Shown: positions 1-64,000 of the stretch, one piece after another
Layout: every line of letters begins with the position of its first letter
How positions within the stretch are numbered: position 1 is the stretch's first letter
IMG/VR virus record: IMGVR_UViG_3300028591_000191
Coordinates: 7,189-71,188 of that record
Reading direction: 5' to 3' (one strand)
Source of the DNA: a virus
Lineage: Duplodnaviria > Caudoviricetes
DNA length: 64,000 bases
Translations under genes and position numbers: made by a program
Notes under the pieces: model-generated
The model's database searches: none
What the model was told of the DNA's origin: nothing
What the model saw: the letters and a program-made list of their open reading frames with translations, nothing else

Positions 1-435
1 AAACAATCTATAACATTTAGGGACTTATATCGTACAATGCCAATAGAGGTTGATTACGGGCTCTACAAGCGCATATTAGAAGAAATGTGCAGAATTATAC
101 TAGACGCAATACTAAACAGCTCAGACGGCTTTAAAATGCCTTTTGGGCTAGGTTTTATACAGGTAGGAAAATATCTACCTAAAGCGCTTAATGATAAGTC
201 CCTATCTGTAGATTACAAAGCTAGTCGAGAATATGATAAACGAATATATCATTTGAATGAACATTCGAATGGGTATAAGTACAGATTGTACTGGTCTAAA
301 ATACCTCGCACATTCCCAGACAGATATAAATACCAACTATGTTTCGTAAGATAGAACAAGCGTAGACTAGCACAACTCATATTTAACAAACAAGACTATT
401 TGGATATAAATGATATACAATTATATAAAGTGTGA
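1..435 (+). CDS. crAss-like IHF/HU-family DNA-binding protein (5' partial; one in-frame TAG read as Gln)
   Basis: Frame open from base 1 (KQSITFRDLYRTMPIEV...). TAG at 352-354 continues as NKRRLAQLIFNKQDYL to TGA 433-435. The FKMPFGLGFIQV segment resembles the HU/IHF beta-arm, and the position before tail genes is typical of crAss-like phages. Confidence 0.6.
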
Positions 436-1348
436 ATCAGTCATGGCTAAGATTATGGCTGATTTAGATTCTACTGAAGTAAGGCATAGGACCTCAGACA
501 TCAGGGAATGGATATTCGAAGCCATAGATAAGATTGGTGCGCCGATGTAGTATATCAGTAAAGAATCAGGGGTAGATGGAACCCCAATATTTTCAATACA
601 GGATTATCAAGTCCCCATTCCAGCAGACCTTGTTGTATTAGACGGTCTAGCTTACTCTACTAAAGAGAATGGTCCTTGGATTCCTATGGTAAAGAGTACG
701 GCTCTGTTTAAGCAATAGAAACGCGTTAAGAGGCCTTCTTTTACTGGCACTGACGTACTTATCCACGACTTCGAAAATAAAGCCGTAGAGAGCCCAGAAA
801 GGTTCCCAGATCCAATTACTACCAGAGGTATTACATCACAGTCTCAGATGTACACTATCAATACAACAAAGTACATCAATAGAATGGCTGGTGATGAGAT
901 ATTACATCAGAAACCAGAGTACTTCATTAAACCTGGTTGGGTAGTAACAAACAAAGACAAAGGATATATTAAATTTGCTTACAAAGCTATAGCAACAGAC
1001 GAGAGAGGATATCCTTTGATTCCAGATTTAACATCATATCAGGAAGCTGTATATTGGTATGTAGTAATGAAATTAGCGTTCCCTAAGTTTATGTCTGGTA
1101 CACTTAGTGGTACAAGTTCTAAATACTCAGCTAAGTTCTCTAAGGATACATACTTCTACATCCAACAGCAATGGAACTTCTATAGAAACCAGGCTTATGC
1201 AGAAGCTATGATGCCTACAGCAGATGATATGAAGAATATAAAGAATGATTGGCACAAACTTATCCCAGACTATGAAGCCGACGATACATTCTTTAAAGAC
1301 ATAAATAAAGAACAGATAACCTATAACGACTACTATCATGGATATTAA
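410..1348 (+). CDS. Tail ring / tail tubular protein, 312 aa (TAG=Gln)
   Basis: ATG 410 overlaps the previous gene. In-frame TAG at 548 and 716 joins it to track ORF 848-1348; ends TAA. N-terminus MIYNYIKCESVMAKIMADL...IREWIFEAIDKIG recalls crAss ring proteins. Confidence 0.7.
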
Positions 1349-4300
1349 TAAAGACCAGTAGGTCAATACGTTCTTGAAAGGCATGAATACTGACCTATCT
1401 GACGCCTTGATAGATAATAGTCAGTATAGATATGCTGAGAATATCAGAGTAACAACTAATACAGATCACAATACTGGCGAGGCTAGACTTATAGAAGGTA
1501 ATACTAAGATAGCTGAGTTCCAGGGAAAACAAATAATATATATAAACTCTATACGTGACTACGTTGTAGTAATATGTGCACACACAATTACAATAAACAA
1601 TGAGGAAACAGAGTGTTGGAGTTTATATGTTAGCGATAACAAAGGAGAGGACTGGACACTTGTATTTGGTCCATGTACAGATACACTATGGGACAGTTTA
1701 GACACAGTGTCAATCTCAGGTGTAATGAGATTTGAATCTGAGAATAACATTAAGCTGTATCTTGCAGACGGTAAACATGTTATAATACCAATGTGGGTGG
1801 ACAAATCCCACTGGCCATCTGAAGTTCCTACAGAAATGGATACTCTCACAGGGTATCAAGATACATTCCTTCCTGCTCCTGTAGCTTCTATAAGTAACAA
1901 TGCAGGACACCTTAAACCAGCTAAGGTACAGTATATATACAGACTGTATAAGCGTGGAGGCGCTGCTACTACTCTGTCTCCTGTAGGTAACGTGTTATCT
2001 TTGTATAAGAATGATTCTGAAGGATATTCAGATAAAGAGCTTACAAATAAAGCTGTTACAGTACGAGTATATTTTGATGGCGGTACTACAGGATTAAATA
2101 GAATCCAACTGTTCAGAATTACTTACATGTACAATGGACAGACTCCTACTGTACAGAGAATCGAAGACAAGGAGATTGATCCTACACAAGAATACGTAGA
2201 TATAGAAGACTATGGAGATAGCCAAGAGGAGCTTGGTATAAGCGAATTACTTGGACTTACTCAGATGCAGATTAAACCTAAGATTATTGAGAGCAAGGGT
2301 GATATACTTTTTGCTGCTAATCTTAAGTATGTGCAGGATGATGTAGATAAGATGTTCGAAGGCTACGACACTCGTTCATTTAGCTCCGGTAACTATTGGA
2401 AATTAATATCTACGCCTCCTGCCTCTACTACAAAATATCAATGGGATTCTACAAGTTATGTATGGAGAGAAACACAAAACAATATAACTCTTGAAGAATA
2501 TCCTATAACATTCTCTGTTTCTCAGAACGGACTTATGTCCACATTAAATACCCCTCCAGCTCAAGCAGAACTGTGTCATAGGCAGTTTAATAGTCCAGAC
2601 TATACATATAACATTGATTATTGGCGTCCAATATCAGAAATATCTGATGGAACCTTTCCTGCGCCGTTCATTACAACAGAGATTGGTGGTAAGGGTCCAA
2701 ATATTAACTGGAGACTTGTAGAGGAAGACGTTGTAGTAAATCACAATGGTTGGGATGTAACACAACAGAGAAACTTCTATAAGTGTGACGAGACCTATCG
2801 ATTTGGTGCTATATTATACAACGATAAAAACCAAGCATCTTCTGTGAAATGGATTGCTGATATACGTATTCCACCTAGAAAGCCAAACGATTATACGTTT
2901 ACGTCAGAAGGTGTATGTACAGTAAAGATGTACAACATCAAGTTCTATATAAAGAATTTCCCAGATAACTGTAAAGCAATATAGATTGTACAATGCCCTA
3001 GACGTTTTGACGACAGGCACATTATTACACAGGGCATCGTATCAGCACCAATGAAGATGTCTAAGAGTACAGGAGAAACAAACTATATGTGTCCTTCTGG
3101 CATTATGTCACTCTAGTATATATACGCTAATAACGAAAACAGTGATATTTCTACAGAAACAGCATATATAAGAACTGCACAATCTGCTAGAGATACAATC
3201 TAGTTTGCTTCGCCTGAATACGCATACCAAGCTGACGATATAAAGAACGTAATGAGTACGTATAAGAGTCAGATATCGGTAGAACACGTAGCTGCATTTA
3301 CTACACCTGGAACATGGCAAACAGTAAGTAACATATCAGTTTCCGCTCCAGTATAGACTATAAGATCTACGAACAGTAAAAGCGATATAGGATTTAGATT
3401 TCGTAGAGTGTCTTATAATAATAAATTGTAGTTTTATGTTGATGTAAATACGTTGCAGGATGAAGTAGCTAGCGATGTACTAAATTCATCTGTAAACAGA
3501 AAATATGATGGATCCGCGTTAAAACGCGAAATTATTAATCAAGGGATAATAGGAAACGTTACAAATGAAGAATGGTTCTACGGATACACCGCTTTTAACA
3601 GAGTTTTGCCAAACGGCATTTTATACGACTCTGATGCAGTTATTACATATCCTTAGAACATAAGCGCAATAGGATATCCTACTGTACCTGATTGGAATAA
3701 ATTTGCAAACGGAGATAAAATTCGTTTTATGGATGACGTGACACCCGTTGGTACATATAGTTATATTAACTGGTCGTACCCGTTAGCCCTTGATCAAAGC
3801 GGATCATCTACTGGAGATATGGCTAGAACGCTTACCGATACTGGTATTACAGACAACAATAAGGGAAGATCTGCGTTCCTATATCCAGTAGGAACCGGCG
3901 GTAAATGTATGGTTATTAAGTTTGACAGTAATTTCTTATGCGGTGGACAGAATGCATCATACAGAATGCCTGCTACTTCAGGACAGTTTGCTCCAATACA
4001 CGTAGCTAATATAGTAAAACTATGCAATCCTTATGGTGGATATAGTAAACAGGCTATACAGAATAGTACATATTACAGTAGAGGCAATAATATAAACAAG
4101 TCTGACTTTGACGCTTATAAGAATCGTGAAGGTGCTGCTGCAACAGATATGTATGAGATAACCGCTACTGGAGGTGATTCTTACGTAGGATGGTTTAAGT
4201 ATAATGCCAACCATATGTGGTTTGACCCTACGTATGTTACAGCTACTAAGATGGCTTCTGTGTATGAAGTACCTCTTGATATGGACATAGATATATATGC

Positions 4301-5489
4301 TCAGTGTGGTAATCCTTATGACCCTTCTAATACTACGAATGGTTATTATATACAGGATGAACCCGCATCTATATCATACAGTGGTTACTCACAGGAGAAA
4401 CCTGCATATCAGTACAATACAGCATATAACCAAGATCCAAATGTAATTACATACTCTGCTATAGAACAAACAGACATATCTAACTACGATTGGGATGTAC
4501 GTATACACAATTCTGATGTTAAGACAAACGGAGAGAATATCGATAGCTGGCTTACATTCAAAGCTATGAACTACCTTGATGTAGATTCTAGACACGGAGA
4601 GATAACCAACCTTAAGTTGTTCAAAGATAGACTTATATTCTGGCAGAACAATGCTACTGGTATACTTAGCTCTAATGAACGTACTATGTTGAATGATTCT
4701 GACGGTAACCAGATTATCTTAGGTAATGGTGGTGTACTTCAGCGTTCAGATTATATCTCTACTATGTATGGTATGAAGCCTAAGCAGTTTGTTACTACTC
4801 AATCTAATACTACATTATACTGGTGGGATGGAAGTGATAAAGAGATTCTTGCATACAGTGAGAATGGCATACTTCCTCTTGCGTCGTTAAAGGGTATTAG
4901 AAACTACCTTAATGAACACGACGAGAATAGTCATCCTTATATGTTCTATGACACACAGAACAAGGAGCTTGTATCAAGCGTAGTAAATGATGAAAGTGTA
5001 GTATATAGCGAACAAATAGAAGCATTCTCTTCTATATACAAATTTATGCCATTGTACGGAACAAATCTAACTACTGATATATTAACAACAACTACAGATA
5101 GTGTATATAAGTAGTGGAGCGATGCTCAGAATGCTCAGTTGTTTGGTGAGAATATATATCCAAAGATACAGTATGTTGTAAATAGTCAGAATATGTTCCC
5201 TAAGGTATTTGATATACAGACGTTCGGAGGTAGATTCTATGGTGGAGACGACATTCATAATCTTCACTTTGATTATAAGACACCTCTTAAACAACATAGT
5301 GAATGTACTGGTACTGCTGTTACTAATAGAGAGTATGACTTTAGATTGGACATCCCAAGAAACAACAACGATTCATACGGAGGTCGTATGAGAGGAAAGA
5401 CTATGCAGTGTGAGCTTAGTTCTACTAATAACTCTACAGACTTCTCAATACAGTATATTACAACTAAATACAGAATGTCATGGAGTTAA
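1338..5489 (+). CDS. Tail muzzle / stabilisation protein (P22 gp10-like), 1383 aa (TAG=Gln)
   Basis: ATG 1338; track ORFs 1374, 3453, 3729 and 5139 are one frame separated only by 8 TAGs; ends TAA. Motifs NTFLKGMNTD, RFESENNIKLYLADG, FKAMNYLDVDSRHGEITNL and RMRGK are characteristic of this family. Confidence 0.8.
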
Positions 5490-7480
5490 AAGAACTAAAA
5501 CAAATAAACAACGGAATGATACCTGCGGAGAAACCTACTATAGAAGAAAAGGTTGCTTCAGGAATAGGTGTAGAAGGTACTACTGGATAGTCTACTCTGG
5601 CAGATAGAAAGTATATCAAAAATCTACCTAAGTTTGCCGATGGTGTAAACGTAAATCCAAACGGAATATCCTCTGGACATTACAATTTTGCTGGTAGAAC
5701 AAGTGCCTCATCTTAGCTTGCCAGTGGTCCTACTAAAATACCAAATAATCTTCCTACATCTAGCGGTGGAGGCACTAATCTTGGTAAAACTCTAAGTAAC
5801 GTTGCTAGTGCTGCAGTTCCTTATGCAGGAGCTTTAATGTAGAATGCAACAGCTGCAGTTGATTTTGTTAGTAGTATTGGTTCTGCTGGTAAGTTTAATA
5901 AATCTGCAGATGACTTACTACAAGAAGCTGGTGGAGCAGAGGGTAATATTGGAGGTGTGTCTTATCAAACACAAAACGAGATAAACGCTCAAGGAGTGTC
6001 TGCACAAACAAGTGCAGAGAATAAGGCTAACACTGTCGGTCTGATGGGTAAAGGAGCTGCTCTTGGCGCTTCTTTAGGTATGGTTGCAGGACCAGTAGGA
6101 AGTCTTGTAGGAGGCGCTGTAGGCGCTATCGGAGGTCTTGTGGGAGGATTGTTCGGTAGTTCTAAGAGAAAGCGTGAGATGCGCCGCAGAATAGCTGAAG
6201 CACAAGACAAAGCGTTACGACAGAATGATTTCTCAAGAAATGGAGCTCTTACTTCTGTATTACAGTAGAACTATGCCAGGGAGTACGGAGATACAGAATC
6301 TCAGTCTTTATACGGATTTAAAGATGGCATATTACCTGGGTTTGTAAATGGATTTACTCCTAATTGTAAATTATCAAATGGAGAGCATGTAATATTGCAC
6401 GACCCAATTGGAAATCCTATTGCAGATATACCTGTTGGACGCGGAAGAGATAATAAAGATACATTAAAAGCTTTTATTCCTAATAACGCTTCAGTTATAA
6501 CAAACAAAAACGGAGCTACAGAATATTTAGAAAGAACAGGCGACATTAATGGAGCCGAATATTTAACAGCTATGAATATATAGAACAAGAAATATAAGAA
6601 CGGTAAGTTGCCTGGATTTAGCGGAGGTAAATGGGGTGTTCCAGAATGGGCAAACTTGACTGGTAATTTAATACCATTTATTGCAACTGACATTGAATAT
6701 AATAAAGCTAAATCATAGCCACTTGGCAGTTATACAGCAACTCATTCAAATCCTAACGCTAGTATAGCTAGCAACATGATGTCGCAAAGACGATATAATC
6801 CATATCAATCATATAGAGACGTATGGGATTTGTATGCAAAAAACAATTACGCTAGCAAAAATAACGGTTTAAGTTCTTCGCAGCGTAATTTATTGCGTAC
6901 AACTAATTATGCAAACACTCTCAACAACATCTTCAAGATAAATGATCACGCTCAGCAGATGAACAATCAATATCTTGGAGAGAATGCTGAGTTCTTAGAT
7001 AATCAAGGACGATTTAATACTCAGCTCAGACAGACAGACGATATTAAGCATTATGATACTTATACACAATCTCATGGAGCATAGAGTGAAATATTAAGCA
7101 AACTTTCTGCACAAAAGTGGAATATTTTTCAGAATTTTTTCAAAGGTGTTGCTGATCTTGATCTTTACAACTATATGAAGAATATGTTTGATGCAGATAG
7201 AAATGCAGATAACGCTAATCGTGCAGCAAAATATAAATTAAATCAGCCTGCTGTTGTAAAGAACCCAGATATATATAATTATAATCTTGGAATCCCGGCT
7301 TCGTCTAAGTATGAGCAAGCTATTGCAAGTAATCTTGCAAAGCATTTCCAGCAACCTGCAGCACAATCGTTGGAAGAAAAACTTCTTATTCCAGATTTGC
7401 CAATGTTCAATTTCTCAGCAAATATGTTTAAGAAGGGTTCTGTTAGTCGTAGAGCTGCTAAGAAAGGAGGCCGTAAATGA
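5480..7480 (+). CDS. Virion cargo/ejection protein with glycine zipper, 666 aa (TAG=Gln)
   Basis: ATG 5480; one frame through track ORFs 5957, 6395, 6776 and 7175 with 7 TAGs; ends TGA. Contains GAALGASLGMVAGPVGSLVGGAVGAIGGLVGGLFG; follows the muzzle gene. Confidence 0.7.
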
Positions 7481-9378
7481 TATACGGAGCAGATAGAATA
7501 GTACAGATGCCGGTGATGCAGCTGTACGATACAGGATTGATGTAGCAAGCTGTATAGAATGCTCGTTACATGTATGATAAGGCTGAGAAGAGGATGGATG
7601 ACTTCTATAAAGAATATGACAACTTTGTAACACCCATTCAGAAAGACCAAGATTGGTATAACGAAAACGTTATAGGTAGATTCCGTAGAGGTATCGATGA
7701 ACTCTATGCTAATGGAGAGGATCCTCTAAGAACAGCTACTGGTAGAGCTAAGCTTGCACAACTTGCTAGAAGTATAGACGTAGGTGCTGTAAATAAGCTT
7801 AGAACTAGTTCCCAGAATGCAACAGAGTTCTTGAGAGAACGTTCTAAACTCGAGGCTGCCGGTTTATATAATCCCCTGCTTGCTAAATACGATGGTCCAG
7901 ACATTAACTCTTACAGTACACTAGAGTCTGGAGCGTGGGATAAAATGAGTCCTACTAGAATTGTAGATATGGCCACGTTTGGTAATCCTTATTTCGAGGG
8001 AATGAAACCTAATGTACACAAGGCTAGTAAGAATGGAGTTAGCTATAGCATAGAGAAGATTGATGAAAACGATCTTAGAAATATAGCTGATGCTCATTAT
8101 AATGAACTGGTAAGTACTCCGCAAGGCCAACTTATGTACAAATATTATGTAGATATGGCTGGTGGAGATCGCGATGTAGCTCGTCAAATGTTTAATAATG
8201 CTATCGTAGATGGTCAACGTAGACGTATATATCAGAAGGATGACTTTGATGATCAGTGGGATAAACATCAACAAATAGCACAAGGTTGGGCTAGAATTAA
8301 TCAAAGTGCACAACAATTACAGCTTGAAAAGGATAAGTGGAATTTTGAAAAAAGTTTGTACGGAAATCAAAACACTGATATACCTACTGCAGGAGCATCT
8401 GACCAAGTGGCTATTGACCAAGATAAACAGTACAATAAAGTAAAAGCTAATTACTAGAAGAAGATAAGAGATAATGAGAAAAATTCTTATAATGCATTAT
8501 CTGAAAACAAAACTACTTCTAGAGAAGGAAGACTTATAAAGACACGCAGAACAGGAGAAAGAGTGGCTGCAGATAATTATAAGAAAGCTTGGCAAGTTAT
8601 TCAGAATTCAAACGCATCGAAAGAAGAGAAAGATAAAGCAAGAGATTTTGTTTCTAAATGGGACAAAAATGGTTCTGATAAATTTAAAAAGTGGGCAAGC
8701 GATTATAAATTATCTGTCGACAAGACGGCAGTAAATACGTATTTGTCCTCAATAAGCAGTCCTGATTATTATGGAAAAGAACAGCCTGAATTAAATTTAT
8801 ATAACAAGGCTCATCAAGCTTTCGAGCGACAAAACATTTTGACAAATTCTGTTGATACTGGTATACAAAAAGATGTAAATACATCCTTAGCTTTAGTTGA
8901 TGACGGAAACGGAAATTAGATTGGAAATGTTACGAAAGACACAGACTATGCTCCAATTATTGAAGCAGCTGTTACTGGAAACAGGCGTTATAAACATAAT
9001 TCTGATATAAATAAGATAAATAGATTAATAAAAGGAAAGTCTTATAAAATAACTTCTCAAAATATAACAGGAAGAGGATACGGAAGTGGATCTATAGGCG
9101 ATACTAGGTATAACATGGTTAGACAGCTTGCAACGTTTGACGATCCAGATGTAATACAAACGTTAACCAATAATTATACTTCTGAAGGCCTTGCTTCTAT
9201 AGGAATAACAAAAAATAGTGATGGTTCTTATAACATTCCTATTATATCTAAGTATTCTAAAGGTAGCCAAACTTGGGCAGACGTAAATACAGAAACTGAC
9301 AAACGAGTAGGCGGATAGTCTGAAGCTACAAAACATAGAGCAACAAGACAGGCTAGATCTTTAATATCTAATATATAA
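7477..9378 (+). CDS. Putative virion cargo/ejection protein, 633 aa (TAG=Gln)
   Basis: ATGA overlap with the previous stop; one frame through track ORFs 7570, 8563 and 9115 with 5 TAGs; ends TAA 9376-9378. Confidence 0.7.
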
Positions 9379-9393
9379 TAATACTTAATTATT

Positions 9394-12300
9394 ATGTCAA
9401 AAAAGATACGTAAACCGAGTACTAATAAAGCTAAGTACTCGTATGATCCGTAGGCAGAACAAGGTTATGCTATTTTGCGTAACCTTGACTCTGTTTTGGA
9501 CATTGGCACAGCGATATAGTCGCACGATCAACACATGACAGGGTTGATTGATTCTAAAGCAGCGCAATATTGGCGCGAGAATGCCGAGGAGCTTGAATGG
9601 GAAAATAAAAAAGAGGCGGACAGAAAAGCCACAGAAGATAGATATTCTGACTATTCTATGCCGTCTGCGATGGGTGGTTAGAATGCTTTGACAACTTTTA
9701 TGGAAAGTGTCGGTGGAGCATATAATCATGTAAAAAACCGTGACATTCCAAACATGCCAAACGACTATGGGATGTCAAACTTCTTAAAAGACCAGTGGAA
9801 CTCATTCTTTGGCGAAATGAATACTCTTCAAGCCGAAGATGCTAAAGGCTATCAAATAAGAGCTCTTAATGATAAAGAGTTGATAGGTGTATATAAGAGG
9901 TCGTTAGATTTGTTGGATCAAATAGATCAAGCTGACGGTCAGATTCAGTATATAGATCAGCAGTTAGCTCAAACAAATTTAACACAAGACCAACGTAATC
10001 AGCTGAGAGCAAAGTCTTCTGAGTTGAAAGCCGCTCGAACTAAAATGCAGGTTGAGTATGATAACTATGCAGATCAGAGAAAGATGCTCGAAGATACTGT
10101 TAGAACAGGAGGTATTAAGCGAGGTTGGAATGATCTGATGGCCGGCAATGGTATATTTGGAAGTGACGCTTGGTGGAATCTTCCAGGTAAAACAACGGCC
10201 GCACACGATGAACTTAATGATGCTCGTAGATTTATATACGACCTTGGTAACGGCAAGAGAAGTCGTAAAGAAACTCGCCAAATGTTGGATAGAGCTCTTA
10301 GTGAATACGATAGACTCGAAGAAGGATGGAAAGCTGTTATAGATGAGAACGAAAAAGATGCTAAGTATCACAAAGATAAGATAAGCTCTTGGTTCCAAGG
10401 TAGAGCAGACAAAACACAGATTGCTTTTACGGATCCAGATACATATCTATTTAAGATGCCAGGTATTATAGGAGGCTCTGCAAGTTCTTATATGAAGCAA
10501 GCACCTGCTATGATTTCTAGTATTCTTGGAGGTCTTGTTGCTGGTGCAACTACTGGTGGCGCAGCATGGCTTGCAGCTGGAGGTGGTGCACTTGGTTCAT
10601 TTATGATGAACTATGGAGCAGGTGTATCTGAGAACAATGCTGAAGTTGCACTCGCTGCCAAAGAGCGCATTAAAGCAAGAACTGGTCTTGAAGATAAAGA
10701 TATCGAAGATCTTGTTGCTGGAAAGATGCACGATCCTGCAAAACTTCGTAAAATAACAGAAAATATAACAGATGTAGAAAATCTGTTCAATAAAGATATG
10801 GCAGCTACTACATGGGACGCTGCTGTAGACGCAATGCTTGGCGCAGTTCCCATAGGAGGAATGGCCAAGTTAAATTCGTATGTAAGAGGAAGTAAAGCTT
10901 GGCGTAAAGCCCTAAGAAATCCTGCTATTAGATCCGCACTTCGTAGTAAATATGGAGAGACTCTCGTTGATGATTTTGCTAAAGGATTTGAAGTGGGTGG
11001 TCTTGCAAGTCCTCTTGCTGGAGTTGCCACCGGTGTGGCTAATGCTACAGTAGGAAGAGCTGCTAAGAAGGGAGCTGAAAGTCTCGGTAATCTTATTATA
11101 AGACATTCTGACGATACATATCTTGGATCATTAGGAAAGGCTCTTGGTAAACGTATGACAATGATGGCGAAAGCATCCGAGAAGCTTGCTCCAGATTTGG
11201 ACGATTTAACCAAGGTTACAAAAAAAGGTCTTAATTCAAGATACATGAAGGGTCTTGGTGGACGTCTTATAAAGTCTGCTATATCCGAAGGTATTGAAGA
11301 GGGTAAGCAACACGTAAATGCTGAAGAGTTTAAGAATTCATTTGATGATCCAAAACTCATGGATACAATGGATGTTGCATTTACAGACATGGTCAATGGA
11401 TTGACTATGGGAGCTTACGTTCTCGGTATTCCTTTAGATGGTCTTGGCATAATCAATATTAAAGATCAAGATTTGTTGCAAGAGATTAAAGGCGGTATGC
11501 TCGGTGGTTGGGGCCAGACAGGAATGGTTACTGTTGCTCAAAGTACGGCTCCGTACATCAGAGAAAGAAGGGCTCTTGATATTGCAGTAGAGCAACTTCA
11601 AAACAATAAACTTGCAGCTACTGCTCAAAAACAACAATATAAGTCTTGGTTGTAGAGAGGGTTATTCAAGCCTAACGAAAACGATGTAAAAAGAGCATTT
11701 GATATGCTTCGTGAACAAAACGATAAATACGGCGAAACATATCATGAAACTGCAGTTCCATCAGAACTTATAGATGAAGCAGAGAAGAAGTATAATTGGC
11801 TGATGCAGCTTGCTCAGAGACCTGAGACAAAACAGGCAGCTCAAGACAATGGTATAAATGTACGTTCTTGGAAAAATCCTGCAAGTTGGAGATCTAATGC
11901 TCAATACCACGATTTCGTAGCTACTACAGCAGTTGCTTTAGACAAACTCTCAGACATAAAACAACATGCTGCTGAATCTATAAAGAATGTAATAGATACT
12001 GAACAAAAAGTAGAATCTAGACTTGCTGTGAACAATGACGGTTTACAGGAGGTATTAGAGTATTTGCAAGCAGACGAGGGCTCTGAAAAGAGACAAAACG
12101 GTCTTGGTACAGTTACAGGCGAAGGTTGGAGAGCAGAACAACAAACTCCATTCGAAAAAGCAACAGACAGTATATTACAAGAAGGCGAAAACGATGCAAG
12201 ATATACAAAAGTAATAGCGCAACTTGCTGCCTTATTGAAATATAGAGATCAAATAGAAAGTGGTCTAAGCGCAAATAAAAATGTAAGATTCTAGAAAGTT

Positions 12301-15300
12301 CGTAGAGGATTAAAGGAGCACCTAGATAGAGTAAATAAGCAGATAGATGATCTAATAAAAACAAATGAAGATGATCTAGTACACAAGTTTGCTTTCGCAG
12401 TACAAGGCCAGACATCCGACGGAAAAGGTTTGTCTAATTATGTAAACAGCAAACAACATATACGAACTCTTGCAGACGTAGAAAACCATCTTGTATACAA
12501 CCAGGAAGAGCACGATATGCTCGTAGACGCTTACCTGGAGAATTTAAAATGGCAGGATGAATACGACAGTGCTAAAAAATCTCTAGAAAATTTCCTTGGA
12601 AAAGAATATAAAGACGAAAATGGAGATGTTCATTTTAAAGGCGGAAACGCAGTCAAAGTTCTTGAAGAAATAAAGAACAACGAAGATGCCGACGATGCAT
12701 TTGAACAAGCCGTCGAACAACATTTCTAGGAAGGTTTAAAAGCTGAACATCTGAAGGAAGAAAACGGGTGGGAGAATCCACAAATATATCCTGATACAAG
12801 AGAAAAAAATCCAGTATTGGACGCAAACGGAGATCAAATACAAGTTACATACGACGAACAAGGTCGTATGAACAGGCGTTTAGCAGATAATGAGACTGTT
12901 GACGATCTTGGGTTTGTATGGGAGTATAAAGACAATAAACCAGATTTTACAATAAATCGTATCAATCAAAACGCTCCTACTCCTGAAGATAATGCTGAAC
13001 ACGATAGAAGAATATTCAGAGAAACTTTTGCGAGCATTCAAGACGAGCAATTACCTCTTACTCCAGAAGGAATGGTGGAACGTCGTCAGAGATCGTTGTT
13101 TGAAGCAGCTAGAATGGAAGGATTATGGCCAGATCAAAAGAAAATTGTTGTCACTCCAGTAAGCGGAGCTGATCCAGACCATAAACATCTTGTTGAAAGT
13201 TATTATGAAACTCGTAATCGTCTTGTTCCGCCTTCTACAACACAACCTGTGATAGAAGTGCAACCAGAAAATCCTATAGTAAATCCATAGGATGAAGTTA
13301 TAGACAAGATTGAACGTATATATACCGAAGATAAAGAAAAGATACAAAACGATCCCAGTGGTTATCATACAACAAGTCAAGACTACTTTATAGAGCAGGA
13401 TGGTAAGATAATAAGAGCTTCTCGTGTACACAACGTAAAACCAGAATCGTATATTCAGGAAGATTAGAAGAAAGAAGTTGAAGATATATATCAGCATCTT
13501 GTCAATCAACCTAATTTAGAGCAGTTTTCAAATGAATACTCTCTTATCGCGACACATCCTTCTATATACGATGTTACAGAACGTGATGATTTTGATGGAA
13601 ATGTTGTTATCAAGTATATCGAAGACAACGCTGATGTATTCTTTGGTAATACTACATCAGAGAGTCGAAAAGAATTTGAAACAACTGTAAGACATTTGGC
13701 GCAGATTCTTGTAGATGCAAACAAAACTAAATCTTCTTCTGTTCTTGTAGGTAATATTGTTGACGAACTTGCTAGAAATTTCTTTAGCTCAGATATACTA
13801 TATAATAAGACTACTCAAAGTGGCGGAATAGAATGGTTATTCGACAAAATAAATGAGAATGACGGTAGAACGTATAGAGAGTTATATAGAAACAATATTA
13901 ATGCGTTTACAACACTCATTAAAGAATTGTAGTCACAATACAAATATTACGTCGATACGTTAGGTTGGAAATTATCTACTCTTCCATTTACTGTTCGAAA
14001 TCAATTTGATGATTTAGGTTGGGTTGCTGGTCAAACTGACATGATTGCTGTAGATAAAAACGGCAAAATTCATATCATAGACTTTAAAACATCTAAGTAT
14101 ACATTTGAAAGTGAGTATGTAGCAACAGATAGGGCTATACGACTTACAAACGAGTATGCTAGTCAATTGAAGTCTCTTACAGAGAAAGATTTCTCTGGAG
14201 ATAGAAGCATCAAAGCAAAACGTATATTGCGCTTTATAAAGAGCGACGGTAATAAAAATATAGACCTTAAGTGGATTCCTGAAAAGAGGGATAAAAACAA
14301 CAATGTCATATAGAGCGGACATGCTGCCATTGTAGAGAAGAGAAAACCATTCTTCAGTACTCCAAACAAACAGTATGGTCAAGAATTGTCTGCATATGAA
14401 GATTACAGCAATCAGCTTACTGCATACGCTGAAATGCTTAAGGCTAATGGATTTGACGTTTCCTCTATAGAGGTTCTTCCTTTTAAGGTTTCGTACGATT
14501 ATGATTTTACTGAACCTGGAAAAGGTATCGTAAACATAACAATGCAGTCTAGAATGCCACTTATGTTAAGTAGTAAGATGAAGACTATTCTCGATGGTGT
14601 TGAAACTAGAGATCAACAAGCCGTACGAATAGCTCAAGAAAACTTACATAACAATATAGGTCATCTTCAATACAAGTTAGATCAAATAACTGAAAAAATA
14701 TCAGACGATATATTTAATGAGTTATCAGAACAAGGAAAACTCATATACTCTGACTTTATATCTGAAGCAAAGAATGTGTTGGTAAGTGCAGAACAAGCCT
14801 TATACGATAGAAAATCTGAAGATATAGACGAGTTAAATGCTCAAAATGACACTGTAGACGACGTTTTAAGCCGTTTTGACGAGGTTTTAAAGGACTTGCG
14901 GGCAGATTATAAGCAGGCTATGGCAAAGGCTGCTGAGCAGGCTATAAATGAGGCTAAACGAGACCAGCAAGATAAGCGAGTATCTAAGCAAGACTCAGAA
15001 GAGGTGGCTGGAGTTATTCCTGCTACTAATAAAAGAGATAGTGCTGGAAATACTAGCCATTCTAATTTAAATTATAGAAGGGTTACTGGTGATCCCGAAT
15101 TGAGTCGAGCTACATTGGCTCCAAACTTTATAGACGAATCTGACATACGCCTATACGTAGAGGGTGATGAAATCTATGCGGATATACAGTTTGAGGGACA
15201 TGTATGGCAACGTGTACCTATTGATTCTAAATATCAAACTATTGGAGGCCCAACATGGATTCCTAATAGTAAGAAGTTGTACGATGATATTGTAAGACTT

Positions 15301-18300
15301 CAAAACGAGCATCCTGGTGCAAAAATAGTACCAGTAAGAGCTACGATGAATCGTACAGCAGGTCGTATGAATATTCTTGTCGACAAGGATAGAAGTCCTG
15401 TATATCAAGATGTAAGAAAATCTGACCTATTCGCAGGACAGGATATATACGATATCGAGTTTTCTTCTTCATACAAGAGAATAGGATATGTAGATCAACA
15501 TGGAGTTGTTCAAACTTTTGAAGATGGAAAACAACAGCCAACTCCTCTATATCAATGGTCTGATCCTAGAATGTCATCTCAACCAGGAACACTTATCTAT
15601 TTAAAACCTGTTCCGAAGAACGAATGTCCAAACAATAAAAAGACGAACAGAGTAATTGTAGCAATAGATAGGGTTAAGCTTAGAGACAATGATATTAATT
15701 TCATTGTAGAAGCTTTGACAAATCCAGACCAACTTGATAGGCCATACTTTAAGGAGATAAATGGTAAAGTTTATGATCTACACGCCACTAGAAGACAAAT
15801 AGCAGGATTAATGCTTCCAATAGTGGACAACCCTCAGCAATTAGGAAATGCGGATTCTATTATTAGAGATCCAAACAATCCTATGGTGGTATATATAATG
15901 AAGCGAACAGATCTTGCTACAGGCGGTACAGGAAGAGGGCGCTTTGATCTGTCTACTCAACAAGGAATAGACGATTTTAAAGCAATTTTGTCTACAATGT
16001 CTATCGCTGAGAGACATGACGTTTTGTCTAGTAGACTTGGTTCGTTTGACAAGACAGAAGGATCTTCACTTCCATTCGGAGGAATAAAACAGTTCTTTAT
16101 AGAACAGCGTGGAAATATTACGAGTGTAGATATTACAGATGCAATTAAGTTCGATCTTGAGGACTTCAAAACAAATACTTCTAAGAGTGGAGTTAAACGT
16201 CAAGGAGTAAACGGATTTGCTTATTATTTGAAACATGGAATGCTCATTACTCAGTATGGAGGAATGTTAAGTTCTAATGTTGAGATAAAAGATGCAATGC
16301 TAGAAGATGGTACTGTAGGACCAGTAAACGTCGCTCCGAGTGGCGTGCAAGAAGTTGCTACTATAGGATCTCTATCTACTACCGATGGAACGGAGATTGA
16401 TTCTAGTGATATTGATTTGTTAAAGACTTGGGACTATCGTGGAAATAGAAAGTCTTTATCTGAAGAGAAGGCCAGAAAACACATAAAGGAGATTCTTGGA
16501 GATAATATTCCTGTAGAATTCCATCAGACATTCTTGAAAGCTGTATTTGGAGCTGCACACGTTGTAGGTAACTGTAAAACAGACGCTATTATACTTTCTA
16601 GTATGGGGTGGCCTGGCGTAGAATATCACGAGGCTTTCCATAGAGTATTTGAAATGCTGTTACCATCTCACGAAAGAGATAAGATATATCACAAGATTGC
16701 TGATAGAATAGGCGTAGAGCTGTACGATTCTGATGGTAATGAGAATAAGGCTGCTTTCAGAGAGGTTGCAGAATATGCTGCGGATCGTTATATGGATCAT
16801 ATGAATCACCATATGACAGACGTAAAGATTCCGTTTATCACCAAGATATATAATAAGATACACGATTGGGTATCTGCTCTATGGCACTTCAACGATAGAG
16901 AACTGTACAAAGTATTTGCTAGAGTAAATCGCAAAGAGTTCGTAAATGCAAAACCTTCTCAACAAGCAATAGACAGATTTAATAGACTGTTTAAGAATTT
17001 GCATTGCGAAATACACGGCGTTCCTTTGGATAATGTAGTAAACAGACCAATGTATGATAAATTACGTGAGAACGTAATGTTCTGTATACTGCAAGGTCAA
17101 AACGTAGATCCATCTGGTAGAAATATACAAGAGATTGGAAAGCACATCGATAAAGAAACATTCTTAGCCGGAGTTGAAAAACTGAAAAAGAGTAACATAG
17201 ATATATTTGGAGAATCTACAGATATTCCTACTGTTGGCCAGCTCGCTATGAAAGAGATCTATGATAACTTCGACAATGAGTTCTTTAGAGACGATATAGC
17301 AAACCTCATTTCTGCAATATCTACTGATTTTACAAAAGAATTTGAAAAAGAATCTACAGAAGATGCTCAAAGCGATGATGTAACTAATGCAAGTATTGGT
17401 GAACATACAAGAAGTTCTTATGAATTTAGCAGATTCAGTAAGACATCAAGTAGAGTTAGATTCTTCTTTGCAACAATTCCCGATACAATGTATGAAAAGG
17501 CTGTTGTAAAGGATAACAACGGTAATGAGAAAGTTGTCATGAAAGTCAAACTTGCTCTAAATGAGTTTGGTCTTCCACAATATGCTCCAGTAAACGCCGT
17601 ATTTAACGAGTTCTTAAATTTATTCCATGACGTTGATACATTGTCTGAATTAAAAGCAAGACTTGAATTGTATGCAAAAGAAGATCCATTGTATGAGCGT
17701 ATGTATAAAGCTTTTGATAAAATATACAAGAGTACATACAGTCTTAAAGATGGTGTTCTTACTAGAAATTCAGATCAAGAAGCATTGTTGGTACAGTTGA
17801 TGAATGTTATTAGATCTAACAAACATAACTTTGATATTGCGAGATCTACTACTACAAACAACATGAACGGTATGCATCGTATTATAATACAGACAACAGA
17901 TGCTGATTATAATGCTACGTTCTATCCAACACAGTGGAATCAAATGCTTGTAAACGGAGGAACTCCAATTGTAAAAGTATCGTCTAACGGCAGCTTACAA
18001 TTCAATCCCGCGATAAAAGGTGCAGAAAACAGTTTTGCAAGAATAGCAGATATATTGTCGCATGCATCTGAAACGCGAAAAGCTGAAAATAATGCAGTAT
18101 ACAACGACGTAGGTATAAAAGAATGGCTTATAAACGCTCTAACCGACGGAGAAAATAATGTATATTTAAAACTTCGAGTAAACGGTAAATATAGCTATTA
18201 TGATAACCCGAAGAATCCGGAATAGTTAGAAGTAGTGAAAGATAAGATAGTAGACATATTGAACACTCTTGGTATACAAATATCTGGAGACGAGTTTAAT

Positions 18301-21300
18301 TACATGCTTAGAAATAAGTATGGATCTAACGATTATGAAGCACTTGCAAAAATGTTTATGTCTACGTCTAGAACTGACTCTATGGCTACGTTCTTACAAT
18401 TCTTGAAAGATGTTGCTCCAAACGGAAAACTATAGAAAGAAGTACGTATTAAAGGTAAGCAAGTAAAATTAGAAAACGCTTATGCAAAAATGGCGTTTAT
18501 AAGAGATCTTGCGAACTGGAAATATCAATATAAGCATTCTCATGATCAACTCACAGTTCTTGCTACAAATAACAATAAATTCTACGAGATATCTGATAAT
18601 AATTACGCATCAGATGTTGTTCGTATGATAAATAAGAGAACAGAAGAACTTGACGAGTTATTGTCTGACCCATTCTCTTACTTTGAAGGTGAAAAAGATG
18701 TTACCGGAGAAACTCCGAAATATGGATCTGTCATACTTAAAGAAATTACAAGTAATAGAGATGCCTTTATTACTCTTAGAAATTTTGTAGGATTTAAGAC
18801 AGATAAACGCGGTGATTACGGATCAGATTACTTCGAGATAAGTAAGCGAGAAGATTACGTATCTAAGGCTACCATACTTGAACAAGGTGGTATAATAATG
18901 CCTACTCTTTCTGATAAAAAGACGTGGTTATATGTAGATGGTGTAAAGCTTCCAGGACTTGATTACAATAATACTGTAGACGATGATGGAAACACTACTC
19001 CATTTGCAGCAGAACAGCTTGGAGATCAATTCGTAATATCTGCTGACCCTATGTCACAATTAGACAATGTGTTGTCTCAAAGAGAAGATGTAGTAGATCA
19101 GTTTATATCGTACGCATATTCTGAATATGAGGCCATAAAGAAAGCTGATAGAGACCTTGACGAAATGGAGAAAAATGGCACAAAGTCTGATGAAGTAGCT
19201 AATTACTACAAATCTGAACAAGGTGCTAAATTCTCATCGCTACTTGGTGTATGGGTAAATACATATAAGAAAGGAAAAGACGGTCAAAATGTTGTTTCTG
19301 GAGAGAAATTTATATCGTTTAATAACAATAAAAAGACTCGAAAGAAGAATATAGAAGAGGCTGAAAAATATTTCTTTAGAGCTGATAGAGATACACAAAG
19401 AGCATTGATCGCCAGACTGTTACACAAACGTTTGTTACAAGAAATAAAGACGTGTACTGAATTAGGTTTGATTAAAAGAGTCGACGGTACAGATAATTTG
19501 TTTGGCGATTACGAGAACGTAGGTCTTAACTCGCAAGCCATCGACATTATATACAAATCTATAGTAGCTAAGAACGGTCATCCTAAAGATGCAATAGCAA
19601 CAGCTAAATATAAATCCTTAGCTGTTATGATATATCTAAACGATATTTCTAACAAAGCTATAATGTCCGGTCAAGAGTTTGAGCGTGTATTCTCAGGAAA
19701 TCCAGCTTTCTATAAATGGAAGTACGATAAAGAAACTGGAGTACTCACAGATAGAACAGTCGACGAATTAAAGCGTCTCGGAGGTGTTGTATCTACTGGT
19801 AATAATAACTTTATAGAGTTAAAGGACGTTCCTGAAAAATATAGAGATGAAAACGGTAATTTCTCTGGAAAATATATATGTGCCGAGGTAGACAACGAAT
19901 TGATTGAATCTCCACAAATAGATCTTATCGAAGAGAGAATGTTGTATGGAGAGATTCTTACCGCAGCATATAACAAAGAAGAAACTTCTAGATTGAACCA
20001 GTATAGAACAAGATACAACGACTTGCTTAGAGAATTATCAAAGGAAGAAAATGACCTTTCTGAGGAAGATTTGGAGTGGATACAGAATGCAGATCCTGTT
20101 AAAGACGAACAGGAAATCAGAGAGGACGTATCTAGAATGCTCGATTCTATTGGAATTGATGACATTAAGAAACTGCTCGACGAAACTACTTTACAAATTG
20201 CAGAGAGAAAAGCAAAACAAGCTACTGATAGTTATAGACTTAAGTTCAAAGACGGCAAAGTAGACGATGGTATTGATGTTGCTGACGGTGGCGCATACAT
20301 TACAGACACGATGGCAGAAATGCTTCTTAGAATGAACGGAAACTATAGCACAGATATAGAAAATGCGTTCAAAATTCTAAGAGAAGAGAAAACTTCTACG
20401 CTTATGTAGAAACAATAGGCATATAATAAAGTTGTAACTACTGTTATAGGATCTCAGAAATATACTGCGTTTGGTAGACGTAGACACGCTACTACAGGAA
20501 TACAAGTTGCTTATTACAATAAAATGGCATTGTTCCCATTGTTTAAGAGTATTGCAACAGGAAAGATGCAGAATGTATATAATAAGATGATGTCTCAAGG
20601 CATAGACATGCTTATGGTAAATTCTGCTGTAAAGGTAGGAAGCCAGGGATCTAAACCTATTGAATGGAATAATTTTGCACAAACTCAAGAAGATTCTAAT
20701 ACAAAGCCTACATTTGACGAAGGATTTGAGTTTAATACATACGAGCAGAAATTCTTGTATCTAAGGAAACAGCTTAATACTGATCCAAAAGAAGAGTCTA
20801 TGATGAATATGGGTACTCAGATGACGAAAGTTGTTATGTCTAGTTTGTTTGACGGCCGTACTTATTATATGCAAGACGGTACAGAAATGAATGGAACAGA
20901 GCTTCGTAATGATATTATGAACGCGATTAACACATTGTCGGACAGAGGTTATCATAATATACTTACTAGATTTTTTAAAACAAACGGAAAAGGAGAGCTC
21001 GTTGATAAGGACGGAAATGTAATTGGCGACAAGTCTTCTGGTAAGGTACTTGATGAAAAGAAATTTGCAAAAGAGATTAGGGCAATGATGCAAACTAAAG
21101 ACCCAGATAAGAATATTATTGACGGTCTTGAGATTGTAGAACAAGAAGATGGTGACGGGAAGGTTACTAAACATATGAGATTGCCTTTGAATGCTATTTC
21201 TAATTCAAGTTGGTTAGAGAGTGTTCTTATATCTTCTATTAATAGTAAAGTAATTGATATTGAAACTCCTGGTGCTGCATTTATTCAGAGATCTGTATGG

Positions 21301-24300
21301 GCTATGGAGGGATCTACTATGTTTGAGAGATCAAACGGATCTATTCAAGGAGATGAAGATCTTCCTGCTTCTATTAATGGTGGAAAACGTCTACAGATGA
21401 TAAATGAAGAAGGTTCTATGGATTGTGTAGTATCGTTCGATTTTATTAAGAAGATGTTTAAAGGAGAACTTCCACAGGTTCCTATTAGAGATAAGAATAG
21501 AAATATAATCTGGGATCTTGTACCTGAAACCGACAAGAACGGAAAGGTAATAATGAAGGACGGTAAACCTGTATATAAACAAAAACGAGATAAAGACGGA
21601 AATCTTGTTGTAGATAAAGAAGGTAATCCTGTATACAAGCGCAAGATACGTATGAGAGATATGTCTATAGATGAAGCACGTCAATGGCTTATCAATAGAG
21701 GTATTATCGGAGAAAATGCTACTGCAAATATTATAGGTTATCGTATTCCTACACAGGCCCAATCTTCAATTCACGCTCTGCGTATTGTAGATATACTTCC
21801 TGTTGTAAATGACACTGTTATACTTCCTGCTGAGTTTACTAAGATTACAGGTTCTGACTTCGATATTGATAAACTCTTCTTATCTTCTATACAGTATACT
21901 GTTTCTAGAGAAGAAGGCGAAGACGGTAAGTTCCATTAGACAGTATCTAGTACGTTTAAAGAAAATAGTTCAGCATATTATCAGAACAAACTTCTCAAAG
22001 ATTATATTGCAGTATTGTTAGACTGGACTTCTCACGAAGACAAACGTCAGCGTACTACAAATATTCTGCACAGATCTATTGATAATGATACTAAGCTTCT
22101 TAAGGATATTATTAAAGATATTGAGACCGGAAAACCGGCAAGCGTTGAAGAGCCTTATGGATTCTACTCATTGAGTGCACAAACAGCGTCTAAGAATGAT
22201 TATATTACAGGTAAAATTGGTATCGGTCCATTTGCCCTTAATAATAATAACCACATTCTTACAATGATGTATCACGTTAGATTTAAGCATATTGAATCTA
22301 GTATAATGAATTCTCTTGGTCTTGAAAGTCTCGATGGACGTGTTGATAAAGACGGTGAGTCTATCATGTCGTGGATTTCAGCGCTTATTAACGCCCACGT
22401 GGATATTGCTAAGGACCCATATATCAGCAGATTAAATGTAAATCCATTTACATACAATATTGTCAACCTTCTTGTAAGAACTGGTTTAGGTAAAAAGACT
22501 TTCTATTTTACTTCTCAACCTATTATGAAAGCTCTTGCAGATGCATATGTAAATGCAGGTGCTTTGTATATGTCGGATCCTCACAAGGGAAAATTCAAGT
22601 TGCAGCAAGAAGCTGTTGACGAATTCGCAGAGGAGTATTTCAAAGAACTTGGAGATGATGCTATCAATAAGATAAACATTATCAAAGAAGGAGGTGCCGC
22701 ACACTCTAAAACAAGAGCTAAGATAAATGAAGATATTGCAAAACTATTTAATAGCAATGATTTGATAGCAGGTGCAAAATCAGTAGAAGTAAATAAGCAG
22801 CAGCAGTTGCTTGTATATCTCGCATATCTACAGTTTGATAAATACGCCAATGCTCTGTCTAATCTTGTCAAATATAGTAAAATTGACACAAAGAAACAAG
22901 GAAAGAGTATTGTTGAACAAATGATATATCAAAAAGGATATCAGAGAACATTTGACACTACTAGGGAAGATAACTTGTTTGATCCTGTCGGTTTGAGTGC
23001 TATGGAAAACGATTCTTATATTGCAACTAAAACTGAAAATGCAATAAGTCTTACAAAAGATATTCTGCAAAGTCAGTTTATACAAAGCACTCCAGCATTC
23101 CAAGGTAGTCTTGATAAGATATTGAAAGCTGTTGGAAGAGAAGAATCGTTATCTGTAAATCTTGTAAATAAAGCTGTAAATGCGCTGAGCGCTGCAGTTA
23201 AGTCTAAGTTCTTTACTGACACTTATGTTCCTAGTATAACAACCATTCCTAGTTATATGCATGATCTTGTTAGCGAAAGTTAGGAATATCTTGACTTTAA
23301 AATAACAAAGCCTGGGTATGAAATAGAATTATCTGGAACAGTTTATCACAATCTAGAATCTTATTGTAAAGGAGGTGTAGCGTGGCTTATATATACAGGC
23401 GCAGACAAGAAACAATACTAGATTCCTTTAAATATAATTGGAGCAGATAACACCAATAATAAAATATATGTGGATAAAATGCTTCAAACAAACAATCTAC
23501 ACGGTAAGATTTTATTAAAAGGCGGTAAAAATACTATCTACGACAGATTTATGAGATTACAGGTTGCTATAGAAAGTAATCCGCAATTTGCAAAACTTAG
23601 GTCTGCTTCTGGAGAAATAACAAATAGACTTCTTCAAATGATTGTTCCTGGAACTGTTACTGAGTATAAGAAAGGCTTCATTGCTGGTGAACATCCAGAT
23701 ACCTATGAAACGTCTAAGTTTATTAAGTTGTTTAACTTTGTAGAAGACAGTGGTAATACTGCAAACTATATAATTGATGGCTGGGATGAACTTCTTCAAT
23801 ATACAGATGACGAACATCCTCAAGCTCAAAAGATTATACGAGATTTTGCAAGAGACCTTATTGTTTATGCTTTCATTACTTCTGGTGATAGAGGAGGATT
23901 TACAAAGATGTTTAAATACGTTCCTGTTTCATGGAGAGAGGAGTCTGGTTATGGTCAATATATCCACGATAAACTTGCTGAGTATTCTATTGGATACGAA
24001 ACAGACATCGATATAAACGATGTATTGCTCAACAACTGGTATGACAACGAACTTGTTCCTACATATTATCTTGATGATAATAAAACAAAGACTTCTAATT
24101 TCATGAAGTATTATACTACTAAAGATAATGTACGGTTAGGGTTCCCATCAATACTCGCAGCTCTTCATACTGTGAATGGTAGACTTGAACCTTCTATAGA
24201 TCCTAGAACTGCTCCCTTGTATATAAAAATACCTAGACGCAAAGATAAGTCTGCAGAAGATAGTCAGCGTAGATTTACCGTGTATAAAATGCACGCCGTA

Positions 24301-24660
24301 GCTATGAGTAACAATGGTGTAGAATATCCAGTATATATAAAAGTAAATCAAAAAGGAAACCAAGTTTCTGGAGGATTTATTATAACCGAATACGGCAGAT
24401 CTGATAATCTAAACGCTCCTGAGTATTATATAGACGAAGAGGTTCTTAAGAAAGTATATCAAGCTTCTACTGTAGCAGATCACATAAACGCTGTAAAGAA
24501 AGCGCAACCTATATATGCTTCTATTGTAGAAGGTCTTAATAGGGCTTGGAATAAAGATTCTCAGAACGGAGTAACAGACCAACAGATACAAGAAAAACAT
24601 AATTAGAAGTTTGATGATTCTTAGTTCTCAGATGAAGCTATGAAACATTGTAAAAGTTAA
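9394..24660 (+). CDS. Virion RNA polymerase polyprotein, ~5088 aa: PD-(D/E)xK nuclease, zincin protease and two-barrel RNAP (TAG=Gln)
   Basis: All gaps between 13 same-frame track ORFs were read by hand: only TAG (19), no TAA/TGA until 24658. Catalytic GSDFDIDK (DFDID 21856-21870), DVADGGAYI, GYRIPTQ, TLSDK; HEAFH 16627-16641; GQTDMIAVD..IIDFKTSK ~14030-14097 followed by NQLTAYAEML. Confidence 0.9.
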
Positions 24661-24665
24661 GTGAT

Positions 24666-27600
24666 ATGAATGCAATATGTCCAAATTTAAGTAATCCCGA
24701 TGTTGCTAGGGAATTTAACGAATTAGTTGAAGCAACGAGTGAGAAGGCGGCATATGCTATATGGTCGCTTAACAATGGATACGCTATAGATAAGGCCCCT
24801 AACGGGGCCTAGTCTAAGCTATTTGAAGGTCTTTTGAATTATTTCGGTGGAGATAGAGTTAAGGCGATAAAGGCAAAAGCAAATACTTTTGGCAAACCTT
24901 TTATGGACTGGTTTGGCGATTGGGAAAATAATCCTGATAATGCTAGTAAAGCTGTAGATGAAAATGGTGAACCTTTAATAGTATATAGAATAGATGTTTC
25001 CGATTTTACAGTTTTTGATAGAAATCATTTAGAGGATACAAGACTTAGCACTTATGGAAGTGGTTTTTATTTTTCTAATGATTTAGAAAGTGTAAGAAGA
25101 GTTTACTCAGAACCAGGTAGAGATGCTAGAGCTTTCTTTTTAAATATGAAAGATTATGATTTATATCATTATGACGAACCTGTTTCATTGTACGGCGAAA
25201 TGCCAAAAGATAGAATTATAACTTTTGAACATGCTGGGGATGATTTTTATAAAGAATATATAGTAAAAAATCCTAACCAAATTAAATCTGTAAATAATGA
25301 CGGTACGTTTACTGAAGGAGATAACATATACCATAACTTACAGGGAGCTTCTGTAGAAAGTGTACAAGATGTAATAGACATTTTATCAAGACTTCTTACA
25401 CGAGAAATAGGATTTAGACCATCTAGAGCAAAAGATAGTTCTCATGTATATTATTCAAGAACATCTATTACTAAAACACAAGCGGAAAAAAGATTAAAAT
25501 CACTTCTTTCTTTATTTGGTCTTCCTGAAAATTCTGCAAATATATCTGAATATGGAAATATTCACTGGAATAGAAATATAATTTCAGCTTATATAAATGA
25601 TATTAAAGACGTAATACAGCACAGTGAAGATAATTCTATAGAAGAGAAACAAGCTCTTGCCTATTTTTTGATTGATAAATTTGAACACATTAAAGGAGTT
25701 AAATTTAAATCCCTAAAGGGCGAAAATGGTCATTTTGAAAATGGAGAAGTAGTCTTAAATAAAGATGCGTCGCTGGACGTTGCTGCAGAAGAGTGCTTAC
25801 ATCCATTTGTAGCGGCTTTAAAGTATGAAAATGAGGAATTGTTTAAAGAGCTTTTAAAAGAAGCTAAAAAAGACTTTAAAACACTTCATCTAGAGATACA
25901 GGATAGATACGGAAACAAGCGTGGTCAAGATGTTGAATTAGAGCTTGTAACGCAAGCGTTAGCTAGACATTTTGCTGATTTGTGGGAGACTCCTGTAAAT
26001 CAAGAAACAGGAGAAAAAGAAAAATCTATTTGGGTAAAGGCGTTGGAGTACATATTAGATTTATTCCATTTTAATAAACTTGATGAAATAGATAAGAATG
26101 TAACTCTCAAACAACTTGCAGAAGCTATTTATAAAGCGGAACATATTAATATAGACAAGGTATATTTTGAGAACAAAAAGTATTTTAACTTGTCTCAACA
26201 AAACTAGCAAGATGTTGATAATTCTATAACAAGACAGATGTACAACGTAGGTGTTCAGCTAGAGCAAGAACGTTCCCAATATATACAGTCTGTACTAAAT
26301 CAGTATAAATAGAATAATCAAAACGCTACTCAGCAAGACTAGTCTAGGGTAATAACTGCTGCTAGAAAACAATTTGATGATAGTAAATCTAATTAGATAT
26401 TACATCAACAATAGATTCAGTTAGCTTAGAAGTTCGGATTGCAAATGAATACAAAAGGTTTCTTTGAGAGTGCCGAAACATCTCAGAAGAAACTTATGTT
26501 TGAGCATTTTGTAAACAGCTTACAAGAAGACACTTTTAAGGCTTATACGCTTGAGAATATCAACAGGATTAAATATCAGTAGGTTGGTACAATTCAACGC
26601 GCCACAAGCGCTGCAAATGTGCTCTATCAGGCTATATTTGATGGTGATATCACTACATTAGATAAGGAGTTGGCCAGAGACTACGTTAGAATGTTCTGGA
26701 CATCTCCTCTGATCCAATCTGCTCTAGAAGTAGTAAGTAATAATAGTAAAGACGCAAAGAAGGCAGAAGATGCTCTCGTAGATAGAATGACTACAGAACC
26801 TGTAGATTCTAGAGATTCTAGCATTGTAGAATGGTTTAGAAACTTCTGGTCACAACTTAATAGTCTTGTAAAGCAAATATTTGGAGTACATACTTTTACA
26901 GATCAACAGAAAGATGATATTTTGAAGGGCGTAGATGCTGCATTTATGCTCGCAGAAGACCTTGAATTAGCAGAAGAAAATTCTAGAATACTTGATAGAT
27001 ATGATGGAAACTTCTCTACTTCTGATTTGTTATCTGAAAAAGATAAGAATGTTCTGTCTGATATTTATAAAGGAACAAAAACTAGATTGCGTTCACAACA
27101 AGCTCGTACCGCTCAGAATCCTAGTCTAATATCCGACCTTAAGAGTAGATTGGAAATTATAGATGGAAAAAATCAAGATTCTGTAGAAGACGTATTTAGC
27201 GTTATTGAAGACTTCTTGATATATGCTAACCAAGAGATTGGAGAAACAAGACATCTTATAGATAGCACTTTCTTGACGGCGGGTTCTATGGATTCTTGGA
27301 ATCCTCAAGAGATCAACTTCATCCAGCAAGATCTTATTGGCCATTACGACAGCTTGTTGAACAGTATATATGAGCTGTTCTCAGATAAAACATCAGCTAT
27401 TAACAAATACAACGAACATCGTGTAGCTACAAATCCTGATAAGTTTGATTTAAAGCATTATTTATCTCAGCTTATACGTAATGTAGACTCTATTAAAAAG
27501 GATTATAATCAGAGTATTGTAAAACCATATGTACGAAAAGTTCTCACTGATTATGTAAATGAGCAAGATGCTATTACAGATAAGAAGACGTTCGTATATA

Positions 27601-30600
27601 ATATGGAACGCTGGTTTGAACAAGATTCTACTTACGGAGACCTTGCTGCAGGAGAGGTCCTTATTGGAATGGCTTCTAGGTCTAAGAGTCCTATTGTTCG
27701 TATAGTAGAGAAGATGATGTCAGATGCTGAATTTGACACTAACAGAGAGGTATTGAAGAAAGGTAACGAACTTGTTCGTCTATATAATAAAATACGTCCT
27801 TCTGGTTCTCAAGTAAGTTGGAATAACTGGCAAAAACGCTTTATGGAGCTTGATAGAGAAGGCCTTCCAACTGGATACTTTATAAGAGAAGTAAATGAAG
27901 GATTGTTCTTTAAGGATAGAGATGAATATGAGGCTACTCTTAGAGCTGAATTCGGTCTAACTGCTGACGAAGAAGGACACACTATCTTCCCAGAAGAAGA
28001 GTTTACGAAAGATGATAGTATATACAACAAGTATCACGATAAACTCGACGAATGGTTGGATAGTAGATGTAACAGACGTTATACTCTTCAGTATTATAAA
28101 GATAGACGTAGATACTTATCTCCAAAAACTATTCAAGCTCAGAATAGAATATAGAGGTAGATAGACCTTATTCTTGATAAGTGTAGAATGGAATCCGGTT
28201 TAGTAGACCTGTCTAAACTTACGTTAAATGAAAAGAGTCAACTTAATCATTATCGTAGAGAAAAGCGAGACCTTGGCAGTCATTATATATTTACAGAAGG
28301 CTCTGATGGCATTCTAAGAGTTGAAGAGAAAACAGGAGACGCTTTAAAGATGGCAGATGAAATATCAGACTGGAATAAATATATAACCGATAAAGTTAAA
28401 TATAAACCAGACTGGACTGCATTTAATCAAGCAATTTCTGAGTTAAAAAAGAACGGAGCTACTCAAGACTAGATTGATGAATTTAAACGTAATAACACTG
28501 TTACTAGAATTACTCCAGAGTTTTACGACACTTTGAATAGAGTGCTTGGAAAATCTGTGACTAGTAAGAAATTAGAGCAGTTAAAACATCGTCATAGAGA
28601 GATAATAAATGCTTTAAAAGAAAGACAAGGTGCTGGACGTCATAATCTTAGCAAGCTTGGTTCTGGTCTTACTACTGATCAATCTGGATGGAGAGAATTG
28701 TAGAAGATAGAACAAGAAATGGCTAATGAGAGAAAGGAGCTTATAAAGAAAGGTATGAAAGGTACACCCGGAGATATCGAAGATTTAAGCTTCTCTGATG
28801 TAGCTGCTATGTTGTACGTTCCTATAAGTGATACAGAAGATAGATCATATCTCGACGTACTTATAGAACAATGGAGATCTGCTGCTGTTTCTAATACAGA
28901 CTTAAACAATATATTTAATCAATTGTTTACGTTTAAAGACGAAAAGGGCAAGATAAGATACCTTAAAGCATTCTCGTACCTTACTCCTAGAGATTGGACG
29001 TTAACTATAGAAGGCAAACAAATCTCATGTATCGAATCTTTACCAGGAAGTGAATATTCTGAGTTAGACGAAAGCTCTCCTTTTGTAAACGATAAGTTCA
29101 TTAAGAATGGTAAATCTTTGCAAGTTAAGAAAGATATGTATAAAAATGAAAAATATACTGAGCTTTCTGACGGCGAAAAAGAGTTCTTAAATAAGCTTAT
29201 GCAAACTATGGACGAAGCTAACGAGAGAATACCTAATAAATCTCTATATAGAGACGGCAGGTTGCCTCAAATAAGCGGTAGAACAATGTCTGTATTATCG
29301 AATACAATTAGAGCAAAAGAGTGGTCTACAGCTTTAAAATATCCATTTAGAAAGTTTGGTGTAAAGTATTCTGAAACAGATACTGATGTTACAACAAACA
29401 TGGATTTAGCTAGACGTCCTGACGGTTCTGTTGTGAACAATATCCCTATACGATTTGTAGAAAAGCTTCCAAATACTGCTGTTCAAACTACTGATGTATT
29501 AGGTTCTGTAATTGCATACTTTGATATGGCTTGTAATTATGCAAACAAGTCTAAAAATCTTCCTACACTAGAGCTTATTAAATATGCTGTAGACCCATCT
29601 CAAGCAAAGAATGGAAATAAAATGGAAGATCAATATACAAAGATTGAGAACTTATTAGACCAGCGTTATTATGGTAAGGAAACATCTTTTGGGTTCAACA
29701 GTGAAGAGAAAATAACTCCATCTAAACAAAGAGCTATTCAAGCAACTAAGACTATAAGAAATCTTGCTGCAGTGGCAATGCTTGGTGTAAACTTTACTAC
29801 TATTGAAGTAGGTTACATCGATGCATTATGTTCAATGTTGGCAGATGCCGTAGGTGGAAAATATTTAACTGGTAGCGATATGCGTAAAGCATTTGCACAA
29901 TGTATTGCTCATACTGGTAAGATGATAAAAGGTCTTGGAAATCCTGTTGTAGAAGATAAGCTTGTAGCTGCTATGTAGTTCAATCAACTTAGTAGAAGTA
30001 ATTCTGAGATATTCTCTTCTACAGACAAATTCAAATTAGATAGATTTGTACACGACCACCTTCTTATGGGAGGTTATACTCTTGCGGATTATATGATTAA
30101 CTCTATGATGCTTACGTCTACGTATAATCATTATAAACTTCTTACAAACCCAACGACTGGTAAGCAGCAGTTTATGTCTAAAACAGATGCTATAAATATA
30201 TTTACATCTGTTGGATATACTGAAAAAGAAGCCGTAAAGCTTTGGAAAAAATCTAAAGACACTCTCTGGGATGCGTACGAATTAAAAGACGGGTTGTTCG
30301 TAAGAAAAGATAAGTATAAAGATATAATAACCAAGAAGCTTGAAAATCAAATTGCAGGTAGATTGCGCGACAGAACAGCAATGTATAATGGTGTCGTTCC
30401 TATGACAGAAAAAGCTAAAATGCAACAAAACGTGTTTGGTTCATTTGTTACACTTATGCGTAATTTCTATATAAATACATATTGGGATAAATTCAAGACT
30501 GGTGGAGATTACGTTACAGAAGATGGAGACCATCATATAGGATGGTCATCTGAGTACAAACGTGACGACCTTGGATTGGTGAATCTTGAAACAGGAGAGT

Positions 30601-31370
30601 TCGAAGGAGCAGTATTTAAAGATTTCTGTCGTGGTATGTACAAAATGGCAGCTAATTATAAGTCTGCATTCAGAAGCGGTATAATGAGTTCTTTAAATGA
30701 ATCTCAGCGATATGCTGTAAAAAGATGTCTTACTGAACTTGGTACAATAACAGCACTGATGTTTATGATGTTATGGAGTGTTGCTTTTGCTCGTACAAAT
30801 GATTATGATGACGATAAAGACCCTGTATGGCTCGTAAATATAGCTGGTATAATGCCTTGGTCAAAAGAGAAATTACTTACTTTTGATTTTGATAACGCTG
30901 ACAAAAAATTCTTTGACTTCTTAAGGTGGAAGTTAGCATTGTTGTCGACAAGAGGATTTACAGAGCGACTTACATCTTGGTGGCCTCCTACGGTACTTGA
31001 ACTGTTTACGTCACCTTCTACAGCTAAGTCATACTTAGACGATGTTTGTACTATTTGGGATTTAAGTTTAGACATGTTCAGCCAACATGCCGATGACGAG
31101 ATTAAAACAGGTGGATATAAACATATGACTCGTAGAACAAGGGATGTACTTAAACTCACCTCTGCATTCGGTGTAGACAATCTCGTAAGACAGTGGCACA
31201 CCGACGGAATCAAATCTACATTTAACTACTATAGAAAACTTACTCCTACAAGTGCTATTGTTCCATCTCAGTCAGAATGGAATGAACAACAAGGCTTAGG
31301 CACTCACGGTGGTTAGAAATCAGAAGAAAACAAAACAAAGAAAAGGTCTTCTGGTGGATTTGTATATTGA
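24666..31370 (+). CDS. Large virion (ejected) protein, ~2234 aa, with ART-PolyVal-like and degenerate zincin domains (TAG=Gln)
   Basis: ATG 24666 (MNAICPNLSNPDV); one frame through track ORFs 24834, 26619, 28188, 28719 and 30066 with 14 TAGs; ends TGA. Motifs DWFGDW..SKAVDENGEPLIVY..GSGFYFS..EYIVKNPNQIKS and AEECLHP. Confidence 0.8.
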
Positions 31371-31429
31371 TATTTATTGAAATAGTAAATTTCAAATTTC
31401 AGTTTGGCTATCTTGTATATTGTTATATT

Positions 31430-31480
31430 TAAACAATAAAACGAATAAAGGGGAAGCATTCACTTAGAATGCCTCCCCTT
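31430..31480 (-). terminator. Intrinsic terminator at the convergence of the two gene blocks
   Basis: Stem AAGGGGAAGCATTC / GAATGCCTCCCCTT (31448-31480) spans the stop of the last - strand gene and is followed on the - strand by TTTATTCGTTTTATTGTTT. Confidence 0.7.
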
Positions 31481-31943
31481 CTTCGTCTCCATACTCCTCT
31501 GGTGCGTAATCCTCTTCAGGAAGCACCAAAGGTTCTGGATGTTCGTACATTGTTCCAAGAAGTACGTTGTTTGTTATCCACGAATCTTTATGGTCCCAAA
31601 AATCAAGTATTCGTTGTTTTTGAGATATAGATAATAATATATTACCTGCTCTTATGTTTTTAATAGTACTATTGATGGTAAATACATATACAGTGTACGA
31701 TTTACCACCTATTCTAGCAATTCTAGAGCTGTGTCGATTATTAAGTCGATACATTTTATAATGTCGTTTTGCAACATCATCTCCTTTTATGTTATCGTCG
31801 TACATTAAAAACAAATGATCCACAAGATGTGGCTTATTTTTATCTTCAAAGTAAGCACCTACAAAACCACTACTCTCTTGTATATCTGATAATTTAATAT
31901 CAGAATTGAGTAATGGAATTGCAAGTTTCATTAGGTTATTCAT
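31464..31943 (-). CDS. Hypothetical protein (159 aa)
   Basis: Clean ORF, ATGA overlap with the upstream gene, acidic C-terminus. Confidence 0.75.
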   Translation of the reverse strand: MNNLMKLAIPLLNSDIKLSDIQESSGFVGAYFEDKNKPHLVDHLFLMYDDNIKGDDVAKRHYKMYRLNNRHSSRIARIGGKSYTVYVFTINSTIKNIRAGNILLSISQKQRILDFWDHKDSWITNNVLLGTMYEHPEPLVLPEEDYAPEEYGDEEGEAF

Positions 31944-32965
31944 AGGTTTAAGGTTTCTGAGCCGTCACCTTCATAGTATTCTCTACTATGTTCCCACTTG
32001 TTGTTTATCTGATGCCAAGCGATATCTCGCAAAGCATGACAGATGTCATTATACCTTGCAAGCACTTGCCATTCATGAAACACGAAAACACGAATTTCAT
32101 TTGAACCAGTAGTATCTATACCAATGATATAATACAAGAACTTCCATTCTGATGGATCATCATTCAGTTCGTTCTCAATATACCATTTAGCAGCCATAGT
32201 ATAATACATAAGCTGTCTACAATAGTCGTACATCTGTATACTTTCCTCAAAGTGCCACAATTTAGCTGTAGTCTTAAGGTCCATAATAATACAACATTTT
32301 GTTTTAGTACAGAATGTAACACTATCTAATAAAGACTTGCATCTTATTTTGTAGTCTTTAGTAGCTTGCCACTCCCAGTTTATATGAAATTCATGGTGGT
32401 GCTTTAGATTACTCATAGGAGGAGGTATAGACCCCATCATATTTTCCTCTGCCGGCCATAACAACTTCCAAGCTAGTTTATGAGCTTTAAAGTTATTCTT
32501 AATCTTTTTCAACATTTGGTACTCTGAAGGACTGATCATCTGTTTCCTATCTGGATCTTTCAGGTAATCAATATATTCCTTCAACGTAGAGGCTATTTTC
32601 AGGCCTTCTGACAGCATTTTGTCTTCCGACTTTCCTGCTGTACTATACGCCTCTTTATAGGCGCTTAGAATGGCTTTATTTGGCTCTATTTCTAATGAAG
32701 ATGCTAGTGCCTGACAGAACTTCTCCTGCTGTGCAGAAAAAGGTCTACTTTTGTCCCACACTACATAGGTTTTTTGGAACTCTTCAGGCTGTAACAGATA
32801 CATATGAATTAAGGTTCCGCGTTCCAATACAGGGTTTTTCTCCTCTGGAACATCTTCTGTCAGCATCTTATGTAAAAAGGCTGGCCCCTTATTCAAGAAC
32901 CAGCCTATATTGGAGTTACTTATACGAGTTTTATCCTCATAATAAGGTATGGAAATATCCATCAT
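31940..32965 (-). CDS. PD-(D/E)xK exonuclease (RecE/ExoVIII-like)
   Basis: ISNS..GTLIH, KSLLD..IIMDLKTT and YDYCRQLMYY motifs. Confidence 0.75.
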   Translation of the reverse strand: MMDISIPYYEDKTRISNSNIGWFLNKGPAFLHKMLTEDVPEEKNPVLERGTLIHMYLLQPEEFQKTYVVWDKSRPFSAQQEKFCQALASSLEIEPNKAILSAYKEAYSTAGKSEDKMLSEGLKIASTLKEYIDYLKDPDRKQMISPSEYQMLKKIKNNFKAHKLAWKLLWPAEENMMGSIPPPMSNLKHHHEFHINWEWQATKDYKIRCKSLLDSVTFCTKTKCCIIMDLKTTAKLWHFEESIQMYDYCRQLMYYTMAAKWYIENELNDDPSEWKFLYYIIGIDTTGSNEIRVFVFHEWQVLARYNDICHALRDIAWHQINNKWEHSREYYEGDGSETLNL

Positions 32966-33207
32966 TCTTCTTTCTTCGGTTTATGTTTCTCAACATATTC
33001 TCGTACACTATCACCATCCTTTAAGACATTCTTAGTGAAGTATCGGAGAAAACCTTTCAGTTCCTCTAATGCTTCATTAGGAGTGTCATATTTTTTATAT
33101 CCAAGTATGAACCCAAATGGAGTGAGAGTGTCTATTTTCCACTCCCATCCACTAGGGCTATATATCAAGGACATACGAACGAGATAGTTAGCTTCTTCAA
33201 GCGTCAT
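32962..33207 (-). CDS. Hypothetical protein (81 aa)
   Basis: ATGA overlaps with genes on both sides. Confidence 0.7.
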   Translation of the reverse strand: MTLEEANYLVRMSLIYSPSGWEWKIDTLTPFGFILGYKKYDTPNEALEELKGFLRYFTKNVLKDGDSVREYVEKHKPKKEE

Positions 33208-33974
33208 TTTCGTGCAATATTAAGATCGTCAAGAATCTCATCAAAAGACTCATCAGGATTATTCTGATGCTCCTCTCCAAAGATAACAACGTTATCATAC
33301 GAAACAACGCTCATAGAAGCACAACAGAACTCAGCAGCTCCGTCGGCAGCTTCTTCTGTATCGAAATATTTCATCAATACAGTTTTAGCAATATTTTTAT
33401 CGATACTCTTAAATGTGCGCTTATAACGTATACGAGAGCATCGGTCATTCAGGTACTTGTCAATCTCCTTTTCGTCGTTTGCAGTACACAGAATGAGTTT
33501 TTTGCAGGTAGGCTTTACACCATCGAAGAAGCCTAACAGACCTGACAAATACCAGTTCTTATCAAGCTCATCCATAATGATGCAGACATCATCACTAACC
33601 TGTGAGAAGAACTGCTCAATATCAGCAGTTCGCACATCACCATTAATGACAATGATGGGCAGACCAGACTTCATAGCTGTCTTTTTAGCCATTAAAGTCT
33701 TACCGCTACCCTTCAAACCGCTAAACAATACACCTGTGGTAAGCTTATCGGTCTTCTTATAAGTATTGACGATTTTATCCATAAACTTATTATCCGCCTC
33801 ACTAAGATAGTAATCCTCAGGGAAGATAAATGAGTTTATCTCAGACAAACAAGGCATGTCCATCTGAGTATTATGCAGTTCATAGACTTTACCAGCTGTC
33901 AGGCTGTAACTACTTCCTGATGGTATTGGCATAATATTATCGCCATTCTTTATAAAAGAATATTTATTTTCCAT
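33204..33974 (-). CDS. AAA+ ATPase
   Basis: Walker A GLKGSGKT, Walker B CIIMDELDK, sensor LILCTAN, arginine finger DRCSRIRY. Confidence 0.85.
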   Translation of the reverse strand: MENKYSFIKNGDNIMPIPSGSSYSLTAGKVYELHNTQMDMPCLSEINSFIFPEDYYLSEADNKFMDKIVNTYKKTDKLTTGVLFSGLKGSGKTLMAKKTAMKSGLPIIVINGDVRTADIEQFFSQVSDDVCIIMDELDKNWYLSGLLGFFDGVKPTCKKLILCTANDEKEIDKYLNDRCSRIRYKRTFKSIDKNIAKTVLMKYFDTEEAADGAAEFCCASMSVVSYDNVVIFGEEHQNNPDESFDEILDDLNIARK

Positions 33975-34362
33975 TTCGTTCTTTCAGCTCTTCAATCATC
34001 TCGTTAACCTGCTTCTGGTTACGTACCAGATACAGTTTTGTTTTAGCGTGATGTTTATGTAAATAATACTTGAATAACTTCCAGCGAAGGGGAAAGGAAT
34101 CTCCCATAAGTCCTTTACATTCTACTATAAAACCTCGTCCAACGAAGTCTGGTAGATATGTAATAGGTCTTATTTTTTCGCCTAAAAATTCGAACTTTGG
34201 TAGAAGAGTAAAATGCTTTGGCTCATATTTGACTGGTATACCAGCCTTCATAAAAGCTTCATACGTATAGAGTTCGAGTTTGCTACGAAAATGTAGCCCA
34301 TACGCATCGACTGCTGTCGCATTCTTAACCCTTCCTTTAGATTGCATGAGAATACTTTTCAA
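33964..34362 (-). CDS. PD-(D/E)xK endonuclease (T7 endonuclease I / Holliday junction resolvase-like)
   Basis: FRSKLE..YEP..TYLPDF..IVECKG motif order. Confidence 0.75.
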   Translation of the reverse strand: MKSILMQSKGRVKNATAVDAYGLHFRSKLELYTYEAFMKAGIPVKYEPKHFTLLPKFEFLGEKIRPITYLPDFVGRGFIVECKGLMGDSFPLRWKLFKYYLHKHHAKTKLYLVRNQKQVNEMIEELKERNGK

Positions 34363-34475
34363 AGAGAATAATTACTGCTCTCTTATTTTTCTTATAATTT
34401 GACACCCACATATGAGAATCAAACAGTACTCCGCATAGGAAACCACATGCGAGACTAGTCGCACATATAATAATA

Positions 34476-35450
34476 TTACTTAACATATCCTTCTGTTGTT
34501 TTAGTTAACCAATCCTTGACAATGGAGAATCCGTTAGCCTTAACAGCATCGGATACGTCCTTTGCCTTAAACTTCTTGTGAACAAACATAGCATTTAGCT
34601 TATGTTCTTTGCTGCACCGTCTTGCATTCTTGACGCCAGCCTCATCTCTGTCAAACAGGATGATAATAGTCTTGAATCGCTTTCGGAGATCTTCCAGTAT
34701 ACTGTTCGGTATAAAGGTGGTCTCACTGGATGGCGATATAGCGCAAAATCCCATTTCATACAAACACATCACATCTTTAAGCGATTTAGTTATAAACAAT
34801 ACATTCCCAAACTCAGGTAGCTGTCTATAACCTTGAATGTTTCCATTATTTAAGTTAGTCCTCCATTTAGTATACTTACTTGCAAGTGGACGATAGATTT
34901 TAAACCTGTCATCTACCTTATAAGCATACATAGGATTATCCTCCTTGTATTTTCCTCGTACAATGTTATTACATAGGAAATACTTAATACTGAAAACATC
35001 AAATTTCTTAAGCGTATCCATAGAAATATGGAATTGCTTCCAATACTTCTTATCTACTTCTGTAAATGGTTGTCTAACAATCCCTATGACCGTCTCAGAC
35101 GCATTTTCAGCCACTCTGACGGCCTTTCGGTCTGTTTGTGTAGGATTTATCTGCTTAACTATTTTTAGGAGCTCACGCTCCATTTCTTCGCGTGTTTGAA
35201 GATTCTTGTACAGCTTCATGAACTTGAGAGCATTGCCTGCTTCTCCAGTACCATGATCTTTGAACAATAACCCTCCAGTCTTGCTAGGAAATATAGCAAA
35301 ACTAGGTATTTTATCATCAGGCCTCAAAGGGCTATTAATTAGCTTCTTTGGCTTTATAGACCCTAGATAATAGCTATATATGTCATAGTCGCTCACTTTC
35401 TCCAACAAGTCTTTCAGACTCATTGTGATAGCAGTTTTCGTACTATACAT
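34476..35450 (-). CDS. DNA primase (DnaG-like, TOPRIM)
   Basis: SPLRPDDKIPSF, FKDHGTG, ITKSLKDVMCL and IIILFDRDEAG (TOPRIM DxD). Confidence 0.85.
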   Translation of the reverse strand: MYSTKTAITMSLKDLLEKVSDYDIYSYYLGSIKPKKLINSPLRPDDKIPSFAIFPSKTGGLLFKDHGTGEAGNALKFMKLYKNLQTREEMERELLKIVKQINPTQTDRKAVRVAENASETVIGIVRQPFTEVDKKYWKQFHISMDTLKKFDVFSIKYFLCNNIVRGKYKEDNPMYAYKVDDRFKIYRPLASKYTKWRTNLNNGNIQGYRQLPEFGNVLFITKSLKDVMCLYEMGFCAISPSSETTFIPNSILEDLRKRFKTIIILFDRDEAGVKNARRCSKEHKLNAMFVHKKFKAKDVSDAVKANGFSIVKDWLTKTTEGYVK

Positions 35451-35451
35451 A

Positions 35452-35676
35452 TTACAATATCCTACATTGGTGGTTCTTAATTCTCTGTAAAGTCACAGTA
35501 GTCATCATAGGATTTATCTCTTTCTTGTTAGAAAAAGGTACAGTAACATATCGGTGCTCTGCATTAGCAAATACCATATGTGTACTATTCTTATGATGTT
35601 CAAAGAATCCAAGAGTTCCAAGCAACGCTTTAAACTCCTTGTAGGAATAAGTTTTTAAAGCTTTCTTTCCTTTCAT
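35452..35676 (-). CDS. HicA-like RNase (74 aa)
   Basis: LLGTLGF..KNSTHMVF..VTVP..KEI pattern matches the HicA dsRBD fold, including its catalytic His. Confidence 0.6.
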   Translation of the reverse strand: MKGKKALKTYSYKEFKALLGTLGFFEHHKNSTHMVFANAEHRYVTVPFSNKKEINPMMTTVTLQRIKNHQCRIL

Positions 35677-35681
35677 AATTG

Positions 35682-35753
35682 CGCAAGGTGCCGGATTCGA
35701 ACCACATATACAGTATGGCTACTGTACGTTTTAACTATTTAAACTAACCTTGC
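35682..35753 (-). pseudogene. Degenerate tRNA-like element (possibly Gly-GCC derived)
   Basis: 72 nt; acceptor GCAAGGT/ACCTTGC, D stem GTTT/AAAC, stem TACAG/CTGTA with 8-nt loop TAGCCATA, TTCGAAT loop with a weak T stem. Confidence 0.6.
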
Positions 35754-35759
35754 CTTTTA

Positions 35760-35839
35760 TGGGTGCCAGATGGGATTCGAACCCACATTTCTATACAATA
35801 TTAATTATGTATAGACGTTACCATTACCTTACTGACTCC
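35760..35839 (-). pseudogene. Degenerate tRNA-like element with extended anticodon arm
   Basis: Acceptor GGAGTCA/TGGCACC (1 mismatch), T arm GTGGG TTCGAAT CCCAT, stem TCTATACA/TGTATAGA around TAATTAATAT. Confidence 0.5.
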
Positions 35840-35967
35840 ATTTTTTCTTTTTCAATTCGGTTTAACACTTGGTTAACCTTTTTAGAAAGATTAACCTTTT
35901 CTCTACCTCCTTTGTTCCAGTACCAGTCTTTCCAGTACCCTGGTTTGTGATAATCTTTCTGTTTCAT
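35824..35967 (-). CDS. Small basic protein (47 aa, not in ORF track)
   Basis: MKQKDYHKPGYWKDWYWNKGGREKVNLSKKVNQVLNRIEKEKMESVR*; ATG start, TAA stop. Confidence 0.55.
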   Translation of the reverse strand: MKQKDYHKPGYWKDWYWNKGGREKVNLSKKVNQVLNRIEKEKMESVR

Positions 35968-36184
35968 ATTGAAGGGGCTGACGGATTACTCCATCAGTCT
36001 TCCACCACTGACCTTTATTAGCTTTCACGTTACCCTCTCTAGGCAAAACCTAGTTCATTCGTACGATTTCCACGTACCCGTAGTTTATTAGACTTACACG
36101 GAACGATTATCTAATTTATTGGTTGTCAGCACCACTGACATTTCCCACAACGAAACATTTCAGCGTCACGCTGTAGACGTTTCA

Positions 36185-36823
36185 TTAGAAAGGGAGGTCG
36201 TCAGCACCTGTTGATACAGATTCTTGTACTGTATCGATAGTCTCAGTTACCGGAGTGTTCAACAGCTGAGCTTCCTTAGCTGCTGCAACAAGCGGATCGA
36301 TAGGCTTCTCTTCATCAGCCTTTACGGGACGCTCTGTAAGATCGTTCTTCCAAAGCTTAATCTGAGACTCTGCAACTGTCATAGCCTCAACGAAAATACC
36401 GTTCTTCGACACCTGGGTGTAACCGTTCTTGTCATAAGTTACCTTAAGACGTACTGGTGAGCTTTCACCATCATTGAGACACTGCTTAGCCCAATTAATC
36501 ATCTCGACAAATGAGGAACCCTCAAAGTCGTTATGACCACCCTTAACTGCATCAATAACTTGCAGAATACGACCAAACTGCTGATCATCACGACGCTGTA
36601 AATCCTCGTCAGTCTTAATCCACATATTCTTCTCGTTCTTCCACTCAGTCATAGTTGCTGTCTGACCGTTAGCGTTCTCAAAGATAATCTCCAAGAAGTC
36701 ACGACCATTCTGTGTCTTATTAACGTTTACCTCTTTCAAGGTAATATTCTCATTGATTCCCACTGGCATATACGAGCTATTAAACTCAGTATTATTTGTT
36801 GTTGCGGTTTTTGTACTATACAT
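36185..36823 (-). CDS. Putative single-stranded DNA-binding protein
   Basis: Beta-rich N-terminal part, acidic tail ending ADDLPF, adjacent to a Sak4-like ATPase. Confidence 0.65.
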   Translation of the reverse strand: MYSTKTATTNNTEFNSSYMPVGINENITLKEVNVNKTQNGRDFLEIIFENANGQTATMTEWKNEKNMWIKTDEDLQRRDDQQFGRILQVIDAVKGGHNDFEGSSFVEMINWAKQCLNDGESSPVRLKVTYDKNGYTQVSKNGIFVEAMTVAESQIKLWKNDLTERPVKADEEKPIDPLVAAAKEAQLLNTPVTETIDTVQESVSTGADDLPF

Positions 36824-36840
36824 AGTTCTTGCAATTTTAA

Positions 36841-37587
36841 TTATTCAGGTTTATAAACTTTATCCCAATATGTTGTTATACTTCCATCTTCATTACCGGT
36901 GGCAATGATGATGTCTTTACCTGCGATGTGTCTGGCACGCGCTTCCATACTTGTTCCATCTCCTCCGGACTTAAAACTGATGTGAGTCTCATTGTCCTTA
37001 CGATAGACGTATCCGACGGCATCTGCCATGCCACATACGATTCTGCCAAGTTTGCCAACAAGGTCAATCTCTTTCGCGTTAACTTCTTGACCATCTTTCT
37101 CGGTGATACTATCTTTAACATGTCCTATAAGTATAAACTCATCACAGAGTTCTTTGAACATATCGATTACCTTCTTTACTGCGGTTCGAAGATAACCATA
37201 TCCAGCACCACGGGCAAGTGTTGTAACATCTGTACCTTTCCAGTTTTTACCCAGTTCAGTTTGACGATACAACGTACAAGCATAACCCATGCAAATGTCC
37301 TCTAGACGAGTTGCATTATCGATTGTAATATGTTTATAAAATTTATGACCTACTTCTGCATTCTTTGCTCGAATTGCCTGAGCAATCTGACCAAGGTCTT
37401 CAATGGTGCGTGCTTGTATAGCCATCGCATCAATAAAAGTAGAACCTCCTTCGAGGTCTATAATCAGATTATTAGGTATCTGAGCTACACAAGAGGTCTT
37501 TCCTGATTTAGGCATACCATACAGTATTAAATACTTAGGGTTTACCGATTTCGCAGGAACAGGTTGTGTAGGTAGTACTAAGCTCAT
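36841..37587 (-). CDS. AAA_24 / Sak4-like ssDNA-annealing ATPase
   Basis: LILYGMPKSGKTS, LIIDLEGG, ITIDN, ILIGH and DAVGY motifs. Confidence 0.8.
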   Translation of the reverse strand: MSLVLPTQPVPAKSVNPKYLILYGMPKSGKTSCVAQIPNNLIIDLEGGSTFIDAMAIQARTIEDLGQIAQAIRAKNAEVGHKFYKHITIDNATRLEDICMGYACTLYRQTELGKNWKGTDVTTLARGAGYGYLRTAVKKVIDMFKELCDEFILIGHVKDSITEKDGQEVNAKEIDLVGKLGRIVCGMADAVGYVYRKDNETHISFKSGGDGTSMEARARHIAGKDIIIATGNEDGSITTYWDKVYKPE

Positions 37588-37598
37588 AATATACTAAA

Positions 37599-38051
37599 TT
37601 ATTTCTTAATAGTAATCTTCAGACCATCAATATAAATAGTAGCAATAGTCTTCTTCATCTTCTTGGTCAAACCACTAATAAAGATAGGGTTACCAAACTC
37701 GTAGAAGTAATACGTATTGAAGCCAATAGTAATGTAATCCTTTGTGAAATAGAAAGGAGTACCATCTGCGAGGTAGTAAATCTTATCCTCAATATAAGGA
37801 CAGGTATTACCAAACTTAAAACCGTTGAAATAACTATAGACATTCGACATAGAAGTAGGATCATCAATCTTAATCTTGATAGTCTTCTTCTCGGTATTGT
37901 TACCATACAGCCAAGAGTTCTTAGCCATTATATCGTCATATATATAATCATCAAGAGTCTTAGTAGACTTTGCACATGTGTTGAAAAAGGGACAACTATT
38001 AATATTGTTAGTCTTATTATTATTCTTAATTGTAAAAGTATACTTCTCCAT
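37599..38051 (-). CDS. Hypothetical protein (150 aa)
   Basis: Clean ORF within the replication operon. Confidence 0.7.
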   Translation of the reverse strand: MEKYTFTIKNNNKTNNINSCPFFNTCAKSTKTLDDYIYDDIMAKNSWLYGNNTEKKTIKIKIDDPTSMSNVYSYFNGFKFGNTCPYIEDKIYYLADGTPFYFTKDYITIGFNTYYFYEFGNPIFISGLTKKMKKTIATIYIDGLKITIKK

Positions 38052-38093
38052 AATTCAGCCTTTCTTTTAAAACGTTAATACTAGTCTGATGCA

Positions 38094-39020
38094 TTAACAT
38101 TCAATGAGATTATTGAACATGAGGTCGTTCTCGAATTCGAGTATGCAAGGCTTACCAGCATCTCTATTCTTTAAGATGTGCACGTATACCTTGTTTTGAG
38201 TAGGTAAATGATTTGGACCGTATTCTAAGATGTTCAAAATCTCTGGTCGATGCAAGGCCATAACATAGTCACTGCCCTGGAAGATTGCATCAGACGATGA
38301 AAAATCACTACGCATAGGATAATGCGATAATGGATTATTAATCCTCTCAGGGGCTTCTATATTACGGTTCATCTGAGCAATCTGTATAACAGATGTCAGA
38401 GGCAATTTCTTGACCTGAATGAACACACGTTGTAATTCAGCAATAGTCTCTAAGACAGAGCCAATTGGCTTGGTAAGGAGAGCATGATCATATAAAATGA
38501 TAAAATGCTTTCCTGTACCTTTTACATACGTATTATAAAAACCAAATATAATCTCTTTAACTTGCATGGGTGTACACGGATCATCTACAAAATAGATGGG
38601 GTACTCCTTTAGCTGGTTGCATACTTTAATGACCTGGCCAAAAGTGGCGTCATCAAGGCTCGTTTCCGAGCTATACAAAGTCGAAGTCGTTTTCCTGAGC
38701 TTATTAGAAAGCGTCCTTCCAACTTGCCTAAATGCTACCATCTCTAACGAGAAGTTCAGAATTATTATATCCTTTGTAGGATTAAGCTCAATCAAATCAG
38801 TCTGGATACAGTTCACGAAGGAACTCTTTCCACTTCCAGAAATGCCACCTATGGTAAAAATGGTATTGGGTTCAATACCTCCCATACACTGCTTATTGAA
38901 CTTCTTCCATCTAGTCTTCAACGATATTATATCGTTCGATCTACGACCTTCGACATAGTTAATAGCCTCTTGGGCTACCACACTCATAGGGCGTATGACA
39001 TTAGATAAGTTCTGTTCCAT
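38094..39020 (-). CDS. DnaB-like replicative helicase (SF4)
   Basis: GGISGSGKS, FSLEM, ILYDH, QIAQMNR, SSDAIFQGSD and ILKNR motifs. Confidence 0.9.
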   Translation of the reverse strand: MEQNLSNVIRPMSVVAQEAINYVEGRRSNDIISLKTRWKKFNKQCMGGIEPNTIFTIGGISGSGKSSFVNCIQTDLIELNPTKDIIILNFSLEMVAFRQVGRTLSNKLRKTTSTLYSSETSLDDATFGQVIKVCNQLKEYPIYFVDDPCTPMQVKEIIFGFYNTYVKGTGKHFIILYDHALLTKPIGSVLETIAELQRVFIQVKKLPLTSVIQIAQMNRNIEAPERINNPLSHYPMRSDFSSSDAIFQGSDYVMALHRPEILNILEYGPNHLPTQNKVYVHILKNRDAGKPCILEFENDLMFNNLIEC

Positions 39021-39567
39021 AAGAGTTTACAGCTTGTTTAGTTGTATCCTGCATTTCTTCCTCAACAGCTTCCCACTGTGAACGTGTTAACCAATTCCAC
39101 ATGGTCATCATATAACCAAGGGAACCTTCACGCATGCGTTTAGCCACTTCATAGTCTAAGCACTTTATAAGGTGCTCAGCCATCGCGGAACTCTTGCCAC
39201 ACTTCGTGTTAAAGAAATGACGACATTTGTTCACATTGGCACGCAGATAGGATTTACTCCCATCACTACGCATTACATACACTGGGTACATATCATAAAA
39301 CACATCGAAGTAGTCCTTCTCTGGTTTAACTGCGGATATTAGCTTATCCGTTGGTTGATATGTAATTGAATCACTGCTCTCGATCGCGGTGACCAACTCT
39401 TGAGAAACTAAGTATGATATTTCTTCGTCGCTAATAAGGCTGACAATTTTGCGGACGTCTTGATATTTTGGTTGATTCTTACCCAATACCATACTTAGGA
39501 AAATTAACTGATTTGAATTGAGGCCTGGAAACGCGTCCAGGACTTTCGTATCTACTTCAATAATCAT
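39001..39567 (-). CDS. Hypothetical replication protein (possible helicase loader/initiator)
   Basis: Clean ORF between PolB and the helicase; function inferred from context only. Confidence 0.6.
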   Translation of the reverse strand: MIIEVDTKVLDAFPGLNSNQLIFLSMVLGKNQPKYQDVRKIVSLISDEEISYLVSQELVTAIESSDSITYQPTDKLISAVKPEKDYFDVFYDMYPVYVMRSDGSKSYLRANVNKCRHFFNTKCGKSSAMAEHLIKCLDYEVAKRMREGSLGYMMTMWNWLTRSQWEAVEEEMQDTTKQAVNSYGTELI

Positions 39568-39568
39568 A

Positions 39569-41578
39569 TTAAAATAGTTCTAGTTGCTGTTCAGTGAAGT
39601 CTGCAACAATCTTTTTGGCTTCACTGATATAGTACCTGTAGTTGATCTTACGACCTTCCACAGTAGTATCATATAACTGATTCAGGATCGTAACACCTGA
39701 TTTAGTTAGCATGTTTTGTAAATTCGTGTGGGAACCTATAGTTCTATTTCCGATATACTCTATGTTTTTCACATGAGAATCATACCAGTATGTTCCACCG
39801 TAACTTATTTCACTTTCTGGTACCTCCATAGTCTTACCTTTGTAAGTAAATCTCACAAAAGGTACTTCTCTTTCTGGTACGAAAATTCCTTTAAACAGAT
39901 ATTCTCCGTTTTCGCTTGCGTAGAACCTATTAATGCGTTGCACTCGATTTTCCCCGTGAAACACATCAAACTTCTTATCGACTTGTTGGGACATTAAGAA
40001 GTCCCTGATGTCTCCATCAGATTTAATAAATTCTTCGACTGGTTGTTTGTTAATAAAGTAGTTTATCACCGCCTTTGGTATAACCACAGGTGCAAGTCCT
40101 TTGCCTAACTTGTTTTTTGTAATAAACATACCTTTTTCTTCTATCTCTCCACCTTTCAAGACACCAAAGTAGTCATTGATAGCGTATTGATAGAATGCTT
40201 CATACTCATCAGATTCAAATTCCAGACGTGTAAGGGATTCCACCTCCTTAATAGCATCTGAAATCGCCTGTTTAAGGCCCTTTTTAGCCCTGTAGACGAC
40301 TCCATCAGTATTGCACTGAATAATCTCACATCCGAGATCTAAAAGCCTGTCTACGAGCAAAAGAAGTATCAACTGGCCGTTTATACGTATCTTAAATACG
40401 TTGAACGGGTCGTACATCCAGCTAACTTCCTGTTGCATTTTGCCTGTAGGTGAGTTAAGCACAATCTTAAGGAACAAGTTCTTAACTTTCTGACCTGTAT
40501 GCTTTGCTTCTAGCCTTTCGGCTTTCAATTGGGCAAACAATTCGCTAAAGAGTTTTCCCAAATGACGAGGACCCCATTGATACTCAATGAGCAAGGACGG
40601 GTACATTGACGCCACATCAGCGTGCCCAATCACCTCATCATCTTTTGGGAGGAATATCTTAGGTGTATGAATAGTATGGATACCACCAACACCAATAGAA
40701 TATACCACATTCGAGAGAACGAACTTCTTCTCGTAGCCTTTTCGCTCCTTAGAGTAAACTACCTGTTCCTTCATTTCCTCTAAGATGCTCTGTAACTTTG
40801 GGTTTTTATATTTTATAAATGGCAGAATGACATCCTTTAGAGGGATGTAGTCCATAGGAGACCTCATTTCCTTTATAACATTTTTAGGAATACCTGACCT
40901 CTTAGAATATTCTTCTAATAGATAGGTCTCTGCCATTTTAACAGAATCCATGGACAAACAATCTATGCCGTGCTCTTGCTCAATAAATAAGCGGAGCTCA
41001 ACTTGGTCTGCAAGTCTATTAAGGAGTTCTGTAGTTGAATCAACATCGTTGACATTGTATGCAATCATATCGTCAATCTTATCGACTGGGATAGGCTGAC
41101 TAAAGTCACCGTCGTATTCTTGTACGTTTCTATAGTGCATGGTGCATTGCATGGTCTTAAGACCAACGCGCAATTTACGACTGAATTGCATCGTTAGTAA
41201 ATCCATTGAATAGAAGTACTTCGCATACTTCCACTTTTTGAAGCTGTCAATATTGCCATCTTCTGAATTTACAATCGTTGTTGAAAGATTAAACAGCGAT
41301 CTACAAATGACTTTCCAGGATAGGTTAGACATTTTGTAAAACAGGTCTATCATATAGTTGATAATAACATCATCATAATGATGATTGTTATATCCACAAA
41401 ACATTTTGTTTTCGAGGCTATAAAAGAAGAAATCAACTAGCTCCGCTAGCTGACTCCTTCTTTCACTTATCTCGAATTTGATGACTTGTCCTGTCTCTGA
41501 GTTCTTACAACAACAGTGGAAGCAGTTTGGGAAGACTTCTATGTCGTATACCCATACGACCATGTCCTTTATTATCAT
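39569..41578 (-). CDS. DNA polymerase family B
   Basis: Exo I YDIEVF, Exo II GYNNHHYD, Pol A DVASMYPS, Pol B KIVLNSPTGK, Pol C QCNTDG. Confidence 0.92.
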   Translation of the reverse strand: MIIKDMVVWVYDIEVFPNCFHCCCKNSETGQVIKFEISERRSQLAELVDFFFYSLENKMFCGYNNHHYDDVIINYMIDLFYKMSNLSWKVICRSLFNLSTTIVNSEDGNIDSFKKWKYAKYFYSMDLLTMQFSRKLRVGLKTMQCTMHYRNVQEYDGDFSQPIPVDKIDDMIAYNVNDVDSTTELLNRLADQVELRLFIEQEHGIDCLSMDSVKMAETYLLEEYSKRSGIPKNVIKEMRSPMDYIPLKDVILPFIKYKNPKLQSILEEMKEQVVYSKERKGYEKKFVLSNVVYSIGVGGIHTIHTPKIFLPKDDEVIGHADVASMYPSLLIEYQWGPRHLGKLFSELFAQLKAERLEAKHTGQKVKNLFLKIVLNSPTGKMQQEVSWMYDPFNVFKIRINGQLILLLLVDRLLDLGCEIIQCNTDGVVYRAKKGLKQAISDAIKEVESLTRLEFESDEYEAFYQYAINDYFGVLKGGEIEEKGMFITKNKLGKGLAPVVIPKAVINYFINKQPVEEFIKSDGDIRDFLMSQQVDKKFDVFHGENRVQRINRFYASENGEYLFKGIFVPEREVPFVRFTYKGKTMEVPESEISYGGTYWYDSHVKNIEYIGNRTIGSHTNLQNMLTKSGVTILNQLYDTTVEGRKINYRYYISEAKKIVADFTEQQLELF

Positions 41579-41598
41579 GCTTCTACTATTTTGTTAGA

Positions 41599-41745
41599 GT
41601 ACACCAAAGGATTCGAACCTTTAGTGTACACACGGTTACGTGCTATGCAGAGGCTTTACCGTGCATTATTGCGGCGTAGGGGGAACCGAATCCCCCGAGC
41701 CCCCTTAAAAATCCCTTTGCGAGAAGGTTCCTAAGGTGCTACGCC
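41599..41745 (-). ncRNA. Unassigned structured RNA: tRNA-like domain plus acceptor/T minihelix
   Basis: GGCGTAG/CTACGCC closes a domain with a GGGGA/TCCCC arm; then GCACGGT/ACCGTGT; then a 12-bp hairpin GTACACTAAAGG-TTCGAAT-CCTTTGGTGTAC. Confidence 0.55.
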
Positions 41746-42596
41746 TAAGCTGCCTTCTTCAGCTTCTTATCAGCTAAAGTGACACGCTTAGCTCCAACAA
41801 GTGGACGCTTTTGAGAACGCTTATGGTTCATCAAATCAGCATCTATTATTGAAGCATCCTTTTTCATTGCTTTCTTAGCAGCCGATTCTGCATTCTTATA
41901 CAGTTTATCCTCGGTACTAAGGTTTGGAAATGAGACATCGTGTCCTTTTCCATCTACATCCTTAACTTCAGCAATTTTACTCGCTTTCATCTTAGATTCG
42001 TTAGTGTTTACACGATTTCCCATAACAATTAGATTGTCGTAGATAGAGACGACGAAATCTCTAAATCGTTCTTTCATAGTCTCTCGCTCTTGTTTCCACT
42101 TCGCTACATCCTCGGTGAACATAGCCTCTGGGCATACGTTCTTACGTTCCCATTTAGCCAGCTTGTGTTCTACAAGCTTCTCCATATACTGAACTTTGTT
42201 CATCTTTGGAAGAGTGTAAGGGAAGTTCTTAAACTCCACAAAGTCGTTTCGAGCAGGGATAACAGCTGTACCCTTCTGCTTCATCTTCTTCTTACACTTA
42301 ATCAAGCGTTTAGGTTGTGGATACTTCTTGTGTTCCCAACTATAATCCACCATTACATAACGGTTACCAGTCTCTGGATCAGGCTTCTCATGTTTGATAA
42401 ACATTGTACCTGGAACACCAGGAACAAACCAATACTTTCCAGTAGTATCGACATTTTTGCTACTGAAAGGAATCATAAAGAATTCCTTATCTGATTTTGG
42501 TATTGTATTATTCTTAACGGTGAACTTTCGACTATAGGCTGCAAGGGCGGCTACTTTTCTTCGACGCACCTTAATACGAACTCTGTTGTGTCCCAT
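41745..42596 (-). CDS. Basic hypothetical protein (283 aa), ends KKAA at TAG
   Basis: Long clean ORF; the stop TAG is followed by GCG TAG. Confidence 0.75.
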   Translation of the reverse strand: MGHNRVRIKVRRRKVAALAAYSRKFTVKNNTIPKSDKEFFMIPFSSKNVDTTGKYWFVPGVPGTMFIKHEKPDPETGNRYVMVDYSWEHKKYPQPKRLIKCKKKMKQKGTAVIPARNDFVEFKNFPYTLPKMNKVQYMEKLVEHKLAKWERKNVCPEAMFTEDVAKWKQERETMKERFRDFVVSIYDNLIVMGNRVNTNESKMKASKIAEVKDVDGKGHDVSFPNLSTEDKLYKNAESAAKKAMKKDASIIDADLMNHKRSQKRPLVGAKRVTLADKKLKKAA

Positions 42597-42625
42597 ATTA
42601 ATCTAAATATTAAGTTTAACATAGG

Positions 42626-43423
42626 TTAAGCGGCCTGTTTAACGTCCGTAGAGGCCATTTTAACGCTCTTAGAGCGCTTATAATGCATCTTGTGGACAAC
42701 TGTACCAGAAGCCTTTCTAATAGCCTTGTGAGAAGCCTTTTTAGCTGCCTTACGAACAACCTTTGCAGCCTCCCAGCCACGAATAAACGCTTTAACGCGT
42801 TCCTTAGCTTCAGAGTTAGTATTGTGACCCTTCTGTCGATTGAGAGTCTTACGGGCTGTCTTAGCAGCCTTAGCGAGAGCCTTCTTCTCTGCCTTCGTGC
42901 GCTTCTTGGCTCCTCGCACACGAGGCTTTTCTGTGGGCAAGACGTTTGGCTTGCGCTTCACATGTGGGTAAATCTTAGACTTCGGAGGAAGTATCTTTCG
43001 CAGTGATGCGAGAACCTCCGCGTCACCCTCAAGGAATCCATATGTTGTTACCAGGAGCTTCCAAGTAATATCGTCGTTCATGAGAGCCTGCTTGACCATA
43101 TCGTAGTCTGCTGGATCGAACATAATCGTGATGTCGTAGTTGTTAGGTGCTTTAATCTGAGCCTTCAACTCCTCTATCTTCACGTTGGTCTGCTCCTCAC
43201 TGAGACCTATGCGCTTTGCACGGCGCTTCAGGGCGTTGACGCGACGATTTACATACTCTTCCTCACGGGCAGCCTTCAGAGCTTCCTTGTCTTTGAGGGT
43301 TTTTACTTTGCTTGTAGGAGTCTTGTCCTTGGCAATGTTAACTGTTGCAAACTTATGTTTTGTATCTTGCTTTGGGGTCTGACCATTTGCGGTAGTTTCC
43401 ACCTTAAAATTATTCTTACTCAT
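42626..43423 (-). CDS. Lys/Ala-rich basic hypothetical protein (265 aa), ends KQAA
   Basis: Long clean ORF with the conserved upstream leader motif. Confidence 0.8.
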   Translation of the reverse strand: MSKNNFKVETTANGQTPKQDTKHKFATVNIAKDKTPTSKVKTLKDKEALKAAREEEYVNRRVNALKRRAKRIGLSEEQTNVKIEELKAQIKAPNNYDITIMFDPADYDMVKQALMNDDITWKLLVTTYGFLEGDAEVLASLRKILPPKSKIYPHVKRKPNVLPTEKPRVRGAKKRTKAEKKALAKAAKTARKTLNRQKGHNTNSEAKERVKAFIRGWEAAKVVRKAAKKASHKAIRKASGTVVHKMHYKRSKSVKMASTDVKQAA

Positions 43424-43480
43424 TTTGATAATGTTTTTAATTGTTAATACTAATGTTATAGTGCTTACACACTCGCGGAG

Positions 43481-43545
43481 TGATTAGTTGAGGATTCGAA
43501 CCTCTAATACGCCTAGCGTTTCTTTACACGCCGTTTCGCTAATCG
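43481..43545 (-). pseudogene. Truncated tRNA-like element
   Basis: GATTAG/CTAATC acceptor-like stem and GAGG TTCGAAT CCTC T arm; body about 10 nt too short. Confidence 0.4.
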
Positions 43546-43556
43546 AACCAATTATA

Positions 43557-44108
43557 TTACGCAGTAATGTCTGCCTTAAAGTCCTCACTGATAGAGTCAT
43601 CCAACTCAATCATAGCATCAGTGTTAAACTTCGACAGCATGGCATCATACTTATTAGCCTCAAGCTGCTGGTCATGAATCAACTGAGCAATCTTCTCCTT
43701 AGAGAAAGTCTCTGTTGAACCAATATTCTTCTTACCCTTCTGGGCCTTAAACTGAGGATTCAGAGTTTTAATCATCTTCAACAGAGTGATATCCTCCTTA
43801 GCCTCACAGGCTGAGAAAATGGCATAATAATTGGTCTTCTTAAAATTCTCGTAATTAAACGTTGTTGTACCCATATTTAGATACTGAATCATACCCTTCA
43901 ACATAATACGCTTATTGCGCAACTGCTGGATGGTATTATACAGAGCCTTAAGGTCATAACCTGAACCCTGGCCCGATGCCTTAGCCTTCTTAGACATTAC
44001 GTTCTCATCACGAATGATGTGACTATAGTCTGTGATTGTCTTATCGATCTTCTTCTTCATGCTAAGGATGTTAGCTGCATTCAACTTAATTGATTTTGTC
44101 ATAGGCAA
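43557..44108 (-). CDS. Hypothetical protein (183 aa)
   Basis: Clean ORF, TAA stop. Confidence 0.75.
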   Translation of the reverse strand: MPMTKSIKLNAANILSMKKKIDKTITDYSHIIRDENVMSKKAKASGQGSGYDLKALYNTIQQLRNKRIMLKGMIQYLNMGTTTFNYENFKKTNYYAIFSACEAKEDITLLKMIKTLNPQFKAQKGKKNIGSTETFSKEKIAQLIHDQQLEANKYDAMLSKFNTDAMIELDDSISEDFKADITA

Positions 44109-44344
44109 ATTGATTTAAATGTTAGACATGTTAATTAGTTGAATTCGAGCATCATTTACCTTGTAATCTGTGACGGAGTCGAACCCTCACAAATTTAAAG
44201 AATGGCAAGGGAATATAGTATTATCGGTCTCCCTCAGAAGCCGTACTATATTCTCGTGCCAATATGTTTGCTGAGACTATTCTTGTATCTCTAAGCTTTT
44301 AGATAAGTAGCCTTATCGTTATTAATGTATACCCCGCAGAGCTA

Positions 44345-44950
44345 CTAACGACGTATGCCACCTACCCATCGGCCTGTCAATATTTCGAATGTGTCTCCAA
44401 TGCTGTCTACTACACGTAGGTCGATTGGGCCTGACTTTATATCACGCTCAACCTTAACTTTTACTCCGTCTGAAAATGGACAACCGTTAACATGGTGGGG
44501 AGGCTGTTGAGTCTCCGTCCCTATGGTCTTCCAATATCCGTCCTTCGTTAAGTGTCGACACACATCCATAAAGCGATCTGCGATCCAAAGATAATTCTTC
44601 TCATGAATGCCTTTGAGCAAAGTCTCCCGCGAAAGCTGCTCTAATACGGCGTCATGAGCTGGCATACCCTCAGTCATAATCACTAGTGCGTCCCAGGTCT
44701 TTATGAAGAAATCAGAAAAACTAATCTCCTCATAACATTTTATAAGGTTATTTGCAAACGAACCAAGTCCCGACCAGCTGTATTTGCCAAATCGGATCTT
44801 AGCTTGATCCATTACAATCTGGATGTGACGATGGTCACGCTTTTGTGGCGCAAAGTCACTGTGGATTATTTCGTCAATCTTAGGTTCAGCAAGTAAAAAG
44901 CCAATAAGGCTGACGAATTTATCCTTTTCGTTTTTACTGAACTCTTTCAT
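44345..44950 (-). CDS. Hypothetical protein (201 aa), ends TAG TAG
   Basis: Clean ORF terminated by tandem amber codons. Confidence 0.75.
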   Translation of the reverse strand: MKEFSKNEKDKFVSLIGFLLAEPKIDEIIHSDFAPQKRDHRHIQIVMDQAKIRFGKYSWSGLGSFANNLIKCYEEISFSDFFIKTWDALVIMTEGMPAHDAVLEQLSRETLLKGIHEKNYLWIADRFMDVCRHLTKDGYWKTIGTETQQPPHHVNGCPFSDGVKVKVERDIKSGPIDLRVVDSIGDTFEILTGRWVGGIRR

Positions 44951-44952
44951 GA

Positions 44953-45576
44953 CTAACCCTCAGAAATTATAACCTCCACTGAGCCACCGTTATCGGTAGC
45001 GTTCAGCTCCTTCTTGCTCTTGAGGAAAGCCTCCTCATAGTCGTTGACCTTCTTCTCATTAGCCTTCATGGTCGAAATGATAGAATCCTTCTGACCCTGA
45101 AGGGCCTTAATCAGAGTAGTGATGATGTCCACCTGCTGCTGATTGGCTACATTAACCTTGTTCAGAAGGGCACGGCCGTTAGCAAAAATCTGCTTTGTTG
45201 TCTTGTTGTTAAGACACTCCATCACGCGCTCGTCAGTTACGGGGCCGAATGCACTACCAGCTACAATTGAAGCCTCAGCCTCAGTAGGGGTGTCAGGGTT
45301 AAAGACTACTGACGTAACTCCTGTAAGGGGGTTAGTCTTGATGGTCTGTGTGAGTACGTCAAAATCGCGAATCTCGAACTTACGAGGCGACTTATTGACG
45401 ATGAGCAGGGGTGATTTGGGGTTCATCTGAACCTCGCGCTGAACTTTCTCAAAGTCAGTCCATGTGTCCTTGCTCTCAAGGGTAAAGTACTTAGCGCCAA
45501 GAAGGCCACCAAGCTGTGAAATCTGGCCGTAGTGGGCCATTACGGTGCTCATGTCTACACCATTTACATTTTCCAT
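44953..45576 (-). CDS. Hypothetical protein (~207 aa), TAG stop
   Basis: Likely start MENVNG at 45576 within track ORF 44953-45681. Confidence 0.75.
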   Translation of the reverse strand: MENVNGVDMSTVMAHYGQISQLGGLLGAKYFTLESKDTWTDFEKVQREVQMNPKSPLLIVNKSPRKFEIRDFDVLTQTIKTNPLTGVTSVVFNPDTPTEAEASIVAGSAFGPVTDERVMECLNNKTTKQIFANGRALLNKVNVANQQQVDIITTLIKALQGQKDSIISTMKANEKKVNDYEEAFLKSKKELNATDNGGSVEVIISEG

Positions 45577-46285
45577 ATGCTTATATCCTTTTTGATATCG
45601 TGGTTGATCCACCAACGATATAAGTGATATACTTGTCCACTTCAGGGCGGGACGTTGCCACACAAAGTTTGATACCGGCACTTATACGTTGAGTACGTGG
45701 CGGTAAGATGCTCTATTACAGTTGAGCAAACTGTTATAGTGTTTCTTATTTTGTTGTAATTCTGGTAGTGCTATGCTTATGGGAAGCGCGTTTGCTTTAA
45801 CACGTAGTTATATCTTTATATTCCTCTCCGAGTAAGTTAAACTGTTGTGAAGCTCAATCAATATAACGGGAGTCCAACGGTAGGACATTTATACCCATAA
45901 ATGCTAAAGGGTCAACTTAGCGCTAAATGCCAGTTTATGCATCATGCATCAAACACGAAACACAATATTGAGTTTTTTCTTAATACTTCCTTGCATCGTT
46001 GGCAAAATTTTCAACTAACTAGAGCTCAAGGCAGAATTTTAGTTGAACTAATGTACATAAATGCAAGTAAAATTTAACCAATAAAGTGTAGAATATCCTT
46101 AGTCGTATTTTCCAAATAGATGTCAGACATTACTACTCTGCTGTTGTATCCTGGTCTTGCGATACCAAGTTAGGCACAGCTGCCCCAGTTCTATGCTTTT
46201 TTCCGGTCAGAACAATCAATACCCGGCTGCTGTTAACGCATGCTTACGCCCCCTTTGTTGACTTTGCCGTTATCCATTGCGGCTG

Positions 46286-46356
46286 CGCGTGGTAGGTTAC
46301 GTTTCGTTATCGGACGGTCTCAGAGCTCCATAACTCATCTCAGACCCTACGGCGCG
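46286..46356 (-). ncRNA. Variant type I hammerhead-like ribozyme candidate
   Basis: Stem I GTAGG(G)T/ACCTAC extended by CGCG/CGCG, core CTGAGATGA, stem II GTTAT/ATAAC, then GAAACGTA (palindromic mini stem III). Confidence 0.35.
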
Positions 46357-47962
46357 TTGTTTTCTTCTCTTGGATGCGCTTACTCCACCCTCATTATTTA
46401 TAGTGCACGAATACTGGAGGAATTCCACCTCATACGATTGCTGCCTTGCATCTTAAAGTTTCGCTTCGCCGAATCCTTTTCACCAGCGAACCATCGTTAG
46501 ACGGACTAGTTACTCATTCTCTTTACCCCTCCGAGACAGGGAGGTGGTTTCACTTCGCGATAAGATTTATCACCCACAATTAACGTATACGACTTCGTAA
46601 TCTCTACCGAACACATAGATTTGCTGTCTATGCTCTGATAGGATTTACCTTGTCTATTTGCTTCTCAGGAACGGTTGGCACTCGATTTCTCTATCATACG
46701 TCTAAAATGGTTATGTTTCTTCAATACAACAGAAGGACACTTTTCTAAGGCGTTGAACATAACGTAATAGATTTCATAGAGGGACATCAATTTTTGTTAA
46801 ACATGTTAATTTCATCTGGCTACTTTCATATAGTTTTGCTTAAAGACTAAGTACATACCGCACACGAGCTTACTACTCTCGCTGATATAGTATATAAGTG
46901 TCTACTACTATATTATCCTTTACAGACGTTGGCGATCTCCTTCTATACTGGTGTGTATAGTTCTCGAATCGACCTGGAAATAAGCTAATGGCTCTGCCTG
47001 CTTTTGACTGTAAGGTTGTCATCCTTTGACTCCAGCATTTCCTCTGGTACATCTCCAATCTATATTACTCACCACCGCTTACCGTAGCTTTCATACCTTT
47101 AGAATAACTCTTTCACCGCGGAGTTCACTCGCGTAGCATTCAAGCCTCTAGGCCCTACTTCGCATTCAGTTCCTGCATCGAACTGGCATGTCATTTTACT
47201 TTTATATACCGCATAAACGACTAAAGCCTGGCGGTCACATCTCCTAATACAATCAGCTATACCTCATCCCTGGCACCTTCTTTTGGAAAGTGTGCGGATT
47301 CGTATATCATCATGTTACCATTTTAAACTCTCACATGCTCTTTTACGAATCTTTTCGAATCGAACGGCAAGGTTTCAAAAAAGCGACGTAGTTACGGTAC
47401 GCCCCATGGAGTATTACTCTCCTGGTATTGTTTATACTATTCAATGTAATTCTTCATCCCTTCATACACGCCCTGGATTGCGTGGAACACTAGATTACAG
47501 CTTAATAGTGAATTGATACATCATACAAGTTTTTGGCATCTTCTTGTATGGGCAACTCGTGTAACGTGATTCTACTACTATGTATCCTTGTAATAGATCT
47601 ATCGATACGGTTCAGTTTTGCGCTTCTTGCGACTTACTCGTCTTCCTTACCAATATACCTCCTCTCTGCATCCTACTAAGTAGAGTTAAGTCTGGCAAAG
47701 GTATAAAGAACCTTGCTGGTTGGTATAGGTGTTGGGGTCTGATACAGACGCTCTCCCCACTTACTACATGTGATTCAGGTATTGAGTACAGATACCCATG
47801 CAGCATTTCATCCTACCTTTTGAGTTTGCCTTTGGGGCTCGACATATTCTCGGATCAAGTATTACTCAGTTCGCGCCGGCTAATGAGACCGTTTACATGC
47901 GCTGACCAGTTCCCTACGGGAGGGGATGTATGAATCCTCATACACCCCCACTGCGGAGTTTA

Positions 47963-48430
47963 CTAACGTTTATAGACTTCCTTACCGTCGACTGTAAGGA
48001 TAATGGAAGCTTTAGGAGCTCCAATAGTGTCTGTGGTGTTCTCCGTACGATCCACCATATCATGATTCACAGGCATCCGTGACATACTGTCTGGATTGAC
48101 AGCTGCCATTTCATTACCTGTACCGTCATGACTGATATGAGGTCCGTGACGATAACGAGTCTTCCATTTCACTTTCGTGATATAACGGACACTATCGATA
48201 ATGTTGATAGAATCCTTGGGAGTTGCTCGTGATTTAGAGGCCTTCTTGTCCAGATCTAACTGGATATCAAGTGGCAAAGAGTCACCGACTATGACCGGAA
48301 CTGGTCGATAGTCGGGCACATTCGCAGCTGCAATTGTGTTTTGTGGCATGTCGTTGAACTTGACCATTGCTAGTCCAGCTCCAGCGATCATTAAACACAT
48401 GCAGCACAAGATGGTAGTAAAACGCTTCAT
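47963..48430 (-). CDS. Hypothetical protein with N-terminal signal/TM segment (155 aa), ends TAG TAA
   Basis: MKRFTTILCCMCLMIAGAGLAMV hydrophobic leader. Confidence 0.7.
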   Translation of the reverse strand: MKRFTTILCCMCLMIAGAGLAMVKFNDMPQNTIAAANVPDYRPVPVIVGDSLPLDIQLDLDKKASKSRATPKDSINIIDSVRYITKVKWKTRYRHGPHISHDGTGNEMAAVNPDSMSRMPVNHDMVDRTENTTDTIGAPKASIILTVDGKEVYKR

Positions 48431-48508
48431 AACATTGAGTGTTAGATTATGCGAAAATATAATCTCGCAGTTGGCTTACTAAGTTTCTAACCAGTTGCTT
48501 AGCAGCCG

Positions 48509-49966
48509 TTATGCGTTTTTTGATTCACCATCAGTAGGCTTCTCACCTTTAGCAGGCTCCTCAACAGGTTTAGCTTCGAAGCTAATGAGGTTCTTCTCAT
48601 TATACTCCTCTTGCTTACCAGCCTCAGAGTTGAACATGTTCAGGATGATACCAATATGCTGCTGAACATTCAGAAGCAGTGAGTCGTGCTCAAGCTCTGT
48701 AATATTCATGCCGTCATAACCATAGGTATAGACAATGTCCTTATAAACCTTAAGGGCATACATATGGTTAGGATCCTCATTGTTGTTGTAAGCAGCAATG
48801 AATCCATTGGCCAGGTCAAACGATGGCTCGTTGACAAGTGCTAACATGTTGGTATACATCTCGATGTTCTTCTTGTCTACAGAGATCTTCTTCTCCTCAG
48901 ACTCGATAGCCTTGGCATTAGCCTTAGCATCCTTCTTCAGAGCAGCGAGGTTCTTGTTCTTAGCCTCGATAGAAGCACTCAGTTCAGCAGACTTAGCTGA
49001 TGCATACCATGCGATAACCACGCGAGTAAGCGAAGCAATAGTCTCGTCGTCGTACTCATATGCACCGGTCTTCTTGTTGCGAACACAGTTCTTGAAGGCA
49101 CAGAAGGCAGGCACCACACTGTTAGCATCCTGCGCGAGAGTACCAAGTCTCTTGCCGAATCCCTCAAGCACAAATGTGGGCTTGACCATTGTTGTAATGT
49201 CCTGAAGCAGATCAGCGAGAGTGAGCTCGTGGATCTTAGCAAGTTCAGCTTGCGGATCGTCTGCTTTCTCGGCGAGAGCCTCACGATAGGCACGGTAGAA
49301 CTGATCCGTTGTGACAAGACGAGTAATTGGGTTAGTACTACTACCGGTAACAAGTTGAAACTCAAGCGCCTCCTTCAGCTGCTCGTCTGTAGTAATCTTG
49401 GTGTGATCCTTCAGATACTCCTTCTTACCAGACTGAGCCTCTTCATTCAGCTTAGCCTCATGCTGCACCTTCTTCTTAGCCTCTGCACTTACGTGCTTCT
49501 CCTCAAGAGCCAGTACGACCTGGTTGGGAGCTGCCTCAAGACCAGCTGCTGCCAGCTGTTCCTTTGTTGGCTTAGGAAGGTTTTTATAGTCTGGAAGTTT
49601 AACACCACGTTCCTCTGCAAGCAGTTTCAGAGTGTTCCAATTCTGCTCATCTTTTGCAAGGATACAGCCCATTGGGTTCTTATGAACCACAGCTTCCGTT
49701 ACAGCGATATCAAGGATAGTCAAATCCTCTAACATCGTAAGCGCTACATAATGGTTAGCGCTCTCACCGCCATTCTTCAGCATCTCGTCCTTACGGTGCT
49801 GAATGCCTGTCATATAGGCTACTTTGGCGTCTTGTGATAAACCACTAGGCATACCTGTGTTAGGCATCTGCACGGTTGCAGGCTGCTCTACGGCTGCCCC
49901 TTCTGCTGCTGGCTTCTCTACTACGGGAGCCTGAACAGCAGGCTTTTTGTCTTTATTCTTTCCCAT
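48509..49966 (-). CDS. Hypothetical protein (485 aa)
   Basis: Long clean ORF with the leader motif. Confidence 0.85.
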   Translation of the reverse strand: MGKNKDKKPAVQAPVVEKPAAEGAAVEQPATVQMPNTGMPSGLSQDAKVAYMTGIQHRKDEMLKNGGESANHYVALTMLEDLTILDIAVTEAVVHKNPMGCILAKDEQNWNTLKLLAEERGVKLPDYKNLPKPTKEQLAAAGLEAAPNQVVLALEEKHVSAEAKKKVQHEAKLNEEAQSGKKEYLKDHTKITTDEQLKEALEFQLVTGSSTNPITRLVTTDQFYRAYREALAEKADDPQAELAKIHELTLADLLQDITTMVKPTFVLEGFGKRLGTLAQDANSVVPAFCAFKNCVRNKKTGAYEYDDETIASLTRVVIAWYASAKSAELSASIEAKNKNLAALKKDAKANAKAIESEEKKISVDKKNIEMYTNMLALVNEPSFDLANGFIAAYNNNEDPNHMYALKVYKDIVYTYGYDGMNITELEHDSLLLNVQQHIGIILNMFNSEAGKQEEYNEKNLISFEAKPVEEPAKGEKPTDGESKNA

Positions 49967-50069
49967 TTTTGATAAATGTTCTAAATTGTTAATTACTCTG
50001 GGTTGACTAGACCCGTGATAAGTCGTTCTCTTTGGGTATTGTTTTTAATTGCGAACTGAAATAAGTCAG

Positions 50070-50465
50070 TCAGCTGTCGCTAAAATACATTTCCCATTGT
50101 GGTTGTCCACGCGCCTTGCGATGGACTTCACTTAGAATAGAATTGTCGTGAATGAAAGCTGAACCCTTACCTGCAGGCTTTGGGGATTTCTCCCGCATGG
50201 TAGGCACGAAAGATATGTCTGCCAAAATCGCATCGAGCGAAGGCATACTCTCGGCTACCTGCATGGGGGACTTTTCAATCATGGCAACTTTATTCTGTTT
50301 CTTGTCACTGTTGCAAATACCTCTTGCTACAGTAACAGCTAATGCGCCTCCAACAAATGAGACGAGTAGCTTCCAGCCTAAGGCTTCATCCTCGTTATAG
50401 CGTGCAATGCCAACAATGGCCGCAAGTGTAACAAGGACTGCCAATCCAGATAATAAAGTCATCAT
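50070..50465 (-). CDS. Two-TM membrane protein coupled to the sigma factor gene
   Basis: Two hydrophobic segments in the first 50 aa; ATGA overlap with the sigma stop. Confidence 0.7.
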   Translation of the reverse strand: MMTLLSGLAVLVTLAAIVGIARYNEDEALGWKLLVSFVGGALAVTVARGICNSDKKQNKVAMIEKSPMQVAESMPSLDAILADISFVPTMREKSPKPAGKGSAFIHDNSILSEVHRKARGQPQWEMYFSDS

Positions 50466-51025
50466 AATTTTAGAAGTTTTTTAATACGTTCACGATTCCT
50501 ACTAAGGTGCGATTTAATCGTACCAGTCGGAATCTTGGTCACATCACTAATTTCGGCCACAGTAAGATGTTCTACATAATACAACTCGAAGACTCTACGA
50601 ACGTCATCGGGGAATTTCTTAATTATCTCCAATATCTGATTGTAAGAAGACTTATCGGCCGATGTCTCCTCACTATCAACTACCTCACTGTTGTTACAAT
50701 TCAACGGCTCAGGAACACATACTGAAGGTTTAAGTTTACGTAGATAATCGATTGCGGTTCGATTAGTTAATATTCTCAACCATCCACCAAAAGATGAATA
50801 GTCAACAAACTTAGAGAGTTTTCTATAAACCTTATCCCATACGAGATTATTAATATCTCGGGCCTCATCAAAATCTTTGAGGTATCGATACAATAGATTT
50901 GTTGTGAATCCACTATACCTGTAATAAAGTTTATTAAACGCAAGCGTATTGCCTGCTTGAGCACTTTTGATAAGAGCTATTTCCTCTTGCGTTATGCGTG
51001 GAGTATTAGCTTTCATATCAAACAA
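50462..51025 (-). CDS. ECF-type RNA polymerase sigma-70 factor
   Basis: Region 2 AFNKLY..EARDINNLVWDK..FGGWL..NRTAIDYLRK; region 4 VFELYYVEHLTVAEIS..IPTGTIKSHLSR. Confidence 0.88.
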   Translation of the reverse strand: MFDMKANTPRITQEEIALIKSAQAGNTLAFNKLYYRYSGFTTNLLYRYLKDFDEARDINNLVWDKVYRKLSKFVDYSSFGGWLRILTNRTAIDYLRKLKPSVCVPEPLNCNNSEVVDSEETSADKSSYNQILEIIKKFPDDVRRVFELYYVEHLTVAEISDVTKIPTGTIKSHLSRNRERIKKLLKL

Positions 51026-51249
51026 TTTACCGTTTAGTGTCTAGATGGAATTTTACTAGAACGATGGTTATTAAGGTGTCACTCCTGGAACAGACATCAG
51101 CTGTTTATAGTTTGAGTAGCGGGTAAGGCACACACCATTAAATTACACTCTTTCAGTAATACTACTCATTGTGGGTTGGTGCGATCAAACGCTACCTCTT
51201 TTATGTACCTATATGCAGCGTATAAATACCTGGGATAGGTGGGCCAACC

Positions 51250-51711
51250 CTAGAATGGAAGATCGTCGGTTTCATTTTGAAAGTGACATTTCTCCTCATT
51301 CTCCAAAGAATCAACAAGATTCACGTAAATTTTGGCTGCTGTTTCATTGTCTACAATACCCTCTTTAATAAGTTTTTCTAGTTTCGACTTAAATATTCTC
51401 ACTCTGACACGTACAGTTGCACGCTTCATGTTTGGGAATTCTGGTATGAATTTGTCATTAAACCATTTTACTAAATCGAACAGTTCCTCATTAGAACGAA
51501 GTTTGTAGTATAAATCATAGTCAAAATCACTTGCATCCTGCTTGTAGTAAGGAACAAACAATCGTGTCGTGTTTCTAATACCATCTGCGCCTTGATTGTA
51601 TGCGATACGCAGCTCCTCATAGAGTTCACGGATTCTTGTTTGATCCACGTCTCGTAGCAAACCCGCTTCAATATACGGGTCCAAAAAGTTGGAAAATACG
51701 CTTATCATCAT
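51250..51711 (-). CDS. Hypothetical protein (153 aa), ends DDLPF at TAG
   Basis: Clean ORF; an SSB-like acidic tail immediately precedes TAG. Confidence 0.75.
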   Translation of the reverse strand: MMISVFSNFLDPYIEAGLLRDVDQTRIRELYEELRIAYNQGADGIRNTTRLFVPYYKQDASDFDYDLYYKLRSNEELFDLVKWFNDKFIPEFPNMKRATVRVRVRIFKSKLEKLIKEGIVDNETAAKIYVNLVDSLENEEKCHFQNETDDLPF

Positions 51712-52218
51712 TTATTTACGATTTTCAAAACAGTCGATAAGATAATCAAGAATTGTGTTTATATCCTTATTTTTCTTCTCGACTGTCTTGGCGTCATCTT
51801 CCTTTGTAGGGAAAAGCCATTTAAACCATTTAATCATAAGTGTTTGCTTAATGACCAATAAGTTCTGACCTTTCTTTTTGTAAGAGTCATAATCGTCCTC
51901 TATACAGGGGACGGTTGTGGTAAACCAGGATACCCACTGCTGAACCTCTCTCCAACGCTTTATTTCAGCGTCATTGAGATTATTCCAATCGATAGTATCC
52001 TCAAATTTGAACTCACGTGGTAGTTTTGGATTGTCTTTATAACCAAGAACAAGTCTCGTCTGCGCAAGCCGTTCCTCGTTACTAGAATATAACCAAATGA
52101 AGTTCTTATAAACATGGTCTAGCCATGCTTCCTTGACTTTGCACCATTTAAGTGCATCGCTGACATAGCGAGGGAGTCTATCCCTTAGCATTTGTCGGTA
52201 CCCTGTTTTGTTTATCAT
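51712..52218 (-). CDS. Hypothetical protein (168 aa)
   Basis: Clean ORF abutting the next gene. Confidence 0.75.
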   Translation of the reverse strand: MINKTGYRQMLRDRLPRYVSDALKWCKVKEAWLDHVYKNFIWLYSSNEERLAQTRLVLGYKDNPKLPREFKFEDTIDWNNLNDAEIKRWREVQQWVSWFTTTVPCIEDDYDSYKKKGQNLLVIKQTLMIKWFKWLFPTKEDDAKTVEKKNKDINTILDYLIDCFENRK

Positions 52219-52222
52219 ATTG

Positions 52223-52293
52223 TTGGATGACTCGGATTCGAACCGGGAATGACAGAACCAAAACCTGTAGTGTTACCATTACACCATCATCCA
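52223..52293 (-). tRNA. tRNA-Gln(UUG)
   Basis: TGGATGA/TCATCCA acceptor, GTGT/ACAC D stem, ACAGG TTTTGGT TCTGT anticodon arm, CCCGG TTCGAAT CCGAG T arm. Confidence 0.92.
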
Positions 52294-52349
52294 GAATGGG
52301 GCGTTTCTATTTTAAAGTGTCTCGGCGAGCTCCAATAAGCCACTCCACT

Positions 52350-52478
52350 ATAATAAAGTTCCTACACAGCCTTCGTGTAACTTCGCGGTCCCATTCGGCC
52401 CCTTTAGCACGCATTTTGCGCCACAGCTTCCGGCTTGTTGTCGCCTGTCTGCTCCTCACCTCTACCTCGGAACTTTTA
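52350..52478 (-). ncRNA. Unassigned GC-rich structured RNA between two tRNAs
   Basis: Closed by AAAGTTCC/GGAACTTT; internal hairpins GGC/GCC, GCGCA/TGCGT and TACAC/GTGTA. Confidence 0.45.
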
Positions 52479-52480
52479 TG

Positions 52481-52554
52481 TGGACCATGCAGGGCTTGAA
52501 CCTGCGACCTCCAGATTATGAGTCTGTTGCTCTAACCAACTGAGCTAAAAGTCC
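52481..52554 (-). tRNA. tRNA with CAU anticodon, Ile2-type
   Basis: GGACTTTTAGCTCAGTTGGTTAGAGCAACAGACTCATAATCTGGAGGTCGCAGGTTCAAGCCCTGCATGGTCCA; body resembles bacterial lysidine tRNA-Ile2 more than initiator Met. Confidence 0.88.
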
Positions 52555-52555
52555 A

Positions 52556-52775
52556 TTTGCAGGCACTTAGGTAGCCTGCTCACCGACTTCACGCTGCCTC
52601 CTTGAGGCCCGTGTAGTCTGCAATGTTATAATTGCCGTTTAATTTTTATATCAAAGCGCTTGAATGACTTACTTTCTACTGCCGTCTAAACCAGTCAAGC
52701 CCGTATTGTTAAATATGGGTGGACCTGGGCGGAATCGAACCGCCGTCCGAACAGCTTCTCCTCAGTCACGCTAAG
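52556..52775 (-). ncRNA. ssrA: Circularly permuted (two-piece) tmRNA, tag GNYNIADYTGLKEAA*
   Basis: The 3' piece (GGAC GGCGG TTCGATT CCGCC CAGGTCC ACC, ending ~52718) precedes the 5' piece (GGGCTTGACTGGTTTAGACGGC, from 52702). Acceptor stem has G3.U70. TAAAC|GGC resume context; tag ORF 52636-52589 ends AA-TGA. Confidence 0.85.
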
Positions 52776-52996
52776 ATTATTTCGTCCTGTGGTTGACAAA
52801 TTGAGTATATGGTTAATACTACTCCACAGTCCTAGCTGAACGTCTTAATGATCAGTTAAAACATTCAATTTAAGGCTATTTTCAGGCTCTCTGAGCTGTT
52901 TTTAGTCCCTTATCTGGTAGCTACTCCGTCAAAGATGTTCAAACGGCTTAGATTGCCTTATTTTCACACTTAAATTACACTACATTGACCATGCTC

Positions 52997-53431
52997 TGGC
53001 TCAAAGGCTCGCACATAGTTGATAGTCTCATTCTTGATATATTGTGCAGTGTCTAATACCTCGCCCTCATGAGGATTGCTTATAGTAGCACCGGCTCAAT
53101 GGCTCGCACACAATAGTGATTTGATCAAATGGTCTAATACATTTTAACAGCGTTAGCTCGCTGCTTACCTGCGGAACTGGCTCACATAACATAAAGAGAG
53201 CCTACTAATAGTATAGCAGTAAAATGAGTCTTCTAATCCAATCATTGCGGAACTCCCGGCATTGGAAATAGCGTGACACAAAAACGGTGCTTTAACTATT
53301 AGTAGTAATGCTCTCTCTCATATTCCGGCTCTTGTCCAGAATGTCAATTCATCCATAGGGCTGCGCAAGGTGTCTTTCACACTCTCCGTCTATCTCTCTA
53401 CGCAAAGAACAGCCACTGGCTCAAAGGCTCG
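52997..53431. repeat. Three copies of GGCTCAA(A/T)GGCTCG
   Basis: Copies at 52998, 53093 and 53418; the first two continue GCACA..TAGT..GTCTAATAC. Confidence 0.75.
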
Positions 53432-53447
53432 GGACTGTTGCAGGATT

Positions 53448-53942
53448 TTATCGTACACCGTCGATAATGGCTGCGTTAGCCATACGATAAGGATCGTCCC
53501 AAGACAGGCCATACCACTCGCCATACTGCTTCTGCAGCTCGCGGATGCGGCCACGGCGCTTGTCGGCACAATCCTTGATCTTCTTGGTGCCATCCTTGCC
53601 AATCTTGGCATAGATGTCTTCGTACTCTACTGGGGTAATCTCTCCCTTGGTGAGCTTATCCAGAGCATCCTTCTGCTCCTTCATCATCTCCTTCTCTACG
53701 TTGGCGCACTCGTCGTAGTACTTGAAGTCGATGTGCTGGCGGAAGTTCTGATAGTTCGCCTTCTTGATCTTGCGCATCAGTTCGTCTGCGCGGCGCTCCT
53801 TCTCTTCCTTCTCCATCTTCTCGGTGGCCATGTCCAGAACCTCCTGGTCCATAACGTTAGCCTCCTTCAGCTTAGCATCGAGATTGTCACTGGTTACTTC
53901 TGCGATCTTCAAACCGCCTTTCTTGTTCTTGTTTTCTGCCAT
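53448..53942 (-). CDS. Hypothetical coiled-coil protein (164 aa)
   Basis: Clean, charged ORF with strong codon bias. Confidence 0.8.
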   Translation of the reverse strand: MAENKNKKGGLKIAEVTSDNLDAKLKEANVMDQEVLDMATEKMEKEEKERRADELMRKIKKANYQNFRQHIDFKYYDECANVEKEMMKEQKDALDKLTKGEITPVEYEDIYAKIGKDGTKKIKDCADKRRGRIRELQKQYGEWYGLSWDDPYRMANAAIIDGVR

Positions 53943-53969
53943 AATTGATTTATGAATTTAAAGGGTTAA

Positions 53970-54113
53970 TTACTTGCGGCGCTCGATAATAATCTCTACG
54001 CCACCTGTTCTAATTTCTGTTTCTACACTCCAACGCTGTCTCTTATAAGGGATAGCATTGTTGTGACGTGCTTTCACACGATTTACTGGATAGTGATGTG
54101 ATGTCCTTGACAT
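53970..54113 (-). CDS. Small basic protein (47 aa, not in ORF track)
   Basis: MSRTSHHYPVNRVKARHNNAIPYKRQRWSVETEIRTGGVEIIIERRK*; fills the intergenic gap. Confidence 0.55.
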   Translation of the reverse strand: MSRTSHHYPVNRVKARHNNAIPYKRQRWSVETEIRTGGVEIIIERRK

Positions 54114-54583
54114 ACGATATCTCTTGTCCTACGAATAATCTGAATAAGTCTGTTAGACAGACCGTGATTAAACATAAACGATGGAGAAAGATAAGCCTCA
54201 GAACCCTCTTCGGCTATAATCTTTACGGCATCTCTGAATTGAGTACTGCGTGCGCTGTTCTCGTTAATACAATCGTTCAATGTGCTTGCTAATTCGATGG
54301 TAAATGCATCGAAATCGCCGTCCTTAATTCGTTTCATGAACGGCTCACAAACGATTGCAATAGCATGCTCGTACTTATCAGATACATGAGAATCGACGTT
54401 TTGGAAACTCATCGCTTTCCCTACAATAGCTTCTGCTATTTCACGTTCGTCCAGATTATAAGCGTCAGGCTTTATATCTGGATTAGTAATGACTTGATAC
54501 TCGCAAAGCGCAGCAATCAAGGTAGATAATACGGCGGGATTTGCTTTCTCGCCGTCGTAGACAATAACAATTGCTCTCTTCAT
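54083..54583 (-). CDS. Hypothetical protein (166 aa)
   Basis: Clean ORF. Confidence 0.75.
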   Translation of the reverse strand: MKRAIVIVYDGEKANPAVLSTLIAALCEYQVITNPDIKPDAYNLDEREIAEAIVGKAMSFQNVDSHVSDKYEHAIAIVCEPFMKRIKDGDFDAFTIELASTLNDCINENSARSTQFRDAVKIIAEEGSEAYLSPSFMFNHGLSNRLIQIIRRTRDIVCQGHHITIQ

Positions 54584-54589
54584 AATACG

Positions 54590-55129
54590 TTAATTTACAG
54601 GTTTATATCGTTTCCCGTTAATCACTGTATCCTTAGAAGGGGGCGATTCTTTGTCTCCTACACCGGTTGGCGGTGCCTCCGTCACCGTAGTGTTTCCCTC
54701 TTTCTGAATCGTTAAATTTACTAGAGGGTCATTGGATGTTGTTGCTGGATCAGATTCGACCTTAGGAGCTGGTGGTAAATTATCATATACACTCCGTCCA
54801 GCCAAATATTCGTTGACAATATCATCCTTTGTAACTGGTCCTCCACGTTTAAGCAGTACCGCGACTGCATTTGAAAGCGGCCCATCATCGATGGCTAAGA
54901 ATGTACTGTCGATACGACTCTCGTCGATCATACTCTGACGCAAAGCAAATACGTCAGCAAGAGATTTCAGCTCAATGCTGTTGTCCTCCATCTGTGCTGT
55001 TGACACGGATGAATCAAAAGTCTGCGGAAGAACTTTGTCTCCTGCATACTTAATGAAGGCGAGAGTCGCCACTGTGGTCAGAAACACTGTTACAACGAGT
55101 GCTGCAAACCATTTCAGAAAATCTTTCAT
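54590..55129 (-). CDS. Membrane-anchored hypothetical protein (179 aa)
   Basis: N-terminal TM WFAALVVTVFLTTVATLAFI; leader motif upstream. Confidence 0.75.
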   Translation of the reverse strand: MKDFLKWFAALVVTVFLTTVATLAFIKYAGDKVLPQTFDSSVSTAQMEDNSIELKSLADVFALRQSMIDESRIDSTFLAIDDGPLSNAVAVLLKRGGPVTKDDIVNEYLAGRSVYDNLPPAPKVESDPATTSNDPLVNLTIQKEGNTTVTEAPPTGVGDKESPPSKDTVINGKRYKPVN

Positions 55130-55279
55130 TTTTGATAAATGTTTTTAAAAAGTGAAACGAATATTGTTAATTATAAACCCAAAAAGAGTCATGTTAAAAA
55201 TCCCCTACATATCGTACTGGCAAGCATACGATACCTCCAAACCACAACGCACGACACACGTCCCTCGGGGATTATATTG

Positions 55280-55319
55280 AAAACACAAAAGGACGGGACC
55301 TCCCACTTTATCCCGTCCT
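55280..55319 (-). terminator. Intrinsic terminator
   Basis: AGGACGGGA/TCCCGTCCT stem followed by TTTGTGTTTT on the - strand. Confidence 0.65.
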
Positions 55320-55349
55320 GTACGTGTACATATAGTTAAGCGCTTCCAC

Positions 55350-55604
55350 TCATTTAAAGTAAGTTTCAGCTTGTATGTTATCCGATAAAAGATAACATGG
55401 TTCTACATGGACACAAGCGCTACTTGGCCAAATAGTGTCATTATGGGATTGACCAAATAGGGCATTCCATTCTATTGCTTCTACGGCTGCTATTTCATCT
55501 TTCAGTGTAAAAGCTTTAGCATCTAAAGTTTGTGCATCTACACATGCCGAGGGGATGTTACAGCAGCCCATTGCAACAACTACTACGATAATTGGTAATG
55601 CCAT
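55350..55604 (-). CDS. Small putative exported/lipoprotein (84 aa)
   Basis: Start MALPIIVVVVAMGCC within track ORF 55350-55703. Confidence 0.45.
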   Translation of the reverse strand: MALPIIVVVVAMGCCNIPSACVDAQTLDAKAFTLKDEIAAVEAIEWNALFGQSHNDTIWPSSACVHVEPCYLLSDNIQAETYFK

Positions 55605-56254
55605 ATAATTGTGTTTAGAATAATCATAGAAAGGGTGTGGACTCCCACCACACCCCAAAGAACACTTGTACCTTGTCTCGCGACAAGAATTTGTTTTCAG
55701 CAAACCATAAAGAAATCTTTTTCAGAGTGTACAAGTGCCACGTTTCACAACGTGTTACTTTCAGGATTCAGGAAAATAAAACATTGAAATGCCTTAGTTC
55801 CCACAGCTGTCTTCGCGACTACGCCTTTATTTCACACTACTAACCCAAAAACAGCAAATGATTCTGCTATCCTGTCGTTCATGCTCGTCGTACTGTGGGG
55901 TGATGAATATACCCATCTAGGTGTCAGCTTCTTTTTAAGTCTCCTCTGACCACGACTATTTTGATTGACAAGGTAGAGAGCTATAGCGCTCCAGTTTCCT
56001 CTTTTAATTCGACAAACTGGCAAATTCCGTTGCCTTGTCAATCGTTGCATATGCACCCTCTCATCATTCGTAATTTCCTTGATCGCCCAGGAGCGAATTC
56101 GTTGGATAGGAAACAATCCTTCTAACGGCGACCATACTTGCGGGCTTGAGGTTTCCGCTTTAGCTGATTTCTATGCATATAAAAGATGAGAGTCGCGATT
56201 CTCACGAACAGCAACTCTCTGTAATAACTAAAACATAATACTTTATGACTATTT

Positions 56255-56434
56255 TCATACTGGCGATACAAAAATAATACCCAACGTAACGCAATCTGGT
56301 GCGTTTTTGTTGTTTTTAGATAAAGATGGACACAATAATAGGTCATTTAATATACAACCTTTGCATCCCTCTTCGCGTTTCTTGCACCGTAAAACTTTTC
56401 CGTTAACTTTCGCTAACTGTCCTGGTTTCATCAT
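56255..56434 (-). CDS. Small Cys-rich protein, paralog 1 (59 aa)
   Basis: MMKPGQLAKVNGKVLRC..CKGC..C..C. Confidence 0.65.
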   Translation of the reverse strand: MMKPGQLAKVNGKVLRCKKREEGCKGCILNDLLLCPSLSKNNKNAPDCVTLGIIFVSPV

Positions 56435-56547
56435 GGTGCAACACCTCCATTCGCGCAACTATGCTGTAAATATAGTATGATCGCGATCATAATACAACCA
56501 ATCCAGAAACCTGGATCAATCTTACCATTATCAATCGAGTGACTCAT
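56431..56547 (-). CDS. Small single-TM protein (38 aa, not in ORF track)
   Basis: MSHSIDNGKIDPGFWIGCIMIAIILYLQHSCANGGVAP*; ATGA overlap with the next gene. Confidence 0.55.
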   Translation of the reverse strand: MSHSIDNGKIDPGFWIGCIMIAIILYLQHSCANGGVAP

Positions 56548-56929
56548 AACATCTACTTGTAATTTCAATGTAAATATTTGGAGCCTTATTAACGACTCTT
56601 TTCTTTATCAAAGAAACCCAAACATACATAAATCCACAATTTGGAGCCCAGAATTTGATAATAGTAGGCTTTTCATTGTAGATTCGCCTCCATGTAGGAG
56701 CCCAAATATGTTGGAATCGTATAGCAGTTTTGAGTTTCTCAAATTCAGAGATACTAACCTTACAATCAACAACTACAATTTCTTTGAAGTTGTCAAGTGT
56801 TTCAGCAAGATAAAATTCGCTCTTCTCACCTACATATCTGGCATAATAGCCATCTTTTTTATGTTTGGTGATAATAATATGACGACCGATAACTGCACCG
56901 TCTTTAAGTTTACGACGAACTACTTTCAT
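56531..56929 (-). CDS. Hypothetical protein (132 aa)
   Basis: Clean ORF in a tightly packed operon. Confidence 0.7.
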   Translation of the reverse strand: MKVVRRKLKDGAVIGRHIIITKHKKDGYYARYVGEKSEFYLAETLDNFKEIVVVDCKVSISEFEKLKTAIRFQHIWAPTWRRIYNEKPTIIKFWAPNCGFMYVWVSLIKKRVVNKAPNIYIEITSRCYESLD

Positions 56930-56930
56930 A

Positions 56931-57158
56931 TTACTTGAATTTAACCCATGTACATGAACATATTCCGCCTAGATTCTTAATAGACTGCTCAATTGACTGA
57001 ACAAGGACATCACATGCTTCTTGCGTCAATCCATATGCTATTTGTAATGTAGCAGTACCAGATTTAGCAAATAAACGACGTCTGTCATTGCCTTGAGCGT
57101 CCACACGCTTCTTTTTAGGAAGCGGTGGATGCTGTTGATTTTGTTCTCTTACTCCCAT
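56931..57158 (-). CDS. Hypothetical protein (75 aa)
   Basis: 1-nt spacing to both neighbours. Confidence 0.7.
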   Translation of the reverse strand: MGVREQNQQHPPLPKKKRVDAQGNDRRRLFAKSGTATLQIAYGLTQEACDVLVQSIEQSIKNLGGICSCTWVKFK

Positions 57159-57159
57159 A

Positions 57160-57861
57160 TTACATAGATTCTACGTAAGCGATGAACATTTTCTTTAGTG
57201 TGTCTTCGCAGATTCTACCACAAGGCAGTTCTAGATCATGGCCACGTTTACCACACATTATTATAGCGCCTGTTGTCTGGGCCCTTTCATCGGTCTCATC
57301 CCATTCTGCAAGCATATTGTTACAGAAGTTCAGCTCATCGGTGAGCTGCTCATCGATGCGTACATTTCTGGCACCAGCAACCTCAAGGTTATCCATAATC
57401 AGATCAGCATCTTTGTGTTTGCACACAATTCTACCTCTCATGGTGCGCATTTGTGCAGCGTGTACAGTGAGACCCATGTGTTCACGAAGAGCCTTGATAA
57501 CACGAGTACCGTTGTTGTCCGCATCGAAAGTGATTACTACATCCGATTCGTCTTCTACAGGACAATCCTCCTCTTCTTCAGGATGCTTCTTCGGTATGTC
57601 CAACTGTCTAACAGCTGACATAAATGTGTTTGCAGCCACATCAACCTCACGTACTTGAGCGTTACCTATAAGAGGACCAAAAGTCTTAGATATTGTAACG
57701 CCGGTTGTTTCAACGGCCCAATCTACATGTAAATCCTTAGCGATGTTAGTAATCGTTCTTTCTAAGCCTTTACACTCGAGCTTTTCTTGCTCACTTGGGG
57801 TTACTGGCATGAGGATATATACGACAATACCCTCAGCTGTCATTTGAAATTTTCTTTCCAT
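57160..57861 (-). CDS. Hypothetical protein (~233 aa)
   Basis: Likely start MERKFQ at 57861, preceded by TATCAAACAAAA. Confidence 0.75.
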   Translation of the reverse strand: MERKFQMTAEGIVVYILMPVTPSEQEKLECKGLERTITNIAKDLHVDWAVETTGVTISKTFGPLIGNAQVREVDVAANTFMSAVRQLDIPKKHPEEEEDCPVEDESDVVITFDADNNGTRVIKALREHMGLTVHAAQMRTMRGRIVCKHKDADLIMDNLEVAGARNVRIDEQLTDELNFCNNMLAEWDETDERAQTTGAIIMCGKRGHDLELPCGRICEDTLKKMFIAYVESM

Positions 57862-57911
57862 TTTTGTTTGATACAATTTTATGGATTTATTTACACGCCT
57901 AGGACTGCCCC

Positions 57912-58118
57912 CTAGGACTTGGGCTTAATTTCTTTTAGGTAACAAAGATGCGGAAGCAGATTTGGAACTCTATCTATACACTCGTCACATGGATATTCAT
58001 TACATTCTTTAAATCTAAATGCACAGAATATACAAGAACCAATGTGATTATGGAGTTTTGTAACTCTATACCGTTTACCTTCTATTGTTACACACTGACC
58101 AGCTTTCCATCTACTCAT
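57912..58118 (-). CDS. Small Cys-rich protein, paralog 2 (68 aa), TAG stop
   Basis: MSRWKAGQCVTIEGKRYRV..CIFC..C..C..C..CYLK. Confidence 0.7.
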   Translation of the reverse strand: MSRWKAGQCVTIEGKRYRVTKLHNHIGSCIFCAFRFKECNEYPCDECIDRVPNLLPHLCYLKEIKPKS

Positions 58119-58297
58119 TGTGATACGCGTTTGAGATAACAATTATTTGGTAAAAGATATCGGCTACGATAAGGCCATGCACAATATTGTAGTTTTTTCT
58201 CATTAAGAGCACATTGTCCACAAATATCAGCAGAATCGGTACGTTTTACGCGATATACAATACCTTTGATTGTTACCAAATTACCTGGTTTCCACAT
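58115..58297 (-). CDS. Small Cys-rich protein, paralog 3 (60 aa)
   Basis: MWKPGNLVTIKGIVYRV..CGQC..C..CYLK. Confidence 0.7.
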   Translation of the reverse strand: MWKPGNLVTIKGIVYRVKRTDSADICGQCALNEKKLQYCAWPYRSRYLLPNNCYLKRVSQ

Positions 58298-58299
58298 AA

Positions 58300-58611
58300 T
58301 TACTTAAATTGAGTTACACCACCACTGCTATCATAAGGTTTGATTGGTAATTCCCGCCAGAACTTCTGATATACCTTATCAATATTCTCACAGGGTTCAC
58401 CATATTTGCGTTTGAGAGCGTCTGCGAGAATACTCTTTAAAGAACTTTCAGGCTCATTATCAATATCAAGCCATATTTCTTTTGTACTTCGCAGACTGTC
58501 TGATTTAACAGCAAATACAGTATATATGATAGCACTGACACGTCCATTACTGAGAATAACGGGCAATGTTTTACCAATGCGTTGTTTAAATTCTATTTCA
58601 ATAATGTTCAT
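58300..58611 (-). CDS. Hypothetical protein (103 aa)
   Basis: Clean ORF. Confidence 0.7.
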   Translation of the reverse strand: MNIIEIEFKQRIGKTLPVILSNGRVSAIIYTVFAVKSDSLRSTKEIWLDIDNEPESSLKSILADALKRKYGEPCENIDKVYQKFWRELPIKPYDSSGGVTQFK

Positions 58612-58612
58612 A

Positions 58613-58750
58613 TCAATAATCTCTTAAGAAAATCATTGGAAGACCCAATTTCACATAGCAGTATGCTGCGATTATCACTAGCATCAATAACAATACACAG
58701 ATGAAAAATGCAAGACATCCGTGTTTGTTGACAAAATCTTGCTTTTTCAT
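58613..58750 (-). CDS. Small single-TM protein (45 aa, not in ORF track)
   Basis: MKKQDFVNKHGCLAFFICVLLLMLVIIAAYCYVKLGLPMIFLRDY*; ATGA overlap. Confidence 0.6.
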   Translation of the reverse strand: MKKQDFVNKHGCLAFFICVLLLMLVIIAAYCYVKLGLPMIFLRDY

Positions 58751-58908
58751 AGATGTTGAATTTGTAATACAACAGAACAGAACCATATGAATACAAAAAC
58801 ACCTATAACAGCAAGTATTGCCAGAATTGTTGCAATGGTATATTCAACCCAGTCTGGAGTCATACGCTTGCGTTTGTTACCAACGAATCCAAATCGTTTC
58901 ATAACCAT
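58747..58908 (-). CDS. Small single-TM protein (53 aa, not in ORF track)
   Basis: MVMKRFGFVGNKRKRMTPDWVEYTIATILAILAVIGVFVFIWFCSVVLQIQHL*. Confidence 0.6.
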   Translation of the reverse strand: MVMKRFGFVGNKRKRMTPDWVEYTIATILAILAVIGVFVFIWFCSVVLQIQHL

Positions 58909-58913
58909 GCTGT

Positions 58914-59210
58914 TTACATAGAAATTTGAGCTAGTTCCTTCATAATACCACGTGGAATGGTATATTCAGGATGATTACGTAGAACACCGAAGTAGTACTT
59001 GCTATCTGGGCCTTTGCAAGCTTCAATAGCATCGCGCATCGCTGTACCATTGTGATTGGTTACAGCCAGGAGAAGTTCATCGCTTTTAACAGCGTCACCA
59101 TGCTCTTTCTTGTACAGCTGTACACGAACACATGGAACTCCCTTCTCTTTGAGAACATTTTCAACCTCAGACACTAGTTTAGCGTCTTTTGTTACAAGTT
59201 TTTTACTCAT
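58914..59210 (-). CDS. Hypothetical protein (98 aa)
   Basis: Clean ORF starting 25 nt after the predicted hammerhead cleavage site. Confidence 0.75.
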   Translation of the reverse strand: MSKKLVTKDAKLVSEVENVLKEKGVPCVRVQLYKKEHGDAVKSDELLLAVTNHNGTAMRDAIEACKGPDSKYYFGVLRNHPEYTIPRGIMKELAQISM

Positions 59211-59229
59211 TTGATAAAAGTTTAAAATT

Positions 59230-59287
59230 AATACCGACCATCGTCACCTAGGTTTCGTCTTAATCTTCCAAGACTCATCAGGGTATT
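59230..59287 (-). ncRNA. Hammerhead ribozyme, type I
   Basis: AATACC CTGATGA GTCTT-GGAAGATT-AAGAC GAA ACC-(11 nt)-GGT C GGTATT: complete core, three stems, GUC cleavage triplet. Confidence 0.85.
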
Positions 59288-59322
59288 TTAATGGAGGTGA
59301 GAATAATCTCACCCCCACTGGT

Positions 59323-59604
59323 TTATTTGTGTTCAAGTTGTTCCTGAACTTTTGGCAAATATTGGCGATATTCTTTGCCAGTTTTAGCTGATTTACGGAT
59401 AATAAAATATTTTCCGTTACCAGAGATGTAGATAGGATATTTAGTCCCATCACTTGCCACATATGTATATGGCGTAGTCATAAAGGCCTCTTTTGCTTTT
59501 TTCTTAGAGGTCTGCGTAAATGTGTTGCCATTTCTGACAACATCTTGTGCGTATACTGCACTACCTAATAATGCTAAGCATACAATTAAAAATAGCTTTT
59601 TCAT
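59323..59604 (-). CDS. Secreted/periplasmic protein with signal peptide (93 aa)
   Basis: MKKLFLIVCLALLGSAVYA|QD, a Sec-type signal peptide with an AxA site. Confidence 0.8.
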   Translation of the reverse strand: MKKLFLIVCLALLGSAVYAQDVVRNGNTFTQTSKKKAKEAFMTTPYTYVASDGTKYPIYISGNGKYFIIRKSAKTGKEYRQYLPKVQEQLEHK

Positions 59605-60502
59605 ATGTCAATTTGAATTGATTTCAAATGAAGCACTGCTATTTTCACAAACCACAGTGCTGAGGCTTAATATTAACTTTTTAATTTTAAAGATTATGTC
59701 TATGCCCTCTGGCATATAGATTGATACTATATGAGTGAAACGAATGTTCATAGAAAAGTAGAGAGGTCGTCACCGCTGTGACTGAAACGAATACGAATAA
59801 TATCAACAACTCATTAAATAAGTACGTAAATTAATAAACCTCTCTAATGGTAAAACCCCACGGTCTTCTCAGATGGTGGGTAAAATTTCAAAAATATTAC
59901 ACCACTGTGTATGCCTATAATCAAAAGCAAATTTATATGAATAATAATAGACTTTCAATGAAAAAGGGGATATGGTTTACCAATTTAGCACCTACCCTCC
60001 GTAGAATGCGTATTGATAAGACCAGTATCCCCATAGTTTTACGTCTTTCTCAAGGACGGCCGTTTTCATGTACACAATTGATACCCACTAGTACATATCA
60101 ACTGTTACACCATCTGTCTCTATTGAGAATTTCTCCTGCACGTTATGCGAAACGTATCATTGGTTTACGGTCAACCAAATAGGGAGATGTTTCGACTGAT
60201 GAGTAATTTGTGAGTATTGTCTGAGTCAACTCACTTGCGGTCTCTCAACGTACACACCGCTTTGGCTATCCCACTTAATTTGGGCTTAACGACTTAAGCG
60301 AGCCGTTTTTGGTGAGCCTAGCTTTTCATCTCACCTGGAGGACTTCTTGCAGATCTCCTCTTTAACTGCCTTATGCCGAAGCAGCTTATGGTAGCAGTAT
60401 ACCAGAGCGTTTCAGTTTATCTTACGCACAACTTGATTGATTTCCGTCTTTCAGCAGATTCTCAGACGCCCTCTTTCACAATCATGTGGCCTGCTTATTT
60501 TT

Positions 60503-60557
60503 AACTGTTTCGTCTTAATTTTCAAAGACTCATCGGATGCCTAAAGGCATGACAGCT
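60503..60557 (-). ncRNA. Hammerhead ribozyme, type III (U4C core variant)
   Basis: AGCTGT C ATGCC-TTTA-GGCAT CCGATGA GTCTT-TGAAAATT-AAGAC GAA ACAGTT. Confidence 0.8.
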
Positions 60558-60618
60558 TAAATAATTTAAATACACCTATTCTCACGAACCAGTGTATTTT
60601 AAAGAACATGTTTAATGT

Positions 60619-60867
60619 CTAGAATTGGATGGACTGAATGTTCCCGTTGTTATACGGACCTGAAACAGACTTATTACCCTGATCATCGATAACAAGTTTA
60701 CCAATCCAATGTCCATTACGGAATACATTTCCTTCTGTAACAATCACTTTCCTTCCTAAGAAGGTGTAATTAGACCTGCCTGTGGCATTGGCACGTCTAT
60801 CATGTGAAACTCTTACGTGTGCCCCATCTGATGAGGCAACAGCGTTTAGTGCAAATCTCTTTCTCAT
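60619..60867 (-). CDS. Hypothetical protein (82 aa), TAG stop
   Basis: Clean ORF. Confidence 0.65.
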   Translation of the reverse strand: MRKRFALNAVASSDGAHVRVSHDRRANATGRSNYTFLGRKVIVTEGNVFRNGHWIGKLVIDDQGNKSVSGPYNNGNIQSIQF

Positions 60868-60868
60868 G

Positions 60869-60949
60869 TCAATACCATATTTCAGGGTTAGGACTAGGAT
60901 TTACACACTCTTGCTCTGTACATACAGGCCATTCTTCAGTTGTTTCCAT
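60869..60949 (-). CDS. Possible 26-aa peptide
   Basis: METTEEWPVCTEQECVNPSPNPEIWY*; A-rich leader, ends 1 nt before the next ATG. Confidence 0.4.
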   Translation of the reverse strand: METTEEWPVCTEQECVNPSPNPEIWY

Positions 60950-61016
60950 ACGCAATTATTTTTTAATGAATTGATTTCAAATGAGGGCCTCATCTTTACA
61001 GCGTGAGGAGTCTGTG

Positions 61017-61160
61017 TTAGTATTCCTGAAATGGAGTAATAATCCAATTATCTAAATATTCACCTAAATATTCTTGAACTTCATCTTCTGGTACATAACG
61101 TAGTTTACGCTCTATCCAATTAAGAATTGTGTCCAATGAATAAACAGGCCAAGGTCTCAT
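61017..61160 (-). CDS. Small protein (47 aa, not in ORF track)
   Basis: MRPWPVYSLDTILNWIERKLRYVPEDEVQEYLGEYLDNWIITPFQEY*. Confidence 0.55.
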   Translation of the reverse strand: MRPWPVYSLDTILNWIERKLRYVPEDEVQEYLGEYLDNWIITPFQEY

Positions 61161-61179
61161 TGGTACAAATACTATAAAA

Positions 61180-61290
61180 CTATTCATACTCTACAGGAAT
61201 ATTAATGACTTTCTTGTGACCTGGCCATCGAGTCACTTCACGTACATAGGTTTTACCAGCGATGGTTCTGGCTTCTTTATCATACCACAT
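61180..61290 (-). CDS. Small protein (36 aa, not in ORF track), TAG stop
   Basis: MWYDKEARTIAGKTYVREVTRWPGHKKVINIPVEYE*; preceded by the TTATCAAAA leader motif. Confidence 0.55.
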   Translation of the reverse strand: MWYDKEARTIAGKTYVREVTRWPGHKKVINIPVEYE

Positions 61291-61437
61291 ATATTTTGAT
61301 AATTAAGTGAATAATCAAAGAAAACACACGATATTCACATATGGTGTGTGTTTGAGACACGCTTGTCTCGTGAAGATTCTTCCATTTCCTCTAACTGATG
61401 TCTGTGGTTATTGTTAAAAATGACGAATACTTTCTAA

Positions 61438-61483
61438 ACAAAAAGCGGGAGAGTTGCTGAGTACAGACCAGCATCGCTCTCCC
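61438..61483 (-). terminator. Putative intrinsic terminator
   Basis: GGGAGAG/CTCTCCC stem with an inner TGCTG/CAGCA helix, followed by GCTTTTTTG on the - strand. Confidence 0.45.
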
Positions 61484-62005
61484 TTTGCACATAGTTTGCT
61501 CCTAGTGACTAACCACGTTGTTTTATCGTCTTGCAAACTAGACTAGCATACACAGGCAGCAAGAGGTGGATCTCAACCAGTACGAGCAAATGTAAACGCA
61601 TCGTGTCCACGGTCACTGTAACTATACTCAACCTTGCATTTCACACATCTACACTGGTCTTTCAGTGTTGACCAAGATGTGTTTAGCCCAATAATACACC
61701 ATTTTCGGTCGTGAGGGTCGTATCCGGCTTTACGGGCGGCCTTTGCCTTGAAAATGATGTATTAGTGTGTGCAATTTAGTTTAACTCCAGGGTGTACAAC
61801 GGTCAAATCATACACCCTATCAATGTTACATAAAAGCAATTTGATAAAATGTTTGATGCCAATTCAGTACGGACAATTGGCTGCCCATAATGATTTGATG
61901 TACATAGAATTTGGATAGTATGCAACATGGAGTACACGTACTCTAACACCCATATATAAATATGGCTAGTAGCAGTTAACTATCACTGTTTTAAAGAGTT
62001 AAACA

Positions 62006-62064
62006 ATACTGTTTCGTCGTAATCTGCCACGACTCATCAGGGGACATCTACATCCCGACAGTAT
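62006..62064 (-). ncRNA. Hammerhead ribozyme, type III
   Basis: ATACTGT C GGGA-TGTAGATG-TCCC CTGATGA GTCGT-GGCAGATT-ACGAC GAA ACAGTAT. Confidence 0.88.
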
Positions 62065-62097
62065 GAGCAGTTTAAAGTCTTGCTCAGGACCAATGGA

Positions 62098-62421
62098 TCA
62101 CTCGGCATCCTCCTCTTGTGGCGTAGGAGTTTTCTCTGCGTGCTTCTCTTCTGCCTCTTCCTCATCGATAACCTTTAACTCATCATCAAATGCTGATGTC
62201 TGAGTTGAAGAATACTCACGAGTGAACACACGAAGAATAGCTTTCATGAGTTTTAAATCATCATCAGAGATGTATTTCTTCTCTTTAGCCTCAGGCTTAT
62301 GAGAGTTTAACACATCATCAACACGATTCTTTAACTCAAACATCTGTCGCATCTCACGATTGTTAATGTTACGTATGTCAGTAGACATGACACAAAAATC
62401 GCTGTTTAACTTGATTTCCAT
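62098..62421 (-). CDS. Hypothetical protein (107 aa), acidic tail
   Basis: Clean ORF. Confidence 0.75.
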   Translation of the reverse strand: MEIKLNSDFCVMSTDIRNINNREMRQMFELKNRVDDVLNSHKPEAKEKKYISDDDLKLMKAILRVFTREYSSTQTSAFDDELKVIDEEEAEEKHAEKTPTPQEEDAE

Positions 62422-62507
62422 AAAGCTTGCAATTTATATTGTTAATACTAATAAGCAAGATTATTTGTCCACTTTGGTTATCTAATGTGTTGTTTTGTTT
62501 TTGAAGC

Positions 62508-62539
62508 AAAAAAGTGTGAGGGCACGATTGTGCCCCCAC
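62508..62539 (-). terminator. Intrinsic terminator
   Basis: GTGGGGGCAC-AATC-GTGCCCTCAC followed by ACTTTTTT on the - strand. Confidence 0.7.
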
Positions 62540-62554
62540 GATGCAATGTGCGGA

Positions 62555-63160
62555 TTAGACTGCTGGTGCACCTGAAGCGCTATTTATTAATGGCGTTTCT
62601 GGGTTGCCTGGTAGTACTACACCTGCTGAACCACCGTCAAACTTGGACAGTGGTGCGTACAGGTTGTTCCAAATGCCAGATGCCTGCTCCTGAGGTGACC
62701 AGCCCTTAGCATAGCGACGTTCGCCAGTTTCGTTGTCCGTAGTCTTCTTGGTGAGCACCATAATACTTGTCGTAGTATAGTACTGGCCGTTCTTCGGATT
62801 AACTGCTGGTTCGTCACTGCCGTCCTTGAGACGCACGTAGGGAACACCGCCTGGAGTTGGGACTTGCTCAAACTGTCCGCCTGTGAACACGAGAAGATTC
62901 TCGGGAATAGGCTTGGTGGCGTCCTTCAACTGTGATGGGTTCCAAATCTGTCTGCCGAACTGGTCCTGACCGCCAGCAACAGAGGGAACGAGGTATTGTT
63001 CGAACTTCTTGACCAGTCGTTCGTTGAACGTGGTCAAAGAGCCTGGCTCCTCATACTCATCATCGGGGTTAACTACTGTGGCCTGAATGAACAGACTACC
63101 TGCGTTGGGTTTACCTTCCGCAACTTTGCGCAACTTAATGTCTTCAAGATTGTACTTCAT
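62555..63160 (-). CDS. Hypothetical protein (~201 aa)
   Basis: Likely start MKYNLED at 63160 within track ORF 62555-63310. Confidence 0.75.
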   Translation of the reverse strand: MKYNLEDIKLRKVAEGKPNAGSLFIQATVVNPDDEYEEPGSLTTFNERLVKKFEQYLVPSVAGGQDQFGRQIWNPSQLKDATKPIPENLLVFTGGQFEQVPTPGGVPYVRLKDGSDEPAVNPKNGQYYTTTSIMVLTKKTTDNETGERRYAKGWSPQEQASGIWNNLYAPLSKFDGGSAGVVLPGNPETPLINSASGAPAV

Positions 63161-63318
63161 ATTAAAAACGTTTTTAAGTGGAACAATGTTTATGCATTTT
63201 ACTGCAATCAATAATAAAAGGCTTATTCGATTTCCGCGCAATTGCACAAGAAACAGATGAGGATTATTCAGTTTGTGTACCTGCAATGCCATATTCGACA
63301 GTCCAAGCAAAAAGGGCT

Positions 63319-63504
63319 TTATTGCCCTTTTGCTACGACGACAACGTTGTCGATGAATGTGATTCGCTGGAAGCGCTTGTTGAGCGCCTTTTTACAGCGT
63401 AGCGCTGCTGCGAAGCATTCCTCTGGTGTTGCGTACTCTGGAGACATCTTCCATACATTGGAGGTAGTCTCGATGCTGAACTGGTAAGTCATTGTTGTTT
63501 CCAT
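63319..63504 (-). CDS. Hypothetical protein (61 aa)
   Basis: Clean short ORF. Confidence 0.6.
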   Translation of the reverse strand: METTMTYQFSIETTSNVWKMSPEYATPEECFAAALRCKKALNKRFQRITFIDNVVVVAKGQ

Positions 63505-63659
63505 AATCCTTATCTGTTAAGTTGTGCAATATTGCACTGGACAGTAGTAGGCTTATTCGAATTGAGTGGCGGGGGGTGGTTGGACTTGCAGTTTGCATAG
63601 GGGGAGCCGTTGGTGTGTCCTTTCACTTTCTCCACGCACAAAATAAAAAATTTTAAAAA

Positions 63660-63700
63660 ATAAAAAAAATTCCGAAGATACCGTTTTAGTATCCCCGGAA
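63660..63700 (-). terminator. Putative intrinsic terminator
   Basis: TTCCG..GATAC/GTATC..CGGAA stem followed by a T8 run on the - strand. Confidence 0.55.
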
Positions 63701-63704
63701 CTTA

Positions 63705-63905
63705 TTACTTTAGTATACTTACTAATCTATCTATCTTCTCTTTATCCCCAATAGGCTCTAGTATGTGCTTCCAGTCATGATCTTCCCACTTCTCGTCTGT
63801 GTTGTATCTACTGAGTATCTCTTGTTTTACTTCCTCAGTAAACTCATCGTTGTCTGCAGATGTTATACTTGCAAATACGAAATATTTTAAGCTTTCTTCA
63901 CTCAT
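63705..63905 (-). CDS. Hypothetical protein (66 aa)
   Basis: Clean short acidic ORF. Confidence 0.6.
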   Translation of the reverse strand: MSEESLKYFVFASITSADNDEFTEEVKQEILSRYNTDEKWEDHDWKHILEPIGDKEKIDRLVSILK

Positions 63906-64000
63906 CTTTTAATATTTTAGATATTTTTATAAACGCTACCATAAACGCAAATATTGCAAGTGCACTAAATACAGCCCCTATTATTTGTTCTTGTTCCACG

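What the first reader, a model, noticed from the sequence alone, without database searches (positions are those of the whole stretch)
52556..52775. Compact circularly permuted tmRNA in a recoded Bacteroidota phage
Seen: the 3' tRNA-like piece (T arm GGCGG/CCGCC, CAGGTCC-A-CC) comes first, then a ~14-nt spacer, then the 5' piece GGGCTTG. Together they form an acceptor stem with the alanine identity pair G3.U70. Helix 2 pairings exist (GACGGC/GCTGTT, AGTCAT/GTGACT), and the tag is GNYNIADYTGLKEAA-TGA. Total length is ~205-220 nt against ~360 nt for typical tmRNA, so most pseudoknots are missing. Established: two-piece tmRNAs are known from Alphaproteobacteria and some Betaproteobacteria and cyanobacteria, while Bacteroidota use one-piece genes. 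Inference: an independent permutation. It may rescue ribosomes stalled at UAG during the code switch, handle hammerhead-cut non-stop mRNAs, or replace host tmRNA destroyed by the HicA-like RNase, suggesting an RNA-based translation-control system.
Basis: partly seen in the sequence, partly recalled or inferred. Interest (0 to 1): 0.85.

Follow-up and report, generated by a model that had tools for sequence, protein, structure and literature searches.

The report
Mini two-piece tmRNA, crAss-like phage
This gut crAss-like phage carries a real, back-to-front, half-sized gene for tmRNA, the RNA that frees stalled ribosomes. It seems to derive from its Bacteroidales host's one-piece gene, and sister genes are labelled in public records, but I found no paper describing it.

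Summary
On the minus strand, 52776-52555 holds a circularly permuted tmRNA gene. ARAGORN calls it permuted, with tag GNYNIADYTGLKEAA. Rfam tmRNA_permuted scores 70.9 bits against a cut-off of 47.

It belongs to a family of about 40 crAss-like contigs (Suoliviridae/Oafivirinae type). In these, the acceptor stem, T arm, a three-part helix 2, helix 5 and one pseudoknot after the tag all covary. PK1, PK3 and PK4 are absent. The mature RNA would be about 59 + 148 nt.

tRNA-Met starts 4 nt after the pseudoknot, so tRNA processing probably sets the 3' end of the coding piece.

The Gly (GGC) resume codon, the sequence before it and the 5' tRNA-like half match Bacteroidales one-piece tmRNAs. None of the alpha, beta or cyano models reaches its threshold. 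This fits a separate permutation event.

The phage rereads TAG in its late genes. All 31 family tags stop at UAA or UGA.

RefSeq already labels sister genes as tmRNA (cr124_1, cr272_1, cr273_1). This scan has also reported the same family many times on other DNA (84 notes, at least 58 genomes). I found no paper that describes it.

New here: evidence for the pseudoknot, a corrected helix 2a register, and relatives whose permuted gene also carries a group I intron in the T loop.

The parts
52836..52868 (-). Upstream 13-bp hairpin with loop CUGAUCA (52855-52849). In most relatives it lies directly before the acceptor piece; here it is about 60 nt further upstream. Role unknown (leader, processing site or regulator).
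   Evidence: Fold, (z -2.65 for 52777-52900). Loop conserved and stem covarying in relatives (alignments).
52718..52776 (-). Acceptor piece (3' tRNA-like half). Helix 2c strand 52776-52769; 2b strand 52768-52764; 2a strand 52754-52748; GAC; T arm 52744-52728; acceptor 3' strand 52727-52721; A73 at 52720; CC 52719-52718. The terminal A is not encoded. The true 5' end is unknown.
   Evidence: Covariation.
52703..52717 (-). Intervening spacer, removed during processing. At 15 nt it is among the shortest in the family, where the script's count runs from 16 to 201 nt.
52555..52702 (-). Coding piece. Acceptor 5' strand 52702-52696; D-loop analogue 52695-52685; helix 2a 52684-52679; 2b 52669-52665; bulge 52664-52659; 2c 52658-52651; 14-nt linker 52650-52637; tag ORF; helix 5; pseudoknot; 4-nt tail.
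52589..52636 (-). Tag reading frame: GGC (Gly) resume codon, 15 codons (GNYNIADYTGLKEAA), stop UGA at 52591-52589. The stop lies in the 3' strand of helix 5 (52618-52611 pairs with 52592-52585; inner hairpin 52608-52596).
52559..52584 (-). H-type pseudoknot after the tag, in the PK2 position. S1: GGUG 52584-52581 with UACC 52573-52570. S2: 52579-52574 with 52564-52559.
   Evidence: S2 shows more than 9 different complementary stems. S1 shows two compensatory double changes (AGUG/UACU in L028, CGUG/UACG in L021).
52480..52554 (-). tRNA-Met (CAU). It starts 4 nt after the pseudoknot, so it is presumably co-transcribed, and RNase P cutting at its 5' end would release the 3' end of the coding piece.
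   Evidence: In relatives a tRNA-like mini-helix occupies this place.
52222..52293 (-). tRNA-Gln (UUG), the next gene of the same small RNA cluster.

Best explanation
Positions 52776-52555 (minus strand) hold a functional, circularly permuted ssrA gene of a crAss-like phage.

Shown: the sequence anatomy, homology, covariation of every helix, and conserved position next to the phage sigma-factor gene.

Inferred, in order:
1. The gene is transcribed in the early/middle (standard-code) block together with tRNA-Met and tRNA-Gln.
2. Host RNase P cuts before G1 of the coding piece (52702) and before tRNA-Met (52554).
3. Host 3' processing and the CCA-adding enzyme finish the acceptor piece after A73.
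4. The two RNAs (about 59 and 148 nt) stay together through the 7-bp acceptor stem and a three-part helix 2. The outer section of helix 2 takes the place of pseudoknot 1.
5. Host AlaRS charges the RNA (G3.U70, A73) and host SmpB binds it.
6. On stalled ribosomes, translation resumes at GGC, 14 nt after helix 2c. It adds Ala plus GNYNIADYTGLKEAA and stops at UGA inside helix 5.
7. Helix 5 and the single PK2-like pseudoknot anchor the RNA at the mRNA entrance.

The likely benefit is extra ribosome-rescue capacity during infection, under the phage's control and with its own tag.
For: Detection: ARAGORN calls a permuted tmRNA with a tag. Rfam RF04321 scores 70.9 bits against a cut-off of 47, over the full model.

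Family: 44 IMG/VR loci match the tag pattern, and about 32 are called permuted tmRNA by ARAGORN. All 9 loci found through the neighbouring sigma factor carry the gene, independently of the tag pattern.

Covariation:
- 10 different acceptor stems, all 7/7 paired, always with G3.U70 and A73; 9 different T stems.
- Helix 2a, 2b and 2c strands covary.
- Cognate piece pairs fold at a mean of -18.6 kcal/mol against -12.1 for non-cognate pairs, in the same three-part helix.
- Pseudoknot S2 covaries, and S1 has two compensatory changes.
- Helix 5 is recovered by folding (z -2.98).

Tag frame: never broken, with synonymous changes at codons 2, 4, 8, 10, 11 and 14.

Context: tRNA-Met abuts the gene. Helix 5 and PK2 are the parts reported to stay anchored on the ribosome (PMC8012679). 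An assembly artefact is excluded, because the same gene order recurs on dozens of independent contigs.
Against: There are no expression, processing, charging or tagging data. No SmpB gene was found in the 71-kb phage fragment, which is about 70% complete. CCA is not encoded. PK1, which matters in E. coli tmRNA, is absent. The tag ends in EAA (VA in a sister group), not the host's LAA, so it may not be a degradation signal. No promoter or terminator was identified. The sample used for the tag statistics was collected with a tag-based pattern and is therefore biased towards conserved tags.
Confidence: 0.85

Rival explanations
1. Adaptation to the code switch. The phage tmRNA exists because the phage suppresses TAG. 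Amber suppression makes ribosomes read through TAG-terminated host and early genes to the ends of mRNAs, which raises the need for rescue. It would also read through host tag ORFs that end in UAG. The phage therefore supplies a tmRNA whose tag stops at UGA or UAA. This refines the best explanation rather than excluding it.
For: TAG read-through opens ORFs of 5088, 2234 and 1383 aa in the plus-strand late block. All 5 tmRNA-bearing relatives tested have in-frame TAGs in a late-gene homologue. None of the 31 family tags stops at TAG. The one-piece tmRNA of both Segatella copri MAGs, into which such phage contigs were binned, stops at UAG, with the next non-TAG stop at codon 43 of the tag frame. 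SsrA copes with suppressor-tRNA read-through (Ueda 2002, cited in PMC8012679). tmRNA acts at unassigned UAG (PMC6207430).
Against: Only 10 of 33 sampled Bacteroidales tmRNA calls and 4 of 32 from the Segatella genus sample use UAG. The host of this phage is unknown. The co-occurrence lies within one clade, so it is not independent evidence. No suppressor tRNA was found in the fragment. A recoded phage would avoid TAG as a stop in any case.
Confidence: 0.2
2. Decoy. The RNA mainly soaks up host SmpB, AlaRS or ribosomes to block host trans-translation, as proposed for the tRNA-like-domain-only molecule of mycobacteriophage DS6A. The tag would be irrelevant.
For: The phage encodes no SmpB in the fragment searched. 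DS6A provides a precedent (PMC4131195 and PMC11915505). The tag end differs from the host's LAA.
Against: The tag frame, the resume context, helix 5 and the pseudoknot are all conserved, with synonymous changes in the tag and no broken frames. A decoy needs only the tRNA-like domain.
Confidence: 0.08
3. Not a working gene: a chance match, a decaying relic, or an attP-type fragment of the host ssrA carried for integration.
For: Temperate phages often carry 3' ssrA fragments. A few relatives have degenerate T loops (L034 and L037).
Against: Both halves are present and covary with each other across the family. The sequence is not identical to the host ssrA 3' end. Rfam gives E 1.3e-11.
Confidence: 0.03

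Closest known systems
Two-piece (circularly permuted) tmRNAs of Alphaproteobacteria, a betaproteobacterial lineage and cyanobacteria (Keiler 2000; Sharkady and Williams 2004, as cited in PMC9004378; Rfam RF01849-51 and RF04321)
   Same: The gene order is the same: 3' tRNA-like half, spacer, 5' half plus tag. The tRNA-like domain is held together in trans. It matches the merged Rfam model above its cut-off.
   Different: It is carried by a phage of Bacteroidota. The resume codon is Gly GGC rather than Ala. Only one pseudoknot remains, and PK1 is replaced by an intermolecular helix. It is about 208 nt. The lineage models fail (beta 46.5 bits against a cut-off of 84). A tRNA or tRNA-like element marks the 3' end.
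tmRNA (SsrA) features annotated in RefSeq crAss-like phages cr273_1, cr272_1 (Buhlduvirus) and cr124_1 (Burzaovirus), Suoliviridae/Oafivirinae
   Same: They belong to the same family. The tags are related (GNINVVDYTGLQEAA, GNVNNIVDYTNVA). They have the same neighbours (tRNA-Met, sigma factor) and the same permuted order.
   Different: This copy has a much shorter spacer (15 nt against 70-76) and lacks the mini-helix, with tRNA-Met abutting instead. The upstream hairpin is displaced. The RefSeq features are unqualified 'tmRNA' labels with ARAGORN-style boundaries.
One-piece tmRNA of Bacteroidales (for example the Segatella copri MAGs: 397 nt, tag GENNYALAA)
   Same: Both use a GGC resume codon and share an A/U-rich sequence before it. 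22 of the 25 aligned 5' bases are identical, and both have ACCC after the acceptor stem.
   Different: The host gene is in standard order, has four pseudoknot regions and a 9-aa tag ending in LAA. Its stop is UAG in S. copri.
Two-piece tmRNAs of marine phages (Melnitz and pelagimyophages; 53 two-piece calls among 18,146 phage genomes, 50 of them marine or aquatic; PMC9004378)
   Same: These are also phage-encoded permuted tmRNAs.
   Different: Those resemble the alphaproteobacterial (SAR11) lineage and carry a glutamine riboswitch. This one is Bacteroidota-like and minimal.

Membership tests
tmRNA (SsrA) | tRNA-like domain: 7-bp acceptor stem from the 5' and 3' strands, G3.U70, discriminator A73 | tested here: met
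   GGGCUUG pairs with CAGGUCC, followed by A. These features are invariant across 10 covarying stems.
tmRNA (SsrA) | Canonical T arm and D-loop analogue, with no anticodon arm | tested here: met
   A 5-bp T stem with loop UUCGAUU. The conserved GG..U.GA and GAC motifs align to the Rfam consensus.
tmRNA (SsrA) | Tag reading frame with a resume codon, an Ala-Ala end and a stop in helix 5 | tested here: met
   ARAGORN reports the tag. Helix 5 encloses the UGA stop. The frame is conserved.
tmRNA (SsrA) | Four pseudoknots (PK1-PK4) | tested here: not met
   Only one pseudoknot is present, after the tag. The PK1 position is taken by helix 2c. Nothing lies between the pseudoknot and tRNA-Met. Reduced pseudoknot sets are known in other tmRNAs, so this does not exclude membership.
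tmRNA (SsrA) | Alanylation, SmpB binding and tagging activity | not testable with these tools
   These need biochemistry or proteomics. No SmpB gene is present in the phage fragment.
Permuted (two-piece) tmRNA, Rfam RF04321 | The 3' tRNA-like half lies upstream of the 5' half, and the score reaches the curated cut-off | tested here: met
   70.9 bits against a cut-off of 47, model positions 1-213. ARAGORN gives the 'tmRNA*' call.
Alpha, beta or cyano two-piece lineages (RF01849, RF01850, RF01851) | The lineage model reaches its gathering score | tested here: not met
   Beta is the best-scoring of these overlapping matches at 46.5 bits against a cut-off of 84. Two lower-scoring overlapping matches of the same clan were not listed.
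Two-piece tmRNA | The precursor is actually cut into two RNAs | not testable with these tools
   This is inferred from the tRNA-like ends and the abutting tRNA-Met only.

The most novel reading that the evidence does not exclude
The mini tmRNA is part of the phage's code-switch equipment. It would be a rescue system made immune to amber suppression, because its tag stops at UGA or UAA while some Bacteroidales host tags, including those of Segatella copri, stop at UAG. It would clear the non-stop ribosomes created when TAG is reread, and mark their products with a phage-specific tag. A fourth, phage-borne origin of the two-piece form would then be tied to genetic-code change.
Probability: 0.2. 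Interest if true: 0.8.

Novelty: new variant of a known kind. Interest (0 to 1): 0.5.

Why it matters
Two-piece tmRNA was described as having arisen in three bacterial lineages. This family would be a further, phage-borne origin, apparently from a Bacteroidota one-piece gene.

It is also a natural minimal design of about 208 nt: the tRNA-like domain, a trans helix in place of PK1, the tag with helix 5, and one pseudoknot. That shows which parts trans-translation can do without.

The family sits in abundant gut phages that reread TAG. This makes the long-suspected link between stop-codon suppression and ribosome rescue testable in a natural system.

In practice, annotators should expect this gene in Suoliviridae. 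They should also not read 'permuted tmRNA' hits in Bacteroidota MAGs as bacterial. The 2025 tmRNA database paper lists 48 such instances in its Supplementary Table 2. Two 101-kb contigs binned as Segatella copri carry the phage gene.

Tried and rejected
- Rfam on the cr273_1 locus gave no tmRNA_permuted hit at the cut-off, although ARAGORN calls the gene. The merged model therefore misses part of this family.
- The whole-gene MAFFT alignment A1 misaligns the acceptor 5' strand and the pseudoknot between subfamilies. I did not use it for pair counts. I used anchored extraction and duplex folding instead.
- The sigma-70-type promoter and terminator scan and a Bacteroides-type promoter pattern found nothing useful near the gene.
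- No SmpB gene was found.
- ARAGORN found no suppressor tRNA in the window or in the remaining 7.3 kb of the record. A short anticodon-loop pattern search was uninformative.
- An attP-fragment reading was rejected, because both halves are present and covary.
- The idea that the host tag stops at UAG was tested and holds only for a minority of hosts.
- The 186-nt spacer between tRNA-Met and tRNA-Gln does not fold better than shuffled sequence (z 0.05).
- Literature searches for permuted or two-piece tmRNA with crAss or Crassvirales found no description.

Full report
**What is there**

The window is part of a 71-kb IMG/VR virus record, about 70% complete. Its closest named relatives are crAss-like phages of Suoliviridae/Oafivirinae (cr272_1, cr273_1, cr124_1).

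On the minus strand ARAGORN reports tRNA-Gln, tRNA-Met and a permuted tmRNA with tag GNYNIADYTGLKEAA. Rfam 15 matches tmRNA_permuted (RF04321) over its whole length at 52589-52781, with 70.9 bits against a gathering score of 47 and E 1.3e-11.

ARAGORN's outer limits (52498-52811) overlap tRNA-Met and are not meaningful.

**Family and comparative support**

A degenerate pattern taken from the tag found 44 IMG/VR loci, mostly on contigs of about 100 kb. ARAGORN calls a permuted tmRNA in about 32 of them. The tags fall into two related types: GN.N[IV][AV]DYTGL[QK][EQ]AA, and GNVNNIVDYT[NC][VI]A or close variants.

I also searched through the neighbouring sigma-factor protein, which is independent of the tag. 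That gave 9 loci. Eight have an ARAGORN call, and the ninth has the gene interrupted by an intron.

Anchored extraction shows 10 different acceptor stems. All are fully paired and all keep G3.U70 and A73. There are 9 different T stems. The spacers between the two halves range from 16 to 201 nt. An assembly artefact is therefore excluded.

**Secondary structure**

Helix 2 is formed between the two pieces and has three sections.
- Helix 2b: 52669-52665 pairs with 52768-52764.
- Helix 2c: 52658-52651 pairs with 52776-52769, after a UUCAAG bulge in the coding strand.

Each section changes sequence between lineages while staying complementary. RNAduplex recovers the same three-part helix. Cognate piece pairs average -18.6 kcal/mol and non-cognate pairs -12.1.

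Helix 2c sits where PK1 lies in standard tmRNA. In a few relatives a small hairpin is inserted at the bulge.

A 14-nt A/U-rich linker leads to the GGC resume codon. The last two thirds of the tag lie in helix 5, and the UGA stop is in its 3' strand (z -2.98).

Directly after helix 5 comes an H-type pseudoknot. Stem 2 shows more than nine different complementary versions. Stem 1 (GGUG/UACC) has two independent compensatory double changes. So the RNA is not pseudoknot-free, as some earlier notes of this scan said. It keeps exactly helix 5 and a PK2-like knot, the parts reported to stay anchored at the mRNA entrance during trans-translation (PMC8012679).

Nothing else follows. tRNA-Met begins 4 nt later. 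In most relatives a tRNA-like mini-helix takes that place. I infer that tRNA processing enzymes define the ends. CCA is not encoded (ACCC here, and the same in the Segatella copri host gene).

**Origin**

Two 101-kb contigs carrying the family gene were binned into Segatella copri MAGs. Those MAGs have a standard 397-nt tmRNA with tag GENNYALAA.
- 22 of the 25 aligned bases in the 5' end of the phage coding piece are identical to it. Three tmRNAs from outside Bacteroidales (gammaproteobacterial, acidobacterial, Chitinophagales) gave 19 of 23-25.
- The sequence before the resume codon and the first codons are also alike.
- In a sample of Bacteroidales, 31 of 33 tmRNA calls resume at GGC. All family members do so too.
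- The lineage-specific two-piece models do not reach threshold (beta 46.5 bits against a cut-off of 84).

This supports a separate permutation of a Bacteroidota-type gene, but it does not prove it.

**Function**

Shown: an intact tRNA-like domain with alanine identity elements, a conserved resume context, and an unbroken tag frame with synonymous changes (with the caveat that the sample was tag-selected). The gene also has a conserved position in the standard-code early/middle block, near a phage sigma factor.

Inferred: co-transcription with the tRNAs, processing into two pieces, use of host AlaRS and SmpB (none is encoded in the fragment), and tagging.

The late genes are TAG-recoded. ORFs of 5088, 2234 and 1383 aa open only when TAG is read as sense. 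Five of five tmRNA-bearing relatives also show in-frame TAGs. No family tag stops at TAG. The S. copri tag ORF does stop at UAG, but only 10 of 33 Bacteroidales tmRNA calls and 4 of 32 from the Segatella genus sample do.

Published work links suppressor read-through and unassigned UAG to tmRNA action. A tie to recoding is therefore plausible but unproven, and I put it at about 0.2.

The hammerhead-like motifs at 62006-62064 and 60502-60558 lie between ORFs and score just below the cut-off. The HicA-like ORF is borderline. Neither is linked to the tmRNA by any evidence.

**What is known**

RefSeq already labels sister genes as tmRNA. A 2022 survey counted 53 ARAGORN two-piece calls in phage genomes, almost all marine (PMC9004378). 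The 2025 tmRNA database paper lists 79 phage sequences and 48 'permuted' instances in Bacteroidota genomes without comment.

I found no paper describing this family. This scan has reported it repeatedly on other DNA. I rate it a new variant of a known kind, of moderate interest.

Noticed in passing
L038:7931-8203 (+); also L019, L048, L021, L042, L009, L125:3667-4497: In several relatives the permuted tmRNA gene also carries a group I intron in the T loop. Rfam Intron_gpI scores 66-87 bits. The 5' exon ends ...AGGGGU, the intron ends in G, and joining the exons restores the loop UUCGACU. The intron is about 273 nt in L038 and about 800 nt in others, where it has opposite-strand ORFs without a Pfam hit. 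The 2025 tmRNA database paper treats 'permuted' and 'intron' as separate forms and names no combined one.
   Followed up: partly
window 62006-62064 (-) and 60502-60558 (-): Two type III hammerhead-like motifs lie between ORFs of the early block, at 45.1 and 42.3 bits against a cut-off of 48.5. The first has an intact catalytic core. The second has CCGAUGA in place of CUGAUGA.
   Followed up: partly
window 35506-35700 (-) and 35682-35753 (-): A borderline HicA-toxin-like ORF (26.4 bits against a cut-off of 27) overlaps or abuts a weak, odd tRNA-like sequence (31 bits). The tRNA-like sequence has a poor T stem and a non-standard anticodon loop. Another T-loop-like sequence lies just upstream, at about 35761-35780.
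   Followed up: no
window 1-32000 (+): The late-gene block is readable only with TAG as a sense codon (for example 9394-24660, 5088 aa with 19 TAG; 24666-31370, 2234 aa with 14 TAG). The minus-strand block from 32000 to 64000 uses the standard code. ARAGORN found no suppressor tRNA in the 71-kb record.
   Followed up: partly
L125:4534-4712 (+): In one relative, the spacer between the two tmRNA halves contains a small ORF of about 58 aa, so the spacer can carry cargo. L031 has a 201-nt spacer that I did not examine.
   Followed up: no
window 52836-52868 (-), and relatives just 5' of the acceptor piece: A conserved hairpin with loop CUGAUCA and a covarying stem precedes the tmRNA gene across the family. 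In this window and in L034 an extra hairpin of about 55 nt is inserted between it and the gene. Its function is unknown.
   Followed up: partly
L051 and L054 (contigs of 101.6 and 101.0 kb in Segatella copri MAGs); L053 (Succinatimonas MAG, 2.6 kb): Whole crAss-like phage genomes carrying this tmRNA are binned into bacterial MAGs. This probably explains the 'permuted tmRNA' records listed under Bacteroidota in tmRNA databases.
   Followed up: partly

Follow-up and report, generated by a model that had tools for sequence, protein, structure and literature searches.

What does a self-cleaving ribozyme do when a phage genome places it between the end of a small gene and a long stretch without any gene? 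The roles of phage hammerheads are still largely unsettled, and the question is raised by a hammerhead at positions 62006-62064 of the window, by which we mean the whole 64,000-nucleotide stretch of viral DNA that was analysed. A sequence-only reading of this DNA had seen here the third ribozyme of an array that punctuates one early transcript and releases mRNAs and possibly non-coding RNAs from the spacers. We think it likely that the ribozyme belongs to a unit made up of a gene, a hairpin, the hammerhead, a large structured RNA (ncRNA A) and a terminator, and that it would free ncRNA A. The direct basis of this explanation is sequence, fold, family membership, covariation and a conserved arrangement; from these we infer cleavage in the infected cell, the positions of the transcript ends and whatever function RNA A may have.

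The source record is a linear IMG/VR virus contig, ~70% complete. Its DNA polymerase is 70% identical at the protein level to that of crAssphage cr272_1 and 62% to that of cr131_1, both classed as Crassvirales, Suoliviridae, Oafivirinae, and by such comparisons the virus would be a rumen crAss-like phage (Crassvirales) with the Suoliviridae/Oafivirinae as the nearest group. Contigs of relatives with these elements measure 99-107 kb, and three are complete; many metagenome contigs with members of the A family seem to be of rumen origin, going by their accession series. A blastn search of the 5.2-kb region against GenBank phages returned no near relative, a literature search found no paper joining 'hammerhead' with 'crAss-like', and the end repeats of the relatives give no injection polarity. 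Elsewhere in the window, a 2.2-kb gene-free region (45600-48000) has no Rfam match at E<=1.

The unit to which the hammerhead (HH3) belongs consists of the following elements, given with the evidence by which each was placed:

62098-62421, minus strand: 107-aa ORF that supplies the coding sequence of the HH3 unit (ORF list)
62064-62086, minus strand: hairpin UGAGCA-AGACUUUAAAC-UGCUCA directly 5′ of HH3 (sequence)
62006-62064, minus strand: HH3, type III hammerhead (RF00008, 45.1 bits; MFE fold; covariation)
61436-62005, minus strand: ncRNA A, ~570 nt, structured and ORF-free (conservation, covariation, fold)
61436-61483, minus strand: terminal hairpin of A with a U-run (alignments)

Read on the minus strand, HH3 has the sequence AUACUGUC/GGGA-UGUAGAUG-UCCC CUGAUGA, with the cut at the slash, and continues after CUGAUGA with GUCGU-GGCAGAUU-ACGAC GAAAC AGUAU. 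It starts at 62064, which is indeed 34 nt past the upstream stop codon (TGA, 62100-62098). Stem III (AUACUGU/ACAGUAU) has the open end and stems I and II are capped, and the MFE fold obtained with ViennaRNA is the canonical three-way junction with this same layout. The core is complete, with CUGAUGA at 62040-62034 and GAAA followed by a C that pairs into stem III, so that HH3 has every residue by which we define a type III core (C3-U4-G5-A6-N7-G8-A9, G12-A13-A14 and the A15.1-U16.1 pair). The cleavage triplet 3′ of stem III, GUC at 62059-62057, agrees with NUH (last residue not G), and since C17 is position 62057 the cut is predicted between 62057 and 62056, exactly where the sequence-only reading had placed it.

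The Rfam model Hammerhead_3 (RF00008) matched HH3 with 45.1 bits (E 1.2e-7 in a 6-kb search with all families) and the second type III copy of the window, HH2, with 42.3 bits (E 7e-7). The earlier observation of a canonical hammerhead is confirmed; both scores lie under the gathering score of 48.5 bits. For HH3, which falls just short of it, the shortfall is located in the 8-nt loops, where aligner confidence falls, and orthologs in L029 (52.6 bits) and L126 (49.8 bits) are above the cut-off. It is because HH3 is under this curated cut-off that a default scan of the window at gathering scores reports a permuted tmRNA and tRNAs only.

Beyond the single sequence, the pattern CYGATGAGTCNTNGNANATTANGACGAAAC matched at least 119 IMG/VR contigs. 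Among the matches listed, 128 family copies were inspected; they are mostly type I hammerheads preceded by UAAAA, with 19 of type III. In a set of 28 type III members, 94.5% of cells are paired compared with 74.5% in shuffles, the percentage being inflated by the descriptor that picked the set, which demands 3-5 bp per stem. All three stems covary (5 of 5 pairs in stem I, 4 of 7 in stem III and 2 of 5 in stem II), and no shuffle equals the observed values for cells paired, double-change cells or covariation score. HH3 is probably a functional type III hammerhead from a widespread phage subfamily, with cleavage predicted from sequence, a degree of confidence that we attach jointly to the whole explanation.

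Hammerhead-like and other ribozyme matches also turned up in the related phages. In cr131_1 (NC_055902.1, 440-491, minus strand) a hammerhead-like sequence of the same subfamily scores ~22 bits on RF00008 at a place with no annotated feature, and a hammerhead-like match of ~22 bits on RF00008 is present in cr272_1 (NC_055903.1, 5514-5578, minus strand). The hammerhead-like element heading A in L125 (5139-5300) is regular in its core, stem I and stem III, and ~38 nt with several small hairpins replaces the simple stem II. A RAGATH-1 hammerhead in L120 (1663-1727, minus strand) reaches 52.8 bits with a cut-off of 56.3, and L049 has a weak twister-P1 match (6140-6198, 29.6 bits). The same islands of relatives may hold further self-cleaving RNAs.

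The other two hammerheads of the window lie downstream in the direction of transcription, within the following series:

61180-61290 and 61017-61187, minus strand: small ORFs upstream of the 82-aa ORF (ORF list)
60619-60867, minus strand: 82-aa ORF that supplies the coding sequence of the HH2 unit (ORF list)
60569-60598, minus strand: hairpin ahead of HH2 whose loop is conserved, AAUACAC-UGGUUCGUGAGAAUAG-GUGUAUU (pattern)
60502-60558, minus strand: HH2, type III hammerhead with the core CCGAUGA, U4C (RF00008, fold)
59961-60501, minus strand: ncRNA B candidate, ~540 nt, ORF-free (fold; partial conservation)
59323-59604, minus strand: 93-aa ORF upstream of HH1 (phrog_16207, E 3.7e-12)
59230-59287, minus strand: HH1, type I hammerhead (family pattern match; RF00163, 16.8 bits)

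A 30-nt family pattern that fits all three copies occurs three times in the window and not once in 100 shuffles. Searching all 71,188 bp of the record for the core with a closed stem II likewise gave these three copies only, all on the minus strand and within 2.83 kb, which agrees with the earlier statement that they share the transcribed strand within 2.9 kb. Their loops II (GGCAGAUU, UGAAAAUU and GGAAGAUU) and the compensatory pairs of stem II (GUCGU/ACGAC versus GUCUU/AAGAC) are also as had been described. What is not supported is the use of this likeness as a sign of a local array: at least 119 IMG/VR contigs have this 30-nt core, and the resemblance of the loops is therefore a trait of the subfamily.

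Compared with RF00008 and RF00163, the window copies have the same core, helices, cleavage triplet and loop-loop layout; they differ in that all score below the cut-offs (45.1, 42.3 and 16.8 bits), HH2 has C4 and HH1 a stem III of 3 bp. HH2, with its predicted cut at 60551/60550, is otherwise intact in the core, and since its ortholog in G001 has the canonical CUGAUGA, the C4 of the window is derived. In HH1, stem I (AAUACC/GGUAUU, 6 bp) is open, stem III consists of ACC/GGU only with an 11-nt loop, and the predicted cut (59236/59235) lies 25 nt ahead of the ATG at 59210; Hammerhead_1 (RF00163) gives it 16.8 bits (E 0.014 per genome) with a cut-off of 34 bits. The derived U4C of HH2 and the short stem III of HH1 make the activity of these two less certain than that of HH3.

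One could go further and regard some or all of the copies as relics that no longer cleave. U4 is a conserved core position at which changes reduce activity in classical mutagenesis, so the derived C4 of HH2 would fit such decay, as would the 16.8 bits of HH1. Against this stands the perfect core of HH3, and C4 itself recurs in 10 of the 128 family copies (among the matches listed), in several unrelated contexts and with stems intact. The odd stem III of HH1 (CCUAG...CGAUGG) is likewise retained in the orthologs of G001 and L094, with 5 bp in L120, and a weak stem III is common in active natural hammerheads (PMC3088659). We regard a collection of relics as very unlikely and hold to the reading in which HH3, at least, would cleave.

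The idea of one continuous, first-injected transcript with three ribozymes is not supported. A clear intrinsic terminator is present at 62539-62516, upstream of the 107-aa ORF, and terminator-like hairpins with U-runs stand between the ribozymes at 61483-61436 and 60032-59961, so that each ribozyme is probably in its own short unit. The arrangement suggests separate short units, with read-through possible, and not a single RNA carrying all three. An exact 12-mer, considered as a promoter motif common to the stretches behind the terminator-like hairpins, had two occurrences only. The HH3 unit would then comprise the small gene (62421-62098), the hairpin (62086-62064), the hammerhead (62064-62006), ncRNA A (62005-61436) and a terminator-like hairpin. 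HH3 would cut at 62057/62056 as the RNA is made, leaving a message that ends in a hairpin and a 2′,3′-cyclic phosphate, and freeing ncRNA A with a 5′-OH and with stems I and II of the hammerhead as its 5′ end. In this manner the hammerhead would disconnect the folded RNA from a translated mRNA and set the 5′ end of A, the 3′ end being set by the terminator or, in some relatives, by a second hammerhead. HH2 appears to act likewise for a less conserved RNA B, and HH1 would part two mRNAs.

The upstream parts of these units are conserved as well. The 107-aa ORF is kept at 72-79% nucleotide identity in L072, L120, L124, L126 and L127, with no match in Pfam or PHROG, and stretches homologous to the 82-aa ORF occur in L029, L130, L132, L150, L157, L172 and L173. 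The hairpin 5′ of HH3 is common to or covarying in ten loci: the same hairpin precedes type III hammerheads in L141, L143, L152, L181, L187, L060, L078 and L194, and the L133 version covaries (UGGGUA/UGCCCA). After cleavage, the upstream RNA would extend ~7 nt beyond this hairpin. Because a hairpin lies ahead of nearly every type III copy examined, the cleaved message would in general end in a hairpin with a short cyclic-phosphate tail. The HH2-type hairpin is found ahead of hammerheads in L153, L191, L130, L132, L030 and L036, and its pattern GGTYYGTGARRATA has three matches in the window with 0.26 expected.

Hairpins with the loop GGUYYGUGARRAUAG occur in the window at 60569-60598 and 59633-59660 (minus strand) and also in L120, L094, L200, L157 and G001. 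They are found after small genes and just ahead of hammerheads of both types, usually followed by a U-run, and may represent a phage-specific terminator or protein-binding hairpin.

The segment behind HH3 is free of genes, as had been claimed: between 62005 and 61291 the minus strand has no ORF >48 aa in translation table 11. With TAG read as Q or TGA as W, no frame >98 aa lies within either spacer, and the longer recoded frames near them are only adjacent annotated ORFs prolonged across a hammerhead or into the AT-rich gap that follows B. The earlier idea that non-coding RNAs are released from the spacers is well founded for 62005-61436, which is a conserved structured RNA; for 60500-59961 it is plausible and weaker. 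The ncRNA A measures 621 nt including the retained ribozyme body, with a conserved core at ~61930-61440. A blastn comparison with the loci of the hammerhead pattern yielded blocks of 75-100% identity with unrelated inserts between them, and in the alignment near-invariant blocks alternate with hairpin inserts of variable length. Patterns derived from two invariant blocks matched 8 and 11 IMG/VR contigs, that of the terminal loop 11 IMG/VR and 54 metagenome contigs, and these collapse to 50 unique sequences, among which 33 are non-redundant and cover the full length.

The RNA ends in the hairpin GGGAGAG-CGAU-GCUG-GUCUGUACU-CAGC-AA-CUCUCCC followed by GCUUUUUGUUU. The loop is near-invariant and the stem covaries, with GGGGAAG/CUUCCCC and GCUG/CAGC in L133 and L181, and with the inner GCUG/CAGC changed to GUUG/CAAC. 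A terminator scan skipped this hairpin because of its long loop, and its terminator function was judged by eye.

Covariation in the core was counted with a hand-written structure on 34 sequences that have both flanking blocks. Of the cells 93.5% are paired, compared with 86.8% in shuffles, 15 pairs are changed on both sides, and 0 of 500 shuffles equal the observed value on any of five measures. Sliding the helix partners by 1-3 columns lowers pairing to 17-54%. The base of the variable arm covaries in 7 of 7 pairs and an 8-bp helix, ACACAUCU/AGAUGUGU, in 6 of 8; in an inner hairpin C-G is swapped to G-C in six sequences, and the long-range helix GCACACAC/GUGUGUGC has one compensatory change and four wobbles. 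Some conserved helices are invariant and hence uninformative, and a possible GGUC/GACC pseudoknot in the core (helix 4) shows no covariation among the 34 sequences. The first long-range helix, P1, begins 2 nt past HH3 and pairs GUUUAACUCU with GGAGUUAAAC beyond the second conserved block. Matched changes in P1 can be seen by eye in L152, L143, L187, L158 and L186, and a generic longest-helix test for it was no better than shuffles in this AT-rich RNA. The fold of the RNA remaining after cleavage has a z of -3.4.

These data bear on whether the ORF-free segments act as DNA, for instance as an origin, a packaging site or promoter arrays, with the likeness to hammerheads incidental. The region is AT-rich in places and has repeated hairpins, which such elements might share. 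The compensatory changes, on the other hand, keep RNA pairs including G-U on one strand, the hammerhead E-values are in the range of 1e-7 and all elements lie on the gene strand, which leaves a purely DNA-level role scarcely credible.

A cmscan of the A spacer with the 4227 families of Rfam gave no match at E<=10, and the loop pattern had a single, chance-level match in 185,579 prokaryote genomes. With no match beyond chance in Rfam, GenBank phages and prokaryote genomes, A looks uncatalogued and limited to uncultured phages. Its invariant loops (UGGUC twice, GACCA once and GUCUGUACU) may be sites of inter-molecular or protein contact. The view that A, and perhaps B, is a new phage-only class of large structured RNA of rumen crAss-like phages, with a function of its own in early infection and matured by a hammerhead at its head and sometimes at its tail, seems to us evenly poised between right and wrong.

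How tightly are hammerhead and RNA A coupled? A type III hammerhead heads 16 of the 33 non-redundant members of the A family. In the 1.3 kb upstream of the remaining members, about half, the descriptor used finds no canonical hammerhead, and some of these members have other conserved motifs at the head; the ribozyme is thus not obligatory for RNA A. In L133 (4107-4722), A has no U-run after its terminal hairpin and 53 nt further on there is another type III hammerhead, so that the RNA is predicted to be cut out at both ends. The excised molecule, ~557 nt long, would bear a 5′-OH and a cyclic phosphate.

Such ends, 5′-OH and 2′,3′-cyclic phosphate, are the substrates joined by RtcB-type ligases. 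Together with the position of the L133 RNA between two ribozymes, they might be taken to mean that hammerheads acting in pairs cut out segments for ligation into circular RNAs of the retrozyme or viroid kind. In the window, A ends in a hairpin with a U-run and the next ribozyme lies 0.9 kb on, past several ORFs; moreover, circular or spliced products of clustered phage hammerheads were sought by Perreault et al. and none were found (PMC3088659). Circle formation is accordingly highly improbable.

Two further motifs lie close to these ribozyme positions. In L120, L124, L072, L146 and L147, upstream of A, an unclassified conserved UAAUUUUGU-UCACUGAUAAAUAGGUGA follows a module hairpin and occupies the position of the hammerhead in other A members. 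In L067, L130, L132 and L153 a conserved motif, GUUAGUCAUGUGGGUAGCUCAGCAGCAUGAC..UUAAACGAACACUGAG, is present just 3′ of the type III hammerhead, with a loop CUCAG complementary to a downstream CUGAG in pseudoknot-like fashion. Both are without Rfam match.

Another reading would have the hammerheads only punctuate or tune mRNAs, through 3′-end trimming or through the decay rate of messages from small early genes, with the ORF-free stretches being structured UTR or terminator without a function of their own. It agrees with the published picture of clustered hammerheads around single genes (PMC3088659), with HH1, which lies between two ORFs and has no ncRNA, and with the poor conservation of B; the hairpin before nearly every type III copy would also suit protection of a message 3′ end. 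It does not explain the near-invariant blocks, long-range covarying helices and invariant terminal loop of A in ~50 sequences, a constraint far beyond what a UTR needs, nor does it account for the hammerheads on both sides of A in L133. Since A is present without any hammerhead in about half of the members, it must be considered an entity in its own right. We judge tuning of mRNAs alone unlikely, though less so than the other alternatives, and retain the unit in which HH3 would free RNA A.

For B the case is different. It ends in a GGGGAUA...UAUCCCC hairpin with a U-run (60032-59961) and its fold has a z of -3.6. Conservation extends only over the 5′ ~250 nt and only to the complete relative G001, in which the positions of the hairpins are kept and their sequences differ; a 32-nt pattern designed for more relatives found G001 only, and the B slot of other relatives holds different non-coding sequence. 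With G001 as the sole, partial relative, B stays a candidate. The B spacer, too, gave no match at E<=10 in the cmscan with 4227 Rfam families. It includes the hairpin module GCG-UAAGAUAAACUGAAA-CGC at ~60436-60405 (minus strand), with an invariant 15-nt loop and a covarying stem, which is also present in 10 viral contigs, among other places at the head of certain A-family RNAs. Loci with the UAAGAUAAACUGAAA module are L067, L072, L124, L128-L134, L138, L146 and L147, and the module is common to large ncRNAs that are otherwise unlike, namely B and, in other phages, the 5′ extension of A.

Hammerheads of mixed type that flank genes in prophages and phages were described by Perreault et al. in 2011, three clustered arrays were shown to cleave in vitro, and processing of long phage transcripts was proposed as their role (PMC3088659). 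The hammerhead array as such is therefore known, and like those arrays the present one has types I and III close together on one strand, flanking single genes or short gene blocks. It contrasts with them in that the host is a crAss-like phage, that large ORF-free RNAs instead of genes stand behind two of the three ribozymes, and that terminator-like hairpins separate the units. The nearest precedent for a ribozyme-defined end is HHphage of the haloviruses HF1/HF2, where an early transcription unit begins shortly after the hammerhead and the 5′ end of an early transcript is <=3 nt from the cleavage site (PMC3088659). There, however, the virus is archaeal, the ribozyme heads an mRNA instead of an ncRNA and its core is a variant. 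The hammerheads described here add to a known family, and their arrangement is likewise of a known kind; less ordinary is that they are coupled to a large structured RNA that is uncatalogued.

As to RNA A, the obvious comparison is with GOLLD (RF02032) and ROOL (RF03087), large phage RNAs near tRNA islands whose function is unknown (PMC5737381, PMC12286853). The likeness lies in the size of 0.5-0.8 kb, the lack of ORFs, an intricate fold and a phage location near tRNA and tmRNA genes, and by this analogy A may be placed among the large orphan phage RNAs. The GOLLD and ROOL models found no match at E<=10 in the A and B spacers, and the GOLLD model, which describes a conserved 3′ domain, none at E<=0.01 in the whole record. 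A is often headed by a hammerhead, for which our literature search found no such description in GOLLD or ROOL. GOLLD-like RNAs do occur in the same island of related ~100-kb crAss-like phages, in L049 (3417-3830, 85 bits) and G002 (158-555, minus strand, 96 bits), with a cut-off of 150.

A second parallel comes from the crAss-like Cellulophaga phage phi14:2, which makes abundant and stable early long ncRNAs, long intergenic regions among its small early genes being highly transcribed (bioRxiv 10.1101/2020.03.07.982082). These RNAs have no sequence relation to A or B, and a search of the early lncRNA region of phi14:2 for hammerheads found none. Within the highly expressed region of phi14:2 (L203, NC_021806), positions 4031-4502 match tmRNA with 46 bits (cut-off 47, E 4e-16).

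With gene, hairpin, hammerhead, large RNA and terminator conserved in this order, the ribozyme acquires a specific task that can be put to the test, namely to free a structured RNA and to fix its 5′ end. The crAss-like phages are dominant viruses of the gut and rumen and their early biology is poorly known. GOLLD and ROOL have recently been shown to form RNA-only cages. RNA A, as an uncatalogued family with clear covariation in ~50 sequences, adds to the few large orphan RNAs of phages and, if the interpretation given here is true, would represent a class comparable in standing to GOLLD and ROOL.
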